A DNA stretch of 64,000 nt from Bacilli bacterium (GCA_045597865.1 JAZLKX010000001.1:56796-120795), one strand, 5' to 3'; counted from the stretch's first letter, positions 1 through 64,000 are shown. The notes: generated by a model from the sequence alone, not told the origin. A program made the numbers and translations.

Positions 1-93
1 TGGTGTAATAAAAACAACAAAAAAATTGTTTATCTAAAACGCACACAAGGAATTAGTTCCACATTAATTAAAGAAAATTTAGGAAAAAAATGA
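1..93 (+). CDS. 3' end of a glycerol-3-phosphate cytidylyltransferase (TagD-like), partial
   Basis: Frame 1 reads WCNKNNKKIVYLKRTQGISSTLIKENLGKK*; YLxRTxGISST is the typical C-terminal motif of this family; the TGA overlaps the next ATG. Confidence 0.7.
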   Translation, partial: WCNKNNKKIVYLKRTQGISSTLIKENLGKK

Positions 94-1181
94 AAATTTT
101 AGTAACTGGATCTCAAGGATTCATGGGAAAACACCTTAGAAAAAGACTTGATATTGAAGGTATTGAGTATTTTTCTTTTGATGTTTCAAATACCGAAGAA
201 GAATTAAAAACATATATTTTTGAATGTGATTTTGTTGTTCATTTAGCTGGAGTTATGAGGCCATTAAGCAATGAGGAATTTTATAATTCTAATTCTAATT
301 TAACTAAGAAAATTTTGGATATTATCAAATCGACAGGAAAACCTATTCCATTTTTATTAGCAAGTTCGACTCAAGCTACACTGGATAACGATTATGGCAA
401 AACAAAGAAAATGTGTGAAGATCTTGTTTTTGAATCCGGATTACCTGCATATGTTTATAGATTTACTAATGCATTTGGAAAATGGGGAAAACCAAATTAC
501 AACAGTGTTGCTTCAACATTCTTTTATAACATTGCTCATGATCTCGATATTTTCATAAGAGACCCTAACTTTGTTATACATTTTATTTATGTAGATGATA
601 TAGTAGATACAATTTTAGATTGTATAAAAGGCGCAAACAAACCATCTAGAGATATACTTTATGTTTCACCTGTTTATGATTGTACAATAGGTCACTTAGC
701 TGAATTAATTAAGTATTTTAAAAGTTGTATTGTAAGCGAAAAACATTTGCCAATAATTAAAGATGATTTTGAATTAAAGGTTTTTACAACATTTTGCGAT
801 TATTTTAGTGATGAAGGATATACTTTTAATTTTGCTAAAGACAGTCGTGGTTCTTTTGAAGAAATTTTTAAATCAAAAAAATATGGGCAAATTTCAATTA
901 ATAGGTCTTACCCTGGAATATTAAAAGGTGGTCATTACCATACTTTTAAAAATGAAATTTTTCAAACCGTTAAAGGAACATGTTTGACTCGTTTGAGAAA
1001 AATAGAAACCAATGTTATTGATAATTATGAAATGAATACACTTTCCCAAAACCAAGTGTATATTTACCCAAATTATACACACGATATTAGAAATATTGGA
1101 AAAGAGGAATCTGTGACTTTAATGTGGATTTCAGAAATTTATTCTGAAGATACTGCCGATACTTATAAGATGGATGTTTAA
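90..1181 (+). CDS. NAD-dependent epimerase/reductase with C-terminal cupin (CapF/WbjC-like)
   Basis: GSQGFMG Rossmann motif, HLAGVMRP, YGKTK, FGKWGKPNYNS, cupin segment DSRGSF...GGHYH. Confidence 0.85.
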   Translation: MKILVTGSQGFMGKHLRKRLDIEGIEYFSFDVSNTEEELKTYIFECDFVVHLAGVMRPLSNEEFYNSNSNLTKKILDIIKSTGKPIPFLLASSTQATLDNDYGKTKKMCEDLVFESGLPAYVYRFTNAFGKWGKPNYNSVASTFFYNIAHDLDIFIRDPNFVIHFIYVDDIVDTILDCIKGANKPSRDILYVSPVYDCTIGHLAELIKYFKSCIVSEKHLPIIKDDFELKVFTTFCDYFSDEGYTFNFAKDSRGSFEEIFKSKKYGQISINRSYPGILKGGHYHTFKNEIFQTVKGTCLTRLRKIETNVIDNYEMNTLSQNQVYIYPNYTHDIRNIGKEESVTLMWISEIYSEDTADTYKMDV

Positions 1182-1184
1182 TTT

Positions 1185-2348
1185 ATGTCTGATGTTAAGC
1201 AATATAAACTAGTTTATGTTGGTGGTGCGATTGATCATATTATTTTGCCAATAATTAAAGAATTCTATAAAAATTATGGTGGTGATTTTTTATTTATCTC
1301 AACTTATGAAAAAGCTGGCCTTAGAACTGATATTGGCTATAGTTTTGCTCCATCAGATTATCCATTTGTCAAAACCGCATATACCTCTAAAAAAGATTTT
1401 CGAGATTGCAAAAAACTAATTAAAAAAGCTAAGGTTGTCATATATCAAAGAGTAGAACACAAATCCATTATCAGAGGCAGATTATTCACACGAAAAATCA
1501 CATTCAAATGTACCGAAAGGTTATATAAGAAGAAAACAACACCAAAAAATTTTTTAAGGAGAGTTTTAGGCACAATTTATCATTATCATTTGTTCAATAA
1601 ACATAATAAATATGTTTTGTGCATGGGTGGATACGCTGCAGCAGACCTTAAAAAAGCTCATCTTTTTAAAGGCAAAATGTTGACTTGGGGTTATTTTACT
1701 GATACTACTAAAACTCCTTATGAACAGCTTTTAAAATTGAAAGAAAAAGATGATATAAACTCTTTCTGCTGGGTTGGACGTTTTGTCCCGGAAAAACAAC
1801 CAATGATGGTTTTAGAATTAGCTAAATTCTTAAAAAGCAAAAACATAAATTTTAAAATTAAAATGTGTGGTTATGGATCACTTATTGATGATTGTAATTC
1901 ATATGTTTCAGACAACAATTTAACTGACTGTGTTGATATTTTAGGACCTCTTCCTTTAAAAGAAAAAGAGGAGCTAATGAATTCATCTAAATATTTTTTA
2001 TTTACATCAAACAGAGAAGAGGGCTGGGGTGCAGTAGTGAATGAAGCTATGGGTTCTGCATGTGTTTGCTTTGCTCCTAAAGAAGCAGGATCTCCAAAAA
2101 CATTAATTGATGATTTAAATAATGGTTATTTATATTCTTCCGAAAATCAGGATGATTTAAATAATCTTGTAATTTCTGTTTTAAGTAAGAAAGATAATGA
2201 AAAAATTCAAAAAAATGCATACGAAAGCATTTCCGGTTGTTGGAATACGAAAGTTGCCGTAAAAAGGCTTTGCAAGTTTATAGATAATCTTTTAGATTAT
2301 AATAAAATTATTTTCGAAGATTATGGACCGTGCTCTGAAGCTAAATAA
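1185..2348 (+). CDS. Glycosyltransferase family 4
   Basis: WVGRFVPEKQP and EGWGAVVNEAMG (E-x7-E) motifs. Confidence 0.85.
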   Translation: MSDVKQYKLVYVGGAIDHIILPIIKEFYKNYGGDFLFISTYEKAGLRTDIGYSFAPSDYPFVKTAYTSKKDFRDCKKLIKKAKVVIYQRVEHKSIIRGRLFTRKITFKCTERLYKKKTTPKNFLRRVLGTIYHYHLFNKHNKYVLCMGGYAAADLKKAHLFKGKMLTWGYFTDTTKTPYEQLLKLKEKDDINSFCWVGRFVPEKQPMMVLELAKFLKSKNINFKIKMCGYGSLIDDCNSYVSDNNLTDCVDILGPLPLKEKEELMNSSKYFLFTSNREEGWGAVVNEAMGSACVCFAPKEAGSPKTLIDDLNNGYLYSSENQDDLNNLVISVLSKKDNEKIQKNAYESISGCWNTKVAVKRLCKFIDNLLDYNKIIFEDYGPCSEAK

Positions 2349-2441
2349 ATTTTTATTATTAACTATTATATATGGGAATTTATATTTAGTGCTCTAATGT
2401 GCTACCTATTTTTAATATTATGATATAATATATTAAACGTT

Positions 2442-3545
2442 ATGAAAAAGATATTGGTATGTTTTGGCACTAGACCGGAAGCTATAAAAATGTGTCCGCT
2501 AGTAATTGCGTTAAGAAAAAAACAATGTTTTGATGTTAAAATTGTGGTTTCGGGACAACATAAAGAAATGCTGCAATCAGTTTTAAAAGTATTTCACATG
2601 GTACCTGATTACAATTTGGATATAATGAAAGAAAATCAAACTCTTTTTGATATTACAAATTCTACTTTAGAAAAATCCAAAGTGGTTTTTGAAAAAGAAA
2701 ACCCCGATCTAGTATTGGTTCACGGTGATACTTCTACTTCCTTCGCTTTCTCATTAGCGGCTTTTTATCTTGGCATAAAGGTTGGGCACGTTGAAGCTGG
2801 ATTAAGAACTTACGATATTCATTCCCCTTTTCCTGAGGAATTCAATAGATGCGCTATTTCGGTAGTTTCAGAATTAGATTTTGCTCCAACAGATTCAGCA
2901 AAATGTAATTTATTAAGAATGGGTAAAAATGAAAAATTTATTTTTGTAACAGGCAACACCGGTATTGATTCTTTACGATATACAATTGATGAAAATTATT
3001 TTGATGAAAACATTAAATTTGCAAAAGATAATCCGACTATTTTAGTTACTTGTCATCGAAGAGAAAATATTGGTGCTAACATGGAGAATATCTTCTCTGC
3101 TCTTAAAAGAATAGCTTTGGAATTTAAAACAATTAACATTATTTACCCAGTACATAAAAATCCTAAAGTTAGAGAAATAGCACGCAAACATCTAGATAAT
3201 GTGAAAAATATTAAACTTGTAGAACCATTAAACACTATAGAGTTTCACAATCTAATGAATTGTTGTAAATTTGTTGTAACTGATAGTGGAGGAATACAAG
3301 AAGAAGCGCCTTTTTTAGGGAAACCTGTTTTAGTTGTTAGGGATACAACTGAACGACCAGAAGCGGTTAAAGCTGGTACTTGTAAACTTTCTGGGGTAAA
3401 TGAAGATTCAATCTATAATGATATTAAAGAATTAATAACATCAAATAGTTTTTATAATAAAATGGCTAATTCTATAAATCCATATGGTGATGGTTTTGCC
3501 TCTGAGAAAATAGCTGATATTTTGGAGCAAATTTATGATTCCTAA
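2442..3545 (+). CDS. wecB: UDP-N-acetylglucosamine 2-epimerase (non-hydrolysing)
   Basis: FGTRPEAIKM, HGDT, HVEAGLRT, PFPEE, HRREN, TDSGGIQEEAP, TERPE, NPYGDG. Confidence 0.95.
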   Translation: MKKILVCFGTRPEAIKMCPLVIALRKKQCFDVKIVVSGQHKEMLQSVLKVFHMVPDYNLDIMKENQTLFDITNSTLEKSKVVFEKENPDLVLVHGDTSTSFAFSLAAFYLGIKVGHVEAGLRTYDIHSPFPEEFNRCAISVVSELDFAPTDSAKCNLLRMGKNEKFIFVTGNTGIDSLRYTIDENYFDENIKFAKDNPTILVTCHRRENIGANMENIFSALKRIALEFKTINIIYPVHKNPKVREIARKHLDNVKNIKLVEPLNTIEFHNLMNCCKFVVTDSGGIQEEAPFLGKPVLVVRDTTERPEAVKAGTCKLSGVNEDSIYNDIKELITSNSFYNKMANSINPYGDGFASEKIADILEQIYDS

Positions 3546-4248
3546 GATTATTCATTATATTTGGTTTGGTGATAAACCACTCGATAATGTTGCGAAGAAA
3601 TGCTTAAAGAGTTGGAAAAAATATTGTCCAGATTATAAGTTAATTCTTTGGAACGAAAAAAATTTTGATGTAAACATGTTTCAATATACTAAAGAAGCAT
3701 TTTTAACAAAATCTTGGGCTTTTTTGAGTGATGTTGTTAGATTGTATGCTCTTGTGAATTACGGTGGAGTTTATATGGACACAGATGTTCAAATTACTAA
3801 ACCTATTGACGATTTTCTTGATAAAAGAGCCTTTTCTGGTTTTGAAGATCAAAAAAATATTCCGACAGGCATTATGGCATGCGAAAAAGGTTTTCCTCTT
3901 TTTGAAAAACTTTTAAATGATTACAAATCAAGATCTTTAATTAGAAAAGATGGCTCAATCGATAGAACCACAAACGTTCAAACTATTACAAAAACTCTTT
4001 TACAGTATGGTTTTGTACCAAATAATCAATATCAGGTTATTGAAGGGTTTGAATTATTTCCTAATGATTATTTTTGTCCTAAAGATCATAATACATTGAA
4101 AATATGCAAAACACAAAATACCCATACAATACATCATTTTAATGCTTCGTGGTGTACGAAAAAAGAACGTTTTATTAGAAAAATAGGTCCAAAATGGACG
4201 AGAATATTAGTTTCTATTAAACATATTTTTAGGCGCAAACATGAATAA
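3535..4248 (+). CDS. Glycosyltransferase family 32 (DXD sugar-binding)
   Basis: MIPKIIHYIWFG, SDVVRLYAL..YGGVYMDTD, HHFNASW. Confidence 0.9.
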   Translation: MIPKIIHYIWFGDKPLDNVAKKCLKSWKKYCPDYKLILWNEKNFDVNMFQYTKEAFLTKSWAFLSDVVRLYALVNYGGVYMDTDVQITKPIDDFLDKRAFSGFEDQKNIPTGIMACEKGFPLFEKLLNDYKSRSLIRKDGSIDRTTNVQTITKTLLQYGFVPNNQYQVIEGFELFPNDYFCPKDHNTLKICKTQNTHTIHHFNASWCTKKERFIRKIGPKWTRILVSIKHIFRRKHE

Positions 4249-5290
4249 AAAAGTTTCTATTATTGTCCCTGTTTATAATTCTGCCAAGTATTTGTATCAA
4301 TGTTTAAATTCTATAAAAAATCAAACATTTAGTGATTTTGAACTGATACTTATTGATGATGGTTCAAATGATGAGTCATACGATATTTGCAAGAATTTTT
4401 GTTTAAATGAAAAAAGAGCAATTTTATATCATAACGAAAACCACGGGGTAAGTTATTCAAGAAATTTTGGTATTTATCATTCCAATTGTGAATTTATTTG
4501 TTTTGTTGATTCTGATGATGTGGTCGACAAAGATTTTATTGGAAAAATGTATTCTAGGATAAAAGGAAAAGACATTGTTTTTTGCAGGTTTTCTATGTTT
4601 TCAGAGTTTAATCTTAAAACAAAATATTTTGAGAATAACTTGTCTAAACTTGTTCGTTCTCCTTCCTCGCTTCAGTATTTGCTGGTTGGGGACAAATATT
4701 CTAACAAAAATAATTTAATTGAAACAAATAAAGTTTTTGGATCCTGTTGTAGGTCAATGTTTAGAAAAAATATTATTCAAAAACATAATATAAAATTTCC
4801 TGAGAACGTTGTTCTTGGTGAAGACACTGTTTTTTTAATGAATTACTTGCTTTGTTGCAAAAATGCTTACTTGGTCGATGAATATTTATATTTTTATAGA
4901 ATAAGTTGCAATTCTGCAGTAAAGAAATATGCAACAAATTATGTTTCAAACTTTTACGAAACTAGAGTTGAGACGTTGAGAGCAGAAATTGATTCACTTT
5001 CTAAAATTCAAAACAAAAATTACGCTTGCCTTTTAGAAAATTATGTGAAAATGGATTTTAACTTTAATTTTGTAATAAATGAGATTAAATTAAATCCTTT
5101 AACTTCATATAACAAATTGCTCAAAATAAGCAAAAGCGAATATAAAACATATTTAAATTTTAAAATTAAGTTAATTTCTAAATTGAGTAAAATAACATTT
5201 AAAAGAAAAATTTTATTAATTTTAATTAAATATAGAAATTATAGACTAATTAGTTTTTTCTTAAGGAGGAATAAAAAGTGGATGATCTAA
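4241..5290 (+). CDS. Glycosyltransferase family 2
   Basis: SIIVPVYN, DDGS, RNFG, FVDSDD, GED. Confidence 0.9.
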   Translation: MNKKVSIIVPVYNSAKYLYQCLNSIKNQTFSDFELILIDDGSNDESYDICKNFCLNEKRAILYHNENHGVSYSRNFGIYHSNCEFICFVDSDDVVDKDFIGKMYSRIKGKDIVFCRFSMFSEFNLKTKYFENNLSKLVRSPSSLQYLLVGDKYSNKNNLIETNKVFGSCCRSMFRKNIIQKHNIKFPENVVLGEDTVFLMNYLLCCKNAYLVDEYLYFYRISCNSAVKKYATNYVSNFYETRVETLRAEIDSLSKIQNKNYACLLENYVKMDFNFNFVINEIKLNPLTSYNKLLKISKSEYKTYLNFKIKLISKLSKITFKRKILLILIKYRNYRLISFFLRRNKKWMI

Positions 5291-7287
5291 TTACAATTGT
5301 TATTCCTGTTTACAATGTTGAAAAATACTTAAATAGATGTATATCTTCGGTTATTAAACAAACTTACAATAACCTAGAAATTATACTTTCTGATGATGGT
5401 TCGAAAGATTCAAGCGGTTCTATTTGTGATGAATTTGCAAAAAAAGATAAAAGGATCAAAGTTTTGCATTTTGAAAATAAAGGTTTATCAGAAGCAAGAA
5501 ATAGGGGAATTAGAATAGCAAAAGGAAAATATATTTGTTTTGTTGATTCAGATGACTGGGTTGATGAAAATTATGTTTTAAAAATGTATTATGCCTTAAG
5601 AAAAACAAATTCTGATATTGCGGAATGTAGATTCAAGAGATGTTCAAATGAAAATGAGGTTGGAAATAAAAATGGTAATATTTTAGAATTTGACAATATC
5701 TCTGCTCTTTCATTGCTGAGCAATGTTGATTATGATAAACACATAGTTGCTTGGAATAAATTATATAAAACAGAACTTTTTAATGACGTTTCATTTCCTT
5801 TGGGAAAGTTGCATGAAGATGAATTTACCATTCATAAACTAATTTCTAAAGTTAATAAATTTTGCATAGTAAATGATGAACTTTACTTTTATTTTCAAAA
5901 TCAATCAAGCATAATGACTTCAAAAATTAGTCTAAAAAGATTAGATTCGATTGATGCTTTTTTGGAGAGGATTGAATTTTTCAAAAGCAAAAATCTTAGC
6001 AATTTAGCGAACAAAACATCATACCTCTTATTTAGATTGTTTTGTGATTTTGCAAGTTTTGAACGAGAGAAATTTGCTGATTTCGACAAATTCTTTTTCG
6101 AATTAAATAAAAAATACATTGATTGTAAAAGCGTCATTGATACACAACAGTTAAACAAGGTTGAAAAAAGATACTTAAAAAAGGCAAGCAAAAACGTACT
6201 TAATTTGAAAAAATGCAAGATTTCGGTTTATTATTCACAAAGAATTAAATCTAAAATAAGATCTATCAAATCAAAATTTTCGATTGCTAAAAAACCATCT
6301 TTTATCGATGAAATAAAAAATTCTAGGAAAACAAATTCAAAAATTGGTTTTATATTATCTGCTGTTGAATACTTAAATTATGGTGATTTAGCAATTGGCG
6401 AGGCCATGAAACAATATACTTCTAATTATTTTAAAGTCATTGAAATCTCTCAGAATGATACAGTTAAATATTTTGATGAACTGAAGAAAATGATTAAGTT
6501 TGATGATGTTATATTTCTTCCTGGCGGAGGAAACATGGGAGATGTTTGGAAACATGATGAAAATATCAGAAGAAATATTATTAAAAGTTTCCCAAATAAC
6601 AAAATCGTAATTTTCCCACAATCAATTAATTATTGTGATTTAGAAAGCGAATATTTTTTGGAGTCAGTTAAAATATATAATAACAATCCGTTGTTAACAC
6701 TTTGTGTTAGAGATGTCGAATCTTTAAATAAAGCAAGAAGTTATTACAATAATTTGAATTGTGTGTTGATTCCTGATTCAGTATTTTTATTAAATGACGT
6801 TGTTGATTCAGAAAGTACTAGCAAAGTTGCTTTATGCTTTAGAGACGATAAAGAGCAGTCAGTAAGTTCGATTAGAAAAGAATTAGAAATTATTGATGTT
6901 ATTGAAGATTTAAAAATGCCGATTAAGCTTATTTCTACAGTATCTAACGGAAATACTTCTTTATTAAAAAGAAAAGATGATGTAATGGCAAAAATAAAAG
7001 AAGTAGCATCATATAAGATTGTAATTACCGACAGGCTCCATTGCATAATTTTCTGTGTGCTAACCGAAACGCCTTGCATTGCTCTCAATAATGCTAACAA
7101 CAAAATAAAAATGTTTATTGAAACTTGGTTGCCAAATGCAAAATTTGTTTTGTATTTGGATAAAAATGATAAAATAGATGCTAGTATTTTTAATCAATTC
7201 AATGATTATAAATACAAAGAAAAAATCAATTTAGCTGACAAATTTAATGAATTAGGAAAAATTTTAGATGAGTACTCCAAGATTTAA
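5278..7287 (+). CDS. GT2 fused to polysaccharide pyruvyl transferase domain
   Basis: N-terminal GT2 motifs (IPVYN, DDGS, FVDSDD, HED); C-terminal NYGDLAI, GGGNMGD, PQSI, VRD, PD, TDRLH; GTG start after AGGAGG. Confidence 0.85.
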   Translation: MDDLITIVIPVYNVEKYLNRCISSVIKQTYNNLEIILSDDGSKDSSGSICDEFAKKDKRIKVLHFENKGLSEARNRGIRIAKGKYICFVDSDDWVDENYVLKMYYALRKTNSDIAECRFKRCSNENEVGNKNGNILEFDNISALSLLSNVDYDKHIVAWNKLYKTELFNDVSFPLGKLHEDEFTIHKLISKVNKFCIVNDELYFYFQNQSSIMTSKISLKRLDSIDAFLERIEFFKSKNLSNLANKTSYLLFRLFCDFASFEREKFADFDKFFFELNKKYIDCKSVIDTQQLNKVEKRYLKKASKNVLNLKKCKISVYYSQRIKSKIRSIKSKFSIAKKPSFIDEIKNSRKTNSKIGFILSAVEYLNYGDLAIGEAMKQYTSNYFKVIEISQNDTVKYFDELKKMIKFDDVIFLPGGGNMGDVWKHDENIRRNIIKSFPNNKIVIFPQSINYCDLESEYFLESVKIYNNNPLLTLCVRDVESLNKARSYYNNLNCVLIPDSVFLLNDVVDSESTSKVALCFRDDKEQSVSSIRKELEIIDVIEDLKMPIKLISTVSNGNTSLLKRKDDVMAKIKEVASYKIVITDRLHCIIFCVLTETPCIALNNANNKIKMFIETWLPNAKFVLYLDKNDKIDASIFNQFNDYKYKEKINLADKFNELGKILDEYSKI

Positions 7288-8362
7288 AAGATTGATTGAA
7301 TGTTACGTGCCTATTTATGCATGTAATTTTCGCTGTGATTATTGTTATATAAAACAAAATCCAAATCGTTTTTTTGAATCGCGTGTTGAAAAGTTTAAAT
7401 ACTCACCAGAACACATCGCTAAGTGTTTAAGTAAAAAGAGACTTGGCGGTGTATGCTTAATTAATTTATGTGCTGGTGGTGAAACTCTATTATCAGAAGA
7501 AGTTGTTGAACTTACAAGGTATCTATTAGAAGACGGTCACTTTGTAATGATTGTCAACAATGGTACATGCGCTAATAACATTCAAAAACTATGTGATTTC
7601 CCGAACAATTTAAAAGAAAGATTATGGCTTAGATTCTCACTACATTGGTTAGAATTGAAAAGATTAAATTTGATAGACCGTTTCTTTGATAATGTTAAAA
7701 ATTGCAAAAACAATGGCATTTCTATCGGAGTTGAAATGGTTGCAAGTGATGATTATATCCCATTTATTCCTGAGATAATTAAAAAATGTAATGATGAAAT
7801 AAAATCGCTTCCAGAAATAAATATTGCAAGGAAAGATCCTGAATTTACGACATTGACCAATCTTTCTGAGGAAGAATATATTAAAACATGGTCAGTTTTT
7901 AATTCTAAATCTTTTGATTTAAAACTTAAAACTGTTGGGGTTAAAAGAAGAGAATTTTGTTATGCAGGAGATTGGTCTGTTACATTAGATTTGGGAAATG
8001 GAAACATGAGCAAATGCTATTCCTGTTTTTTACAAAACATTTTCAAAAATCCTAATTCTAAAATTAAATTTGAAGCTATGGGCAAAAAATGTCCGCTTCC
8101 ATATTGCCATAATTCACATCTTTGGATGGCAATCGGAAATATTCCAACTTTAGAATTTCCTACTTTGTTAGAAATTAGATCTAAAGAATGTAGTGATGGG
8201 ACTCATTGGTTATCTAAAACATATCAAGAGTTTATATCTCAAAAAGTTTATGAGAATAATAAACAGTACTCTCTTTTTAAAAGAGCAGTTATCAAAATGT
8301 CGCATTTTATAAAATTCTTAATTTCAAAGTTAAAGCATTTAATAAGAAAGGTTTTTAAATAA
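7268..8362 (+). CDS. Radical SAM protein inside polysaccharide operon
   Basis: CNFRCDYC (CxxxCxxC), GGET, C-terminal Cys-rich segment (CYAG...CYSC...CPLPYC). Confidence 0.8.
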   Translation: MSTPRFKRLIECYVPIYACNFRCDYCYIKQNPNRFFESRVEKFKYSPEHIAKCLSKKRLGGVCLINLCAGGETLLSEEVVELTRYLLEDGHFVMIVNNGTCANNIQKLCDFPNNLKERLWLRFSLHWLELKRLNLIDRFFDNVKNCKNNGISIGVEMVASDDYIPFIPEIIKKCNDEIKSLPEINIARKDPEFTTLTNLSEEEYIKTWSVFNSKSFDLKLKTVGVKRREFCYAGDWSVTLDLGNGNMSKCYSCFLQNIFKNPNSKIKFEAMGKKCPLPYCHNSHLWMAIGNIPTLEFPTLLEIRSKECSDGTHWLSKTYQEFISQKVYENNKQYSLFKRAVIKMSHFIKFLISKLKHLIRKVFK

Positions 8363-8363
8363 T

Positions 8364-9323
8364 ATGGTTTCGGTTATAGTACCTATTTATAACGTTGAAA
8401 AGTATTTGTTTGAATGCCTTGAATCTTTGAACAATCAATCCTTTGATGATTATGAGGTTTTATTAATTGATGATGGGTCGACTGATTATTCATCAGATAT
8501 TGCAAAAAAATATTGTGAAAATTGTAATTTTCAATATTTTCGCAAAGAGAATGGTGGATTATCATCTGCAAGAAATTTTGGAATTAATAGAGCAAAAGGC
8601 GAATGGCTTATGTTTGTTGATTCAGATGACATTGTCGACTCGTATTTTATTGAAAAATTGTATAATTTGGTTAAATCTTCTAATACTCAAATTGGTGTTT
8701 GTTCGTTTAAAAAGTTTCAAGATAAAGAAGAAATTAGTGTAGCAGAGCAAGGAGCAACAAAAGTATATTCAAAAGAGGAATACTTTAATTATTTTTTTGA
8801 ATCCGCTTTTATGGCTGCTTGTAACAAAATTTATAAAAAGAGTTTATTTGATGATATTAGATATCCAGAAAAACGAATTCATGAAGATTTTGCAACAACG
8901 TATAAGTTAATTGACAAACTTAATTATATCTCGGTCATTAATGAGGAACTCTACAATTATCGCTTTAATAATAACAGCATTACTTTATCTAAAATTAAAC
9001 ATAACAAAATAGATTTACTTGAAGTTTATAAATCAATTATTTTGTTTTACAAAGACAAGAAAGAGAATTATCAAATTGCATTAGTTAAAAAAACATCAAA
9101 TCAATTCTTCTCTTGTTTTGGAACATTATTGACCTACAAAAAAGATAGGTATGAAAATTATAAGGATTTCAAATATCAAGTTTCAGAATCTTATAAAAAC
9201 AATTATAAATTGATTGGGCAATTACCATTGTCGGTTGTTAACAAGATTATTTATCTTTTATCATTTAAGAGGTTGTTTTTATTAATTTTTGTATCAAGAA
9301 TTAAAAGGATATTAAAGAGATGA
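8364..9323 (+). CDS. Glycosyltransferase family 2
   Basis: VIVPIYNVE, DDGS, NGGLSSARN, FVDSDD, HED. Confidence 0.9.
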   Translation: MVSVIVPIYNVEKYLFECLESLNNQSFDDYEVLLIDDGSTDYSSDIAKKYCENCNFQYFRKENGGLSSARNFGINRAKGEWLMFVDSDDIVDSYFIEKLYNLVKSSNTQIGVCSFKKFQDKEEISVAEQGATKVYSKEEYFNYFFESAFMAACNKIYKKSLFDDIRYPEKRIHEDFATTYKLIDKLNYISVINEELYNYRFNNNSITLSKIKHNKIDLLEVYKSIILFYKDKKENYQIALVKKTSNQFFSCFGTLLTYKKDRYENYKDFKYQVSESYKNNYKLIGQLPLSVVNKIIYLLSFKRLFLLIFVSRIKRILKR

Positions 9324-10567
9324 TATTTAAAAAAATAAGTAAGAAAATCGCAATATCCTTATCCGTTATTTTAGTTACAGTAGCGACCGTTTTCACTGTT
9401 GCAATGTTATTGTCTCAGAAAGTGCCTGATCCTATTTATGTAAATAATGAAGAAGATTTTTATAAAATTAATGATCGCTTGGATGGATATTTTATAATAA
9501 ATAAATCTTTCTCATTTTCATCACCAGTAAAACCAATCGGAGATAAAGACCATCCTTTTAAAGGAAAAATAAATGGTCTTAGTTCGATTTTCTATAATAT
9601 CGAATTTGACTACAATGAACTTGATTTAGATAAATACACCGTTGATGGAACAACCTATATTGGTCTATTTCCTTTTAATGAAGGATCAATACTCAAAACT
9701 AATTTTTATAATGTAAAATATTCGAATTTCTCAAGTGCTTTTGATACCAATTTAAATATTGGTGTTGTGTCAGGTATTAATAAAGGAAGAATTTCTGGCT
9801 GTAGAATTTCCGGATTAAAAGAGCTTGAATTTAATAGTTCTAAGAATATTAATTTTGGTGGTTATACTGGAGTTAATGAAGGAGAAATTTCAAAAAATGA
9901 TCTCGTCGGGCACTTTAATTTAAGATCGTCAGCAAATACATTTTCAATAGGTGAATTTGCTGGTGAATCTCGAAGCAATTCAATTTTAGAACTGTGCAAG
10001 AGCGGTGGCCACATTATGGTTTATAATAGCGAATGTGGTGAGATTCAAAATTTAAATATTGGTATTGGTACTGGTGTATTATCTGGCGGCAAAATCAATA
10101 ACAATATTTTTGAGAATGCATCAATTTCAATTTATAGCAAAGCAGTTAGTAATTCTTATATTGGCGGAATAGTTGGCTTAACAAACAGCGGGTCTTCGGT
10201 TGAAATAAAAAACTGTTACTACAAGGGCAACATTTCCTCATTCGCTATTAATGAACAGCATATTTCATTCTCGATTGGTAAAAATTTATCAAGCAAGATT
10301 TCTGCAAAGAATCTATTGTTGGGAGGATCTTTAGCTACTAAAAACAGCAAATCTTTAGAAATAAATTATAGTGATATACCATTAACTTCTGATAACATTG
10401 AAAATTGTTACATTTTAAATGATTTTGCTGCTCCATCAGCTGCAAAGATTATTTGCAAAAAAATAAGTATTGATGATGTTACGATTAGCAAAATGAAATG
10501 GAATGATGGAATATGGATCATTTCTAATGGAAAAATATCTTTTAAGGAGTTTACAATTGATGAATAA
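9320..10567 (+). CDS. Membrane-anchored/secreted GLUG-repeat (beta-helix-like) protein, copy 1
   Basis: N-terminal hydrophobic helix; PIG...F.G motif; repeated G-x-x-x-G-x-N-x-G-x-I units (GGYTGVNEGEI, GGIVG). Confidence 0.65.
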   Translation: MIFKKISKKIAISLSVILVTVATVFTVAMLLSQKVPDPIYVNNEEDFYKINDRLDGYFIINKSFSFSSPVKPIGDKDHPFKGKINGLSSIFYNIEFDYNELDLDKYTVDGTTYIGLFPFNEGSILKTNFYNVKYSNFSSAFDTNLNIGVVSGINKGRISGCRISGLKELEFNSSKNINFGGYTGVNEGEISKNDLVGHFNLRSSANTFSIGEFAGESRSNSILELCKSGGHIMVYNSECGEIQNLNIGIGTGVLSGGKINNNIFENASISIYSKAVSNSYIGGIVGLTNSGSSVEIKNCYYKGNISSFAINEQHISFSIGKNLSSKISAKNLLLGGSLATKNSKSLEINYSDIPLTSDNIENCYILNDFAAPSAAKIICKKISIDDVTISKMKWNDGIWIISNGKISFKEFTIDE

Positions 10568-13058
10568 AGTTAAAAGTCTCTTTAAAAAGATATTTGCAAA
10601 TTATGAAAGCATTTTACTATTCCTTTCAATTCTTTTAGTAAATTTTGATTTAGTTTTTTCTATTGTTAAATTGTCGAGTCTTGCATCGCTTTGTTTTAGA
10701 TCAACATACGTAATAATAGGCGCATGGATTATTGTAAAATTGGTTTTAAAAATAAAGCAAAAGAAAATATTTAAAAATGTTTTAAAAGATAGTTTTATTA
10801 GACAACTATTGCTAGTATTAATTGTATCGATAATAACATTCATTCCTATAATAATTCCGTTTTTTACAACCGCAATAAAATCTTTCGATTATTTTACTAA
10901 ATACATATGCTTAGTTTTTACTATGTTATACATAGTGTTGCTTACAAACGGAGAATTTAGTAGAAAAATTCCTCGTTTAAGCATATTTGTTTCTGTTCTT
11001 GTCGGGCTTATGTTTTGCGCAGCTTCTTTTATTGGATCGCTTCGCGGGCAGACTTATACTGGCGCCTACTCGTTCAACTTTTCAAATCCGAATGCTACAG
11101 CCTTAGCTATAGGTTATACAGTTGCTTGTTTAGCTTATGGTGTATTTATTACTCATTCTAAAATATTGAAAGTTTTTGTTTCTTTAGAAACTATGTATCT
11201 GCTATTTTTGTTGTATAAAACTCAAGCTAGAGCACCGATAATTGGTTTATTTGTGGCACTAGTTTTTGTTCTTATAATAAAACTATTCAAGAAAAAGAAT
11301 TCTTTAGTAATTTCATCGTTTATTGTATCTTTTATACTCTTTTCTGCTTGTGTTTATGTAATTATTTTGGTTTCTATTTCTGGAGCTTCAGCTCCACAAG
11401 TTTTAAATTTGCCAGCTATCGGAAAAGGTATAAGTTCTCGTTACAGCATATGGACCGAAGCCTTTAAAAGAATTGCAACGCAACCATTGTTGGGATTTTA
11501 CGGAACATTTAATGGACAGCTTCAATACCACAATGCAATTTTAGATTTGTTTGTTGCATATGGAGCTCCAGTTGCAATTATTTTAACTTTATGTTTTATC
11601 GTTTTATTAACGAAAGCTTTTGGCAAAATGAAATTTATTGTTAATTCGCAATATGTTGCATTATTTAGTCTGTGCAGTTTCTTCTTTACAGGTTTATTTG
11701 AGTCTTGCATATTTTCTTCAGCTCAAGGGTTGTACATATTGTGCTTTTCATTTATATTAGGAATTAGATTGCCTTTAACTGACGATTGTATTTCTGAAAA
11801 TAACGCTATTTATTTTAATGAACAGACAAGCAAAAATTGTAATATTATTCTAATAAATTCTGTTTATAAAAAAGGTAGTACAGGTAAGATTGTTGATACT
11901 TTAAAAAATGGTATTGAAAAAGCTAAGTTTGAAGCCTTTGTACTTTACGGAAGAAAAGAAATCGACACGCCTGTACATAATGCTTCAATTTGCACTAGTA
12001 AAATTGAATCTGTTTTATGCAGATTGTTAAATAAAATTACAAAAGATGGTTCTTTATTCAATTATTTTTCAACTTTTGAATACATCAGAATAATAAAAAA
12101 ATACAAACCACAAGTTGTTCATGTTCATTGCTTGAATGATCACTATATAAATCAATATATTTTATTTAGATTTTTAAAAAAACATCATATTAAAACAGTT
12201 TTGACATTGCATTCAGAGAATTTATATGTGGGGTGCCAAGAAGGTCATGTGTTTGATTGTGAAAATTGGTGCAGCGGAAATAAATGTCTAAATTGTAATA
12301 AATATAAGAGTCAAATTAAGAATGAACGTACATGGAAAAGACTTAATAGAATGTTTTTGAACTTTGAAGAATTGCAAATTACAGCCGTTTCTCCTTGGCT
12401 TGCAGAAAGAGCTAAAAAATCAACAATTTGTAAAGATATTCCTATAAAGACAGTATTAAATGGTTTAGATGATGCTTTTAATTTTTCATTAGAAAAGTCT
12501 AATATGCTCCCTGATAATTTGAATGATAAAAAGAAAATTCTATTTGTATGTGCTAATGCATCAAATCCACACAAAGGATTTAAATATTTTGAACAATTAG
12601 CATCTGAATTCGAATCAGATAGCAATATTCAATTTATTTGTCTTTCCTTAGAACAATATTCAAACAATTTTCATTCAAATGTTACTTTTTTAAATCCTAT
12701 TAAGGATATTGGACTACTAGCAAAAATTTATTCTGAATGTGATGTTTCATTAGTTTTAAGTAAAAAAGAAACATTTTCAATGCCAACAGCCGAGTCACTA
12801 TGTTGTGGAACAAAAGTTGCCGGTTTTGAATGCGGTGGTGCTGAGTCGATTGCATCAGGCGAAAATGCTATTTTTGTTGAACAAGGAAATGTTGATTTAT
12901 TAAAAAAAGCAATTAATCAAATTCTTTCGGAAAATTATGATAAACAAAAAGTTTCCGCTTTCTCAAGGGAAATTTATCTTTCCGACAATATGATTAATAA
13001 ATTTTTGAAGATTTATAATCTTAATGACAATTCAAAGGCCTATAGTATCGAGATTTAA
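10560..13058 (+). CDS. O-antigen ligase/Wzy-like membrane domain fused to GT4
   Basis: ~12 hydrophobic segments with NPN, xR-A and HN motifs, then GT4 (GSTGKI, VHCL, TLH, ETFSMPTAESL); ATG 10560 follows AAGGAG (the ORF track starts at 10503). Confidence 0.75.
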   Translation: MNKVKSLFKKIFANYESILLFLSILLVNFDLVFSIVKLSSLASLCFRSTYVIIGAWIIVKLVLKIKQKKIFKNVLKDSFIRQLLLVLIVSIITFIPIIIPFFTTAIKSFDYFTKYICLVFTMLYIVLLTNGEFSRKIPRLSIFVSVLVGLMFCAASFIGSLRGQTYTGAYSFNFSNPNATALAIGYTVACLAYGVFITHSKILKVFVSLETMYLLFLLYKTQARAPIIGLFVALVFVLIIKLFKKKNSLVISSFIVSFILFSACVYVIILVSISGASAPQVLNLPAIGKGISSRYSIWTEAFKRIATQPLLGFYGTFNGQLQYHNAILDLFVAYGAPVAIILTLCFIVLLTKAFGKMKFIVNSQYVALFSLCSFFFTGLFESCIFSSAQGLYILCFSFILGIRLPLTDDCISENNAIYFNEQTSKNCNIILINSVYKKGSTGKIVDTLKNGIEKAKFEAFVLYGRKEIDTPVHNASICTSKIESVLCRLLNKITKDGSLFNYFSTFEYIRIIKKYKPQVVHVHCLNDHYINQYILFRFLKKHHIKTVLTLHSENLYVGCQEGHVFDCENWCSGNKCLNCNKYKSQIKNERTWKRLNRMFLNFEELQITAVSPWLAERAKKSTICKDIPIKTVLNGLDDAFNFSLEKSNMLPDNLNDKKKILFVCANASNPHKGFKYFEQLASEFESDSNIQFICLSLEQYSNNFHSNVTFLNPIKDIGLLAKIYSECDVSLVLSKKETFSMPTAESLCCGTKVAGFECGGAESIASGENAIFVEQGNVDLLKKAINQILSENYDKQKVSAFSREIYLSDNMINKFLKIYNLNDNSKAYSIEI

Positions 13059-13061
13059 ATT

Positions 13062-14294
13062 ATGAAAATATTAGTGCTTTCAAACAATCCTTTAAGTTTA
13101 TCCAATTCAAATGGTAGAACGCTTTTAAATATGCTTGAATGTTTTAATAATTCTGAAATATTAAACATCTATGTTAATGGTAATGACCCAGCATTAGAAA
13201 AAGGGACTTTTTATAAAATAAATGAAGCAAGGATTTTGAAAAACAAAAAGCCATATGGTAAATATATTAAAGAAAGTAATGGTAATTCCGATGCACTAAT
13301 TGCAAAAAAGAGAAAAACACCTTTAAAATGTTTAATTAGATCGTATCTATGGTCAAAGAAATCTGTTTATAAGGAAATATTAAACATTGCAAAAAGTTTT
13401 GAAGCAGAAAGAATAATAATTCAATGTGGTGATTCTGATTTTTTAATTAGAATTGCATGTTTCTTAAGCAAAAGTTTGAATATCAAGCTAATTGCTTATA
13501 ATTCCGAAGACTATATTTTCAAGACATGGAATTACATTGAAAAGAAAAAGAAAAGATCAATATTCTTTAGAATTTTTCTTAGTAGATTAAAAAAATCATA
13601 TAATTTTCTTTACAAAACTGCTGATTCTTTTGTGTATTTAACTGACATGCTTTTGAACGAATATCTTGAAATTTTCCCTAATCAGAAAGGATATGTTATA
13701 TACAATTCCTCTAATATAAAACCGATTGGCAATTATGATAAAACAGGCCCAATAGTTTATAGTGGTAACCTTGGTGTAGGAAGAGCAGATGTTTTAATAC
13801 AATTATCACAATATATTCATAAAATTTTTAATAAAAAATTAACAATCTGCTCTCTAACGAAAGATAGTAACATTCTTAGCAAAATATGTAATTGTCATAA
13901 TATCGATTTTATTGGAAAACTTGAATATAAGGATAATATTAATTTACTTAAAAAGTCCTCATTAATCATTCATGTTGAATCTATGGAGGACTACTACGTT
14001 AAAGATACAAAAAATGCTTTTTCTACAAAAATAGCTGATAGTTTATCTATGGGCGTGCCATTCTTTATTTTTGCTCCATCTACATCAGCGGTGTCTAAGT
14101 ATATAAAAGATAATGATTGTGCATTCATTGCGAATGACTTCGTTTATGCTGAATCCACTTTAAGAAGAATATCTAGTGATGAAACCTTTAGAATAAGTAA
14201 ATTACCTAATGCTTTAAAAACCGCAAAGCTAAATCACAATTCAAATAAAAACTCATTATTTTTTTATCAAATTGTTAAGGAGGATAATAAATGA
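13062..14294 (+). CDS. GT-B fold glycosyltransferase (GT4-like)
   Basis: YSGNL, STKIADSL..G.P motif; operon context. Confidence 0.7.
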   Translation: MKILVLSNNPLSLSNSNGRTLLNMLECFNNSEILNIYVNGNDPALEKGTFYKINEARILKNKKPYGKYIKESNGNSDALIAKKRKTPLKCLIRSYLWSKKSVYKEILNIAKSFEAERIIIQCGDSDFLIRIACFLSKSLNIKLIAYNSEDYIFKTWNYIEKKKKRSIFFRIFLSRLKKSYNFLYKTADSFVYLTDMLLNEYLEIFPNQKGYVIYNSSNIKPIGNYDKTGPIVYSGNLGVGRADVLIQLSQYIHKIFNKKLTICSLTKDSNILSKICNCHNIDFIGKLEYKDNINLLKKSSLIIHVESMEDYYVKDTKNAFSTKIADSLSMGVPFFIFAPSTSAVSKYIKDNDCAFIANDFVYAESTLRRISSDETFRISKLPNALKTAKLNHNSNKNSLFFYQIVKEDNK

Positions 14295-15085
14295 CCCTAC
14301 AGGTTTTGATATCAACAATGTTTGAAAAAGACTATTCTTTGCTTGAAAGAATGAATGTGCAGAGTAATTGTGTTATTGTGAACCAAACATATGATAATTC
14401 TGTTAGTGAGTTTGTTTTTAAAGGTCATAACATCACATGGATTAATTCCAAAGAAAGAGGTCTTTCAAAAAGCAGAAATTTAGCATTAAAGTATGCAAAT
14501 GCTGACATTTTACTGCTTGCTGATAATGATGAAATTTTTCGTGAGGATTATGATAATTTGATATTAAATGATTTTGCAAAAAATAAAAAAGCTGATCTTA
14601 TTTGTTTTAACATCGAATCAATTGATAATAAAAGATCTAGATACATTAATAAGAAAAATAAAAAATTGTCATTTCTTAATGTGTTTAAATATGGCAGTGC
14701 AAGAATAGGATTCAGACGAAATTTTCTAGACAAATTTAAAATTAAATTCAATGAGAATTTCGGTGCAGGTACAGAAAACGGTGGAGGAGAAGACTCTTTG
14801 TTTTTAAATGATTTTTTAAAAAATGGTGGATCATGTTTTTCAAGTCCAGTTTTTATTGCTGATATTGATGATTCCAAATCCACCTGGTTTAATGGTTATA
14901 ATGAGAAATATTTTTTTAATCTTGGGAAATTTCTTTATGTATTAACTCCAAAAAATGTTCGTTTAATTTCTTTTTTAGTTCTACTAAAAAGATTTAAACA
15001 TACGAGAAAAATAGGTTTTTTTAAAGCTTTAAAATCATTAAATAAAGGTATAAAATTTCAAAAAACATTTAAAAACAAAAACTAA
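14291..15085 (+). CDS. Glycosyltransferase family 2 / GT-A
   Basis: VLISTM, RGLSKSRN, ADND, FGAG...GED. Confidence 0.8.
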   Translation: MTLQVLISTMFEKDYSLLERMNVQSNCVIVNQTYDNSVSEFVFKGHNITWINSKERGLSKSRNLALKYANADILLLADNDEIFREDYDNLILNDFAKNKKADLICFNIESIDNKRSRYINKKNKKLSFLNVFKYGSARIGFRRNFLDKFKIKFNENFGAGTENGGGEDSLFLNDFLKNGGSCFSSPVFIADIDDSKSTWFNGYNEKYFFNLGKFLYVLTPKNVRLISFLVLLKRFKHTRKIGFFKALKSLNKGIKFQKTFKNKN

Positions 15086-15102
15086 GTTTGTAAAATATTT
15101 TT

Positions 15103-16212
15103 ATGAAAAAAATTTTATTATCAAGTTACTGTGATGGATATAATTTCGGTTCTCTCTTACAATGTTTTGCTCTTAAAAAGTATTTAACATCATGCGGTTA
15201 TGACGTTGATGTTTGTTCTAACAAAAAAAGCAAAATTTTTCAATTTTTGTTTAGGGGGTTTTTCCACCCTTTAGTTTTAAAAAAATTTATTAAATCAAGA
15301 AAAGCAAGCAATAATGAATTCTCCGCGTTTCAAATTAAGAAATTTCAAGATTTTATTGATTTTTTAGAGATTAACTATCTTTCCTTTTCAAAACACAGAA
15401 AGTTAGCTTACTCAGACAATGTGCTTGCATCAATTGCTGGAAGTGATCAAGTTTGGAATTCTGAAAGTTTATTCATAAGTCCTTATTATTTCCTTTCTTA
15501 TTCTCCGTACAAAAAAAATATTGCATATGCCCCATCTTTTGGTAGAAACTACATTCCAAAATATAATATTAATATTATTGAAAGAAAGATTAAAAAAATT
15601 CGTTTTTTATCAACTAGAGAAATTTTAAATAAATCTTTGTTAGAAAATATTTCCCATAGAAATGATGTAGCGATTTGCTGCGACCCAGTATTTTTAATCT
15701 CTGAAGAAGAATGGAATGAAACAAATAAGCCTTTAATTGAACAAGACTATGTCCTTTGTTACGTTTTAAATACTCCTGATAATATTGTCGTAAATCAAAT
15801 TGTGTCAAAGCTTAATTCTATTAAAAAAACTGTCATTTTTGTTGGAAACAGTTTTGAAGGGTTTAAGAATGATTTTAAATTTGACTTTAAATTCATATCA
15901 ATTGATGTGCTTGATTTTCCAAATTTAATTTTTAATAGCAATTTTGTGATTACAGACTCATTCCATGGAATAGCTTTTTCAATAATTGGTAAGAAAAAAA
16001 TATGGTTAATCGAGCGTAATTATTCTGGAAAAATGAATCAAAACATAAGGATAGAAAGCCTTTTCTTATCTTGTAATTATCAATTTGATAAAAATAGTAA
16101 TGATGTAAAAGAAATTGAATTTTGCAACGATAATTACATGCATCTTAATAAATTTATTAATGAATCAAAGGATTACCTTTTAGGTTCGTTGAGTATATTA
16201 GAAAATGAATAA
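15103..16212 (+). CDS. Polysaccharide pyruvyl transferase family protein
   Basis: NFGSLLQ, GSDQVWN, YAPSFG, STRE, DPVFL, TDSFHG. Confidence 0.9.
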   Translation: MKKILLSSYCDGYNFGSLLQCFALKKYLTSCGYDVDVCSNKKSKIFQFLFRGFFHPLVLKKFIKSRKASNNEFSAFQIKKFQDFIDFLEINYLSFSKHRKLAYSDNVLASIAGSDQVWNSESLFISPYYFLSYSPYKKNIAYAPSFGRNYIPKYNINIIERKIKKIRFLSTREILNKSLLENISHRNDVAICCDPVFLISEEEWNETNKPLIEQDYVLCYVLNTPDNIVVNQIVSKLNSIKKTVIFVGNSFEGFKNDFKFDFKFISIDVLDFPNLIFNSNFVITDSFHGIAFSIIGKKKIWLIERNYSGKMNQNIRIESLFLSCNYQFDKNSNDVKEIEFCNDNYMHLNKFINESKDYLLGSLSILENE

Positions 16213-17383
16213 TATTAGAGATATTAATAATCAAATTTGTTCTGGTTGCGGATCTTGCATTCATATATGCCCTAGAAAAGCAATTGCTTATGTCCAAAAA
16301 GACGGTTTTTTTAGAGCGGAAGTTGATGAAAATAAGTGTATTTCTTGTGGATTATGTAAAAATTATTGCTATAGATTCAAAAAAATTAATGAGTCGTTTT
16401 TTGACGATTCTAAGATTTTTTGCGTAAAAAATAAAAATAGTGAAATTTTGAAAAAATCATCTTCTGGTGGAGCATCTAACGCTTTGATGAATGCGTTACT
16501 TGATGAAGGTTATATTGTCTACTCATTTGAATATTTAAAGGAAGAAAAACTTTTGATGCTTTCAAAAGCAAAAAATAAGAATGAAGCGTTAAAATTTATC
16601 GGTTCAAAATACATGCAATCAGTTTCATATAGAAAAGAAATATATGATGAATTATTAAAATTTTCTAAGGATACAAAATTAGCTTTTTTTGGCACCCCGT
16701 GTTTCGTGAGTGGCATGAAATTATTTCTTGAAAATAAAGGATTCACAAATTTATTCTTTGTTGATATTTTTTGTCACGGAACGCCGTCTATTTTGCTTTG
16801 GCAAAAATACATTTCATCATTCGGAGAGGTGAAAGAAGAAACTTTTAGAGATAAAAGATATGGTTGGCACAATTATTCTTCTTCTTTTGAAAAACATGGT
16901 AAGTCTTATTGCAAAAAAAATGATAAGTTTTATTCACTATATTTTTCTAATTTGTTAATGAATGAGAGCTGTTATGATTGCAATATAAGAACAAAATTTA
17001 ATTCTGATATAAGAATTGGAGATGCTTGGGGATATAGCTATGATACTGATAAACAAGGGGTTTCTCTACTGGTATGCATCTCTGAAAAAGGGAATGATTT
17101 ATTGCAAAAAGTCGGTAATGATCTTTCTTTTTTAAAACCAATTCAACTTTCAGAAATTAAGCAATTTCAATCCATTTATCAAAAAAGAAAAACAGATAAT
17201 AAAAAAAGAGAAAAATTACTATTTTCATTAAACGAAAGTTTTGATTCTTGTTATAAATCATACATTAATGGGATGTCGTTTAATGAAAAAGCTTCTTATT
17301 TTTTCAAAAAAATATTTAATAAATTCCCATATTCTATAAAAAGGGCAATCACTAAATATTCTCATAAAAAATGCAATAGATAA
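16205..17383 (+). CDS. 4Fe-4S / coenzyme F420 hydrogenase beta-subunit-like protein
   Basis: Two ferredoxin motifs (CSGCGSC..CP, CISCGLC), SSSGG, GSKY.QS, GTPC, CHGTPS, SCYDC, GDAWG. Confidence 0.85.
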   Translation: MNNIRDINNQICSGCGSCIHICPRKAIAYVQKDGFFRAEVDENKCISCGLCKNYCYRFKKINESFFDDSKIFCVKNKNSEILKKSSSGGASNALMNALLDEGYIVYSFEYLKEEKLLMLSKAKNKNEALKFIGSKYMQSVSYRKEIYDELLKFSKDTKLAFFGTPCFVSGMKLFLENKGFTNLFFVDIFCHGTPSILLWQKYISSFGEVKEETFRDKRYGWHNYSSSFEKHGKSYCKKNDKFYSLYFSNLLMNESCYDCNIRTKFNSDIRIGDAWGYSYDTDKQGVSLLVCISEKGNDLLQKVGNDLSFLKPIQLSEIKQFQSIYQKRKTDNKKREKLLFSLNESFDSCYKSYINGMSFNEKASYFFKKIFNKFPYSIKRAITKYSHKKCNR

Positions 17384-17598
17384 TAAATTTACACTCCTTG
17401 TTTTCATTGCAATTTAAGCAATTATTTGAATTTTAAACAGCCATTTAAACCATTAAAGTTTATTTAGTGGTGTTTTATTAATAAATTTTGATAAAATATT
17501 AAATATCTATATTAAAAAGAATTGCTAAAAAATATTGGGCTCGCAATTGTGATGATATGGACTATATAAACTATTTTAAATTTTTTATGTAAGAAATT

Positions 17599-18846
17599 AT
17601 GATGAAAATTAAAAATAAAAAAAGTTTAATAATATCAATTATTTTAATAATTTTTGGAGCTTCATCATTAGTTGGTTCCATTTTGATATCTAGAAATAAT
17701 TTCAATGTTTTTTATCTGAATTCTGAAGAAGATGTTTATAGAATAAAAGATAATCTTGATGGTTATTATGTGCTAAATTCAAAAATTGAAATTACTAAAC
17801 CATGGATTCCGATTGGCACCGAAGAAAAGCCTTTTACCGGGCATATTGAAGGAAATTATAAATCAATTATTTTAAGTGGCGGTTATGATATAAATTATGC
17901 AAATTCCTTGCATGATGATAACTTTTTGAACTTAGGATTTTTAGGTGTAAATAAGGGAACCGTTATTCATTTAAATATTAAAGACGCAGGTATTGATAAT
18001 TTTGCTTGGTCATCTTTAGAGAATAAATTTAATTTAAATTACGGAATCATTTCTGCTGTTAATAAAGGTTATATAACTGGCTGCAAAACAGCAGCAAACC
18101 CAATAAATATCAATTCAAATATTGATTTAGCAAATATTGGCGGAATTTGTGGTGTAAATAATCATCAAATACAAGGATGTTCATGCGTATCAGCATTTAA
18201 TGTCACTACTAATTGCCAATCAAATGTTGCTGCAATTTGTGGTTTGCAAGAAAGCAGTGGTGTAGCTAAATATTGTTACAGAACTGGAAGTTTAGCATTA
18301 AATCTTGGATCAAATAGTAATTCAGCGCTTTGTGTTGGCTTATGTAAAGGTGGAGAAATTAATAATATCGGTTTATCCTCAAATGATGAAAAACTAGTTG
18401 AATTGAATTTAACATCAGAAACTTATTCAGCAGGTGCTTTGATTGGAAAAGCTGATTTGACTGATAATTTAACTGTTTCAAATATAGTTGCTGACATAAG
18501 TTTAACTTCTGAAAAGTATTTAAATAGTTTCGGTTTTATTTGTGGCGAAATTGTTAATAATGGAAAAACATTAAATTGCAAAAACATTTGTTTGTCTGGT
18601 AGCGTAACTATTCAAAATACAGATTCTAATACATCAGGATTGTTGTTTGGAAATTACTTAGATAAGAATTTAAATAAATTTGATAATGTCTATTATTATT
18701 CAGTTACTTCTAATATTGGAAAATTTAATTATTTTGGCTTAGCAGAATCTAATTATAATAATTTATCATTAAACAAACTCAATTTTGATGAGGCAGTTTG
18801 GGAAAAAGGAAAATACAATTTTTATTTAACATATGGGCAAAAATAA
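17599..18846 (+). CDS. GLUG-repeat membrane-anchored protein, copy 2 (paralog of 9320-10567)
   Basis: Shares EED.Y.I.D.LDGY, PIG...PF.G and GGICGVN blocks with copy 1. Confidence 0.65.
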   Translation: MMKIKNKKSLIISIILIIFGASSLVGSILISRNNFNVFYLNSEEDVYRIKDNLDGYYVLNSKIEITKPWIPIGTEEKPFTGHIEGNYKSIILSGGYDINYANSLHDDNFLNLGFLGVNKGTVIHLNIKDAGIDNFAWSSLENKFNLNYGIISAVNKGYITGCKTAANPININSNIDLANIGGICGVNNHQIQGCSCVSAFNVTTNCQSNVAAICGLQESSGVAKYCYRTGSLALNLGSNSNSALCVGLCKGGEINNIGLSSNDEKLVELNLTSETYSAGALIGKADLTDNLTVSNIVADISLTSEKYLNSFGFICGEIVNNGKTLNCKNICLSGSVTIQNTDSNTSGLLFGNYLDKNLNKFDNVYYYSVTSNIGKFNYFGLAESNYNNLSLNKLNFDEAVWEKGKYNFYLTYGQK

Positions 18847-20065
18847 AATATTTCAAATTATTAAAAATGAAATTGACTCAATTATATTGATTACCATTTT
18901 TTCGTTATCATTTTTATCTATTTTAACTTTGCATTTTAAGTTAGATACTGTGTCTTCTATTTTCTTTAAATTGATATTTGGATTTATTGGATTATGGCTT
19001 GTTATCAAGTTGATATTATTTTTAAAGCAAAAGCAAAAAGAAAAACCTACCTTTGATTGCAAAATGTTTTTAGCTTTATCAGGATTATCTATTTTGTTCT
19101 TAACGATATCAGTATTGGTTTCCTATATTGCTAATGAAACAAATCCTACGTTTAATAGCTTAAGTTATTTTGTTGTACTTATATTTTCAATACTAACCTT
19201 GTTGTTGGTTAAGTTTGGAAAATTTAATCCAATTATTTTTAAGGTTTTAATACTTGAATCGATTTTATTGAGTCTTGTATTTTTAATAACTTTTGCGACT
19301 GGTTATTCAAGAGAATGGTCTGGAGTTAAAAGCTTTTCGGGTTTAACTTTGAATTTCTCTAATCCTAATTTAACTGGAATTATTTTATCAACATTAACAA
19401 TCATCATTATCTACTCTATATTTGCATTTAAAAACAAAGTCCTTAAATTCTCACTATTGGCTTTTGCAGTAATTGATTTAATTCTACTTGTTTTTACTTC
19501 TGCAAGAACTCCGTTATTGGCATGTGGTTGTGCTGCAGTTGTAACGCTTATTTATTTCTTGCTAAGAAAACACAATCTTAATCTGCCAATTTCAATCGCT
19601 ATTGTTTTAGCTCCAATAATATTTGTCGGTTTATATTTGCTAATTTTTAATGGAAATTTAAATAGTTCAATTAGCATTAGTGAAGGAAAAGATGCTACTT
19701 CGAGATTATTTATCTGGGTTGAACGACTAAAACAATATTCAGCAACCCCAAGAACAGTATTGTTTGGTGATTATCTAAGATTACAAAGTAATTCACATAA
19801 CTCGATTTTGACATTATTAAGCTCATATGGCTTATTCTCTACAATGTCTTGCCTGTCGTTAATGGCATTCGGTTTGTATGATTTAACGAAAGAGACAACA
19901 TCTTTTAGCATAAGCAAATTTTACGGATTATTCTTTGTTTTGCTTGTTATTTTACTTGGAATTGGGGAATCAACACCTGTAATTACTTCAAATGGAATGT
20001 TTACAATCTTTGCCATTAGTATTGTTATGATTAAAATTCCTCAAGCACAACAAATAAATGAATAA
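18833..20065 (+). CDS. O-antigen ligase/Wzy-like polytopic membrane protein, copy 2
   Basis: Many TM segments; NFSNPN, TSART, SR..IW, HNS motifs shared with the 10560 protein. Confidence 0.7.
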   Translation: MGKNKIFQIIKNEIDSIILITIFSLSFLSILTLHFKLDTVSSIFFKLIFGFIGLWLVIKLILFLKQKQKEKPTFDCKMFLALSGLSILFLTISVLVSYIANETNPTFNSLSYFVVLIFSILTLLLVKFGKFNPIIFKVLILESILLSLVFLITFATGYSREWSGVKSFSGLTLNFSNPNLTGIILSTLTIIIIYSIFAFKNKVLKFSLLAFAVIDLILLVFTSARTPLLACGCAAVVTLIYFLLRKHNLNLPISIAIVLAPIIFVGLYLLIFNGNLNSSISISEGKDATSRLFIWVERLKQYSATPRTVLFGDYLRLQSNSHNSILTLLSSYGLFSTMSCLSLMAFGLYDLTKETTSFSISKFYGLFFVLLVILLGIGESTPVITSNGMFTIFAISIVMIKIPQAQQINE

Positions 20066-21431
20066 AGATAAAAGAGCAAAAGCTAAAGAAGAAAAAGAAA
20101 ATCATCCTTTTAAACATAAACTAAAAGTATTATTAACTCTTTTCTTGTGTTTAACAGTGGTTCTATTAACTGCAGTTTATATTACATATCTTGTAACGCA
20201 TAAAGACACTAATAGAAATCCTAATACATATAATGAAAACTCAAATGTATCTTTAATTGAGAAAAACATGATTGATGCATTCTCTAATACAAAGGATACA
20301 GGAAAGTTTTCTTTTTCACTTAGTGATTCCGATATCAATCAAATGATTAAGAATGTATCAGATCATGTTTTAAATGATAAATGTCAAAGTATGTATTATG
20401 AATCTAAAGATGGTCACCATTACTTTTATATTGATTTAAAACCAAAACTTTTTGTGACCACTAGAGTTGTAATTGATACTTCTATAGTGGGTGTTACAAA
20501 TATTAACGAAGTAGTGCTTCAAATAAATAAAGTATCAATGGGTAAACTTCCATATATAAAACAAGCAAATTATTTAAATGAAGATTTTTTCAATAAGTTA
20601 TCAGAGTATTCATTACTTCCTATTAAGTATAGTAAGTCCACTAAAACAATAATCACGTATCCATATAAACTAATGGAATATTTTCCAAGTGGAGAATATA
20701 TGGATATCTTAAAAGAACTAATTGATACTAAACCAGAAGTTCTTAAAGCTACTGGAGATTCATTGTTTGGATTTAATATTGATTTCTCTTCTTTTAGAAG
20801 TAATAACCATAAATCTCCAGAAAGAAGTGAAGAAGTAATAGATTTAAAAGAAAGAGTAGAATCCTCTATAACTGAAGACTTTTTAGATTCAATACCATCT
20901 GGAGAATCCAAAGTAGCGTGTTCTTTTACTCTTGGAGAATTAAATAGACTTATCTATACCAGCATCAATGTTTTAGATAAAGAAATACATGAACATAGTT
21001 TAACTGAAAACAAGTGCATATTAGGTATTACTGATGTATTTGGATATGTTGAATCCGGTAACTTTATTTATAGAGTAGTGTTTTCTATTAATGGATATGA
21101 GATTGATTTTGACATTAAATCCGAAATTTACGAATTTAATAAAGATTTAATGATATCATTCTATACTGGCGCTAGCGTTAAGTGTGGTGGTGTAGAGTTT
21201 GGTATTAAAAATGAGTTAACAAAACAAATTCGTGGTTCTTTTGAGACAGTATTACAAAATGTTGCAGAAACATCTCCTGGTTTAAAATATTCAAGAGACA
21301 ATGGATCTTTTACAGTTGATTTTACTTATTTAGAAAAGCCTACTGGTATTCTTTACTTTTATGGTACTCAAATAAAAGTTAAATATTTAGAATCTATTAC
21401 TTTTGAATTTATTATTACTAATTACTTTTAA
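20058..21431 (+). CDS. Hypothetical protein with single N-terminal TM anchor
   Basis: 457-aa ORF overlapping the previous stop; hydrophobic stretch at aa ~24-45. Confidence 0.6.
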   Translation: MNKDKRAKAKEEKENHPFKHKLKVLLTLFLCLTVVLLTAVYITYLVTHKDTNRNPNTYNENSNVSLIEKNMIDAFSNTKDTGKFSFSLSDSDINQMIKNVSDHVLNDKCQSMYYESKDGHHYFYIDLKPKLFVTTRVVIDTSIVGVTNINEVVLQINKVSMGKLPYIKQANYLNEDFFNKLSEYSLLPIKYSKSTKTIITYPYKLMEYFPSGEYMDILKELIDTKPEVLKATGDSLFGFNIDFSSFRSNNHKSPERSEEVIDLKERVESSITEDFLDSIPSGESKVACSFTLGELNRLIYTSINVLDKEIHEHSLTENKCILGITDVFGYVESGNFIYRVVFSINGYEIDFDIKSEIYEFNKDLMISFYTGASVKCGGVEFGIKNELTKQIRGSFETVLQNVAETSPGLKYSRDNGSFTVDFTYLEKPTGILYFYGTQIKVKYLESITFEFIITNYF

Positions 21432-21445
21432 ATACTTAAAGTATT

Positions 21446-21545
21446 CGGGTTTTATTCATTACGATTATTACAATCTATTCATAAAACATTAAGAAGATAA
21501 ACATCTTCTTTTGTTTTTGATTTCTCATATGTAATAGAGAAATAT
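21446..21545 (+). repeat. Structured dispersed repeat, copy A
   Basis: Core CATTACGATTATTACAATCTATTC at 21457-21480, then hairpins AAGAAGAT/ATCTTCTT and ATTTCTC/GAGAAAT. Confidence 0.85.
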
Positions 21546-21863
21546 CCATGCTTTATAAACAATAGAGAAATCCTTTATCTTATCCTTATATATCAAAAGA
21601 AAAGCAGGGTGTTTTGTTATTAAGCATTAGAACTTATGTAGAAAAGTATTAACTGGTATTACGATTGTTAGAGTATATAAGCACCCATCTATCATTCATT
21701 TTTTATTTTTTTATATTTAAGATTCTGTGCTTTTTTATTTTCAAAGGAATTATAACTATTATTAAGAAAAGTAAATTTGAAGTATATGGAACAACACTCC
21801 TTGAAGCAATAGATATTGTTGATATATAATCAATAAGCAACATTTTGTTTGTTGCTCCTTAAT

Positions 21864-30949: not shown

Positions 30950-32806
30950 ATGAGAAAGATACATTGGCGTTCAATTATATATATTCTTGTAGATATAGTG
31001 CTTGTCTTTGGCATAGCACTTTTATCTTTTTTAGGTTCATATAAACTTGAAAGTTTTCAAGAATACCATAACGCTATATTGATATACTCTACTGGACTCA
31101 CATTATTAACTGTGATTGCCTTAGCAATCTTTAAGCAATACAAGACTTTATATACCAACTATGGAATGGCTGATAGCTACAGAACTATTATCGCATCCTT
31201 TGTTCCTGCTTTAGCAGGCTTAATTGTCTTGCTATGCGTAAAGCAAACTGGTTTTAAATCGATTGATATTATTGGATGGGCTCTTGCTACATTTGCAACT
31301 GTCTTCTCTTTAGTTATTGCTCGTTCTCTTCCTAGACTTGTTAACACAACTAGAAAGATACTCACAAATAAAAACAAAACAGTTAGAACAATGGTTATTG
31401 GAGCAGGCGCTGCTGCAAAGATCATTGTTGAAGATTCAGTCAATAACATTGAAAGCAAAAACAAAATCGTTGTCTTAATGGATGATGACAAGATGAAATA
31501 CGGAACATCATTCTCTAATATTCCTGTAGAGGGTCCAATATCAAGAGCAGCTGAAGTTATTGAAGAATACGAAGTTGAAGAAGTCATCATTGCTATTGCA
31601 TCTTTAACAGAGCAACGTTTGCATGAGATTGTTGGATTATTATCCAAATCAAACGTTAGAGTCCGTAGAATGCCTCTTTTGACCGAAATGGTTGGCCCTA
31701 ATGATTCAAAGGTCATGGATGTTGACATCAATGACTTACTTTCTAGAAAACCAATTGAACTTGATAACACCGAAGTTACCGAAATGCTAAAAGGCAAAAC
31801 AGTCCTTGTTACAGGTGCTGGTGGTTCCATTGGTAGTGAACTCGTTCGTCAAATATATAAGACACACCCATCAACACTTGTGTTGTTTGATATTTATGAG
31901 AACTCAACATATGATATTCAACAAGATTTAGTCCGTAAGATGAAACGTGAAGATATCAAAGATATCAAACTCGTTACTTTGATTGGCTCAACATATGATG
32001 AAAAACGTGTTGAACAAATCATTCGTAGATATAAGCCAGATTACATCTACCATGCCGCAGCATACAAACATGTTCCATTAATGGAAGATTCTCCAGGAGA
32101 AGCTATTAGAACCAATGTTATTGGTACATACAATGTTGCAAAACTAGCAGACAAATATGGTGTAAAGAAGATGGTTCTTGTTTCAACAGACAAAGCTGTT
32201 AGACCAACCAATACAATGGGTGCTACAAAACGATTTGCAGAAACAATTATCCAATACTTTGCAGAGAAATCAAAAACTACAGCATATGCTGCAGTTAGAT
32301 TTGGCAATGTTCTTGGATCCAATGGCTCAGTTGTTCCACTTTTTAAAGAACAAATTAGAGAAGGTGGACCAATCACAATTACTCATAAGGATATCATTAG
32401 ATATTTCATGACCATTCCAGAAGCAGTATCTTTGATACTTCAATGTGGATTATACGCTACTGGTGGCGAAATCTTTATTCTTGATATGGGTGAACCAGTC
32501 AAGATTTATGATTTAGCAGTCAAACTTATTAGATGTGCAGGTCTTGTTCCAAATAAAGACATTCAAATCGTTGAGACTGGTCTTAGACCAGGAGAGAAGT
32601 TATATGAAGAACTTCTTCTTGATAAGTCAGTTCAAAAGAAAACTCAAAACGATAGAATCTACGTTGAAGAAAAAGAAGCTACAAAACCAATTGAAGAAGA
32701 AATCAAAACAATTTCCAAAGTATTTGATATGGATGAAAAGAATGATGTTAAATCATTACTTGCATCAATCATTGATACATACACCATAGACAAAGGAAAC
32801 AAATAA
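30950..32806 (+). CDS. capD: Membrane-bound UDP-GlcNAc 4,6-dehydratase (CapD/PglF family)
   Basis: 4 TM N-terminus, GAGAA, TGAGGSIGSEL, HAAAYKHVPLME, STDKAV, MGATKR, RFGNVLGSNGSV, GLRPGEKLYEEL. Confidence 0.9.
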   Translation: MRKIHWRSIIYILVDIVLVFGIALLSFLGSYKLESFQEYHNAILIYSTGLTLLTVIALAIFKQYKTLYTNYGMADSYRTIIASFVPALAGLIVLLCVKQTGFKSIDIIGWALATFATVFSLVIARSLPRLVNTTRKILTNKNKTVRTMVIGAGAAAKIIVEDSVNNIESKNKIVVLMDDDKMKYGTSFSNIPVEGPISRAAEVIEEYEVEEVIIAIASLTEQRLHEIVGLLSKSNVRVRRMPLLTEMVGPNDSKVMDVDINDLLSRKPIELDNTEVTEMLKGKTVLVTGAGGSIGSELVRQIYKTHPSTLVLFDIYENSTYDIQQDLVRKMKREDIKDIKLVTLIGSTYDEKRVEQIIRRYKPDYIYHAAAYKHVPLMEDSPGEAIRTNVIGTYNVAKLADKYGVKKMVLVSTDKAVRPTNTMGATKRFAETIIQYFAEKSKTTAYAAVRFGNVLGSNGSVVPLFKEQIREGGPITITHKDIIRYFMTIPEAVSLILQCGLYATGGEIFILDMGEPVKIYDLAVKLIRCAGLVPNKDIQIVETGLRPGEKLYEELLLDKSVQKKTQNDRIYVEEKEATKPIEEEIKTISKVFDMDEKNDVKSLLASIIDTYTIDKGNK

Positions 32807-32807
32807 G

Positions 32808-33416
32808 ATGAAGTTATCAGTTAGACAGAAGATATATCTTCCATTTAAGCGTTTCTTTGATATTATATGTGCATTACTTGCACTTATTGTCTTTTCATGG
32901 CTTTATATCATTTTAGGCTTACTTGTCGTGTGTACTTCAAAAGGTGGACTCTTTTTTAAACAAAAACGTATTGGAAAGAATAAGAAGACATTTAATATTC
33001 TTAAGTTTAGAACTATGAGAGCTGATACTCCTCATGACACTCCAACTCATTTACTTGAAAATCCAGAGCAATATATCACTAAAGTTGGTAAGTTCTTAAG
33101 AAAGACATCATTAGATGAAATTCCTCAAGCAATTAATATTTTAATTGGCCAAATGAGTGTAGTCGGTCCACGTCCTGCATTATGGAACCAAGATGATTTA
33201 GTTGCCGAGCGTGACAAATATGGCGCTAACGACATCAAACCAGGTTTATCTGGATGGGCTCAAGCCAATGGAAGAGATACACTTCCTATTCCAGAGAAAG
33301 CTAAGCTTGATGGTGAATATGTTAAAAGATTCAATATCTGGTTTGATATTAGAATTATATTCAAAACGGTATTCTCAGCCTTTAGAGGCAAAGATGAAGT
33401 AGAAGGCAAGAAATAA
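32808..33416 (+). CDS. Priming sugar (phospho)transferase
   Basis: KRFFD, KFRTM, RKTSLDEIPQ, GQMSVVGPRP, KPGLSGWAQANGR. Confidence 0.95.
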   Translation: MKLSVRQKIYLPFKRFFDIICALLALIVFSWLYIILGLLVVCTSKGGLFFKQKRIGKNKKTFNILKFRTMRADTPHDTPTHLLENPEQYITKVGKFLRKTSLDEIPQAINILIGQMSVVGPRPALWNQDDLVAERDKYGANDIKPGLSGWAQANGRDTLPIPEKAKLDGEYVKRFNIWFDIRIIFKTVFSAFRGKDEVEGKK

Positions 33417-33434
33417 TTGCCTTTTATTCTTCGC

Positions 33435-33531
33435 CGGTTTTTCTCATTACGATTCTTATTATCTATTCGAAAAACAATCATAGGGACTATGTCCCTATTT
33501 TGTTTTCATTTCTCGTATCTAGTAGAGAAAT
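33435..33531 (+). repeat. Structured dispersed repeat, copy B
   Basis: Variant core at 33445-33468; hairpin ATAGGGAC/GTCCCTAT occupies the position of copy A's stem; ATTTCTC/GAGAAAT retained. Confidence 0.8.
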
Positions 33532-33568
33532 CTCTTCATTACCTAATTCTTATAGGAATAAAGAAATA

Positions 33569-33598
33569 CATTACGATTATTACAATCTATTCTTAAAA
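33569..33598 (+). repeat. Dispersed repeat, core-only copy C
   Basis: Exact 24-bp core at 33569-33592. Confidence 0.8.
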
Positions 33599-33682
33599 CT
33601 ATCTTAACTCATCCATAGGCCTCCCTTTATATCGAAAGGAAAGAGATTGATATTAACAAAATTATTGAGCATAATAAATTTA

Positions 33683-34372
33683 ATGAAAGAAAAAACAAAA
33701 AGAGTATTTTTAGCTGCATTTGATATCCATAGCACAATCGGAAAGGTTATCGATATTTCTTTAATTGCGCTGGTTCTTAGCGCTGTTGTGGTTGGAGCGG
33801 TAAAATGTTCTGATACTGATCAAGTTCACAAATCAAATCATTTTTTAAATGAAGCTACACTTGTGCACGGTATGTATAATGTTACAGCAAAAAGTGTTTT
33901 CAATACCGAACAAGTTGAACTTTTAGACGATAGCAAACAAACGAATGTAATCAATAGTTTGTTTATTGGTATTAACCTAGAAATTAATTGTTTAGAGTCT
34001 TGCAATAAAGACCATAAATTAGATTGCAACGATTTCAAAATAAAGAATCATACAGGGGTTTATGTTCCAATGAGCGATATTATGTCTTGTTTGGGTTGGG
34101 ATGGCATTGATGTTCATCTTACTAAGGAAGGTGAAGAATCTGTTATGAGTTCTTGTGATTTTGACACTGAGAAATGTGAAAAAGATTATTCTTTTTATGA
34201 TACAGAACTTATAAAGAATGAAACCTATAATTTTACAATCTACTTCAAAATGGATAGATATATTGATGTTAAAACAAATATCACGGTTTTAGAAATCGAT
34301 TTCTTTTCTGGTAAGAGGAAATATAGAGAAGGATCTGATATAGTTCTGCTTCCGAGACCTGAAAATATGTAA
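33683..34372 (+). CDS. Hypothetical membrane-anchored protein
   Basis: One TM helix then a soluble domain; ATG 33683 lies 7 nt after TTGATA-17-CATAAT. Confidence 0.6.
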   Translation: MKEKTKRVFLAAFDIHSTIGKVIDISLIALVLSAVVVGAVKCSDTDQVHKSNHFLNEATLVHGMYNVTAKSVFNTEQVELLDDSKQTNVINSLFIGINLEINCLESCNKDHKLDCNDFKIKNHTGVYVPMSDIMSCLGWDGIDVHLTKEGEESVMSSCDFDTEKCEKDYSFYDTELIKNETYNFTIYFKMDRYIDVKTNITVLEIDFFSGKRKYREGSDIVLLPRPENM

Positions 34373-34375
34373 AAT

Positions 34376-34418
34376 CGGGTTTTTATCATTACGATTATTA
34401 CAATCTATTCTAAAAACA
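34376..34418 (+). repeat. Dispersed repeat, copy D
   Basis: CGGGTTTT prefix plus exact core at 34387-34410. Confidence 0.8.
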
Positions 34419-34460
34419 TACTTACCTTACCCTTAATCCCTTTCCTATAACAAAGGACAG

Positions 34461-34607
34461 GGAAGAGATACACTTCCTATTATAGAGAAAGCAAAGCTTG
34501 ATGATGAATATGTTAAAAGATTCAATATCTTGTTTGATATTAGAATTATATTCAAAACAGTATTCTCAGCCTTTAGAGGCAAAGAGGAAGTAGAAGGAAA
34601 GAAGTAG
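34461..34607 (+). pseudogene. Duplicated 3' end of the priming sugar transferase
   Basis: 147-bp colinear copy of 33270-33416 with about 10 substitutions. Confidence 0.9.
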
Positions 34608-34789
34608 TCCTTCTATTTTTCTTATTTCATTCCTAGTCCTTCCCTTATCTCAAAAGGAAAGGGAATAAATTTGTATTAAATCTTTTATGCAAAAAATCAT
34701 TTTCATCATTCATATTAAAAAATATTAATATTAAAAAGCGCCCCCTTGTTATCAGGAACGCTTAGTTAGATTGGGTCATAATTTCCTTT

Positions 34790-35167
34790 CTAGTGTTTTG
34801 AAGTATAATCAATAAACATATAAGTAGATAGATTGACTATACCGTAGCCATATTTGTAAGGACGTTTTCTCACAGAATATGACTTACCGTTGAATGAGTA
34901 GTTAAGATTGTTAGATTTGGCTTCATTTACACAATGATAAGTAAACTCTAGATTTGTCTCATCGTTGCCTCCGCCATATGATTGTGGATAAATGTGGTCG
35001 ATTTCCCAGCCACAATCTTCTAGCCTACCGTCTGGAGTAATTCTTTTTGAGCAATTATCTCCATGGTCATCTAGATAAATCCAATAACCATAACAATCTC
35101 TAACCCATTTTGTGTAACCGTATCGTTTATACCACAATGCAGTTAAGTTTTGATCATCAATTGTCAT
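34790..35167 (-). CDS. HNH endonuclease-signature protein
   Basis: WEIDHIYPQSYGG.ND..NL.....N..KSN; AAGGAG RBS; TTGACA/TATAAT promoter upstream. Confidence 0.8.
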   Translation of the reverse strand: MTIDDQNLTALWYKRYGYTKWVRDCYGYWIYLDDHGDNCSKRITPDGRLEDCGWEIDHIYPQSYGGGNDETNLEFTYHCVNEAKSNNLNYSFNGKSYSVRKRPYKYGYGIVNLSTYMFIDYTSKH

Positions 35168-35385
35168 TTTATGGTCTCCTTTCTTTTATAGAGTTTATAG
35201 GTGGCTCTCACCAGATATTCGGAATATCTACCTTAATTATATAAGAAAATATATGTATGTCAATCATTTAAAAGGTAAAAATCGCTCTTTTTACCGTTAT
35301 CATATAAAATTTAATATTAATAAATGTAAAATTCTTTGTATTTATGGAATTTAATTGGTATAATATCATCGGCTGGAGGCACTTT

Positions 35386-36609
35386 ATGGAATTTTTGTCA
35401 CTATATAAATACTTTGTAATGGATAAAACTAATAGTTTTGAGGAATATTACAAAACAAGATTTAATGCAGAATCTTCTTATCATTTTCCTTTAAAAATTG
35501 GTGAGTATGATGCTTTTTTCTATTATCATCCAGCAATTGCTGAACAATTAAATACGATATATAAACTTGATAAGCAAGTATCAGCAAGCTTTAAGGACTT
35601 ACCTGGTATTGCTCAAAAACAATATATTAAAAAATCTTTGATAGATGAAATTGAAATGACAAACCAAATTGAAGGTGTTGTTTCAACTCGTAAGGAGATT
35701 CATGATCTAATCACAGATATTGAAACAAAAGTCGCTAAGAAAAATAGATTCGATGGCATCGTTAAGAAGTATTACTATCTGATTGATAGTAGAAATGAAA
35801 AATTTACTTCGTCTGCAGATATTAGAAAGCTTTATGATGACATTCTTCATAAAGAAGTTATTGAAGAAAATCCAAAGCATGAACTTGATGGAGCAATTTT
35901 CCGTAAAGACCAAGTTGAAGTTGATAAGTCTGGTATTTTGATTCACAATGGTGTTTTTCCAGAGTCCAAGATTATCGAATATATTGAAAATAGTCTATCT
36001 ATTTTAAACCATGAAGATTTAGATCCTATTTTAAGGGCAGTAATTTTCCATTATCTTTTTGGGTATACTCATCCATTTTATGACGGCAATGGTAGGATGG
36101 CCCGTATTTTAACAAGTTATGTCATTTCTAAAGAGTTGACCCCTATTAATGGATATAGATTATCTATGTCAATTAAGGAAAATCTTTCAAAATATTATGA
36201 TGCTTTTAAATATACTAATGATCCAAGAAATCGTGGTGATATTAGCACATTTGTATATGAATTTCTTAACATTTTAATAGAAAGTTTACAAAAAACTATT
36301 ATTTACTCTAATAATAAAAAACAACAAATGGACGAGCTTTGGAAGATTGCATTAAGTAAGAACAAACTCACTCCAAAAGAAGTTAAATCAAACATTGCTT
36401 ATTATTTGTTACAAGCTCAGATGTTTTCGCATCTTGGTATCACAGTTTCTGAAATTTTTAAAGCTGGAAATAATGGCACGGAAAAAACGATTAGAAACAG
36501 TCTAAACAGTTTAGTTGAAAGAAAAATTGCAATAGTTCAAAGAAGCGGAAGAACAAAATACTATATGTTGAGTTGTGATATGCTTGAAGAAGATGTTGTT
36601 AAGTCATAA
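35386..36609 (+). CDS. Fic family protein
   Basis: HPFYDGNGRMAR catalytic motif, TNQIEG, C-terminal wHTH-like region; ATG 35386 after GGAGG. Confidence 0.9.
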   Translation: MEFLSLYKYFVMDKTNSFEEYYKTRFNAESSYHFPLKIGEYDAFFYYHPAIAEQLNTIYKLDKQVSASFKDLPGIAQKQYIKKSLIDEIEMTNQIEGVVSTRKEIHDLITDIETKVAKKNRFDGIVKKYYYLIDSRNEKFTSSADIRKLYDDILHKEVIEENPKHELDGAIFRKDQVEVDKSGILIHNGVFPESKIIEYIENSLSILNHEDLDPILRAVIFHYLFGYTHPFYDGNGRMARILTSYVISKELTPINGYRLSMSIKENLSKYYDAFKYTNDPRNRGDISTFVYEFLNILIESLQKTIIYSNNKKQQMDELWKIALSKNKLTPKEVKSNIAYYLLQAQMFSHLGITVSEIFKAGNNGTEKTIRNSLNSLVERKIAIVQRSGRTKYYMLSCDMLEEDVVKS

Positions 36610-36613
36610 ATAA

Positions 36614-36710
36614 GTTTTCTCATTACGATTATTACAATCTATTCATAAAACATTAAGAAGACTTAAGTCTTCTTTTGTTTTTGATTTCTCGTATGAAATA
36701 GAGAAATACC
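36614..36710 (+). repeat. Structured dispersed repeat, copy E
   Basis: Core at 36621-36644; hairpin AAGAAGAC/GTCTTCTT; ATTTCTC/GAGAAAT. Confidence 0.85.
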
Positions 36711-36781
36711 TATACCTAATATAAATATTAAATATTTTTCTTTCTTATTACTTAATTAGATTATGTAACTAGAAAGAAGAT

Positions 36782-37357
36782 ATGAAAGAATTAATTAAGT
36801 TATCTACATTATTCGTAATAGGATCACTTCTTGGTTACATTATTGAAGTTATATATAAAAGAGTTATATCTAAGAAGAAGTGGACCAACCCAGGTTTTCT
36901 TAAAGGACCATACTTACCTATCTATGGTTTTGGAACAATTGTGTTATATGAAATATCAAGTGTTCTTATAAGCTTACTTAATGTTCCAAAACCATTAGAG
37001 GTAATTATTGTTATTTTAACCTTTGGCGTACTTCTAACTCTTTTAGAATTACTCTCTGGAATTATATTCCTTAAAAGATTTAATCTTAGACTCTGGGATT
37101 ACTCCAAGAGAAAATTAAATCTTAATGGATTAATATGCCTTCGTTATAGTGTTTACTGGACTATTCTTGGAGTAGGTTATTTTTATCTACTACATCCATT
37201 ATTTATTAGACTTACGAATTTCTCTATTTCAAATCAATTCGTGAGTCTTATAATCGTCATTATTATGATCAGCATTCTTATTGATACATTCATGTCGTTT
37301 AATATTCCTAAGAAGCTCACCAAAGTTGTAAGCGTTATTAGAAATAACATCTTATAG
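36782..37357 (+). CDS. Putative ABC transporter permease (CmpB/DUF1113-like)
   Basis: GFLKGPYLPIYGFG, LWDYS..N.NG.IC motifs; TM helices. Confidence 0.8.
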   Translation: MKELIKLSTLFVIGSLLGYIIEVIYKRVISKKKWTNPGFLKGPYLPIYGFGTIVLYEISSVLISLLNVPKPLEVIIVILTFGVLLTLLELLSGIIFLKRFNLRLWDYSKRKLNLNGLICLRYSVYWTILGVGYFYLLHPLFIRLTNFSISNQFVSLIIVIIMISILIDTFMSFNIPKKLTKVVSVIRNNIL

Positions 37358-37500
37358 TTAAATGACTATTATCTATATAGTTTATTGCTATTTTTATTTC
37401 ACCTTAACTTGGTGAATTATATAAGTGTGGATGGATCACTAGTAAATAATAATAATCTAAACGAATGTGAGAGTGATCCATCCACTTGATATATAAGCAG

Positions 37501-37522
37501 AGAGGACAAAACGTGTCCTCAC
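37501..37522. repeat. 22-bp palindromic repeat, copy 1
   Basis: AGAGGACAAAACGTGTCCTCAC, identical to 40120-40141. Confidence 0.9.
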
Positions 37523-37569
37523 GCTTTTTCTTTATAGTTTATAAAATGATTTCATAAAAAAAGACACCA

Positions 37570-37782
37570 TTAACGAATGATGTCTATTGCAGAAACTTTG
37601 AGAGCTTCTGCGAACGTGTTGATCACCTCAATACTATCTGTACCATCCCTTTCTACGCGTCGAATAGTTCGAATCGAATAGAATGTCATGGCAGCTAACT
37701 CTTCTTGAGTCAGGTGATTCTTGAGCCTCAGCGATTTAATGGTAGCACCAATAGAACGCTGATCGATTAGGATAACGTTCAT
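37570..37782 (-). CDS. XRE-family HTH regulator
   Basis: IKSLR...LTQEELA......TIRRVE; GGAGG RBS. Confidence 0.85.
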   Translation of the reverse strand: MNVILIDQRSIGATIKSLRLKNHLTQEELAAMTFYSIRTIRRVERDGTDSIEVINTFAEALKVSAIDIIR

Positions 37783-37894
37783 AATGCATACCTCCTAAAT
37801 GTTTCCTTCAATTCATTTAGAGGACTATAGATTATGAACTAATAATATTATATTAATTTTAATATAATAAGTCAAGATATTTAGAGGAAAATTT

Positions 37895-38077
37895 ATGAGT
37901 TTAGATAAAGCAATTAAATATGGTAAAGAACACAGAAAACCTTATAGAGGGGCAAAGGCAGTTGATGTTTCCTGTAGGAATTACGGAGATTGTCCTTATT
38001 GCTTTGGAAATAGAACTTTTCAATTTCATAAAGAATTAGAAAAAGCTAAGTATTCAGTGAAGGAATTTAATAAATGA
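37895..38077 (+). CDS. Small phage-type hypothetical protein
   Basis: MSLDKAIKYGKEHRKPY...CRN.G.CPYC; GAGG RBS; coupled to the next gene. Confidence 0.65.
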   Translation: MSLDKAIKYGKEHRKPYRGAKAVDVSCRNYGDCPYCFGNRTFQFHKELEKAKYSVKEFNK

Positions 38078-39012
38078 AAAAATATTTTGTTATTAGTGAC
38101 ATTCATAGCTTCTATACCCCAATGATTGAAGCATTAAATGAACAAGGTTATCAAAAAGACAATCCAAATCACATATTAATCGTTTTAGGAGACTTATTTG
38201 ATCGTGGTGACGAAACAATTGAAGTCTATAACTTCTTATCAAGTCTTCCTAAGAATAGACGTATTTTAATATATGGAAATCATGAGCAATTATTCTTAGA
38301 ACTATTAAATAAGAAATTTCCTGATAAGTACGACTTTTCAAATAAGACAGTTAAAACATTTTGTCAGATTGCGAATAATGAGCTTATTAAAAAAGGAATA
38401 ACCGGAAAACAATATGATGATAATGAACTTTATTATTCATATTTTGGTTACTATATGGATATTTCTCCTACAGATGTATGGAAAGAAATTCGCGAATTAG
38501 TTAAACAAAGTGATGTTGCTAAGTTTATTAAAAGTAAATTTAATTGGGTTAATTACTATGAATTTGGTTATTACATTTTCGTGCATAGCTTTATCCCAAC
38601 AAAACTTAAAGCAAAGTGCTTAAAAAAGTTTGGTAAAGATTTTTATTCAGAAGATCCATCATTATATGAATATGATCCGAATTGGAGAGAAAGCGATATA
38701 TGGAAGTTTGCGGTGTGGGGATGTCCTTTCACACAGTTTAAAGCAGGTCTATTTGATCCAGAGATAGAAAAAGGAAAAATATTAGTTTGTGGCCATTGGC
38801 ATACATCCGATTTCTTTAAATATTTGTCTAATGATCATTCTTATGCATATAAATGTGCTCCAATATATTACTCACTTCATTTAATCGGAATTGATGGTGG
38901 TGTTATGTGGAGTAGAAAAGAAGGCTATATCCACAAACAAAATGTTTTAGTTATTGAAGAAACTGACTTAGGAGGAATAAAACAATGTTCAAATGCAATT
39001 CAGCAGGAATAG
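38074..39012 (+). CDS. Calcineurin-like metallophosphoesterase
   Basis: SDIH, GDLFDRG, GNHE, VH, GHWH motifs. Confidence 0.9.
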   Translation: MKKYFVISDIHSFYTPMIEALNEQGYQKDNPNHILIVLGDLFDRGDETIEVYNFLSSLPKNRRILIYGNHEQLFLELLNKKFPDKYDFSNKTVKTFCQIANNELIKKGITGKQYDDNELYYSYFGYYMDISPTDVWKEIRELVKQSDVAKFIKSKFNWVNYYEFGYYIFVHSFIPTKLKAKCLKKFGKDFYSEDPSLYEYDPNWRESDIWKFAVWGCPFTQFKAGLFDPEIEKGKILVCGHWHTSDFFKYLSNDHSYAYKCAPIYYSLHLIGIDGGVMWSRKEGYIHKQNVLVIEETDLGGIKQCSNAIQQE

Positions 39013-39446
39013 CTATCTCTTTTGAGATAAAAAGGCCTGATATGAGCACGTTCTACGATGAAGATGAATGGTGTTTAGTTAGTTTTAAGTTAACTTCTGG
39101 AAAAATGTTGCGTTATGAGTGTGAAGACGCTTATGTGTTGCGTTTTTCAGAAATTAGAGAACTTCATGAAGCGTTAACAAAGCTTCTAATGAATGAATAT
39201 AAAGAAGAAACAGTAATTAATTTTGAAGTCCCTGATTTTGAGTTTTACCTTTTTCCAGTTTTTGATTTAAAAAAGGATCCTAATTTTTTATATGTAACAG
39301 AAGAAGGTAGGTTTACTAAGATAAACTTATATTGGCGAATATACTTTTGGAATGGTGCAGTATCTACAAGCAATTATTTATCAGTTAATTTGGATAAAGA
39401 ACAAATAATTGAGTTAAGAGATTATCTAAGAACAATACTTAATTAG
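38985..39446 (+). CDS. Hypothetical protein
   Basis: AGGAGG RBS, 153-aa ORF. Confidence 0.6.
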   Translation: MFKCNSAGIAISFEIKRPDMSTFYDEDEWCLVSFKLTSGKMLRYECEDAYVLRFSEIRELHEALTKLLMNEYKEETVINFEVPDFEFYLFPVFDLKKDPNFLYVTEEGRFTKINLYWRIYFWNGAVSTSNYLSVNLDKEQIIELRDYLRTILN

Positions 39447-39462
39447 TAGGTGGAAGAAACTT

Positions 39463-39726
39463 ATGAAAAGATATAGCGAATTAACATTTAATGATTTACT
39501 AAAATCAAACTTTGCAAATTACCTGAAGATATATTGGAATGGAAATATTATCTATGACGACGACTTATATTTTGAGACTGATCTCGATAATACATATCAT
39601 TCAACACACACTGGCAAAACAGGAATTGAGTATGTTGAAAAGCATTACGGTAACAAGAAAATTTACAGTGTCTATATTTTGGTTGTTCATATTCATCACA
39701 CAGAACTTTATATTGAAGGAGAATAG
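39463..39726 (+). CDS. Hypothetical protein
   Basis: Co-directional ORF with a purine-rich leader. Confidence 0.55.
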   Translation: MKRYSELTFNDLLKSNFANYLKIYWNGNIIYDDDLYFETDLDNTYHSTHTGKTGIEYVEKHYGNKKIYSVYILVVHIHHTELYIEGE

Positions 39727-39734
39727 AAACTAAT

Positions 39735-40049
39735 ATGAAAAGAAGAACTTATTTAGTAACTCAAATTGAAATTGATGAAAAAGATCCAAAGAATGATGGA
39801 AAAGAATTTTATGCTCTTTTTCATAATCTAAAAGAAGCTCAAAGGTTTGTGAAAAACAACACAACAGATATTTGGGAAACTTGTTTTAATTATGTTTGTA
39901 TTGAAGGTGTTGAAGACTGTGTTTTACCAACTTTAGATGAAGGAATAACATATCGTCAATTTTATAAATACAATAAAGAACGTGGCAAATATGAAGAATG
40001 TGAACCACCTTTAAAATACAAAAATTATGTTTGGTTTATTAGTTTGTAA
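39735..40049 (+). CDS. Hypothetical phage-like protein
   Basis: AAGGAG upstream; co-directional. Confidence 0.55.
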   Translation: MKRRTYLVTQIEIDEKDPKNDGKEFYALFHNLKEAQRFVKNNTTDIWETCFNYVCIEGVEDCVLPTLDEGITYRQFYKYNKERGKYEECEPPLKYKNYVWFISL

Positions 40050-40119
40050 GTAAAAGTAGGAAAAAGCTAAGAATTTGAGCGATTTCCCTATGTTTTCTCG
40101 TTTATTTTTGTGTTTTAAA

Positions 40120-40141
40120 AGAGGACAAAACGTGTCCTCAC
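40120..40141. repeat. 22-bp palindromic repeat, copy 2
   Basis: Identical to 37501-37522. Confidence 0.9.
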
Positions 40142-40192
40142 AATTATTAAAATTTGCTCATATAATATTAATGTTTTGATATCGGTATCAAC

Positions 40193-40266
40193 GCCGGCCT
40201 CATATATAGGTAGTATGTCAGTCTCCAAAACTGTTCGACAGCGTTCGAGTCGCTGGACCGGTGCCA
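40193..40266 (+). tRNA. tRNA-Trp (CCA), atypical
   Basis: 74-nt cloverleaf: acceptor GCCGGCC/GACCGGT, D-stem ATAT/GTAT, anticodon loop CTCCAAA, T-arm CAGCG-TTCGAGT-CGCTG, G73, encoded CCA. Confidence 0.9.
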
Positions 40267-40421
40267 TTATCAAAATCTATAGACTTAAAACAAATTGAAT
40301 CTGATTCATTTGTAATGAGTTGAACAGTGGTGAGAGTCATTCTCACTTTTTATTTGCAAAGTATAAAAAAAGCAGGCGCCCCGAAACTTAATTCGTACTT
40401 AGCCTGCTTTAATATATAGTA

Positions 40422-40742
40422 CTATTTATTAATTAATTCTTCAAGATTTCTCTTTGAATACATTATTCTAAGAATAACAACTTTGCTGAACATTTCATTA
40501 ATGTTATAGAATACTAGATAATTGTCTACTAACATTTGATGAATGTGTTTCTCTTTCCATGGCGAGAAACTAACTTCTTTATGTCTTGATGGAAGAGTGC
40601 TTAAGTCATCAATAGAGTCCCTAATCTTTTCGATTTGTTTTTTGGCGTTTATTTCTTCTTTTAAATCATCCGCGATATAGTGGTGGATGCTTAAAAGATC
40701 GTCGAATGCTTCGCTAGTGTAATAAACGTCAAATACTTTCAT
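40422..40742 (-). CDS. RelE/ParE family toxin
   Basis: V.YT.EA.DDL..I..YI...L, NYLVFY, ILRIMY.KR. Confidence 0.85.
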   Translation of the reverse strand: MKVFDVYYTSEAFDDLLSIHHYIADDLKEEINAKKQIEKIRDSIDDLSTLPSRHKEVSFSPWKEKHIHQMLVDNYLVFYNINEMFSKVVILRIMYSKRNLEELINK

Positions 40743-40743
40743 T

Positions 40744-41046
40744 TTAAATACCTAATTCCTTTTTGAGTTTGCGATCAACTTGTTTGCTTGATAAGACGCG
40801 TCCTTCTTCGACATCTTGAATTCCTTTTTGAAGTTCTAAATCAAATTGTTCTTTAGACAAATTTTCAACTGCAACTGGTTTGCTTTCTGGAAACTTAATT
40901 TCAAAAGGTATTCCTTTTCTTAGTTTAATTTGAGCATAGAGCATTTGAATTAAAGCTGATGGGGTGACTCCTAATGTTGTTAAGATGTCTTCGACATCTC
41001 CCTTTAAAGTTGGATCAATCCTTGCGTATACTGCTGAGTTTGCCAT
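40744..41046 (-). CDS. RelB/DinJ family antitoxin
   Basis: MANSAVYARIDP.LK...IL..LG...GIPF; ATG 41046 after AGGAGA. Confidence 0.85.
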   Translation of the reverse strand: MANSAVYARIDPTLKGDVEDILTTLGVTPSALIQMLYAQIKLRKGIPFEIKFPESKPVAVENLSKEQFDLELQKGIQDVEEGRVLSSKQVDRKLKKELGI

Positions 41047-41125
41047 AATATTTCTCCTTCTTGTCAAAATAAGTATATCATAATTGATTGTAATTGCAAT
41101 ACAATAGCAAGCAATTGCAAGCATT

Positions 41126-41183
41126 TTGGCTTGGAAAAAGTGTAAAATCAATCTGTAATTGGCTTGGAAAAAGTGTAAAATCA
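41126..41183. repeat. 25-bp direct repeat, 33-bp period
   Basis: TTGGCTTGGAAAAAGTGTAAAATCA at 41126-41150 and 41159-41183. Confidence 0.9.
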
Positions 41184-41246
41184 CTATAATTAATATATTT
41201 TTATGTCTTGTTAACAATAAATTGTTTTTAACTATAAGCAAAAATA

Positions 41247-41984
41247 ATGTATGATATCTCTAATATGAAAGCTAACTACAAGTTTGCAGATACAGTATTT
41301 GAAATAGAGTCATGCTTTGACTATTTTGGTAAGTTTGCTAAAGAATATGTAGTGGATGAAGAAGCATCCATTAAGCTTTCATCAACTAAAGAACAAGTAG
41401 AAACCTGGAAAGAATCACATAGTGATTGTGAAGGTTTCTCACTTGATTATATTGAAACACTTGTTATTCATTCTTTAGTAGCTCAATCACTAGCGAAAGA
41501 AAACAAGTTCATTATTCATGGTTCATCCATATATGTAGATGATCCAAGTAATGGTTATATCTTTGTCGCTCCAAGTGGAACAGGTAAATCAACCCATGTT
41601 AGATTACTTAAGAAAATGTATGGTAATCGCATTAACTATGTTAACGACGACAAACCATTCATTTTTGCTTCTAAAGATGGCTTTGAACTCTATGGTTCAC
41701 CATGGAACGGAAAAGAACATCTTGGAAACAATCTAAAAGCCCAATTAAAGGGCGTATTTGTTGTTTCCCGTTCAAATACTAATAAAGTAAGTAAACTAAG
41801 CCCTAAAGAGGCTATAAAGCATCTTATAAAGCAATTACATATTCCTTTAGGAATAGAAGAAACAGCAAATGCTACAAATGCTTTAATTAAGTTATGTGAA
41901 TCTCTTCCAGTGTATCTACTTGAAGTTAATATGGAAGAAGATGCTGCTAAAGTAAGTTTTGACATCATGTCCAAAGGAGATTAA
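41247..41984 (+). CDS. HPr-kinase-like P-loop kinase
   Basis: IHGS...G..F.APSGTGKSTH, VNDD, GSPW.GK; start may be ATG 41265. Confidence 0.75.
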   Translation: MYDISNMKANYKFADTVFEIESCFDYFGKFAKEYVVDEEASIKLSSTKEQVETWKESHSDCEGFSLDYIETLVIHSLVAQSLAKENKFIIHGSSIYVDDPSNGYIFVAPSGTGKSTHVRLLKKMYGNRINYVNDDKPFIFASKDGFELYGSPWNGKEHLGNNLKAQLKGVFVVSRSNTNKVSKLSPKEAIKHLIKQLHIPLGIEETANATNALIKLCESLPVYLLEVNMEEDAAKVSFDIMSKGD

Positions 41985-41991
41985 TAAGACT

Positions 41992-42261
41992 ATGAGAATT
42001 AAACAAGGAATCATTGTTCAAAAGATTGAAGATGAATATGTACTTATTGACTCTGGAGTAGTAGAGCCAGCATTCCATGGCATGATCAAGTTAAATGCTA
42101 TGGGCAAAGAAATAGTGGATATTCTTTCAAAACAAGATATGTCACTTGATGAACTAGTAAGAGCATTACTTGTGAAATATGAAGCATCATATGAAGAAGT
42201 GTACACATCAGTTCAACAATTCATTATGACCTTATCTAACACACCAGTTTTGATTAAATAA
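41992..42261 (+). CDS. PqqD-family RiPP recognition element (RRE)
   Basis: ~89 aa; MRIKQG......EYVLI......F.GMI.LN..G..I...L.....ELV..L..KYE pattern; AAGGAG RBS. Confidence 0.8.
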   Translation: MRIKQGIIVQKIEDEYVLIDSGVVEPAFHGMIKLNAMGKEIVDILSKQDMSLDELVRALLVKYEASYEEVYTSVQQFIMTLSNTPVLIK

Positions 42262-42263
42262 AT

Positions 42264-43841
42264 ATGAAAAAATTAAGCATTAAAGAAGCCCTAGAAAAGA
42301 ATGGATTCATCATCTATCCTTTTGAGGGTGCTTCAATGCTTCCATTACTTGTCGAAAATGAAGACAAAGTTCACATCAAAAAAGATGAAAATTTTGAAGT
42401 GAATGATGTCGTTTTATTCGAGCCATCTAAGAACCATTTTGTGCTCCACAGAATCATCGAAATTAAGGATGATAAATACTACATTATTGGAGATAACGCT
42501 AGTAAGCTTGATGTAATCGAAAAATCAAAAATACTTGGGAAAATGGTGGGATTTTACAAGAAAACAGAATATTTCGAGTTAGACAGAAAAGAATATATTG
42601 AGTACGTAAATCAACTTTTATTCAGCAACGAATTTAACAAAAATGAGCTTCTAAAAGATCCTGAAGATTTCTTCTTTTCTCGTCAAATGAATGCTCTTTT
42701 TGAGATCATCAATTTAGAGATAAATAATGAGCTAAAAAATCCAGATAAAATTAACCAACTTTTAAGCTTCGAAAAGCATGAATTTTTCACGTTAATTAAG
42801 GAGAAAAAAGCTCTCCATTATTTAGGCCTTGCTGTGTCTAAATTTGGAGTGCATTTAACCCCTAAACTTGATAAGCTCGCAGTGAACGCTTTTGAAGAAG
42901 CAAAACTAAGATACATTAGAAGTGAAGAAGCGGTGAAGAAGGTATCTGAACTTTTCACTAGACATGGAATCAAACATGCATTCTTGAAGGGTGCTGAACT
43001 AAGAAAGTTGTATCCAGAACCATTCTACAGGATGTCTAACGATTTAGATGTCTTGGTGTCAAAGGAAGACTTCAAGACTGCTCGTAAACTAATCACTGGA
43101 GTTTTAGGAGGCAAATTCTATGCATCCACTCCACATGATGATTCTTTCATTGTAGATTCTCTTCTCATAATGATTGAGTTACATCATTCAATATCAACAG
43201 ATCTTCCAAAAGATTTGAAGTATCTTTTAGATAACACACTAGAAAACGCTAATAAGGTAGGTAAATACCAATGTGTGTTAACTAACACTGATATGATGCT
43301 TATCAATCTCTCTCATGCCGCTAAACACATAAATAATGGTGAGTTCTGGCTTAACATGCTTACAGACACATATTATTTGAATAAACTTGAATATGATAAG
43401 TCCAAAATTATGGATGCTAGACTTAACAAATTCCATCAAACATTGAATAGAATTATCTCATGTGCTGGCTCATACAATAATTTGGATGACAAAGACAAAG
43501 CATTATTAAAGTTCCTTTTTGCTAAAGGTGAAGATATTCATATGATGCTTCAAAAAGGAAAATATCATTCCAAATTTTCATATGTAATGCATCGTATATT
43601 TGTGCCATATCGTGCACTTACACCAAGACATCCGCTTCTTAAGAAAGTACCTATCTTGTTACCGTTCTATGAAATTGCAAGATGGATAGCAATGCCATTT
43701 AAACACAAGAAATGGACAAAGCACTACAAAGAGGAAATCAATGACTTCCAGAAGAAAAATTCAAAGGAAATTAATATATTAATTGAATCTGGATTAGAAG
43801 AGTATATAATTAGAGTAGATAAATCCAAAAATAGATTTTAA
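42264..43841 (+). CDS. S24/S26 peptidase fused to nucleotidyltransferase (NTP_transf_5-like)
   Basis: GASMLP (Ser), VLHRII (His), GDN; then LKGA.L..LYP...R.SNDLDVLV and IELH. Confidence 0.8.
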   Translation: MKKLSIKEALEKNGFIIYPFEGASMLPLLVENEDKVHIKKDENFEVNDVVLFEPSKNHFVLHRIIEIKDDKYYIIGDNASKLDVIEKSKILGKMVGFYKKTEYFELDRKEYIEYVNQLLFSNEFNKNELLKDPEDFFFSRQMNALFEIINLEINNELKNPDKINQLLSFEKHEFFTLIKEKKALHYLGLAVSKFGVHLTPKLDKLAVNAFEEAKLRYIRSEEAVKKVSELFTRHGIKHAFLKGAELRKLYPEPFYRMSNDLDVLVSKEDFKTARKLITGVLGGKFYASTPHDDSFIVDSLLIMIELHHSISTDLPKDLKYLLDNTLENANKVGKYQCVLTNTDMMLINLSHAAKHINNGEFWLNMLTDTYYLNKLEYDKSKIMDARLNKFHQTLNRIISCAGSYNNLDDKDKALLKFLFAKGEDIHMMLQKGKYHSKFSYVMHRIFVPYRALTPRHPLLKKVPILLPFYEIARWIAMPFKHKKWTKHYKEEINDFQKKNSKEINILIESGLEEYIIRVDKSKNRF

Positions 43842-43844
43842 TAC

Positions 43845-43880
43845 ATAAAACATCACTTACTTGTGGTGTTTTATTTTTTT
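43845..43880 (+). terminator. Intrinsic terminator
   Basis: ATAAAACATCAC/GTGGTGTTTTAT followed by a T run. Confidence 0.75.
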
Positions 43881-43942
43881 ATTTTTCTTACTTGAATAAT
43901 ATTTTTTATTTGCGATAATAAAGTCGATTGATTCTAAAGAAT

Positions 43943-46900
43943 ATGAAAAAAAGAATACTTGCATTACTCGGATTAACCTCAATTGCACTAGCTGCTAGTG
44001 TAATTTCTTTAAATAGCAGCAAAACAGCTCCAACAGAAGTTGAAGAAGTTTTCGCTGCAGATGATCCAAATACCAACTGGGGTGGTATGAAGGCCATTCC
44101 TTTCGGGGATAGATACGAAAATACTTGGACTGGTGAACCAAAATATTCAACCCAAAGTCCACTTCAATTCTCAACAATGGACATTGGAGATGTTTGGAAA
44201 AACTACCAAGGTTTTGAATCTGGAGACAAACCAGTTAAAGTTGCAGTTATTGACTCTGGTATTGATATCTATCACGAAGACTTTTTAATACCAGAAGCAA
44301 AAAATGTAAGTATCACTGCTAGTAACGTTAAAGACTATTCAATCTTAGATCCAAATAGCTGCTATATTCATGATACTTCAAATGGTTACTATAGTAGCAG
44401 TGTTAAAACTGAAGTTGGTATTGATAAAGCTTACGACACTGATACATATGATTCCAATTATAAAGAATATTATTCTCACGGTACTGCATCAGCTGCCTGT
44501 ATTGGCGCTGCAATAAACGGTGCTGGTGGTTTAGGTATAGCTCCAAAATGTGAACTATTAATCATTAGAATGGATTTCTACTTCACATCTTTAGATACAG
44601 CTATTAGATATGCTGCAGATCATGGTGCTGATGTTATTAATATGTCTTTGGGAGCATATGCTGAAACATTTACTGATGGTTATGGTGTTGAACAATCAGG
44701 TTCTAGCTCAGTCGCAAGCGCATTAACAAGCGCAATCAACTATGCTTTAAACAAGGATTGTGTTGTTGTTGCAGCTGCCGGAAACGAAAAAACAAATCAT
44801 AAATCTTATCCTGCATGTAATGCTGGTGTTATTGGTGTTGGAGCTTTAGCTTCAAAATCAAAAACAGGTGCTGCAGATTTTAGTAACTACAACTTAGATT
44901 CAGATACATCATCCACAAACAATAACGTTGACGTTATGGCTCCAGGCTATGTCTATACAGCAAACATGGATGCTAGTAATGGTCCAAAAACCGGTTCTAA
45001 CTTAAAAGATTCTTCATATCAAAATACTCAAGGTACATCATTTGCATCTCCATTAACTGCAGGCGCAATTGCTTTAGCAAGATCTAAATACCCTGAGATG
45101 ACACACACCCAAATCGAACAAAGATTGTTTGATACTTGTTCAGATATTGGTAATACTGGATGGGATAAGAAGTTTGGTTATGGAAGAGTTAATATTTCCA
45201 ACTTAATTGGTGTTACCTATGAAGTTGAAGACATCACATTAAATAAAACATCAATTAATTTATATAACAATTCAACCACAACAACATTAGTTGCTGATGT
45301 ACTTCCAGAAACAGCTACAAATAGACTTATTCACTGGTCTTCATCAAATACTAGTGTAGTTACAGTTCCAGCAACATCAAATGCTGGAGCAGAAATTACT
45401 GTTACACCTATAGGTGTTGGCACTGCTACAATTACTGCACGTAGTGATTTTGATAATACAATTTTAAAACAATGTTCAGTAACTGTTAGCTCATACGTAT
45501 CTTCTGAATTTACTCTTAGCGCACCTAAGACAACAATTATGGAAGGAGAGACAGTTCAAACATCTGTCGCATTCACTCACGAAAATCCAACATCAACTGA
45601 AATCTTATACGATACTTCTAATAGTAGTGTTGCCACAGTAAGCGACAGCGGTTTAGTTACTGGTGTTGGTGCAGGTACTGCAACAATTACAGCTGTTTCT
45701 GCTGATGATATTCAAGAAATCACAATTACTGTTACATTAGACCCAACAAAGGATTCAGCCACTATTGAGTTTGGTGATTGGCCATCTGGCGGTACAAGTG
45801 GTAGTGGTTCAGCGCTTAGTGTAACTAAGTCTATCTTTAGTATGTCTCTTGATAAGGGATATAACTCAGGAAGCGAAATTAGAAACTATGCTGGCGGAAA
45901 AGTTACTGTTTCAATAACTAACGGAACTATCCTTTCATTCTCTATTACAGCACTTTCTGGAAATACTGGTGGCACATTAACAATGCAATCGGGTGGTGGT
46001 AGTGTTTCATTAAATGGCACTACTATCAAATACCAAAGTGGAGCAACACCATCTTCAAGTGTATGTTTTAAGAATGGATCACAATTACGTTTCACAAATA
46101 CAACAATTGTTTATAAATCAAATATTGATCCAACCGTTCAATATACAGTTACATTTAACGGAAATGGTGGTTCAAATCCAGATTCTCAAACAGTTGCTTC
46201 AGGAACAATAATCACTCTTCCTTCATCAACAAGAACTGACTATACATTCTTAGGATGGTCAACTTCATCTTCAGCTACATCTGCAACCTATAACGGTGGT
46301 GCATCATATACAGTTGAAAGTAATATTACTTTATATGCTGTATGGAGTAGCTCCGGTGGTGGTGGAGGCGGTGGTGAAATTACAGATTTAGAAACCACAA
46401 CATACGGTTTTACCGATAAAAACTGGTCCGATTCAACCTCTTCCTGGAAATCAAATTCTGCTGGATTTGGCTATGATGCTAGTAGAGGAATTCAAAGAAC
46501 AGCTGGTACTTGCGAAGGCGAAACGAAAAATTCTATTTCAAATATTACAAAAATATCCATTAAAGCTGTAACTACAGGTAGCGGTGTAGGCACTTATTCA
46601 ATTTATGTTGGCGCTACACTAGTTGGTTCTTTACCACTTAGTAAAGATACAACTTTAAAAGACTATGAAGTTTATAGTGGAACACCAATTACTGGTAAAG
46701 TAAAAATTAACATCAATTGTACAACTAACTCGCTTTATATTAAATCGGCAACCATTACTACTGGAACTAGTGGTGGTGGCGGAGGAGGAGATACTCCTGC
46801 TACAAATTACACTGTTTCATTCAACGCTAATGGTGGCAGTGGAAATATGTCTAGTGCAACTACAACTGGTTCAAGTTACATCGTTCCAGCATGTACATTT

Positions 46901-49543
46901 ACTAGAACTGACTACACATTTAGCAAATGGGCATTAAATTCCGCTAGCGGTACACAATATTCAGTTGGTAGCACAATTACAGGTATCACCGGAAACATTA
47001 CTCTATACGCAGTATGGAGAAGTGGCTCATCAGGTGGCGTACAAATGGATCCTCATTACTATGATTCAATCACTAGCGATTTAACAGGAACAGATTTGTT
47101 ATCAGCATTAAGAACTCTTAACTTACAAAAGAGAACTAGTACAGTTGGCTATTCTAGTATGGGAACAAGCCCATCTGGACAATTTAAGTATACAGATTAT
47201 GACCCAACAACTGTTCAATACAATAGTGATGGTCAACCATATGGAACTAAAATCCTAAGTTTCTACTCAGGAAAATCTTGTGATAGTTTCAATCGTGAAC
47301 ACGTTTGGCCAAATTCAAGAGGTGGTGGCTCTGTCGATTCAGATATTTATATGCCAAGACCTACAATTCAAGCAGAAAACTCTAATAGAGGTAACTCTTC
47401 TTATGTTGAAGGTATGTGCCATAGTTCTGATGGTTGGGATCCAGTTACAGCCTTTGATTCAACCTTGGGAACATATTCAAATATTCGTGGTGAATGTGCT
47501 CGTATTATTTTTTACTGTACAACTGCAAACGGTTCTTTAAGTATTAAAGAAGGCGCAGACTTAAGTTATAACAATAGTATTGGTAACCTTTCTGACTTAC
47601 TTAAATGGAATTTACAATATCCAGTTAATGACCGTGAAATCAGAAGACAAAGCGGTGGTCAATATTTGCAAGGTAACCGTAATGCCTTCGTTGATGATCC
47701 AAGCTATGCTTGTAAAATCTGGGGTAATACAAACGCTGCAACAAGACAAGTTTGTGGTATCACAGATAAGAATTTAACATCAATCACTTTAGGTGGAAAC
47801 TACAAGACTCAATTTGAAGTTGGTGATAACTTCTCCTTTGGAGGAACTGTTACTGCTAATTATTCAAATTCAAGTCCTGCAGATGTAACATCAAAAGCTA
47901 CATATAGTGGTTATGATTTATCTACAGCAGGTAATCAAACAGTTACAGTTTCATATACTGAAAACAATGTTACAAAAAATGCAACATACAACATTACAGT
48001 TACCGATTCTACTCCAAAAGTAACTGGAATATCTTTAGATAATTACAGTTTACAATTAGATGTAATTGGAACAGTTACAGGAACTTTGACTGCAACCGTT
48101 ACTGGAGATGCAGGAGCAGACAAAACTGTTTCTTGGTCTTCTAGTGATACATCTGTTGCAACAGTAAGTGCTACAACAGGAGATTCAATCACCGTTACAG
48201 GTCATAAAGTTGGAACTGCAACAATTACTGCAAGTGCAGGAGAACATAGTATAACGTGCGCGGTATCAGTTATAGATAGCACGCCTGTGGTTCATAGTGT
48301 AACGATTACTAGTATGCCTGAAAAACTGGATGTAACTTCTAATCCAACAGGCGAAATAACACTTTCTATTGACGCTGATTCAGGTGCTGATGCAAGTGTT
48401 GTATGGGATTCATCTAACAAATCAGTTGCTACAGTTGCACCAATTGTAAAATCTGCTAAACGAAGCACTGGAGGAATTGAAGTATCTGCAACAATTACAG
48501 CAGTAGGCGCAGGAACTACAATAATTTCAGCGGAAGCTGGTGGCAAGAGTGCATCATATGAATTAACAATTGAAGATTCAACTCCACATGCTAATGGAGT
48601 AACTTTAGATCAGACTTCAGTGACATTAAATATTGGAGAAAATGTAACATTAACTCCTACTGTTTCTCCAAGTGACGCAATTGATAAGCAAGTTACTTGG
48701 GAGTCTTCAACAACTAGCGTTGCAACAGTTGATTCAAGTGGTGTTGTAAGAGCAGTATCTGTTGGATCAACAACAATTACAGTTACAACAGTTGATGGTG
48801 GTCATACAGCTACATGTAGTGTTACTGTTAGATCTTCTTCGGCGACCGTAGTTAGATATGAGTTATCTCCAGAAAATTCATCTGTACCATATATGACTGG
48901 TAAAGGATCAACAACAGTTAATTTCACCTTGTACGCTATTTATAGCGATAAAACTAGAAGCCCTGTAGAGGATTCAATTTCAAAGTCTATTACTACAAGC
49001 TCACTTGGTGAAAAGTCAGTTAACTATACATACAATGGAACTAAGTACACATCGAGTGTTAAGGTAACAAATAATGGAGCGTCAATTGGAGCCGATTCAT
49101 CATTTAATGCTACACCTGCTCAGCAAGCTGAGGCATGGGCAAATTACTTTATTAACATGACTCGTACTGAAGATACATGTCTTGCAAGTAGTGATGAAGA
49201 TAAATTAGCGGGTTTACAGGCCGTTTGGGGCGAGTTAAGCGCTGAGTATGGCTACATGATAGCAAACTCAAAAACAGCCTTCTGTTCTAGCTCTGCCAGT
49301 GCAAAGATAAAAGAGGCATTACAACACTATCAATATATCATCTCTAAATTTAATAAAAATGGCGTTGAACTTACTGACTTTGTTGTAGATGGTAATAACC
49401 AAAAACCAGCATCATCAAGTAGATCACTTTTGAACACAATGTTTAGCTTCGAAAATAGTGGATTTATTGTTGCAATTTTATCCATTATTGGAGTAGCTTC
49501 AATAGCCGTATTTGTGGTCTACAAAAGACGAAAAACATATTAA
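43943..49543 (+). CDS. Surface-anchored S8 subtilase + Ig-like/InlB-B repeats + endonuclease I domain
   Basis: Signal peptide; VAVIDSG, HGT, AAAGN, GTSFASP triad; Big_2-type and InlB-B repeats; NREHVWP, RGECARIIFY, QGNRNAFVD nuclease motifs; C-terminal TM + KRRK. Confidence 0.85.
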   Translation: MKKRILALLGLTSIALAASVISLNSSKTAPTEVEEVFAADDPNTNWGGMKAIPFGDRYENTWTGEPKYSTQSPLQFSTMDIGDVWKNYQGFESGDKPVKVAVIDSGIDIYHEDFLIPEAKNVSITASNVKDYSILDPNSCYIHDTSNGYYSSSVKTEVGIDKAYDTDTYDSNYKEYYSHGTASAACIGAAINGAGGLGIAPKCELLIIRMDFYFTSLDTAIRYAADHGADVINMSLGAYAETFTDGYGVEQSGSSSVASALTSAINYALNKDCVVVAAAGNEKTNHKSYPACNAGVIGVGALASKSKTGAADFSNYNLDSDTSSTNNNVDVMAPGYVYTANMDASNGPKTGSNLKDSSYQNTQGTSFASPLTAGAIALARSKYPEMTHTQIEQRLFDTCSDIGNTGWDKKFGYGRVNISNLIGVTYEVEDITLNKTSINLYNNSTTTTLVADVLPETATNRLIHWSSSNTSVVTVPATSNAGAEITVTPIGVGTATITARSDFDNTILKQCSVTVSSYVSSEFTLSAPKTTIMEGETVQTSVAFTHENPTSTEILYDTSNSSVATVSDSGLVTGVGAGTATITAVSADDIQEITITVTLDPTKDSATIEFGDWPSGGTSGSGSALSVTKSIFSMSLDKGYNSGSEIRNYAGGKVTVSITNGTILSFSITALSGNTGGTLTMQSGGGSVSLNGTTIKYQSGATPSSSVCFKNGSQLRFTNTTIVYKSNIDPTVQYTVTFNGNGGSNPDSQTVASGTIITLPSSTRTDYTFLGWSTSSSATSATYNGGASYTVESNITLYAVWSSSGGGGGGGEITDLETTTYGFTDKNWSDSTSSWKSNSAGFGYDASRGIQRTAGTCEGETKNSISNITKISIKAVTTGSGVGTYSIYVGATLVGSLPLSKDTTLKDYEVYSGTPITGKVKININCTTNSLYIKSATITTGTSGGGGGGDTPATNYTVSFNANGGSGNMSSATTTGSSYIVPACTFTRTDYTFSKWALNSASGTQYSVGSTITGITGNITLYAVWRSGSSGGVQMDPHYYDSITSDLTGTDLLSALRTLNLQKRTSTVGYSSMGTSPSGQFKYTDYDPTTVQYNSDGQPYGTKILSFYSGKSCDSFNREHVWPNSRGGGSVDSDIYMPRPTIQAENSNRGNSSYVEGMCHSSDGWDPVTAFDSTLGTYSNIRGECARIIFYCTTANGSLSIKEGADLSYNNSIGNLSDLLKWNLQYPVNDREIRRQSGGQYLQGNRNAFVDDPSYACKIWGNTNAATRQVCGITDKNLTSITLGGNYKTQFEVGDNFSFGGTVTANYSNSSPADVTSKATYSGYDLSTAGNQTVTVSYTENNVTKNATYNITVTDSTPKVTGISLDNYSLQLDVIGTVTGTLTATVTGDAGADKTVSWSSSDTSVATVSATTGDSITVTGHKVGTATITASAGEHSITCAVSVIDSTPVVHSVTITSMPEKLDVTSNPTGEITLSIDADSGADASVVWDSSNKSVATVAPIVKSAKRSTGGIEVSATITAVGAGTTIISAEAGGKSASYELTIEDSTPHANGVTLDQTSVTLNIGENVTLTPTVSPSDAIDKQVTWESSTTSVATVDSSGVVRAVSVGSTTITVTTVDGGHTATCSVTVRSSSATVVRYELSPENSSVPYMTGKGSTTVNFTLYAIYSDKTRSPVEDSISKSITTSSLGEKSVNYTYNGTKYTSSVKVTNNGASIGADSSFNATPAQQAEAWANYFINMTRTEDTCLASSDEDKLAGLQAVWGELSAEYGYMIANSKTAFCSSSASAKIKEALQHYQYIISKFNKNGVELTDFVVDGNNQKPASSSRSLLNTMFSFENSGFIVAILSIIGVASIAVFVVYKRRKTY

Positions 49544-49557
49544 AAATATATGAAACG

Positions 49558-49582
49558 AAACACCACTTAGTGGTGTTTTTGT
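49558..49582 (+). terminator. Intrinsic terminator
   Basis: AAACACCAC-TTA-GTGGTGTTT followed by Ts. Confidence 0.8.
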
Positions 49583-49657
49583 TTCGCTTAGTGAAAAAAA
49601 TATTAAAATAATGTATAAAATATTTGACATTAACTTTGTTATATTTAAAATATAAGT

Positions 49658-50113
49658 ATGCAAAGATTGCTTGAATTAGGCACCGAAATTAGACATAGAA
49701 GAATTGCATATAACCTTTCTATGGATGATGTTGCAAAAAAAGCAGGCATTACACGTGCAACACTAACTGAAATAGAAAAGGGAAATGAAAAATGTTCTAT
49801 TGGAAGTTACTTTAGGGTAATGGATATTTTAGACATTGATGTTTCTTTCATAAAAACATATTCCATACCAAAAAGAAAAAGAGTTACAAGAAGAAATACA
49901 GCATATCAAAAGAAGATTAATCAGTTTGTTATTATCTGTGTTGAAATGTATGCAAAACACATCAATAAACCATCTAACGAAGTATATTTCTTGTTATTAA
50001 CAAGTGGTTTATTAAATATACTTCGTGATGATTATGAAGATATGCATGGCTTTGGATTCGAATATATCAATGATTACACCGACAAATATTTGAAGGCGAG
50101 GAACTTGCTATGA
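49658..50113 (+). CDS. XRE HTH fused to DUF3791-like domain
   Basis: IRHRR...VAKKAGITRATL..IEKG; C-terminal F...CVE.YA....Y..L...G....L...YE.MH. Confidence 0.7.
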   Translation: MQRLLELGTEIRHRRIAYNLSMDDVAKKAGITRATLTEIEKGNEKCSIGSYFRVMDILDIDVSFIKTYSIPKRKRVTRRNTAYQKKINQFVIICVEMYAKHINKPSNEVYFLLLTSGLLNILRDDYEDMHGFGFEYINDYTDKYLKARNLL

Positions 50114-50601
50114 TTTTGTATCATGGATCTACAGTTGTGGTTAAGAACCCAAAAATATTAAGAGACGATAAAGGTCGCGATTTTGGTTATGCTTTCTATT
50201 TAACTCCTATAGAAGAACAAGCTATTAGTATGGCTAAAAGAAAAAAAGAAATGGATAAAATAAGCGGTATTAATTCAAAATCAATTGTTAATATTTATGA
50301 ATGGGATGAAAACATTGAAAATTTAAAATATGAGATTTTTAAGGAAACAAATGAAGAATGGGTTGACCTTATCGTTTCTTGTAGAAAAAAACCAAACTTT
50401 AATCATGGTTTTGATATTGTTGAAGGAAAAATAGCTGATGATAAGGTTGGAGTCTCTGTAACTCTTTATATTAATGGATTTATTGATAAGCCCGAGTTAA
50501 TTAAAAAACTTAAATATCAAAAGATTAATAATCAAATTGCATTTTGTAGTGATAAATCACTAAAAGGTATTAAATTTATAAAATCATACGAGGTTAAATA
50601 A
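50110..50601 (+). CDS. DUF3990 family protein
   Basis: MILYHGS, DFG..FYLT..QA, DIVEG.IADD, QIAF. Confidence 0.8.
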   Translation: MILYHGSTVVVKNPKILRDDKGRDFGYAFYLTPIEEQAISMAKRKKEMDKISGINSKSIVNIYEWDENIENLKYEIFKETNEEWVDLIVSCRKKPNFNHGFDIVEGKIADDKVGVSVTLYINGFIDKPELIKKLKYQKINNQIAFCSDKSLKGIKFIKSYEVK

Positions 50602-50602
50602 A

Positions 50603-50797
50603 ATGGATTACACAATAATTAAAGCTATATTAGCATCAAATGTCATTGAATTAATTTCGAATGATAAAAAGGTATCGTTACAAGAAGCTTCTGATCTATA
50701 TTATAAATCAAATCTTCCAAGTCTTTTGAAAGATGACGCAACAGGCTTGTATGGTGAATCAGCATGGTATATTTACTCGAAATACCAGCCTAAATAA
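50603..50797 (+). CDS. Small DUF3791-like protein
   Basis: EA..LYY.S....L.D..TGLY.ES..Y. Confidence 0.65.
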   Translation: MDYTIIKAILASNVIELISNDKKVSLQEASDLYYKSNLPSLLKDDATGLYGESAWYIYSKYQPK

Positions 50798-50817
50798 CAA
50801 GATATAAACAAGCAAGA

Positions 50818-50847
50818 AAGTGGGTTGCAAAAGCAATCCATTTTTTG
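50818..50847 (+). terminator. Intrinsic terminator
   Basis: TGGGTTGC-AAAA-GCAATCCA followed by a T run. Confidence 0.7.
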
Positions 50848-51072
50848 TTTTCTTGATCACAAATAAGTGTAGCTCTTAGTTATGAACCCCCTAAAAAATA
50901 ATACCGATTAAATCAATACTTTTAGTATGTTTACTTGCGAACCCCCCACATATGTATATATAATGTGCGCAAGCAAATAGGTGAACGTAAATATAGAAAA
51001 TAAAGTTGATTAAAAACTATATATACGATTCCCTCTTCAATTAAATATTTCCTAAACGGGAGGAAACAGATT

Positions 51073-54000
51073 ATGAAGACTAAAAAGAATTTCTTGAAAA
51101 AGCTATCAGCAGTAGCCTTAGGTTTTGTTATGACCTTAGGAGTGGGTGCTGCAGGGTATGCAGCGAGCGCTAGCGAAACAAGCGCTGGTACTGCAACTGT
51201 TATATTAGAAATCAGCGGTAAAAAGATTGATTCTAGTACATCTTACGTTTCAAATGAAAAAACAGAAACCGTAACGGGTTATAGCATTACTTGGAATAAC
51301 TTAAATCCTGACAGTGGCCAAATTCGTGGAAATCAAAATAGCCAAACAAACATGCTATCTGGTGCAAACTTTTATGCTTTCAACACAAAGGCCCTTCCAG
51401 GAACAATTACTAGCATTAGTATTGATACTGCATTAGTTGCTGCGAATACTTATGCTTCGGTTGGTTCTTCTAAATTTACTTCTTTAAGTACGTCTGCAAC
51501 AAAAGCAACAGTTTCAGGAACTACTACAAGTTGGTCATTTAGTGGTTCGAATAATACATATTTTGCTATCGGTTTGCAAAAAGGGGGAACTAGTGGAACG
51601 GTAAAGGGTAATAAAATTACGATTACATATTCAACTGGTGATACAAAAACTTTAAGTTCTATCGCAATCTCTTCTTCTAGCCATAGAAATTTTACAGTTG
51701 GAGATACATTTGTTGGTGAATCCGTTACCGCAACATATTCTGATTCTACAACTGCACCAGTTACCGCAACATATTCTGGTTATGATATGAGTAGTGCTGG
51801 AACACAAACAGTTACAGCATCTTACACAGAAGGTGGAGTTACAAAAACAGCAACTTATACTATTGCCGTTACTTCTGGTGGTGGTGGGGATGAAGGCGAC
51901 CAACTTATTATTACTAGTGGAACTTTAGGCCTCTCTGGAGCCACTAGTTCTTCTGGCTATAAAAATTCAGAGACAGTTTATGGTATTTATACTTTTAATC
52001 AAGGTAACTCAAATAAAGTGTATAACACGTCAACAGGTGGTTCAAATTCAACAAATGCATTCAAAAAGGATAAAGATGATGGTGCAATTTTTATTGGAAA
52101 GAGTGGAGCATATATTTATAATAATGGAGCTTTTGATAATGATATAGGCAAGATAGAAATTTATGCAAATGCTGGCGCGTCAGCAAACGTTTCAGTTTCT
52201 ATTGATGTTGGCACTTCAAAATTAAACACCTCTATTTCTTCAAATCATGATTACTCAAACACTTTATCAACACTAAATAGCGTTTATACTGCTGTTGAAA
52301 ATTTAGCTGCTGGATATAAATACTTTAGATTCCAAGTAAATAATGCTTATAACGCACAAGTTCAGTTTAGAATCACGTTTAGGGCCGCAGCTACATTAAC
52401 AGGAATGGAAATTAAAACCAATCCAACTAAAGTAGAATACAAAACAGGCGATACATTCAATCCAGCTGGTTTAGTAGTCAATGAAATTTATTCAGACAAT
52501 AGTAAAGTCGAGGTTCCTTATTCAGGTAATGAATCCAAATTTACATTTAGTCCATCATTAAGTACTGAGTTAACTACATCTCATAATAAAGTTACAGTTG
52601 GATATAAACATGATTCTAGTTCGACAGAATATACAGACGACGTAACCATTAGCGTTACTCAAGCAAAGGTATTAACAAGCATTAGCGTTGATCAATCTTC
52701 TCAAAATTATAAAATTGGAGATGCTTTCCAAACTAGAACAGTAACTGCAAATTATGGTGATGGAACTTCTGCTTCAGTTACTGCTACATTCTCAGGGTAT
52801 AACATGGATGTTGCTGGAGATTACACAGTTACAGTGGCATATTCTGAAGGCGGAGTTGATTTGAGCAAAACTTATTCAATTAGCGTTAAGACAATTTCAT
52901 CGTATACTGTTACAGGAAGTGTTAATGCAACTATTGGAGAAGCTTGGAATTATTCCAATTTAACTATTCAAGCTGTTTGGGAATCACCATATGCAGCAGA
53001 AACTCTAACAAATAATTTTGATATTACATTTAGTCCTACAGTTGCATCAAAAGGATTAACTTCTGTTAGTGCAACAATAACATATAGAACAGTAACAAAA
53101 AATGTTTCAAATATTTCAGCAGTTGTTGATTCGGTTATTAATGATAAACTCACATCTGCTTCATTTGGGACACCATCTGCATATCCAAAAGATAGCAGCG
53201 GTAATTTTTATGCAATTTCAACTAGTGGCAATCAAACCTTCTCTTCTGGTGCTGTATATGGCGGTAATTTAACAACAAAATCAAATACAACATCAACTAT
53301 TCAAGTAAGAGCACAAGATCAATCTGGTCTTTGGGTAACTACATCTGGAGGTGTAGCTAAATCTGTTAAGTTGACTTGGGATTCTGGTACTACAGCAGGT
53401 AGAAGTGTAGAAATTTATGGCAAGAATTCAGCCTATGCTTTAGGTGATATTTATAGTTCAGATTCAAGTGTTTTAGGTGAGAAAGTTGCTACAATCTCAA
53501 AAGATGATAATAGTGAAACTACTTTAAGCAAATCATTTGAATATATTGCAATTAAACCAGCTGGTGGTGCTCTTTACTTAACTGATATTACAGTTAAATG
53601 GGGCGAGGCAGATTCATTAACAGCATTTGCAATTTCTGGTCAAAAAGTTAATTTCGTTGCTGGTGGTACATTTAGTTTAGGAAGCGAATATACTGCAACC
53701 GCAACATATTCAGTCAGTGGTCAAAAGACAGTTACATCAGGCTTTACATATAAGATGAATGGTACTGCTATTACCACTTCTACAGTACTCACTCATAACG
53801 ATGATGGAAAATCAATTGTTGTTACATACACAAATCCAGATAATGATAATCAAACTGCTTCAGCAACAGCATATCAAATTAACGTTGCATACAAAGCACC
53901 AACCAGTGTTTCTATTACTGAAGGTGATTCATTGAACATTTCTGTAAATCAAGACCACACATTTAGTGCAACTGTATCAGATCAATATGCACAATCTGGT

Positions 54001-57000
54001 GTTACTTGGAGCTTAGCAAATGCTAGTGCTGATGTGGAAGCCATAATTGACGAAGATACCGGTTATTTCTTATCAGGAGATGTAGCTGGTTCAGTTGATG
54101 TTGTTGCTACATCAATTGGCACACCAGCAAAAACTGCTTCATGTCACGTTACAATTAGTGCAAATCCTATAGTTACTGTTGAGCCAACTGAAGTTAGTGG
54201 GATTGCAAATGTTTCAGAAGATGAATTAGTTTGCGCTACAGCAAGCAATTTTGGTTCTATTACTCAATATCTTTGGGAATCAGATGATTCTTCAATTGCA
54301 AGCGTAACAATGGATGAAGATGATAATGATTACGCAACCATATCATTCTTACATAATGGTTCTTGTACAGTCACTGTTACAGTTTCTGGAACAGATTTAG
54401 CTGGTAATGAAGCTTCTGAATCTGCTGAAATCGCAGTTACAGTAACAAGACAATTATCTTCCATTAATGTTTCATTAGTAGATAGTACAAAAACTTATAC
54501 AGAAAATGTTGCTGTTCCATTAAGCGACATTGTAATTGAAAAAGTTTATTCTGACAACACAACTGTTCCAAGCGTTACATCTGGATTCAGCTTTGTTAGC
54601 GGTAAAGATAGACCAACTATCGAAGATCCAACTGTCACAATTACTTACACCGAGGATGGTGTTACTAGAACTGGTTCAGTAAATCTTACTGTTGGATACG
54701 CACAACTATCTAGTGTTTCAAAAGATGGTACAACATATCAAACAGAATTCAACCATGGAGATTCATTTACAGTTGGTTCTAACGGCAAAATGATTGCAAA
54801 CTATAAAAATAGTGCATTCCCAGTTGAAACTCTTATCAATGCTGGTGAACTTCAGACAAGTTTAAGAGGTACTTTAACCATTAAATTAGAAGAACAAGAT
54901 GGCACCTTAGTGAGAGAAATTTCCTATGGAGATGCATTAACACGTGCTGATAATGGCAAATATGTACATTTTGTTTACAGTTATCATGGTTCAAATGAAG
55001 CACCAAATAGATATCAAATTACAGTAAATGCCCCTGTCCTAGATGTAAAATATATGGGACAAGAGGAAGCTGGATACACATTGGTGACTGATGCATCAAC
55101 ATTAGAAGCTGGTGATGTTATTGTATTTGGTGTTCCATCAAAAGGAGTAACTGCAACATATATTTCAAACAGCAAATTACAAAAAGTTGCTTCTACATTC
55201 TCAGGTGATTATTCAAAAATTACTGAACTTGGAGAAGGCACATATTTATATACACTAGGTGGTGATTCAACAACAGGTTGGACGTTTGCTGACGTTGAAG
55301 AAGATCTAATTGGCGCATCTTCGGTTAAGAATTTTGCATACAATCAAAATACAACTTGGACTATTTCAATAACTGATGGTGCAGCAACCATTTACAATAC
55401 CAACACAGATCTCGGACGTTTTGTTTATAATGCTAGTTCTAATTATTTTGGCCCTTACACATCTGATACTTCTACATCAATGTTATTGCCAAGTATTTAT
55501 AAGTATTCCATAGGAGGAGACGTTGAAAAAACTGCACATCCATCTTCAGCCTTATATGATGTATTTGCAGCAACACAAGATTTATCAACTTCTAACTGGG
55601 ATACATACGGCGGTTATTACGCAAGTTTTATGCAAGATACAACATCAGAAGATTACACTGTATTAAATAAGGGTATTAGAGATGCAAACGGAAATATTGC
55701 CGAAAAATTCTTAGCAACATATGATTCAGTTTTAGGATCAAATCCATCCTTAACAAACTTCCTTGAAAGACCGATTATAGGCGGAACATATACAATTAGT
55801 TATTTTGAAGCTGATGGAACACCTATTACAGACGCTTCATTAGTAACATCTTATAAAAATGGTGTAGGCGCAACGCTTGTGGATGCACAAGATAAAGAAT
55901 TATATTCATTCGCTGGTTGGTACGATAATGCTCAATTAAAAGGTTCACAAGTTACAACTATTTCAGATAGTGCAACTGGTAATAAGAGCTTCTATGCAAA
56001 GTGGAATTTCGCTCCAGAATCTGGATTAAATGAAGTTAGCGAAAACTTCGGTATGTCATTCAAATATAACTATAATGACACTCCAGTAATAACAACTAGA
56101 GCAACAAGTGACGCAGCAGAATATGAATTAGTCACTGATGCAAGTACATTAAAAGAAGGAGATAAGATTCTGATTGTTGGTAGCAAAGATAATTCATATT
56201 ATGCCTTAGCTCCTTATGCATCTGGAAACAACTGTAAACGCAATGACATATCAGCACCAGTTAGTAATATTATTACAGCAGATGTTGCTTACTTAACATT
56301 AGGTGGTTCGGCTGGAAATTGGACATTATTTGATGGTACTTACTACTTGTATGCGGCTGGTGGAACAGGAAGCAATAACTATCTTAAAGGTGCTTCTAAC
56401 GCAGATGCAACTAATGCACAATGGAGTATTGCTATAGATGGTGGAAACGCAACAATCAAAACTGCAGATAGCACAGTTGCAAGACATACTATTATGCACA
56501 ATTCAGGTTCAACTTGTTTCTCTTGTTATGCTAGCGGCCAAGGCGCAGTACAAATCTATAAGATGAAAGACAGCACTCCATCACCATATACAGATGTCAC
56601 ATTTAAATTAAATGTTAAACCAAGCGGAATATTCGACTTTGGAGATAACCTCTTATACGGAGAAGATTATGGTATTGTTGTTATGTACAATGATGGTAAA
56701 GAAGATAGAGTACGTTACTTCAGCTTTGTTAAAGATGCTGATGGCAAGAATTGGATTTATGAAGAAGGTGAAGATCCAATAGAATTCACTCTAAAATCCA
56801 ATGGCCAATTTACACTAAATTTAGGTGATGTTATTAACAAGCCGAGTAGGGCATTCACAGAGTTTACTGTAGCAGCCTACGTTATGGATGGTGATACGCC
56901 AATCTTGTCTGAGAACACGGCTACATGTTCAATAGCTGGATTAATTGAAGAATACTACAATAATCCTGCAACTCGTACACAACAAGTCATTGACTTGTAT

Positions 57001-57027
57001 AACATCTTCTTCCCAGAAGGTAAATAA
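51073..57027 (+). CDS. Large secreted protein with bacterial Ig-like and InlB-B repeats
   Basis: Signal peptide; repeated VTA.YSD...SGYDMS.AG.QTVT.SY.E units, F.GWY repeat, duplicated LVTDASTL..GD domain; GGGAGG RBS. Confidence 0.85.
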   Translation: MKTKKNFLKKLSAVALGFVMTLGVGAAGYAASASETSAGTATVILEISGKKIDSSTSYVSNEKTETVTGYSITWNNLNPDSGQIRGNQNSQTNMLSGANFYAFNTKALPGTITSISIDTALVAANTYASVGSSKFTSLSTSATKATVSGTTTSWSFSGSNNTYFAIGLQKGGTSGTVKGNKITITYSTGDTKTLSSIAISSSSHRNFTVGDTFVGESVTATYSDSTTAPVTATYSGYDMSSAGTQTVTASYTEGGVTKTATYTIAVTSGGGGDEGDQLIITSGTLGLSGATSSSGYKNSETVYGIYTFNQGNSNKVYNTSTGGSNSTNAFKKDKDDGAIFIGKSGAYIYNNGAFDNDIGKIEIYANAGASANVSVSIDVGTSKLNTSISSNHDYSNTLSTLNSVYTAVENLAAGYKYFRFQVNNAYNAQVQFRITFRAAATLTGMEIKTNPTKVEYKTGDTFNPAGLVVNEIYSDNSKVEVPYSGNESKFTFSPSLSTELTTSHNKVTVGYKHDSSSTEYTDDVTISVTQAKVLTSISVDQSSQNYKIGDAFQTRTVTANYGDGTSASVTATFSGYNMDVAGDYTVTVAYSEGGVDLSKTYSISVKTISSYTVTGSVNATIGEAWNYSNLTIQAVWESPYAAETLTNNFDITFSPTVASKGLTSVSATITYRTVTKNVSNISAVVDSVINDKLTSASFGTPSAYPKDSSGNFYAISTSGNQTFSSGAVYGGNLTTKSNTTSTIQVRAQDQSGLWVTTSGGVAKSVKLTWDSGTTAGRSVEIYGKNSAYALGDIYSSDSSVLGEKVATISKDDNSETTLSKSFEYIAIKPAGGALYLTDITVKWGEADSLTAFAISGQKVNFVAGGTFSLGSEYTATATYSVSGQKTVTSGFTYKMNGTAITTSTVLTHNDDGKSIVVTYTNPDNDNQTASATAYQINVAYKAPTSVSITEGDSLNISVNQDHTFSATVSDQYAQSGVTWSLANASADVEAIIDEDTGYFLSGDVAGSVDVVATSIGTPAKTASCHVTISANPIVTVEPTEVSGIANVSEDELVCATASNFGSITQYLWESDDSSIASVTMDEDDNDYATISFLHNGSCTVTVTVSGTDLAGNEASESAEIAVTVTRQLSSINVSLVDSTKTYTENVAVPLSDIVIEKVYSDNTTVPSVTSGFSFVSGKDRPTIEDPTVTITYTEDGVTRTGSVNLTVGYAQLSSVSKDGTTYQTEFNHGDSFTVGSNGKMIANYKNSAFPVETLINAGELQTSLRGTLTIKLEEQDGTLVREISYGDALTRADNGKYVHFVYSYHGSNEAPNRYQITVNAPVLDVKYMGQEEAGYTLVTDASTLEAGDVIVFGVPSKGVTATYISNSKLQKVASTFSGDYSKITELGEGTYLYTLGGDSTTGWTFADVEEDLIGASSVKNFAYNQNTTWTISITDGAATIYNTNTDLGRFVYNASSNYFGPYTSDTSTSMLLPSIYKYSIGGDVEKTAHPSSALYDVFAATQDLSTSNWDTYGGYYASFMQDTTSEDYTVLNKGIRDANGNIAEKFLATYDSVLGSNPSLTNFLERPIIGGTYTISYFEADGTPITDASLVTSYKNGVGATLVDAQDKELYSFAGWYDNAQLKGSQVTTISDSATGNKSFYAKWNFAPESGLNEVSENFGMSFKYNYNDTPVITTRATSDAAEYELVTDASTLKEGDKILIVGSKDNSYYALAPYASGNNCKRNDISAPVSNIITADVAYLTLGGSAGNWTLFDGTYYLYAAGGTGSNNYLKGASNADATNAQWSIAIDGGNATIKTADSTVARHTIMHNSGSTCFSCYASGQGAVQIYKMKDSTPSPYTDVTFKLNVKPSGIFDFGDNLLYGEDYGIVVMYNDGKEDRVRYFSFVKDADGKNWIYEEGEDPIEFTLKSNGQFTLNLGDVINKPSRAFTEFTVAAYVMDGDTPILSENTATCSIAGLIEEYYNNPATRTQQVIDLYNIFFPEGK

Positions 57028-57047
57028 AACATTAAGGAGGTTAAATT

Positions 57048-57185
57048 ATGAAAAAAGAAAGTTATCAAATTCCATTAATTGAAGTCATTAATGTTTTAAA
57101 TGACGTTATTTGTACATCTGGTGTAGAACCTACAAACCCATTCGATCCATTCGATGATGATGACGATGGTACAGATGTATTCTAA
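57048..57185 (+). CDS. Unannotated 45-aa peptide with lasso/RRE-type leader (putative RiPP precursor)
   Basis: AAGGAGG RBS; MKKESYQIPLIEVINVLNDVICTSGVEPTNPFDPFDDDDDGTDVF. Confidence 0.8.
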   Translation: MKKESYQIPLIEVINVLNDVICTSGVEPTNPFDPFDDDDDGTDVF

Positions 57186-57325
57186 TAATCTCATATAATG
57201 GGTCTCCACGTTAAAATGGGGTTCCATGGGGTTTTGCCCCAAAAACATATAATTAGAGACATACGGGCGTAACTGTTATAATATGGTTACGCCTTTAATT
57301 ATTATATCTATATAGGAGTTTAAAA

Positions 57326-57862
57326 ATGTGCCAAATAAAAAAACATTTAGAACAAATTAATAAGTACATTATTGATACAGCCGAAAAAATTTCTAATGGC
57401 GATACTTTTGAGAAAACGACAAATGAAATCATAAGTAAAACCCAAACGTTCGATGCAAAATATTTTTGTAATAATTATAAATTAAATGGCAAGAAGGGAA
57501 TGTATGTCTTTATGTTTAATAAATCATTCAAAAATAATTATGCATATTTTAATGCTTGTTATCATGGTGCAAAGTTAACGAAGCATTTAAATGAAACTGA
57601 GTTTAAGGAAGGATATGTTTTGTATGTTGGTAAAGCTAATAATGTATACGATAGATTAAAAGAGCATCTAATATCTTGTTATGATAACACATATAGTCTA
57701 CGTTTATACCATTCGCATAGAAAATCAATGATTTCTTTTTTGAAAGTTACTTGTTATTTTATAAAAGATGATTTAGAGGATTATTATTCTATTATTAGTA
57801 GAAAGTTAGAAGAAGCTGTAGCGGAAAAGTATAAAGATATAATACTTACAGATAATAAGTGA
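57326..57862 (+). CDS. GIY-YIG nuclease-like protein
   Basis: GMYVF...LYVGKA..V..RL.EH and a C-terminal LE. Confidence 0.7.
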   Translation: MCQIKKHLEQINKYIIDTAEKISNGDTFEKTTNEIISKTQTFDAKYFCNNYKLNGKKGMYVFMFNKSFKNNYAYFNACYHGAKLTKHLNETEFKEGYVLYVGKANNVYDRLKEHLISCYDNTYSLRLYHSHRKSMISFLKVTCYFIKDDLEDYYSIISRKLEEAVAEKYKDIILTDNK

Positions 57863-57903
57863 TAAATTAAATAGTTTAAATATTAAAGGAGATTCATATT
57901 GCT

Positions 57904-58299
57904 ATGAAAAAAGTACTTATTAAACCACATGAAAATCAAGTTTATGTTATTTCGTTAAACGATACATATAATTCCATTTACTTACTTGAAGAAGAAAATA
58001 AATATTCAATGCCAGTTGGTAATTATCATTTAAAGTATTCGCCAGAATTTCTTGGAATAAGGTATTATGGTGAATTGAAAAGAATTAGTCATGTAGATCG
58101 TGTAGGATATGAAAAAGATTCAATTGGAAGGATTTGTTTTGTATTTTATTTAGGTCCAAATTTAAAACACGATGATATTAAAATAAAATCTGGACCATTA
58201 AGAGATAGACGAGGATGGGCTGATTTTGACCTTTTATTTACTTGTGATACTGTTTATGAAGCAATAGATAAAACAAAACAAAGAAATAATAATATTTAA
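57904..58299 (+). CDS. Hypothetical protein
   Basis: AAGGAG RBS, 131-aa ORF. Confidence 0.6.
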   Translation: MKKVLIKPHENQVYVISLNDTYNSIYLLEEENKYSMPVGNYHLKYSPEFLGIRYYGELKRISHVDRVGYEKDSIGRICFVFYLGPNLKHDDIKIKSGPLRDRRGWADFDLLFTCDTVYEAIDKTKQRNNNI

Positions 58300-58311
58300 T
58301 GGTAAAAAAAA

Positions 58312-58428
58312 TAAAAAACCACATAAGTGGTTTAGTATTGTCTCCTCCGAGAAGACTGTGAATTCGAATGAATTCTTACCTGATAATCACAGTATAGCCT
58401 CAGTTACAGTCACCTCTAACATCGGCAT
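58312..58428 (-). ncRNA. Putative structured small RNA downstream of dNTPase copy 2
   Basis: On the minus strand: stems ACTGTGA/TCACAGT, GAATTC/GAATTC, GTCTTCT/AGGAGAC; terminator AAACCAC-TTAT-GTGGTTT-T run. Confidence 0.6.
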
Positions 58429-58432
58429 AAAT

Positions 58433-58461
58433 AATATATAATATTACTGTAAATAGTGCAA
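58433..58461 (-). promoter_or_regulatory. Sigma-70-type promoter immediately after the dNTPase stop
   Basis: TTGCAC-17 bp-TATATT on the minus strand. Confidence 0.6.
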
Positions 58462-58462
58462 G

Positions 58463-60010
58463 TTAATTTTCAATATTTGGTAAAGAAACAGTTTTTTTGT
58501 GTTCTTTTAAAAGCCCAAGAAGTTGTTTTTCATTTAGGGTTGCAACAAAATAACATGTTTCTCGTTTTAAGAAATTTTTAATCATAATCTTATATTTTTC
58601 ATTTTTTATCTTAATCTTTTGTTCCATTAATTTTTTACTAAATTTTATTGATTTTATTGAAAGTAAAAAATCTTTTATATTTGCTTCATTTACTTCTTCT
58701 TGATTAATAAGATTATTTAAATAAAGTGAAAAATTATAAGCAATCGAGTCTACTGATAATTTATTTATAGTTCCATAATCAATTAAAAATTGATGGAAAT
58801 TATTGGAATAATATTTACACAAAACTTTTATTGCAATCGAACCATAAATATTTGAATCATCAATATATTTCAATTTATGAATATCATTGTAAATAGATTT
58901 CTTTATACTAGCGAAAATATCAAGATCTTCTTTGTTTTTAAAAGTAAAAATTTTTTCGCAATTCTCTTTTAATATAATTCCTGAATTTAAAATTGTTGTA
59001 TCTACATAAAGTGAGTTTATTAGATTTGTTTTAATAACATCTAATTTATTTGATATCTTTATAATCTTTTTGCCTAATTCATCATTATCTTTTGCAAGTT
59101 CTATACATTCAATTATTGATTTTAACAAAAAATTGTTAGGATTTATTGTTTGCAAAATACGAATATTTTTGGTTACGCTGCTTACAAGAATTGAATTACT
59201 AATATTTTTTTCATATTTAACAATATATTTTAGAAAATCGAAAAAATCGCTTATAAAGCAACTAATTTCATCGGCCCAATATAAGACGGTTCCTTCCACT
59301 GTTAGCGGTGAAGAGTAATAAAGATATTGACTGATATGGAAGTCTTTATTTGCTAGATTTTGTTTATAACAATTTTTCTTTAAATTTTTGCAATAACAAA
59401 TATTTGTTTGATTTTGTATATTTATGCATTTTTTCACGCATTTAAGTTCATTATATTTATTAATAAAATCATTAAAAAATGGCGAATTATTAAATCCGCA
59501 TTTTCTTAGTATAAAATTAATTTTAGCAACATTATTTTCTGTAAAAACTAGGAAGTTATAGTCTTTTGTAAAAACTGATGAATGTTTTAAAATGGAGTCA
59601 ATTAAAACCATTTGATCATCTTGAAGGATATATCTTTCGGAAATTAATTTAATTGAGTTAATATTGTGTTTAAAAATTCCAGGAAAAGTTTCTGAATAAT
59701 GAACCCCATCATCTGATAAAAACATTGCATTAATTGCATTTTCTCCAGCGTGACCAAATGGTGTATGTCCAATATCATGCAATAAAGCAGATAATTTCAA
59801 TCTATCAATACAAACAAAATCTTCTAAGTGTTTTAATTTTACAATTTCAAAACACGTTTTTTCGACCGCCTTAGTGTGATCAATTCTATTTGTAAACTCA
59901 TCTTTTTCTTCTTTATTTCTAATCATTTGAGTTTTATTTTTTAGACCCTGAAAGAGATTAGATTTAATGACGTTTTCTCTCGTTAAAAATAGAGGATTTA
60001 ATTTTTTCAT
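58463..60010 (-). CDS. HD-domain dNTP triphosphohydrolase with Cys-rich insertion, copy 2
   Basis: F..L..KTQ, NRIDHT, HDIGHTPFGHAGE, KHN, KH, VEG...ADEIS. Confidence 0.85.
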   Translation of the reverse strand: MKKLNPLFLTRENVIKSNLFQGLKNKTQMIRNKEEKDEFTNRIDHTKAVEKTCFEIVKLKHLEDFVCIDRLKLSALLHDIGHTPFGHAGENAINAMFLSDDGVHYSETFPGIFKHNINSIKLISERYILQDDQMVLIDSILKHSSVFTKDYNFLVFTENNVAKINFILRKCGFNNSPFFNDFINKYNELKCVKKCINIQNQTNICYCKNLKKNCYKQNLANKDFHISQYLYYSSPLTVEGTVLYWADEISCFISDFFDFLKYIVKYEKNISNSILVSSVTKNIRILQTINPNNFLLKSIIECIELAKDNDELGKKIIKISNKLDVIKTNLINSLYVDTTILNSGIILKENCEKIFTFKNKEDLDIFASIKKSIYNDIHKLKYIDDSNIYGSIAIKVLCKYYSNNFHQFLIDYGTINKLSVDSIAYNFSLYLNNLINQEEVNEANIKDFLLSIKSIKFSKKLMEQKIKIKNEKYKIMIKNFLKRETCYFVATLNEKQLLGLLKEHKKTVSLPNIEN

Positions 60011-60061
60011 ATTTACATTATAAACTATGTGAAATTCAAAAACTATTTATTTAAATAGTAA

Positions 60062-60406
60062 TTATTCTTCTTTTAATTTAAAGGTATAACCCTTAGATTG
60101 GGTTTGGTTGCCTTTAATTGTTTCTCTTACATTTTTAGGATCTAGATGTGTAGAATGTGCACATATTAGAATAGAAGGGAATTCTTGTTCCTCTTTTGCT
60201 TCTATGTTGATTGCGATTACAGGTTTCTTAATATTGGTGCCTCTTGCTTTAATAAGTGGTGCTATATCATCATTAGGAGCATCTTTAGGAAGTTTTCTCC
60301 ATTGATATCCCGCGACAGATTCTTCGTTTTCGTATTCGATAGATATATTTTTAATTTCTTTCTCAGGAATACCTAAAAATGATAAAATATTAGTGGTATC
60401 AGTCAT
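60062..60406 (-). pseudogene. Chimeric ORF: transposase-like N-terminal stub joined to a NUMOD1-like DNA-binding fragment
   Basis: MTDTTNILSFLGIP... lies just inside the IS end with an AAGGAGG RBS; then AGYQW and KKPVIA...EFPSI...GYTFK (NUMOD1-like pattern). Confidence 0.5.
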
Positions 60407-60712
60407 ATGATCCCTCCTTGTAAATTGTTGCCCAAACTTATTTTACAAGGATTTAATAAAAATATTAATCTAGCTCCACATTAAAATGGGGTTAGTAAAA
60501 AATACCCACCCCATTTAAAAGTGTGGAGCCATTAAAAGTTGCACCCAAATGGATGCAACTTTTCTTATTCATAAAGATTGGTTAGGACTGATTTAATTAA
60601 ACAATTTTATTTTTTTTATTTGTAATAATTATTTATAAAATAAAATATTTTATTATTTAGATATTTATAAAAAGCAATTTTTATTGTATTATTTAATAAT
60701 GGAGAATTTTTT

Positions 60713-60832
60713 ATGGAAAAAAGAAAAAGTGCAAAAATTGTGTGTATTAAAAAGTTTGATTTCACAAAGGGCGCTCTATCATCTATTAAAGGCAAACCTA
60801 AATTTAGAGTTGGCCAGTATCATGTTCATTAA
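60713..60832 (+). CDS. Unannotated 39-aa peptide, putative rSAM RiPP precursor
   Basis: GGAG RBS; MEKRKSAKIVCIKKFDFTKGALSSIKGKPKFRVGQYHVH; 74 bp upstream of the rSAM gene. Confidence 0.7.
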   Translation: MEKRKSAKIVCIKKFDFTKGALSSIKGKPKFRVGQYHVH

Positions 60833-60906
60833 AAAATATATATATATATATTTTTGAATTTTTTTAAAATATATTTTTTCTTATACAAAAAAGAAAAAGG
60901 TTTTTT

Positions 60907-62214
60907 ATGGTAGGACATAAAAGGTTTATTGTTAGACGAGAATATTTCGGCGCTTATGTTTTTGACCGAGAACTTCAACTTGATTATATTTTTGACAAAG
61001 AATCTTTAGCCTGTTTTGCTACTGCGCATAATAATTTATCGAAGGTAGAAAAACAAGATTTTAAAAATATGGTTGATGCTGGCTTTATTTTAAATAATGA
61101 AATAAATTTTGAGTATTTTGAAAATGAAATTTTTGGAGAAGTTTTTTCGGCACCAATTGTTGTTCATTTTCCATATACAGATAAATGCAATTTAAATTGC
61201 AAACATTGTTTTTCTAAAAAAAGTCAAGGTGTTAGAAACATTGATTTTGAGATGAAAATAAAAGTATTGGATGAACTGAAAAAAATAGGCGTTTGCAAAC
61301 TTATGGTTGGAGGTGGCGAGCCATTTTTGGGTCCAGATTTTATTAAATTTCTTTTTGAATGCGAAAAAAGAGGATTCGTCACAAAAGTTTTTACAAATGG
61401 CCTATGTTTAAATGATGACATAATAAATGCATTGTCAAAAATTCAATTGGGAGGCATTTCAATTAGTGTAGATTCTGCTGATGATGAAATTTATAAAAAT
61501 ATTAGAGGCGTGGATGGTCTACATTTGGTTGAAAAAAATATTAAGAAGCTTGTTGAAAATTGCAATTTTCCTATTTCAATTTCTGCTACTATTGGCAAAT
61601 ATAATTTAACAAAAGAGAAAGAATTGCTGGATTTTGCATTAAGGTGCGGAGTAAATAAACTAAAAATTCGTCCAATACGTCCTACAGGAAATGCAGTTGT
61701 AAATAACGAGATTTTACCTGCAGCTAGTGATTTTGCTGATTTCTTAAGAAGAATACAACTGACGTATATGCATCGCAGACTAAATACATCATTTGTTTTG
61801 GATTTAAATTGGGGGAGCGGAAAAATTGTTGCAACAAATCGTAAATTAGATATGTCGAGAATTGCAAATCCATATAATCAATTTGGCTGTATTGCGGGAA
61901 AAGATATACTATTCATTGATACGGATGGTTCAATTTTGCCTTGTGGTTTTTTGCCCAATTTAGAAAATTGCAATGATAATGTTACAAATTCAAGCATTAT
62001 TGATGTTTGGAAAAGTTCACGCAATTTTATCGCTTTACGTGAACTCGAATTTAATGAAGAATGTGTTGGATGTAGGTATTTTGGTAATTGTAGGGGTGGG
62101 TGTCCTGCACGCTCAATTTATTATTGCTCGACAATAAATGCAATTGATACTTGGTGTCCTAAAAAGTATTTTCCGATCAAATTAAAGAGAAAAAGTAATG
62201 AAAGGTACAATTGA
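60907..62214 (+). CDS. Radical SAM/SPASM domain protein
   Basis: CNLNCKHC, GGEP, TNG, SVD; SPASM CIAG...PC...CVGC....CRGGCPA...C; RREYFG N-terminal extension. Confidence 0.9.
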   Translation: MVGHKRFIVRREYFGAYVFDRELQLDYIFDKESLACFATAHNNLSKVEKQDFKNMVDAGFILNNEINFEYFENEIFGEVFSAPIVVHFPYTDKCNLNCKHCFSKKSQGVRNIDFEMKIKVLDELKKIGVCKLMVGGGEPFLGPDFIKFLFECEKRGFVTKVFTNGLCLNDDIINALSKIQLGGISISVDSADDEIYKNIRGVDGLHLVEKNIKKLVENCNFPISISATIGKYNLTKEKELLDFALRCGVNKLKIRPIRPTGNAVVNNEILPAASDFADFLRRIQLTYMHRRLNTSFVLDLNWGSGKIVATNRKLDMSRIANPYNQFGCIAGKDILFIDTDGSILPCGFLPNLENCNDNVTNSSIIDVWKSSRNFIALRELEFNEECVGCRYFGNCRGGCPARSIYYCSTINAIDTWCPKKYFPIKLKRKSNERYN

Positions 62215-62803
62215 TTTTTATGATGATACCGCACAATCGTGGGCGGATAGATGGTATAATATAGATTCTTTTCTTCCTTATTTAAAACAATTTTGTTCTT
62301 TTTTGCCAACTAATCCTCGAATTGCAGAATTGTGCTGTGGTACAGGTTATGATTCGATGAGGCTTAAAAAATTAGGGGCATCAGTTATTGGATTAGATTT
62401 GAGCAAAGAAGCATTAAAAATCGCTAGGATTAAAAATCCCGATATTATTTTTTATCAACAAGATATTACTAAAGATTATTCTTACGTTGGAGAAGTGGAT
62501 GGAATTTTGTGTTGCGCTGGTTTAATTCATCTCAACAATGATGAAATGAAAACCGCTTTCGAACACATGAATAAAATTTTAAAACCAGGCGGAATATTAT
62601 TTATTGTTGTATACGATGGTGTTGGACAGAGATTTGATTGGCAATATATTACAATAAATGAGATTACTTATAATCGTATTTTTTATCGACACTCATTGGA
62701 TGAAATTAAAACGTCTATTGAGGGAATGTTTGAATTTGTTGCTGAATTAAATCATGATGAAGATGATAAATGGCGTTACTATATTTTAAAAAAAGATTTC
62801 TAA
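62198..62803 (+). CDS. Class I SAM-dependent methyltransferase
   Basis: ELCCGTG, GLDLS, LKPGG; overlaps the rSAM stop. Confidence 0.9.
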   Translation: MKGTIDFYDDTAQSWADRWYNIDSFLPYLKQFCSFLPTNPRIAELCCGTGYDSMRLKKLGASVIGLDLSKEALKIARIKNPDIIFYQQDITKDYSYVGEVDGILCCAGLIHLNNDEMKTAFEHMNKILKPGGILFIVVYDGVGQRFDWQYITINEITYNRIFYRHSLDEIKTSIEGMFEFVAELNHDEDDKWRYYILKKDF

Positions 62804-62905
62804 ATCGGTGGTTTAGGCATCTTCATGGTAAAGAACTTAATGGACAAGGTCTATTACGAATATAAAGATGGCAAAAACATCTTAACCATGATTAAGAAGT
62901 ACTAG
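62804..62905 (+). pseudogene. C-terminal fragment of an anti-sigma-factor-type HATPase (RsbW-like)
   Basis: IGGLGIFMVKNLMDKVYYEYKDGKNILTMIKKY* with no start codon. Confidence 0.7.
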
Positions 62906-62929
62906 GATATAGCGAATTAAATTAAAAGC

Positions 62930-64000
62930 GGTCTCCACGTTAAAATGTGGTAAAGAAGACCTGAATTACCCAACAGGTTATCCGGTCTTCTTGCTATTCA
63001 CTATGTAAAGTATCCTTTTTCGGAGTCTGGTGAAGTTAACCAATCCAAAAGAAGTTGAAATTAATTTTTCAATAACTGAATTGTTTGCCTCTGCAACGCC
63101 ATTTGACAGTCTTCTTTTCTATGGGTTTCTTACTAAAGCCTTAACAATTTCATATTTCCAATTTTGTAATGATTTGCCTAACTTGTTAACTTCAGGAACA
63201 AGTGACGAATTTGAACTTATAATCAGAAAAGAAATCAATCTTTCTGCTTCTGTGTAGAACAAAAGTCTTCGGGTTCCTTTATAGAATTCTTCTTTCAAAG
63301 AAAAAGCTTTGTTGAGTTCATTGTATTTTCTCAAAACATATTTGACTTCTTCATTCAAAATGTAACGGCGCCGGTTCTTTCATTTACCTTCTTTAAAGTA
63401 ACAAGTCGATCTTCGTGCATTTGAAAGAATTTCCAATTATTCTTGAGAAAACCATACTCTCTTGAGCCTTTTTCGTTATTTTTCATAATGCGACTACGGA
63501 CCTCACGAACACAATTATTAAACAAGTTACTGATGTGAAACATATCAATCAAATAAATCGAATCAGGGAAGAAAATTCTATGCATTTGTTTGTAAGTATC
63601 ATTCATATCAGAAACGAAATATTTAACATTTTTTCGTTCACCAAAAGGTATTTTACTAAAGTAATCAACCAAGTAATCTTTTCTTCTTGATTCAACAATA
63701 TCGATAATTCTTCCAGTTAATCCATCAGAAATTACTGCAGGAAATTTTTCGCCTTTAGAAGAATGTCTAAAGCAAAATTCATCAATACAAAGAACTTCTG
63801 GAAGTTTCCCTCTCTTTTGGTAGGGGATGTCATTATCAAGAATCTCTCTTATTTTTGAAGGAGAAACATTAAATTCCTTTGATATTTCGGTGATATTTTT
63901 AAATGTTTTAAGTTCCTGGGCAATTTGAAACTTTGTTTCATTAGAAATGTCACAATACGCATCATAGAAATTAATTTTTTGTCTAAATGATTTTTTGCAG
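62930..64000 (-). mobile_element. ISL3-family insertion sequence (runs off the window)
   Basis: Terminal GGTCTCCACGTTAAAATGTGG adjacent to the transposase 3' end. Confidence 0.85.
62978..64000 (-). pseudogene. ISL3 transposase, disrupted
   Basis: LCIDEF, VSDM, IDMFH, SNGVAEANN..I..L....FG..NF..LR.RIL motifs; frameshift at ~63356 and in-frame TAG at 63119-63121. Confidence 0.85.

Follow-up and report, generated by a model that had tools for sequence, protein, structure and literature searches.

The window analysed here, that is, the whole 64-kb stretch of DNA, was taken from a contig of approx. 121 kb and has a G+C content of 30%. It contains three adjacent ORFs on the same strand, which encode a kinase, an RRE and a fusion of an S26 peptidase with a nucleotidyltransferase (NTase), as the initial annotation had proposed. 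The ORFs are separated by only 7 nt (kinase/RRE) and 2 nt (RRE/fusion ORF), and the third (525 aa) extends from 42264 to 43841. The features of the operon are the following:

41247..41984, plus strand: HprK/PEPCK-fold peptide Ser kinase, LppK-like, 245 aa (invariant motifs, AF2, Foldseek)
41992..42261, plus strand: stand-alone RRE of the PqqD family, LppB-like, 89 aa from ATG (Pfam, alignments, profile matches)
42264..42623, plus strand: S26/SpI-like leader peptidase domain, aa 1-120 of the 525-aa ORF, with S24, H62 and D77
42687..43841, plus strand: NTP_transf_5 domain of the 525-aa ORF, PsmN/LppN-like, with K242-G243 and D260-x-D262
43845..43874, plus strand: terminator-like hairpin at the operon end (consensus scan only)

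For the RRE, the ATG at 41992 was used as the start, whereas the automatic ORF listing begins at a TTG (41959). The terminator that had been assigned together with the operon is plausible: the hairpin has 12 pairs, 3 of them G-C, and is followed by T's, but it is not graded higher because the scan returns 14 such sites in 18 kb compared with 7.2 +/- 3.1 in shuffled sequences. The 1866-aa subtilase-nuclease encoded at 43943 was considered as a part of the system and rejected, as it has its own C-terminal TM anchor and its own hairpin.

The kinase ORF has no match in Pfam. Its assignment as an HPr-type kinase is borne out by invariant motifs (H91, the P-loop A-x-S-G-x-G-K-S-T-H and N133-D-D135 in 40 aligned sequences), by an AF2 model with a pLDDT of 94.7, and by Foldseek matches of that model to PEP carboxykinase (E 1.5e-7) and HprK/P (E 2.3e-6); a PDB sequence search with the kinase profile returned P-loop matches only. 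The RRE, for which an HMM confirmation had been suggested, scores 39.7 bits against PF05402 (cut-off 23.4), and profile comparison matches it to LppB (9x8z_B, E 2.2e-4) and TbiB1 (E 2.3e-9). Residue N35 is invariant (66/66 aligned sequences) and aligns with the Asn of 9x8z_B that fixes the leader Pro (LppB N33). At the position of the Tyr-binding D70 of LppB, where 55 of the 66 aligned RREs have Asp, the window RRE has Ser73.

The two-domain nature of the third ORF also holds. NTP_transf_5 is recognized by Pfam at aa 170-383 with 96 bits (cut-off 31.2), and its DxD motif (D260/D262) is kept in 39 of 40 aligned sequences. The N-terminal S26 domain, which is without a transmembrane segment, matches TIGR02228 at E 6.8e-4, under the NCBIfam cut-offs, and an HMM built from related loci at E 9.4e-32. 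The catalytic residues S24, H62 and D77 are present in 60/60 sequences; they were equated with S29, H68 and D93 of LppS by motif and order, LppS itself standing outside the alignment. Among 20 homologues of the fusion ORF, 13 span 90-100% of its length at 30-97% identity, with the S, H and D motifs retained in every one of the 13. Because of this coverage with intact catalytic motifs, the fusion is, on sequence comparison, an inherited arrangement and not an artefact. The same fusion occurs in two Erysipelotrichaceae loci, and in one related locus S26 is fused to an ABC transporter instead of an NTase.

The related loci come from a genome scan with the kinase alignment, in which the best 80 of at least 600 stretches were retained (kinases 30-39% identical to that of the window, mostly from gut and rumen Clostridia). 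On the same strand and within 8 kb of the kinase, an RRE is found in 61 of the 80 loci, S26 in 54, NTase in 38 and an ABC transporter in 33; all five genes occur together in 25, and the kinase stands alone in 12. For the 46 loci with 4 kb of DNA on both sides, the figures for RRE, S26, NTase and ABC are 35, 33, 21 and 21. All co-occurrence counts drawn from the related loci are affected by contig truncation. In a quick tree of the kinases, the window kinase forms a long branch.

A precursor family and its distant member in the window

The peptide that is a candidate substrate of the operon is encoded further downstream, behind the gene for a large secreted protein:

51073..57027, plus strand: 1984-aa secreted multi-domain protein, the proposed client of the peptide
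56584..57024, plus strand: C-terminal domain of the 1984-aa protein, an Ig-like beta-sandwich plus two helices, unnamed family
57048..57185, plus strand: 45-aa precursor peptide with the leader motif Y6-x-x-P9, D19, S24 and an acidic Pro/Phe core
57265..57294, plus strand: terminator-like hairpin 3' of the peptide gene (consensus scan)

The peptide gene has a strong ribosome-binding site (AGGAGG at 57035-57040) and starts approx. 20 nt past the stop codon of the gene for the 1984-aa protein. An iterated HMM search of the related loci recovered a family of 40 short ORFs in 31 of the 80 loci, with the consensus Y-x-x-[PL]-x-M-E-V-I-x-F-E-x-E-D-[VI]-I-T-[TA]-S followed by a short acidic tail. Tyr is conserved in 35/40, Asp in 38/40 and the near-invariant Ser in 38/40. 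The cores are short, acidic and variable, mostly 8-17 aa counted from the Ser; the pattern [EDVI][LMT]P, which was picked after seeing the data, occurs in only 13 of 41 cores (shuffle mean 2.6, maximum 8). Neither Pfam nor NCBIfam has a peptide entry matching the 57048 peptide, and five family peptides compared with NCBIfam also gave no match.

With an HMM built without it, the 57048 peptide ranks first among the 1577 short ORFs of the window (domain E 0.024), and its score of 16.5 exceeds the best of 5000 shuffles (12.7). In the full search of 31992 ORFs it is the sole additional match but reaches only E 0.49, and its leader is one residue shorter than that of the family, both being points against the assignment. 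The HMM comparisons support the 57048 peptide as a distant member of the conserved precursor family and as the putative substrate, a role that the initial annotation had envisaged for it. It could be argued that the operon acts on other precursors encoded elsewhere or is decaying, and that the 57048 peptide is not its substrate: the peptide gene lies 13 kb from the operon, the RRE carries the Asp-to-Ser change, the window has no transporter and its kinase sits on a long branch. Such a reading is nonetheless highly improbable, as all catalytic motifs are kept in the 13 fused homologues, peptide genes also stand 7-9 kb from the kinase in three related loci (L018, L052 and L077), and there is no better candidate peptide in the window.

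Relation to linear polyphosphorylated and lasso peptides

Cassettes of this type have already been described. Linear polyphosphorylated peptides (LPPs) are specified by lppAKBSDN in Paenibacillus alginolyticus (Popov et al., Nat Commun 2026, PMC13381572), where core Ser3 receives up to four phosphates and LppS (S29/H68/D93) cuts the leader after FET in an RRE-dependent manner. According to the same source, the deletion of lppN changed nothing, the NTP_transf_5 step could not be observed, and both the final product and its role are given as unknown, with no product detected in the native host (PMC13381572). The precursor consensus reported there is YxxPxVLxHQxIxFETxxS (Px9Fx[T/A]), and an intact S26 is described as the LPP hallmark. 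The window shares with this system an HprK-like kinase, a stand-alone RRE with the conserved Asn, NTP_transf_5, the lack of a cyclase, an SpI-like leader peptidase with Ser-His-Asp, and a precursor with a YxxP leader and a conserved Ser near the core start. The order kinase-RRE-S26-ABC-NTase, found in many related loci, equals that of lppKBSDN.

The differences are the following. The family of the related loci has YxxPxMEVIxFExEDVIT[T/A]S in place of the LPP consensus YxxPxVLxHQxIxFETxxS, and the window peptide is without FET; the Tyr-to-Ser spacing (18) is equal in the window peptide, and the F of the family stands seven residues after P. The cores of the window-type family are shorter and acidic, the S26 domain of the window is fused to the NTase, and an MsbA-like transporter is lacking from the 64-kb window, whereas 33/80 relatives have an ABC gene. 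Furthermore, the window RRE has Ser73 instead of the Tyr-binding Asp (LppB D70), and the neighbours are secreted proteins and, in the relatives, stalk proteins in place of lasso or capsule genes. The window system is expected to work as LPP does, but it departs from LPP in its precursor consensus, in having no transporter within the cluster and in the missing Asp of its RRE; as judged from its sequence, it is therefore filed as a sister variant of LPP and not as a member. Thus, the earlier proposal of a distinct RRE-dependent, cyclase-less pathway of cleavage and phosphorylation appears sound in its chemistry but not in its novelty, since this chemistry has already been shown for the related LPPs (PMC13381572).

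What is new relative to the literature is the precursor family, the stalk motif described below and the neighbourhood link drawn from the 80 related loci. In the literature covered, which takes in few subscription papers, neither of the two motifs (precursor and stalk) was found described, nor was a role in anchoring; term searches of PMC12710340 and PMC7470986 likewise gave no match. The clostridial SpI rows covered from a table of PMC13381572 fall into clusters 4, 9 and 20, outside SSN cluster 1, with the precursor entered as 'ND', and the main text contains no mention of 'clostrid', 'surface' or 'lipoprotein'. Such genes have been noted beside rumen lasso clusters, with nothing further in the part of that report covered (PMC7533575), and the relevant text of bioRxiv 2023.03.08.531785 concerns daptides.

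The paeninodin/pseudomycoidin systems (PadeK/PsmK, PsmN; PMC6993621) resemble the window in their HprK-type Ser kinase, stand-alone RRE and the DxD of NTP_transf_5 (PsmN D134/D136 vs. window D260/D262). In contrast, the window is without a macrolactam cyclase and a B2 cysteine protease, its Ser lies near the core start and not at the C-terminus, its peptide ends in Phe, and its leader has YxxP compared with the lasso WxxP. The reported properties of PsmN bear on the final decoration. The DxD of this protein is essential, and PsmN is needed for the addition of one or two hexoses (+162 Da) to the phosphate (PMC6993621). Together with the silent lppN deletion (PMC13381572), this leaves the nucleotidylation ('+NMP') expected in the initial annotation less supported, and by analogy '+hexose' would be at least as likely a product of the NTase as '+NMP'.

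The lack of a lasso cyclase and a B2 protease, which had been noted for the window, is confirmed by Pfam: none of the 51 window ORFs matches Asn_synthase or Transglut_core3. This search covers 64 kb of the genome, and a split system, in which both enzymes are encoded elsewhere and the 57048 peptide would give rise to a lasso peptide, should therefore be considered. Lasso precursors have a YxxP leader, a Thr two residues before a Gly, and an Asp nine residues into the core that this Gly begins. The 57048 peptide, taken alone, fits these rules (YxxP, Thr at -2, Gly1, Asp9). Nonetheless, the split system is most improbable. At the level of motif and phmmer searches, an Asn-synthase-like sequence is found in only 3 of the 80 related loci (one of them, in L054, being of the glutamine-amidotransferase type), and a B2-like motif in none of the 5969 ORFs of the window and related loci; the family cores, mostly 8-17 aa from the Ser, are too short to thread, and the intact S26 is a hallmark of LPPs (PMC13381572).

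By comparison with the LPP system, processing of the LPP type is highly probable in the window. The RRE would bind the YxxP leader of the 57048 peptide, as shown for LppB; the kinase would place one or more phosphates on the near-invariant S24, as shown for LppK; and the S26 domain would remove the leader, as shown for LppS. Each of these three steps can be expected with good confidence, and the predicted cut falls most likely directly before S24 or one residue earlier (after T23 or C22). The analogy with PsmN gives roughly even chances that the fused NTP_transf_5 domain then caps the phosphate, with a sugar being likelier than a lasting NMP. The product would be exported by an MsbA-like ABC transporter encoded elsewhere.

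Secreted proteins, stalks and a candidate role at the cell surface

The 1984-aa protein upstream of the peptide gene has neither a C-terminal TM segment nor LPxTG. Its C-terminal domain (the last 147 aa) has no match above cut-off in Pfam or NCBIfam; a word-based search returned only the domain itself and one near copy, whereas a full scan found a family of 40, in which 36 of the 40 matches lie within 30 aa of a C-terminus. The model of this domain has a pLDDT of 76-93 over most of the domain, with model residues 1-170 being of low confidence. In a fold search, the matches to this model were all of the generic Ig V-set kind (best Z 6.9, rmsd 3.4, 96 aligned), and a second fold search gave nothing at E <= 0.001. 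In the related clostridial loci, large secreted proteins share a C-terminal domain built from two tandem units of approx. 120 aa each (hhalign 98%), for which no match was obtained in Pfam, NCBIfam or PDB. The window domain is not matched by the clostridial HMM, and hhalign gives the pair a probability of 29% vs. 24% for an unrelated RRE control. By eye, the window and clostridial domains show a like strand/helix pattern and a YSV-like motif. A match of a C-terminal domain to the 'MiiA motif' was dismissed (12.6 bits vs. a cut-off of 24); in the literature, this term has only unrelated uses among the matches listed.

The arrangement seen in the window, in which the peptide gene directly follows the gene of a large secreted protein, recurs in the relatives. 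A peptide gene lies within 67 nt behind 16 of the 19 ORFs with the clostridial C-terminal domain, compared with 2 of 163 other ORFs of at least 500 aa, and in one of the three remaining cases the ORF stops only 100 nt short of the locus edge. The domain-bearing proteins differ in their N-terminal parts (LRR, subtilase, PKD, transglutaminase, Ig), and a C-terminal TM segment or LPxTG was found in 0/19. In 16 of the 31 peptide loci, the available locus DNA contains no such C-terminal domain. The link to surface proteins that had been suggested for this cassette thus appears strongly supported by the gene neighbourhoods of relatives, i.e., of loci whose kinases are 30-39% identical to that of the window.

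A second set of genes may connect the peptides with the envelope. Stalk proteins of 137-236 aa were recognized in 17 loci (a hand list, from which 6 of 23 candidates were dropped for lacking the motif; an automatic filter gave 15). They begin with a signal that is either hydrophobic or of the lipoprotein type (lipobox-like in 8), continue with a linker rich in Ser, Thr, Glu and Pro, and carry an [IV]ELPFVP-like motif at the end that points away from the membrane. In 15 of the 17, the stalk gene lies just upstream of the kinase, within 163 nt of its ORF start, and the order large protein > peptide > stalk > kinase is found in 9 loci, variants counted. In the L032 stalk the layout is inverted, with the motif immediately behind the signal peptide and a TM segment at the C-terminus; the motif therefore seems to behave as a membrane-distal epitope rather than as a signal for C-terminal sorting. 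As the stalks are exported in a Sec-type manner, the partner of the motif is expected outside the cell, where the anchorless proteins from the same transcripts would be the obvious candidates.

The peptide cores resemble the stalk motifs of their own loci: the same-locus match exceeds that of permuted pairs both in 12 loci (p 2.2e-4) and in the 10 that remain when near-copies are removed (p 2.3e-4). In L005 and L065, the agreement between core and stalk is poor. It should be noted that such a match could also be explained by local duplication of the stalk gene end. In the quick tree of the kinases, the 10 loci with both features are scattered (9 changes). In the 64-kb window, there is no stalk gene and no ABC gene, and the window core (P-F-x-P-F) resembles the stalk motifs weakly, with 132 of 5000 shuffles scoring as high.

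Taken together, the best explanation, which is held with moderate confidence, is an LPP-like phosphopeptide pathway whose precursor is co-transcribed with a secreted surface protein. In its last step, suggested by genomic context, the short core would be the ligand of the C-terminal domain of the co-transcribed protein; this is put forward tentatively. The modified Ser end would tie the peptide to the envelope, and the peptide would be the wall-side counterpart of the membrane stalks of the relatives. The peptide might then be a docking tag that holds anchorless secreted proteins on the cell surface, which is a possibility of the same tentative order. However, LPP-type chemistry could also yield a free secreted phosphopeptide with no envelope tether, e.g., one that signals, binds metal, or acts as a decoy and so sets surface proteins free. 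This would agree with the short, acidic and variable cores, with the peptides that have no domain-bearing protein in view (five in L055, two in L039), and with the function of LPPs being given as unknown and no product having been detected in the native host (PMC13381572); the same-locus match would be accounted for just as well by a peptide that competes in solution with the stalk motif. Such a peptide is unlikely on balance: a role unrelated to surface proteins would leave both the 16/19 vs. 2/163 association and the motif shared with Sec-exported stalk proteins unexplained.

A role of the modified peptide in polysaccharide or biofilm assembly (as a primer, carrier or decoration) has a low probability. 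Both LPP and paeninodin clusters are reported to lie often within capsule loci and to be co-expressed with them, and a role in polysaccharide or biofilm assembly has been speculated for the LPPs of Bacilli (PMC13381572). The window itself has a large capsule-type locus (90-33416), the cassette on a Butyrivibrio plasmid adjoins pssD/pssE, and PsmN leads to hexosylation (PMC6993621). However, the capsule-type locus ends at 33416, and between it and the operon lie 7.8 kb with unrelated genes and a tRNA. Among the related loci, polysaccharide gene clusters are each found in only 3-4 of 80 (sugar transferases in 4/80), and the link to the polysaccharide locus raised in the initial annotation is less supported.

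Extended to gut Bacillota in general, the docking reading becomes a more speculative model, in which a RiPP pathway serves surface display. An Ig-like-plus-helices domain at the end of large secreted proteins might bind a short ELPFVP-type motif, which would be presented both on membrane-tethered disordered stalks and on leader-cleaved peptides with a phospho-Ser; the peptides would be exported by the ABC transporter and linked to the envelope via the NTase-modified phosphate. The window would then be a divergent representative, in which the domain takes a form of its own and peptidase and transferase are fused. Where the role of LPPs was left open in PMC13381572, the C-terminal domain can now be named as a candidate partner of LPP-type peptides, along with a candidate ligand motif. 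If true, the model would provide a function for a widespread phosphopeptide pathway, explain how Clostridia of the gut and rumen retain many of their LRR, protease and Ig-repeat proteins without sortase, SLH or dockerin anchors, and give a RiPP a structural role as a tether, as opposed to that of an antibiotic or signal. Should docking fail, the precursor family would still be new, and the operon would still be a known pathway in a fused form.

Non-covalent surface display is well known from cohesin-dockerin systems. The likeness is one of analogy only and lies in a portable C-terminal module on varied secreted proteins with an envelope-fixed partner. No sequence relation to cohesin-dockerin was found, and the partner differs, being here the proposed short linear motif carried by the stalk and the modified peptide.

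Surface proteins downstream of the operon

The 1984-aa surface protein (51073-57027), which is the proposed client of the peptide, seems to hold at approximately residues 1660-1835 an inserted domain of 170 aa, a part that is of low confidence in the structure model. Judged by eye, the strand that probably comes first in the C-terminal domain seems to be split by this insert from the remainder of that domain. In the fold search, the Ig structure matches of the C-terminal domain begin at chain residue 13, a start point that would also allow a partner to complement the fold with a strand. The other surface protein (43943-49543; 1866 aa) has a transmembrane anchor at its C-terminus and is built from subtilase, Ig-repeat and Endonuclease I parts. 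The stretch that separates the two surface genes contains an HTH-DUF3791/DUF3990 pair (49658-50601).

Immediate flanks of the operon

The operon is flanked by tRNA-Trp and a RelB/ParE pair (40193-41046). Between the starts of the divergent relB and kinase genes sits an exact direct repeat of 25 nt with a spacing of 33 nt (41126-41183), which could be either an operator or a recent duplication. The hairpin 3' of the operon (43845-43874) is near-identical in sequence to that found 3' of the next gene (49557-49579).

Variant cassettes and precursors

Among the related kinase loci, radical SAM genes abut the peptide gene in three variant cassettes (L045, L074 and L080; L074:6611-8698). The L074 peptide core has three Cys residues, and the nucleotidyltransferase of this locus forms a single polypeptide with a TupA-like ATP-grasp domain; such features possibly point to extra tailoring. 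Precursors also vary: a Synergistaceae locus (L055:685-1336) carries a tandem array of five precursor genes followed by the kinase, and Kandleria (L022:6498-6848) encodes a 117-aa precursor with a long core and the leader of the family. On the Butyrivibrio fibrisolvens plasmid pNP243 (L082:10621-10794), the cassette order is kinase-peptide-RRE-S26; its precursor is of the YxxP type but different, being rich in Cys, Tyr and Pro, and the cassette is adjoined by two nucleotidyltransferases and pssD/pssE.

Capsule-type locus and distal end

Within the capsule-type locus lie the following genes:
9320-13058 and 17599-20065, two alike gene pairs, each encoding a 415-aa protein without a Pfam match and then a weak Wzy_C (O-antigen ligase-like) protein
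21849-28400, an HD-domain gene, a DNA methylase, an HATPase, a receiver-like ORF and an HNH nuclease

The latter genes are possible defence inserts, as is a second HD/dGTPase-like gene (58463-60010) that scores under the anti-phage dGTPase cut-off. Further downstream, a radical SAM/SPASM and methyltransferase pair (60907-62803) is found close to an ISL3 fragment.
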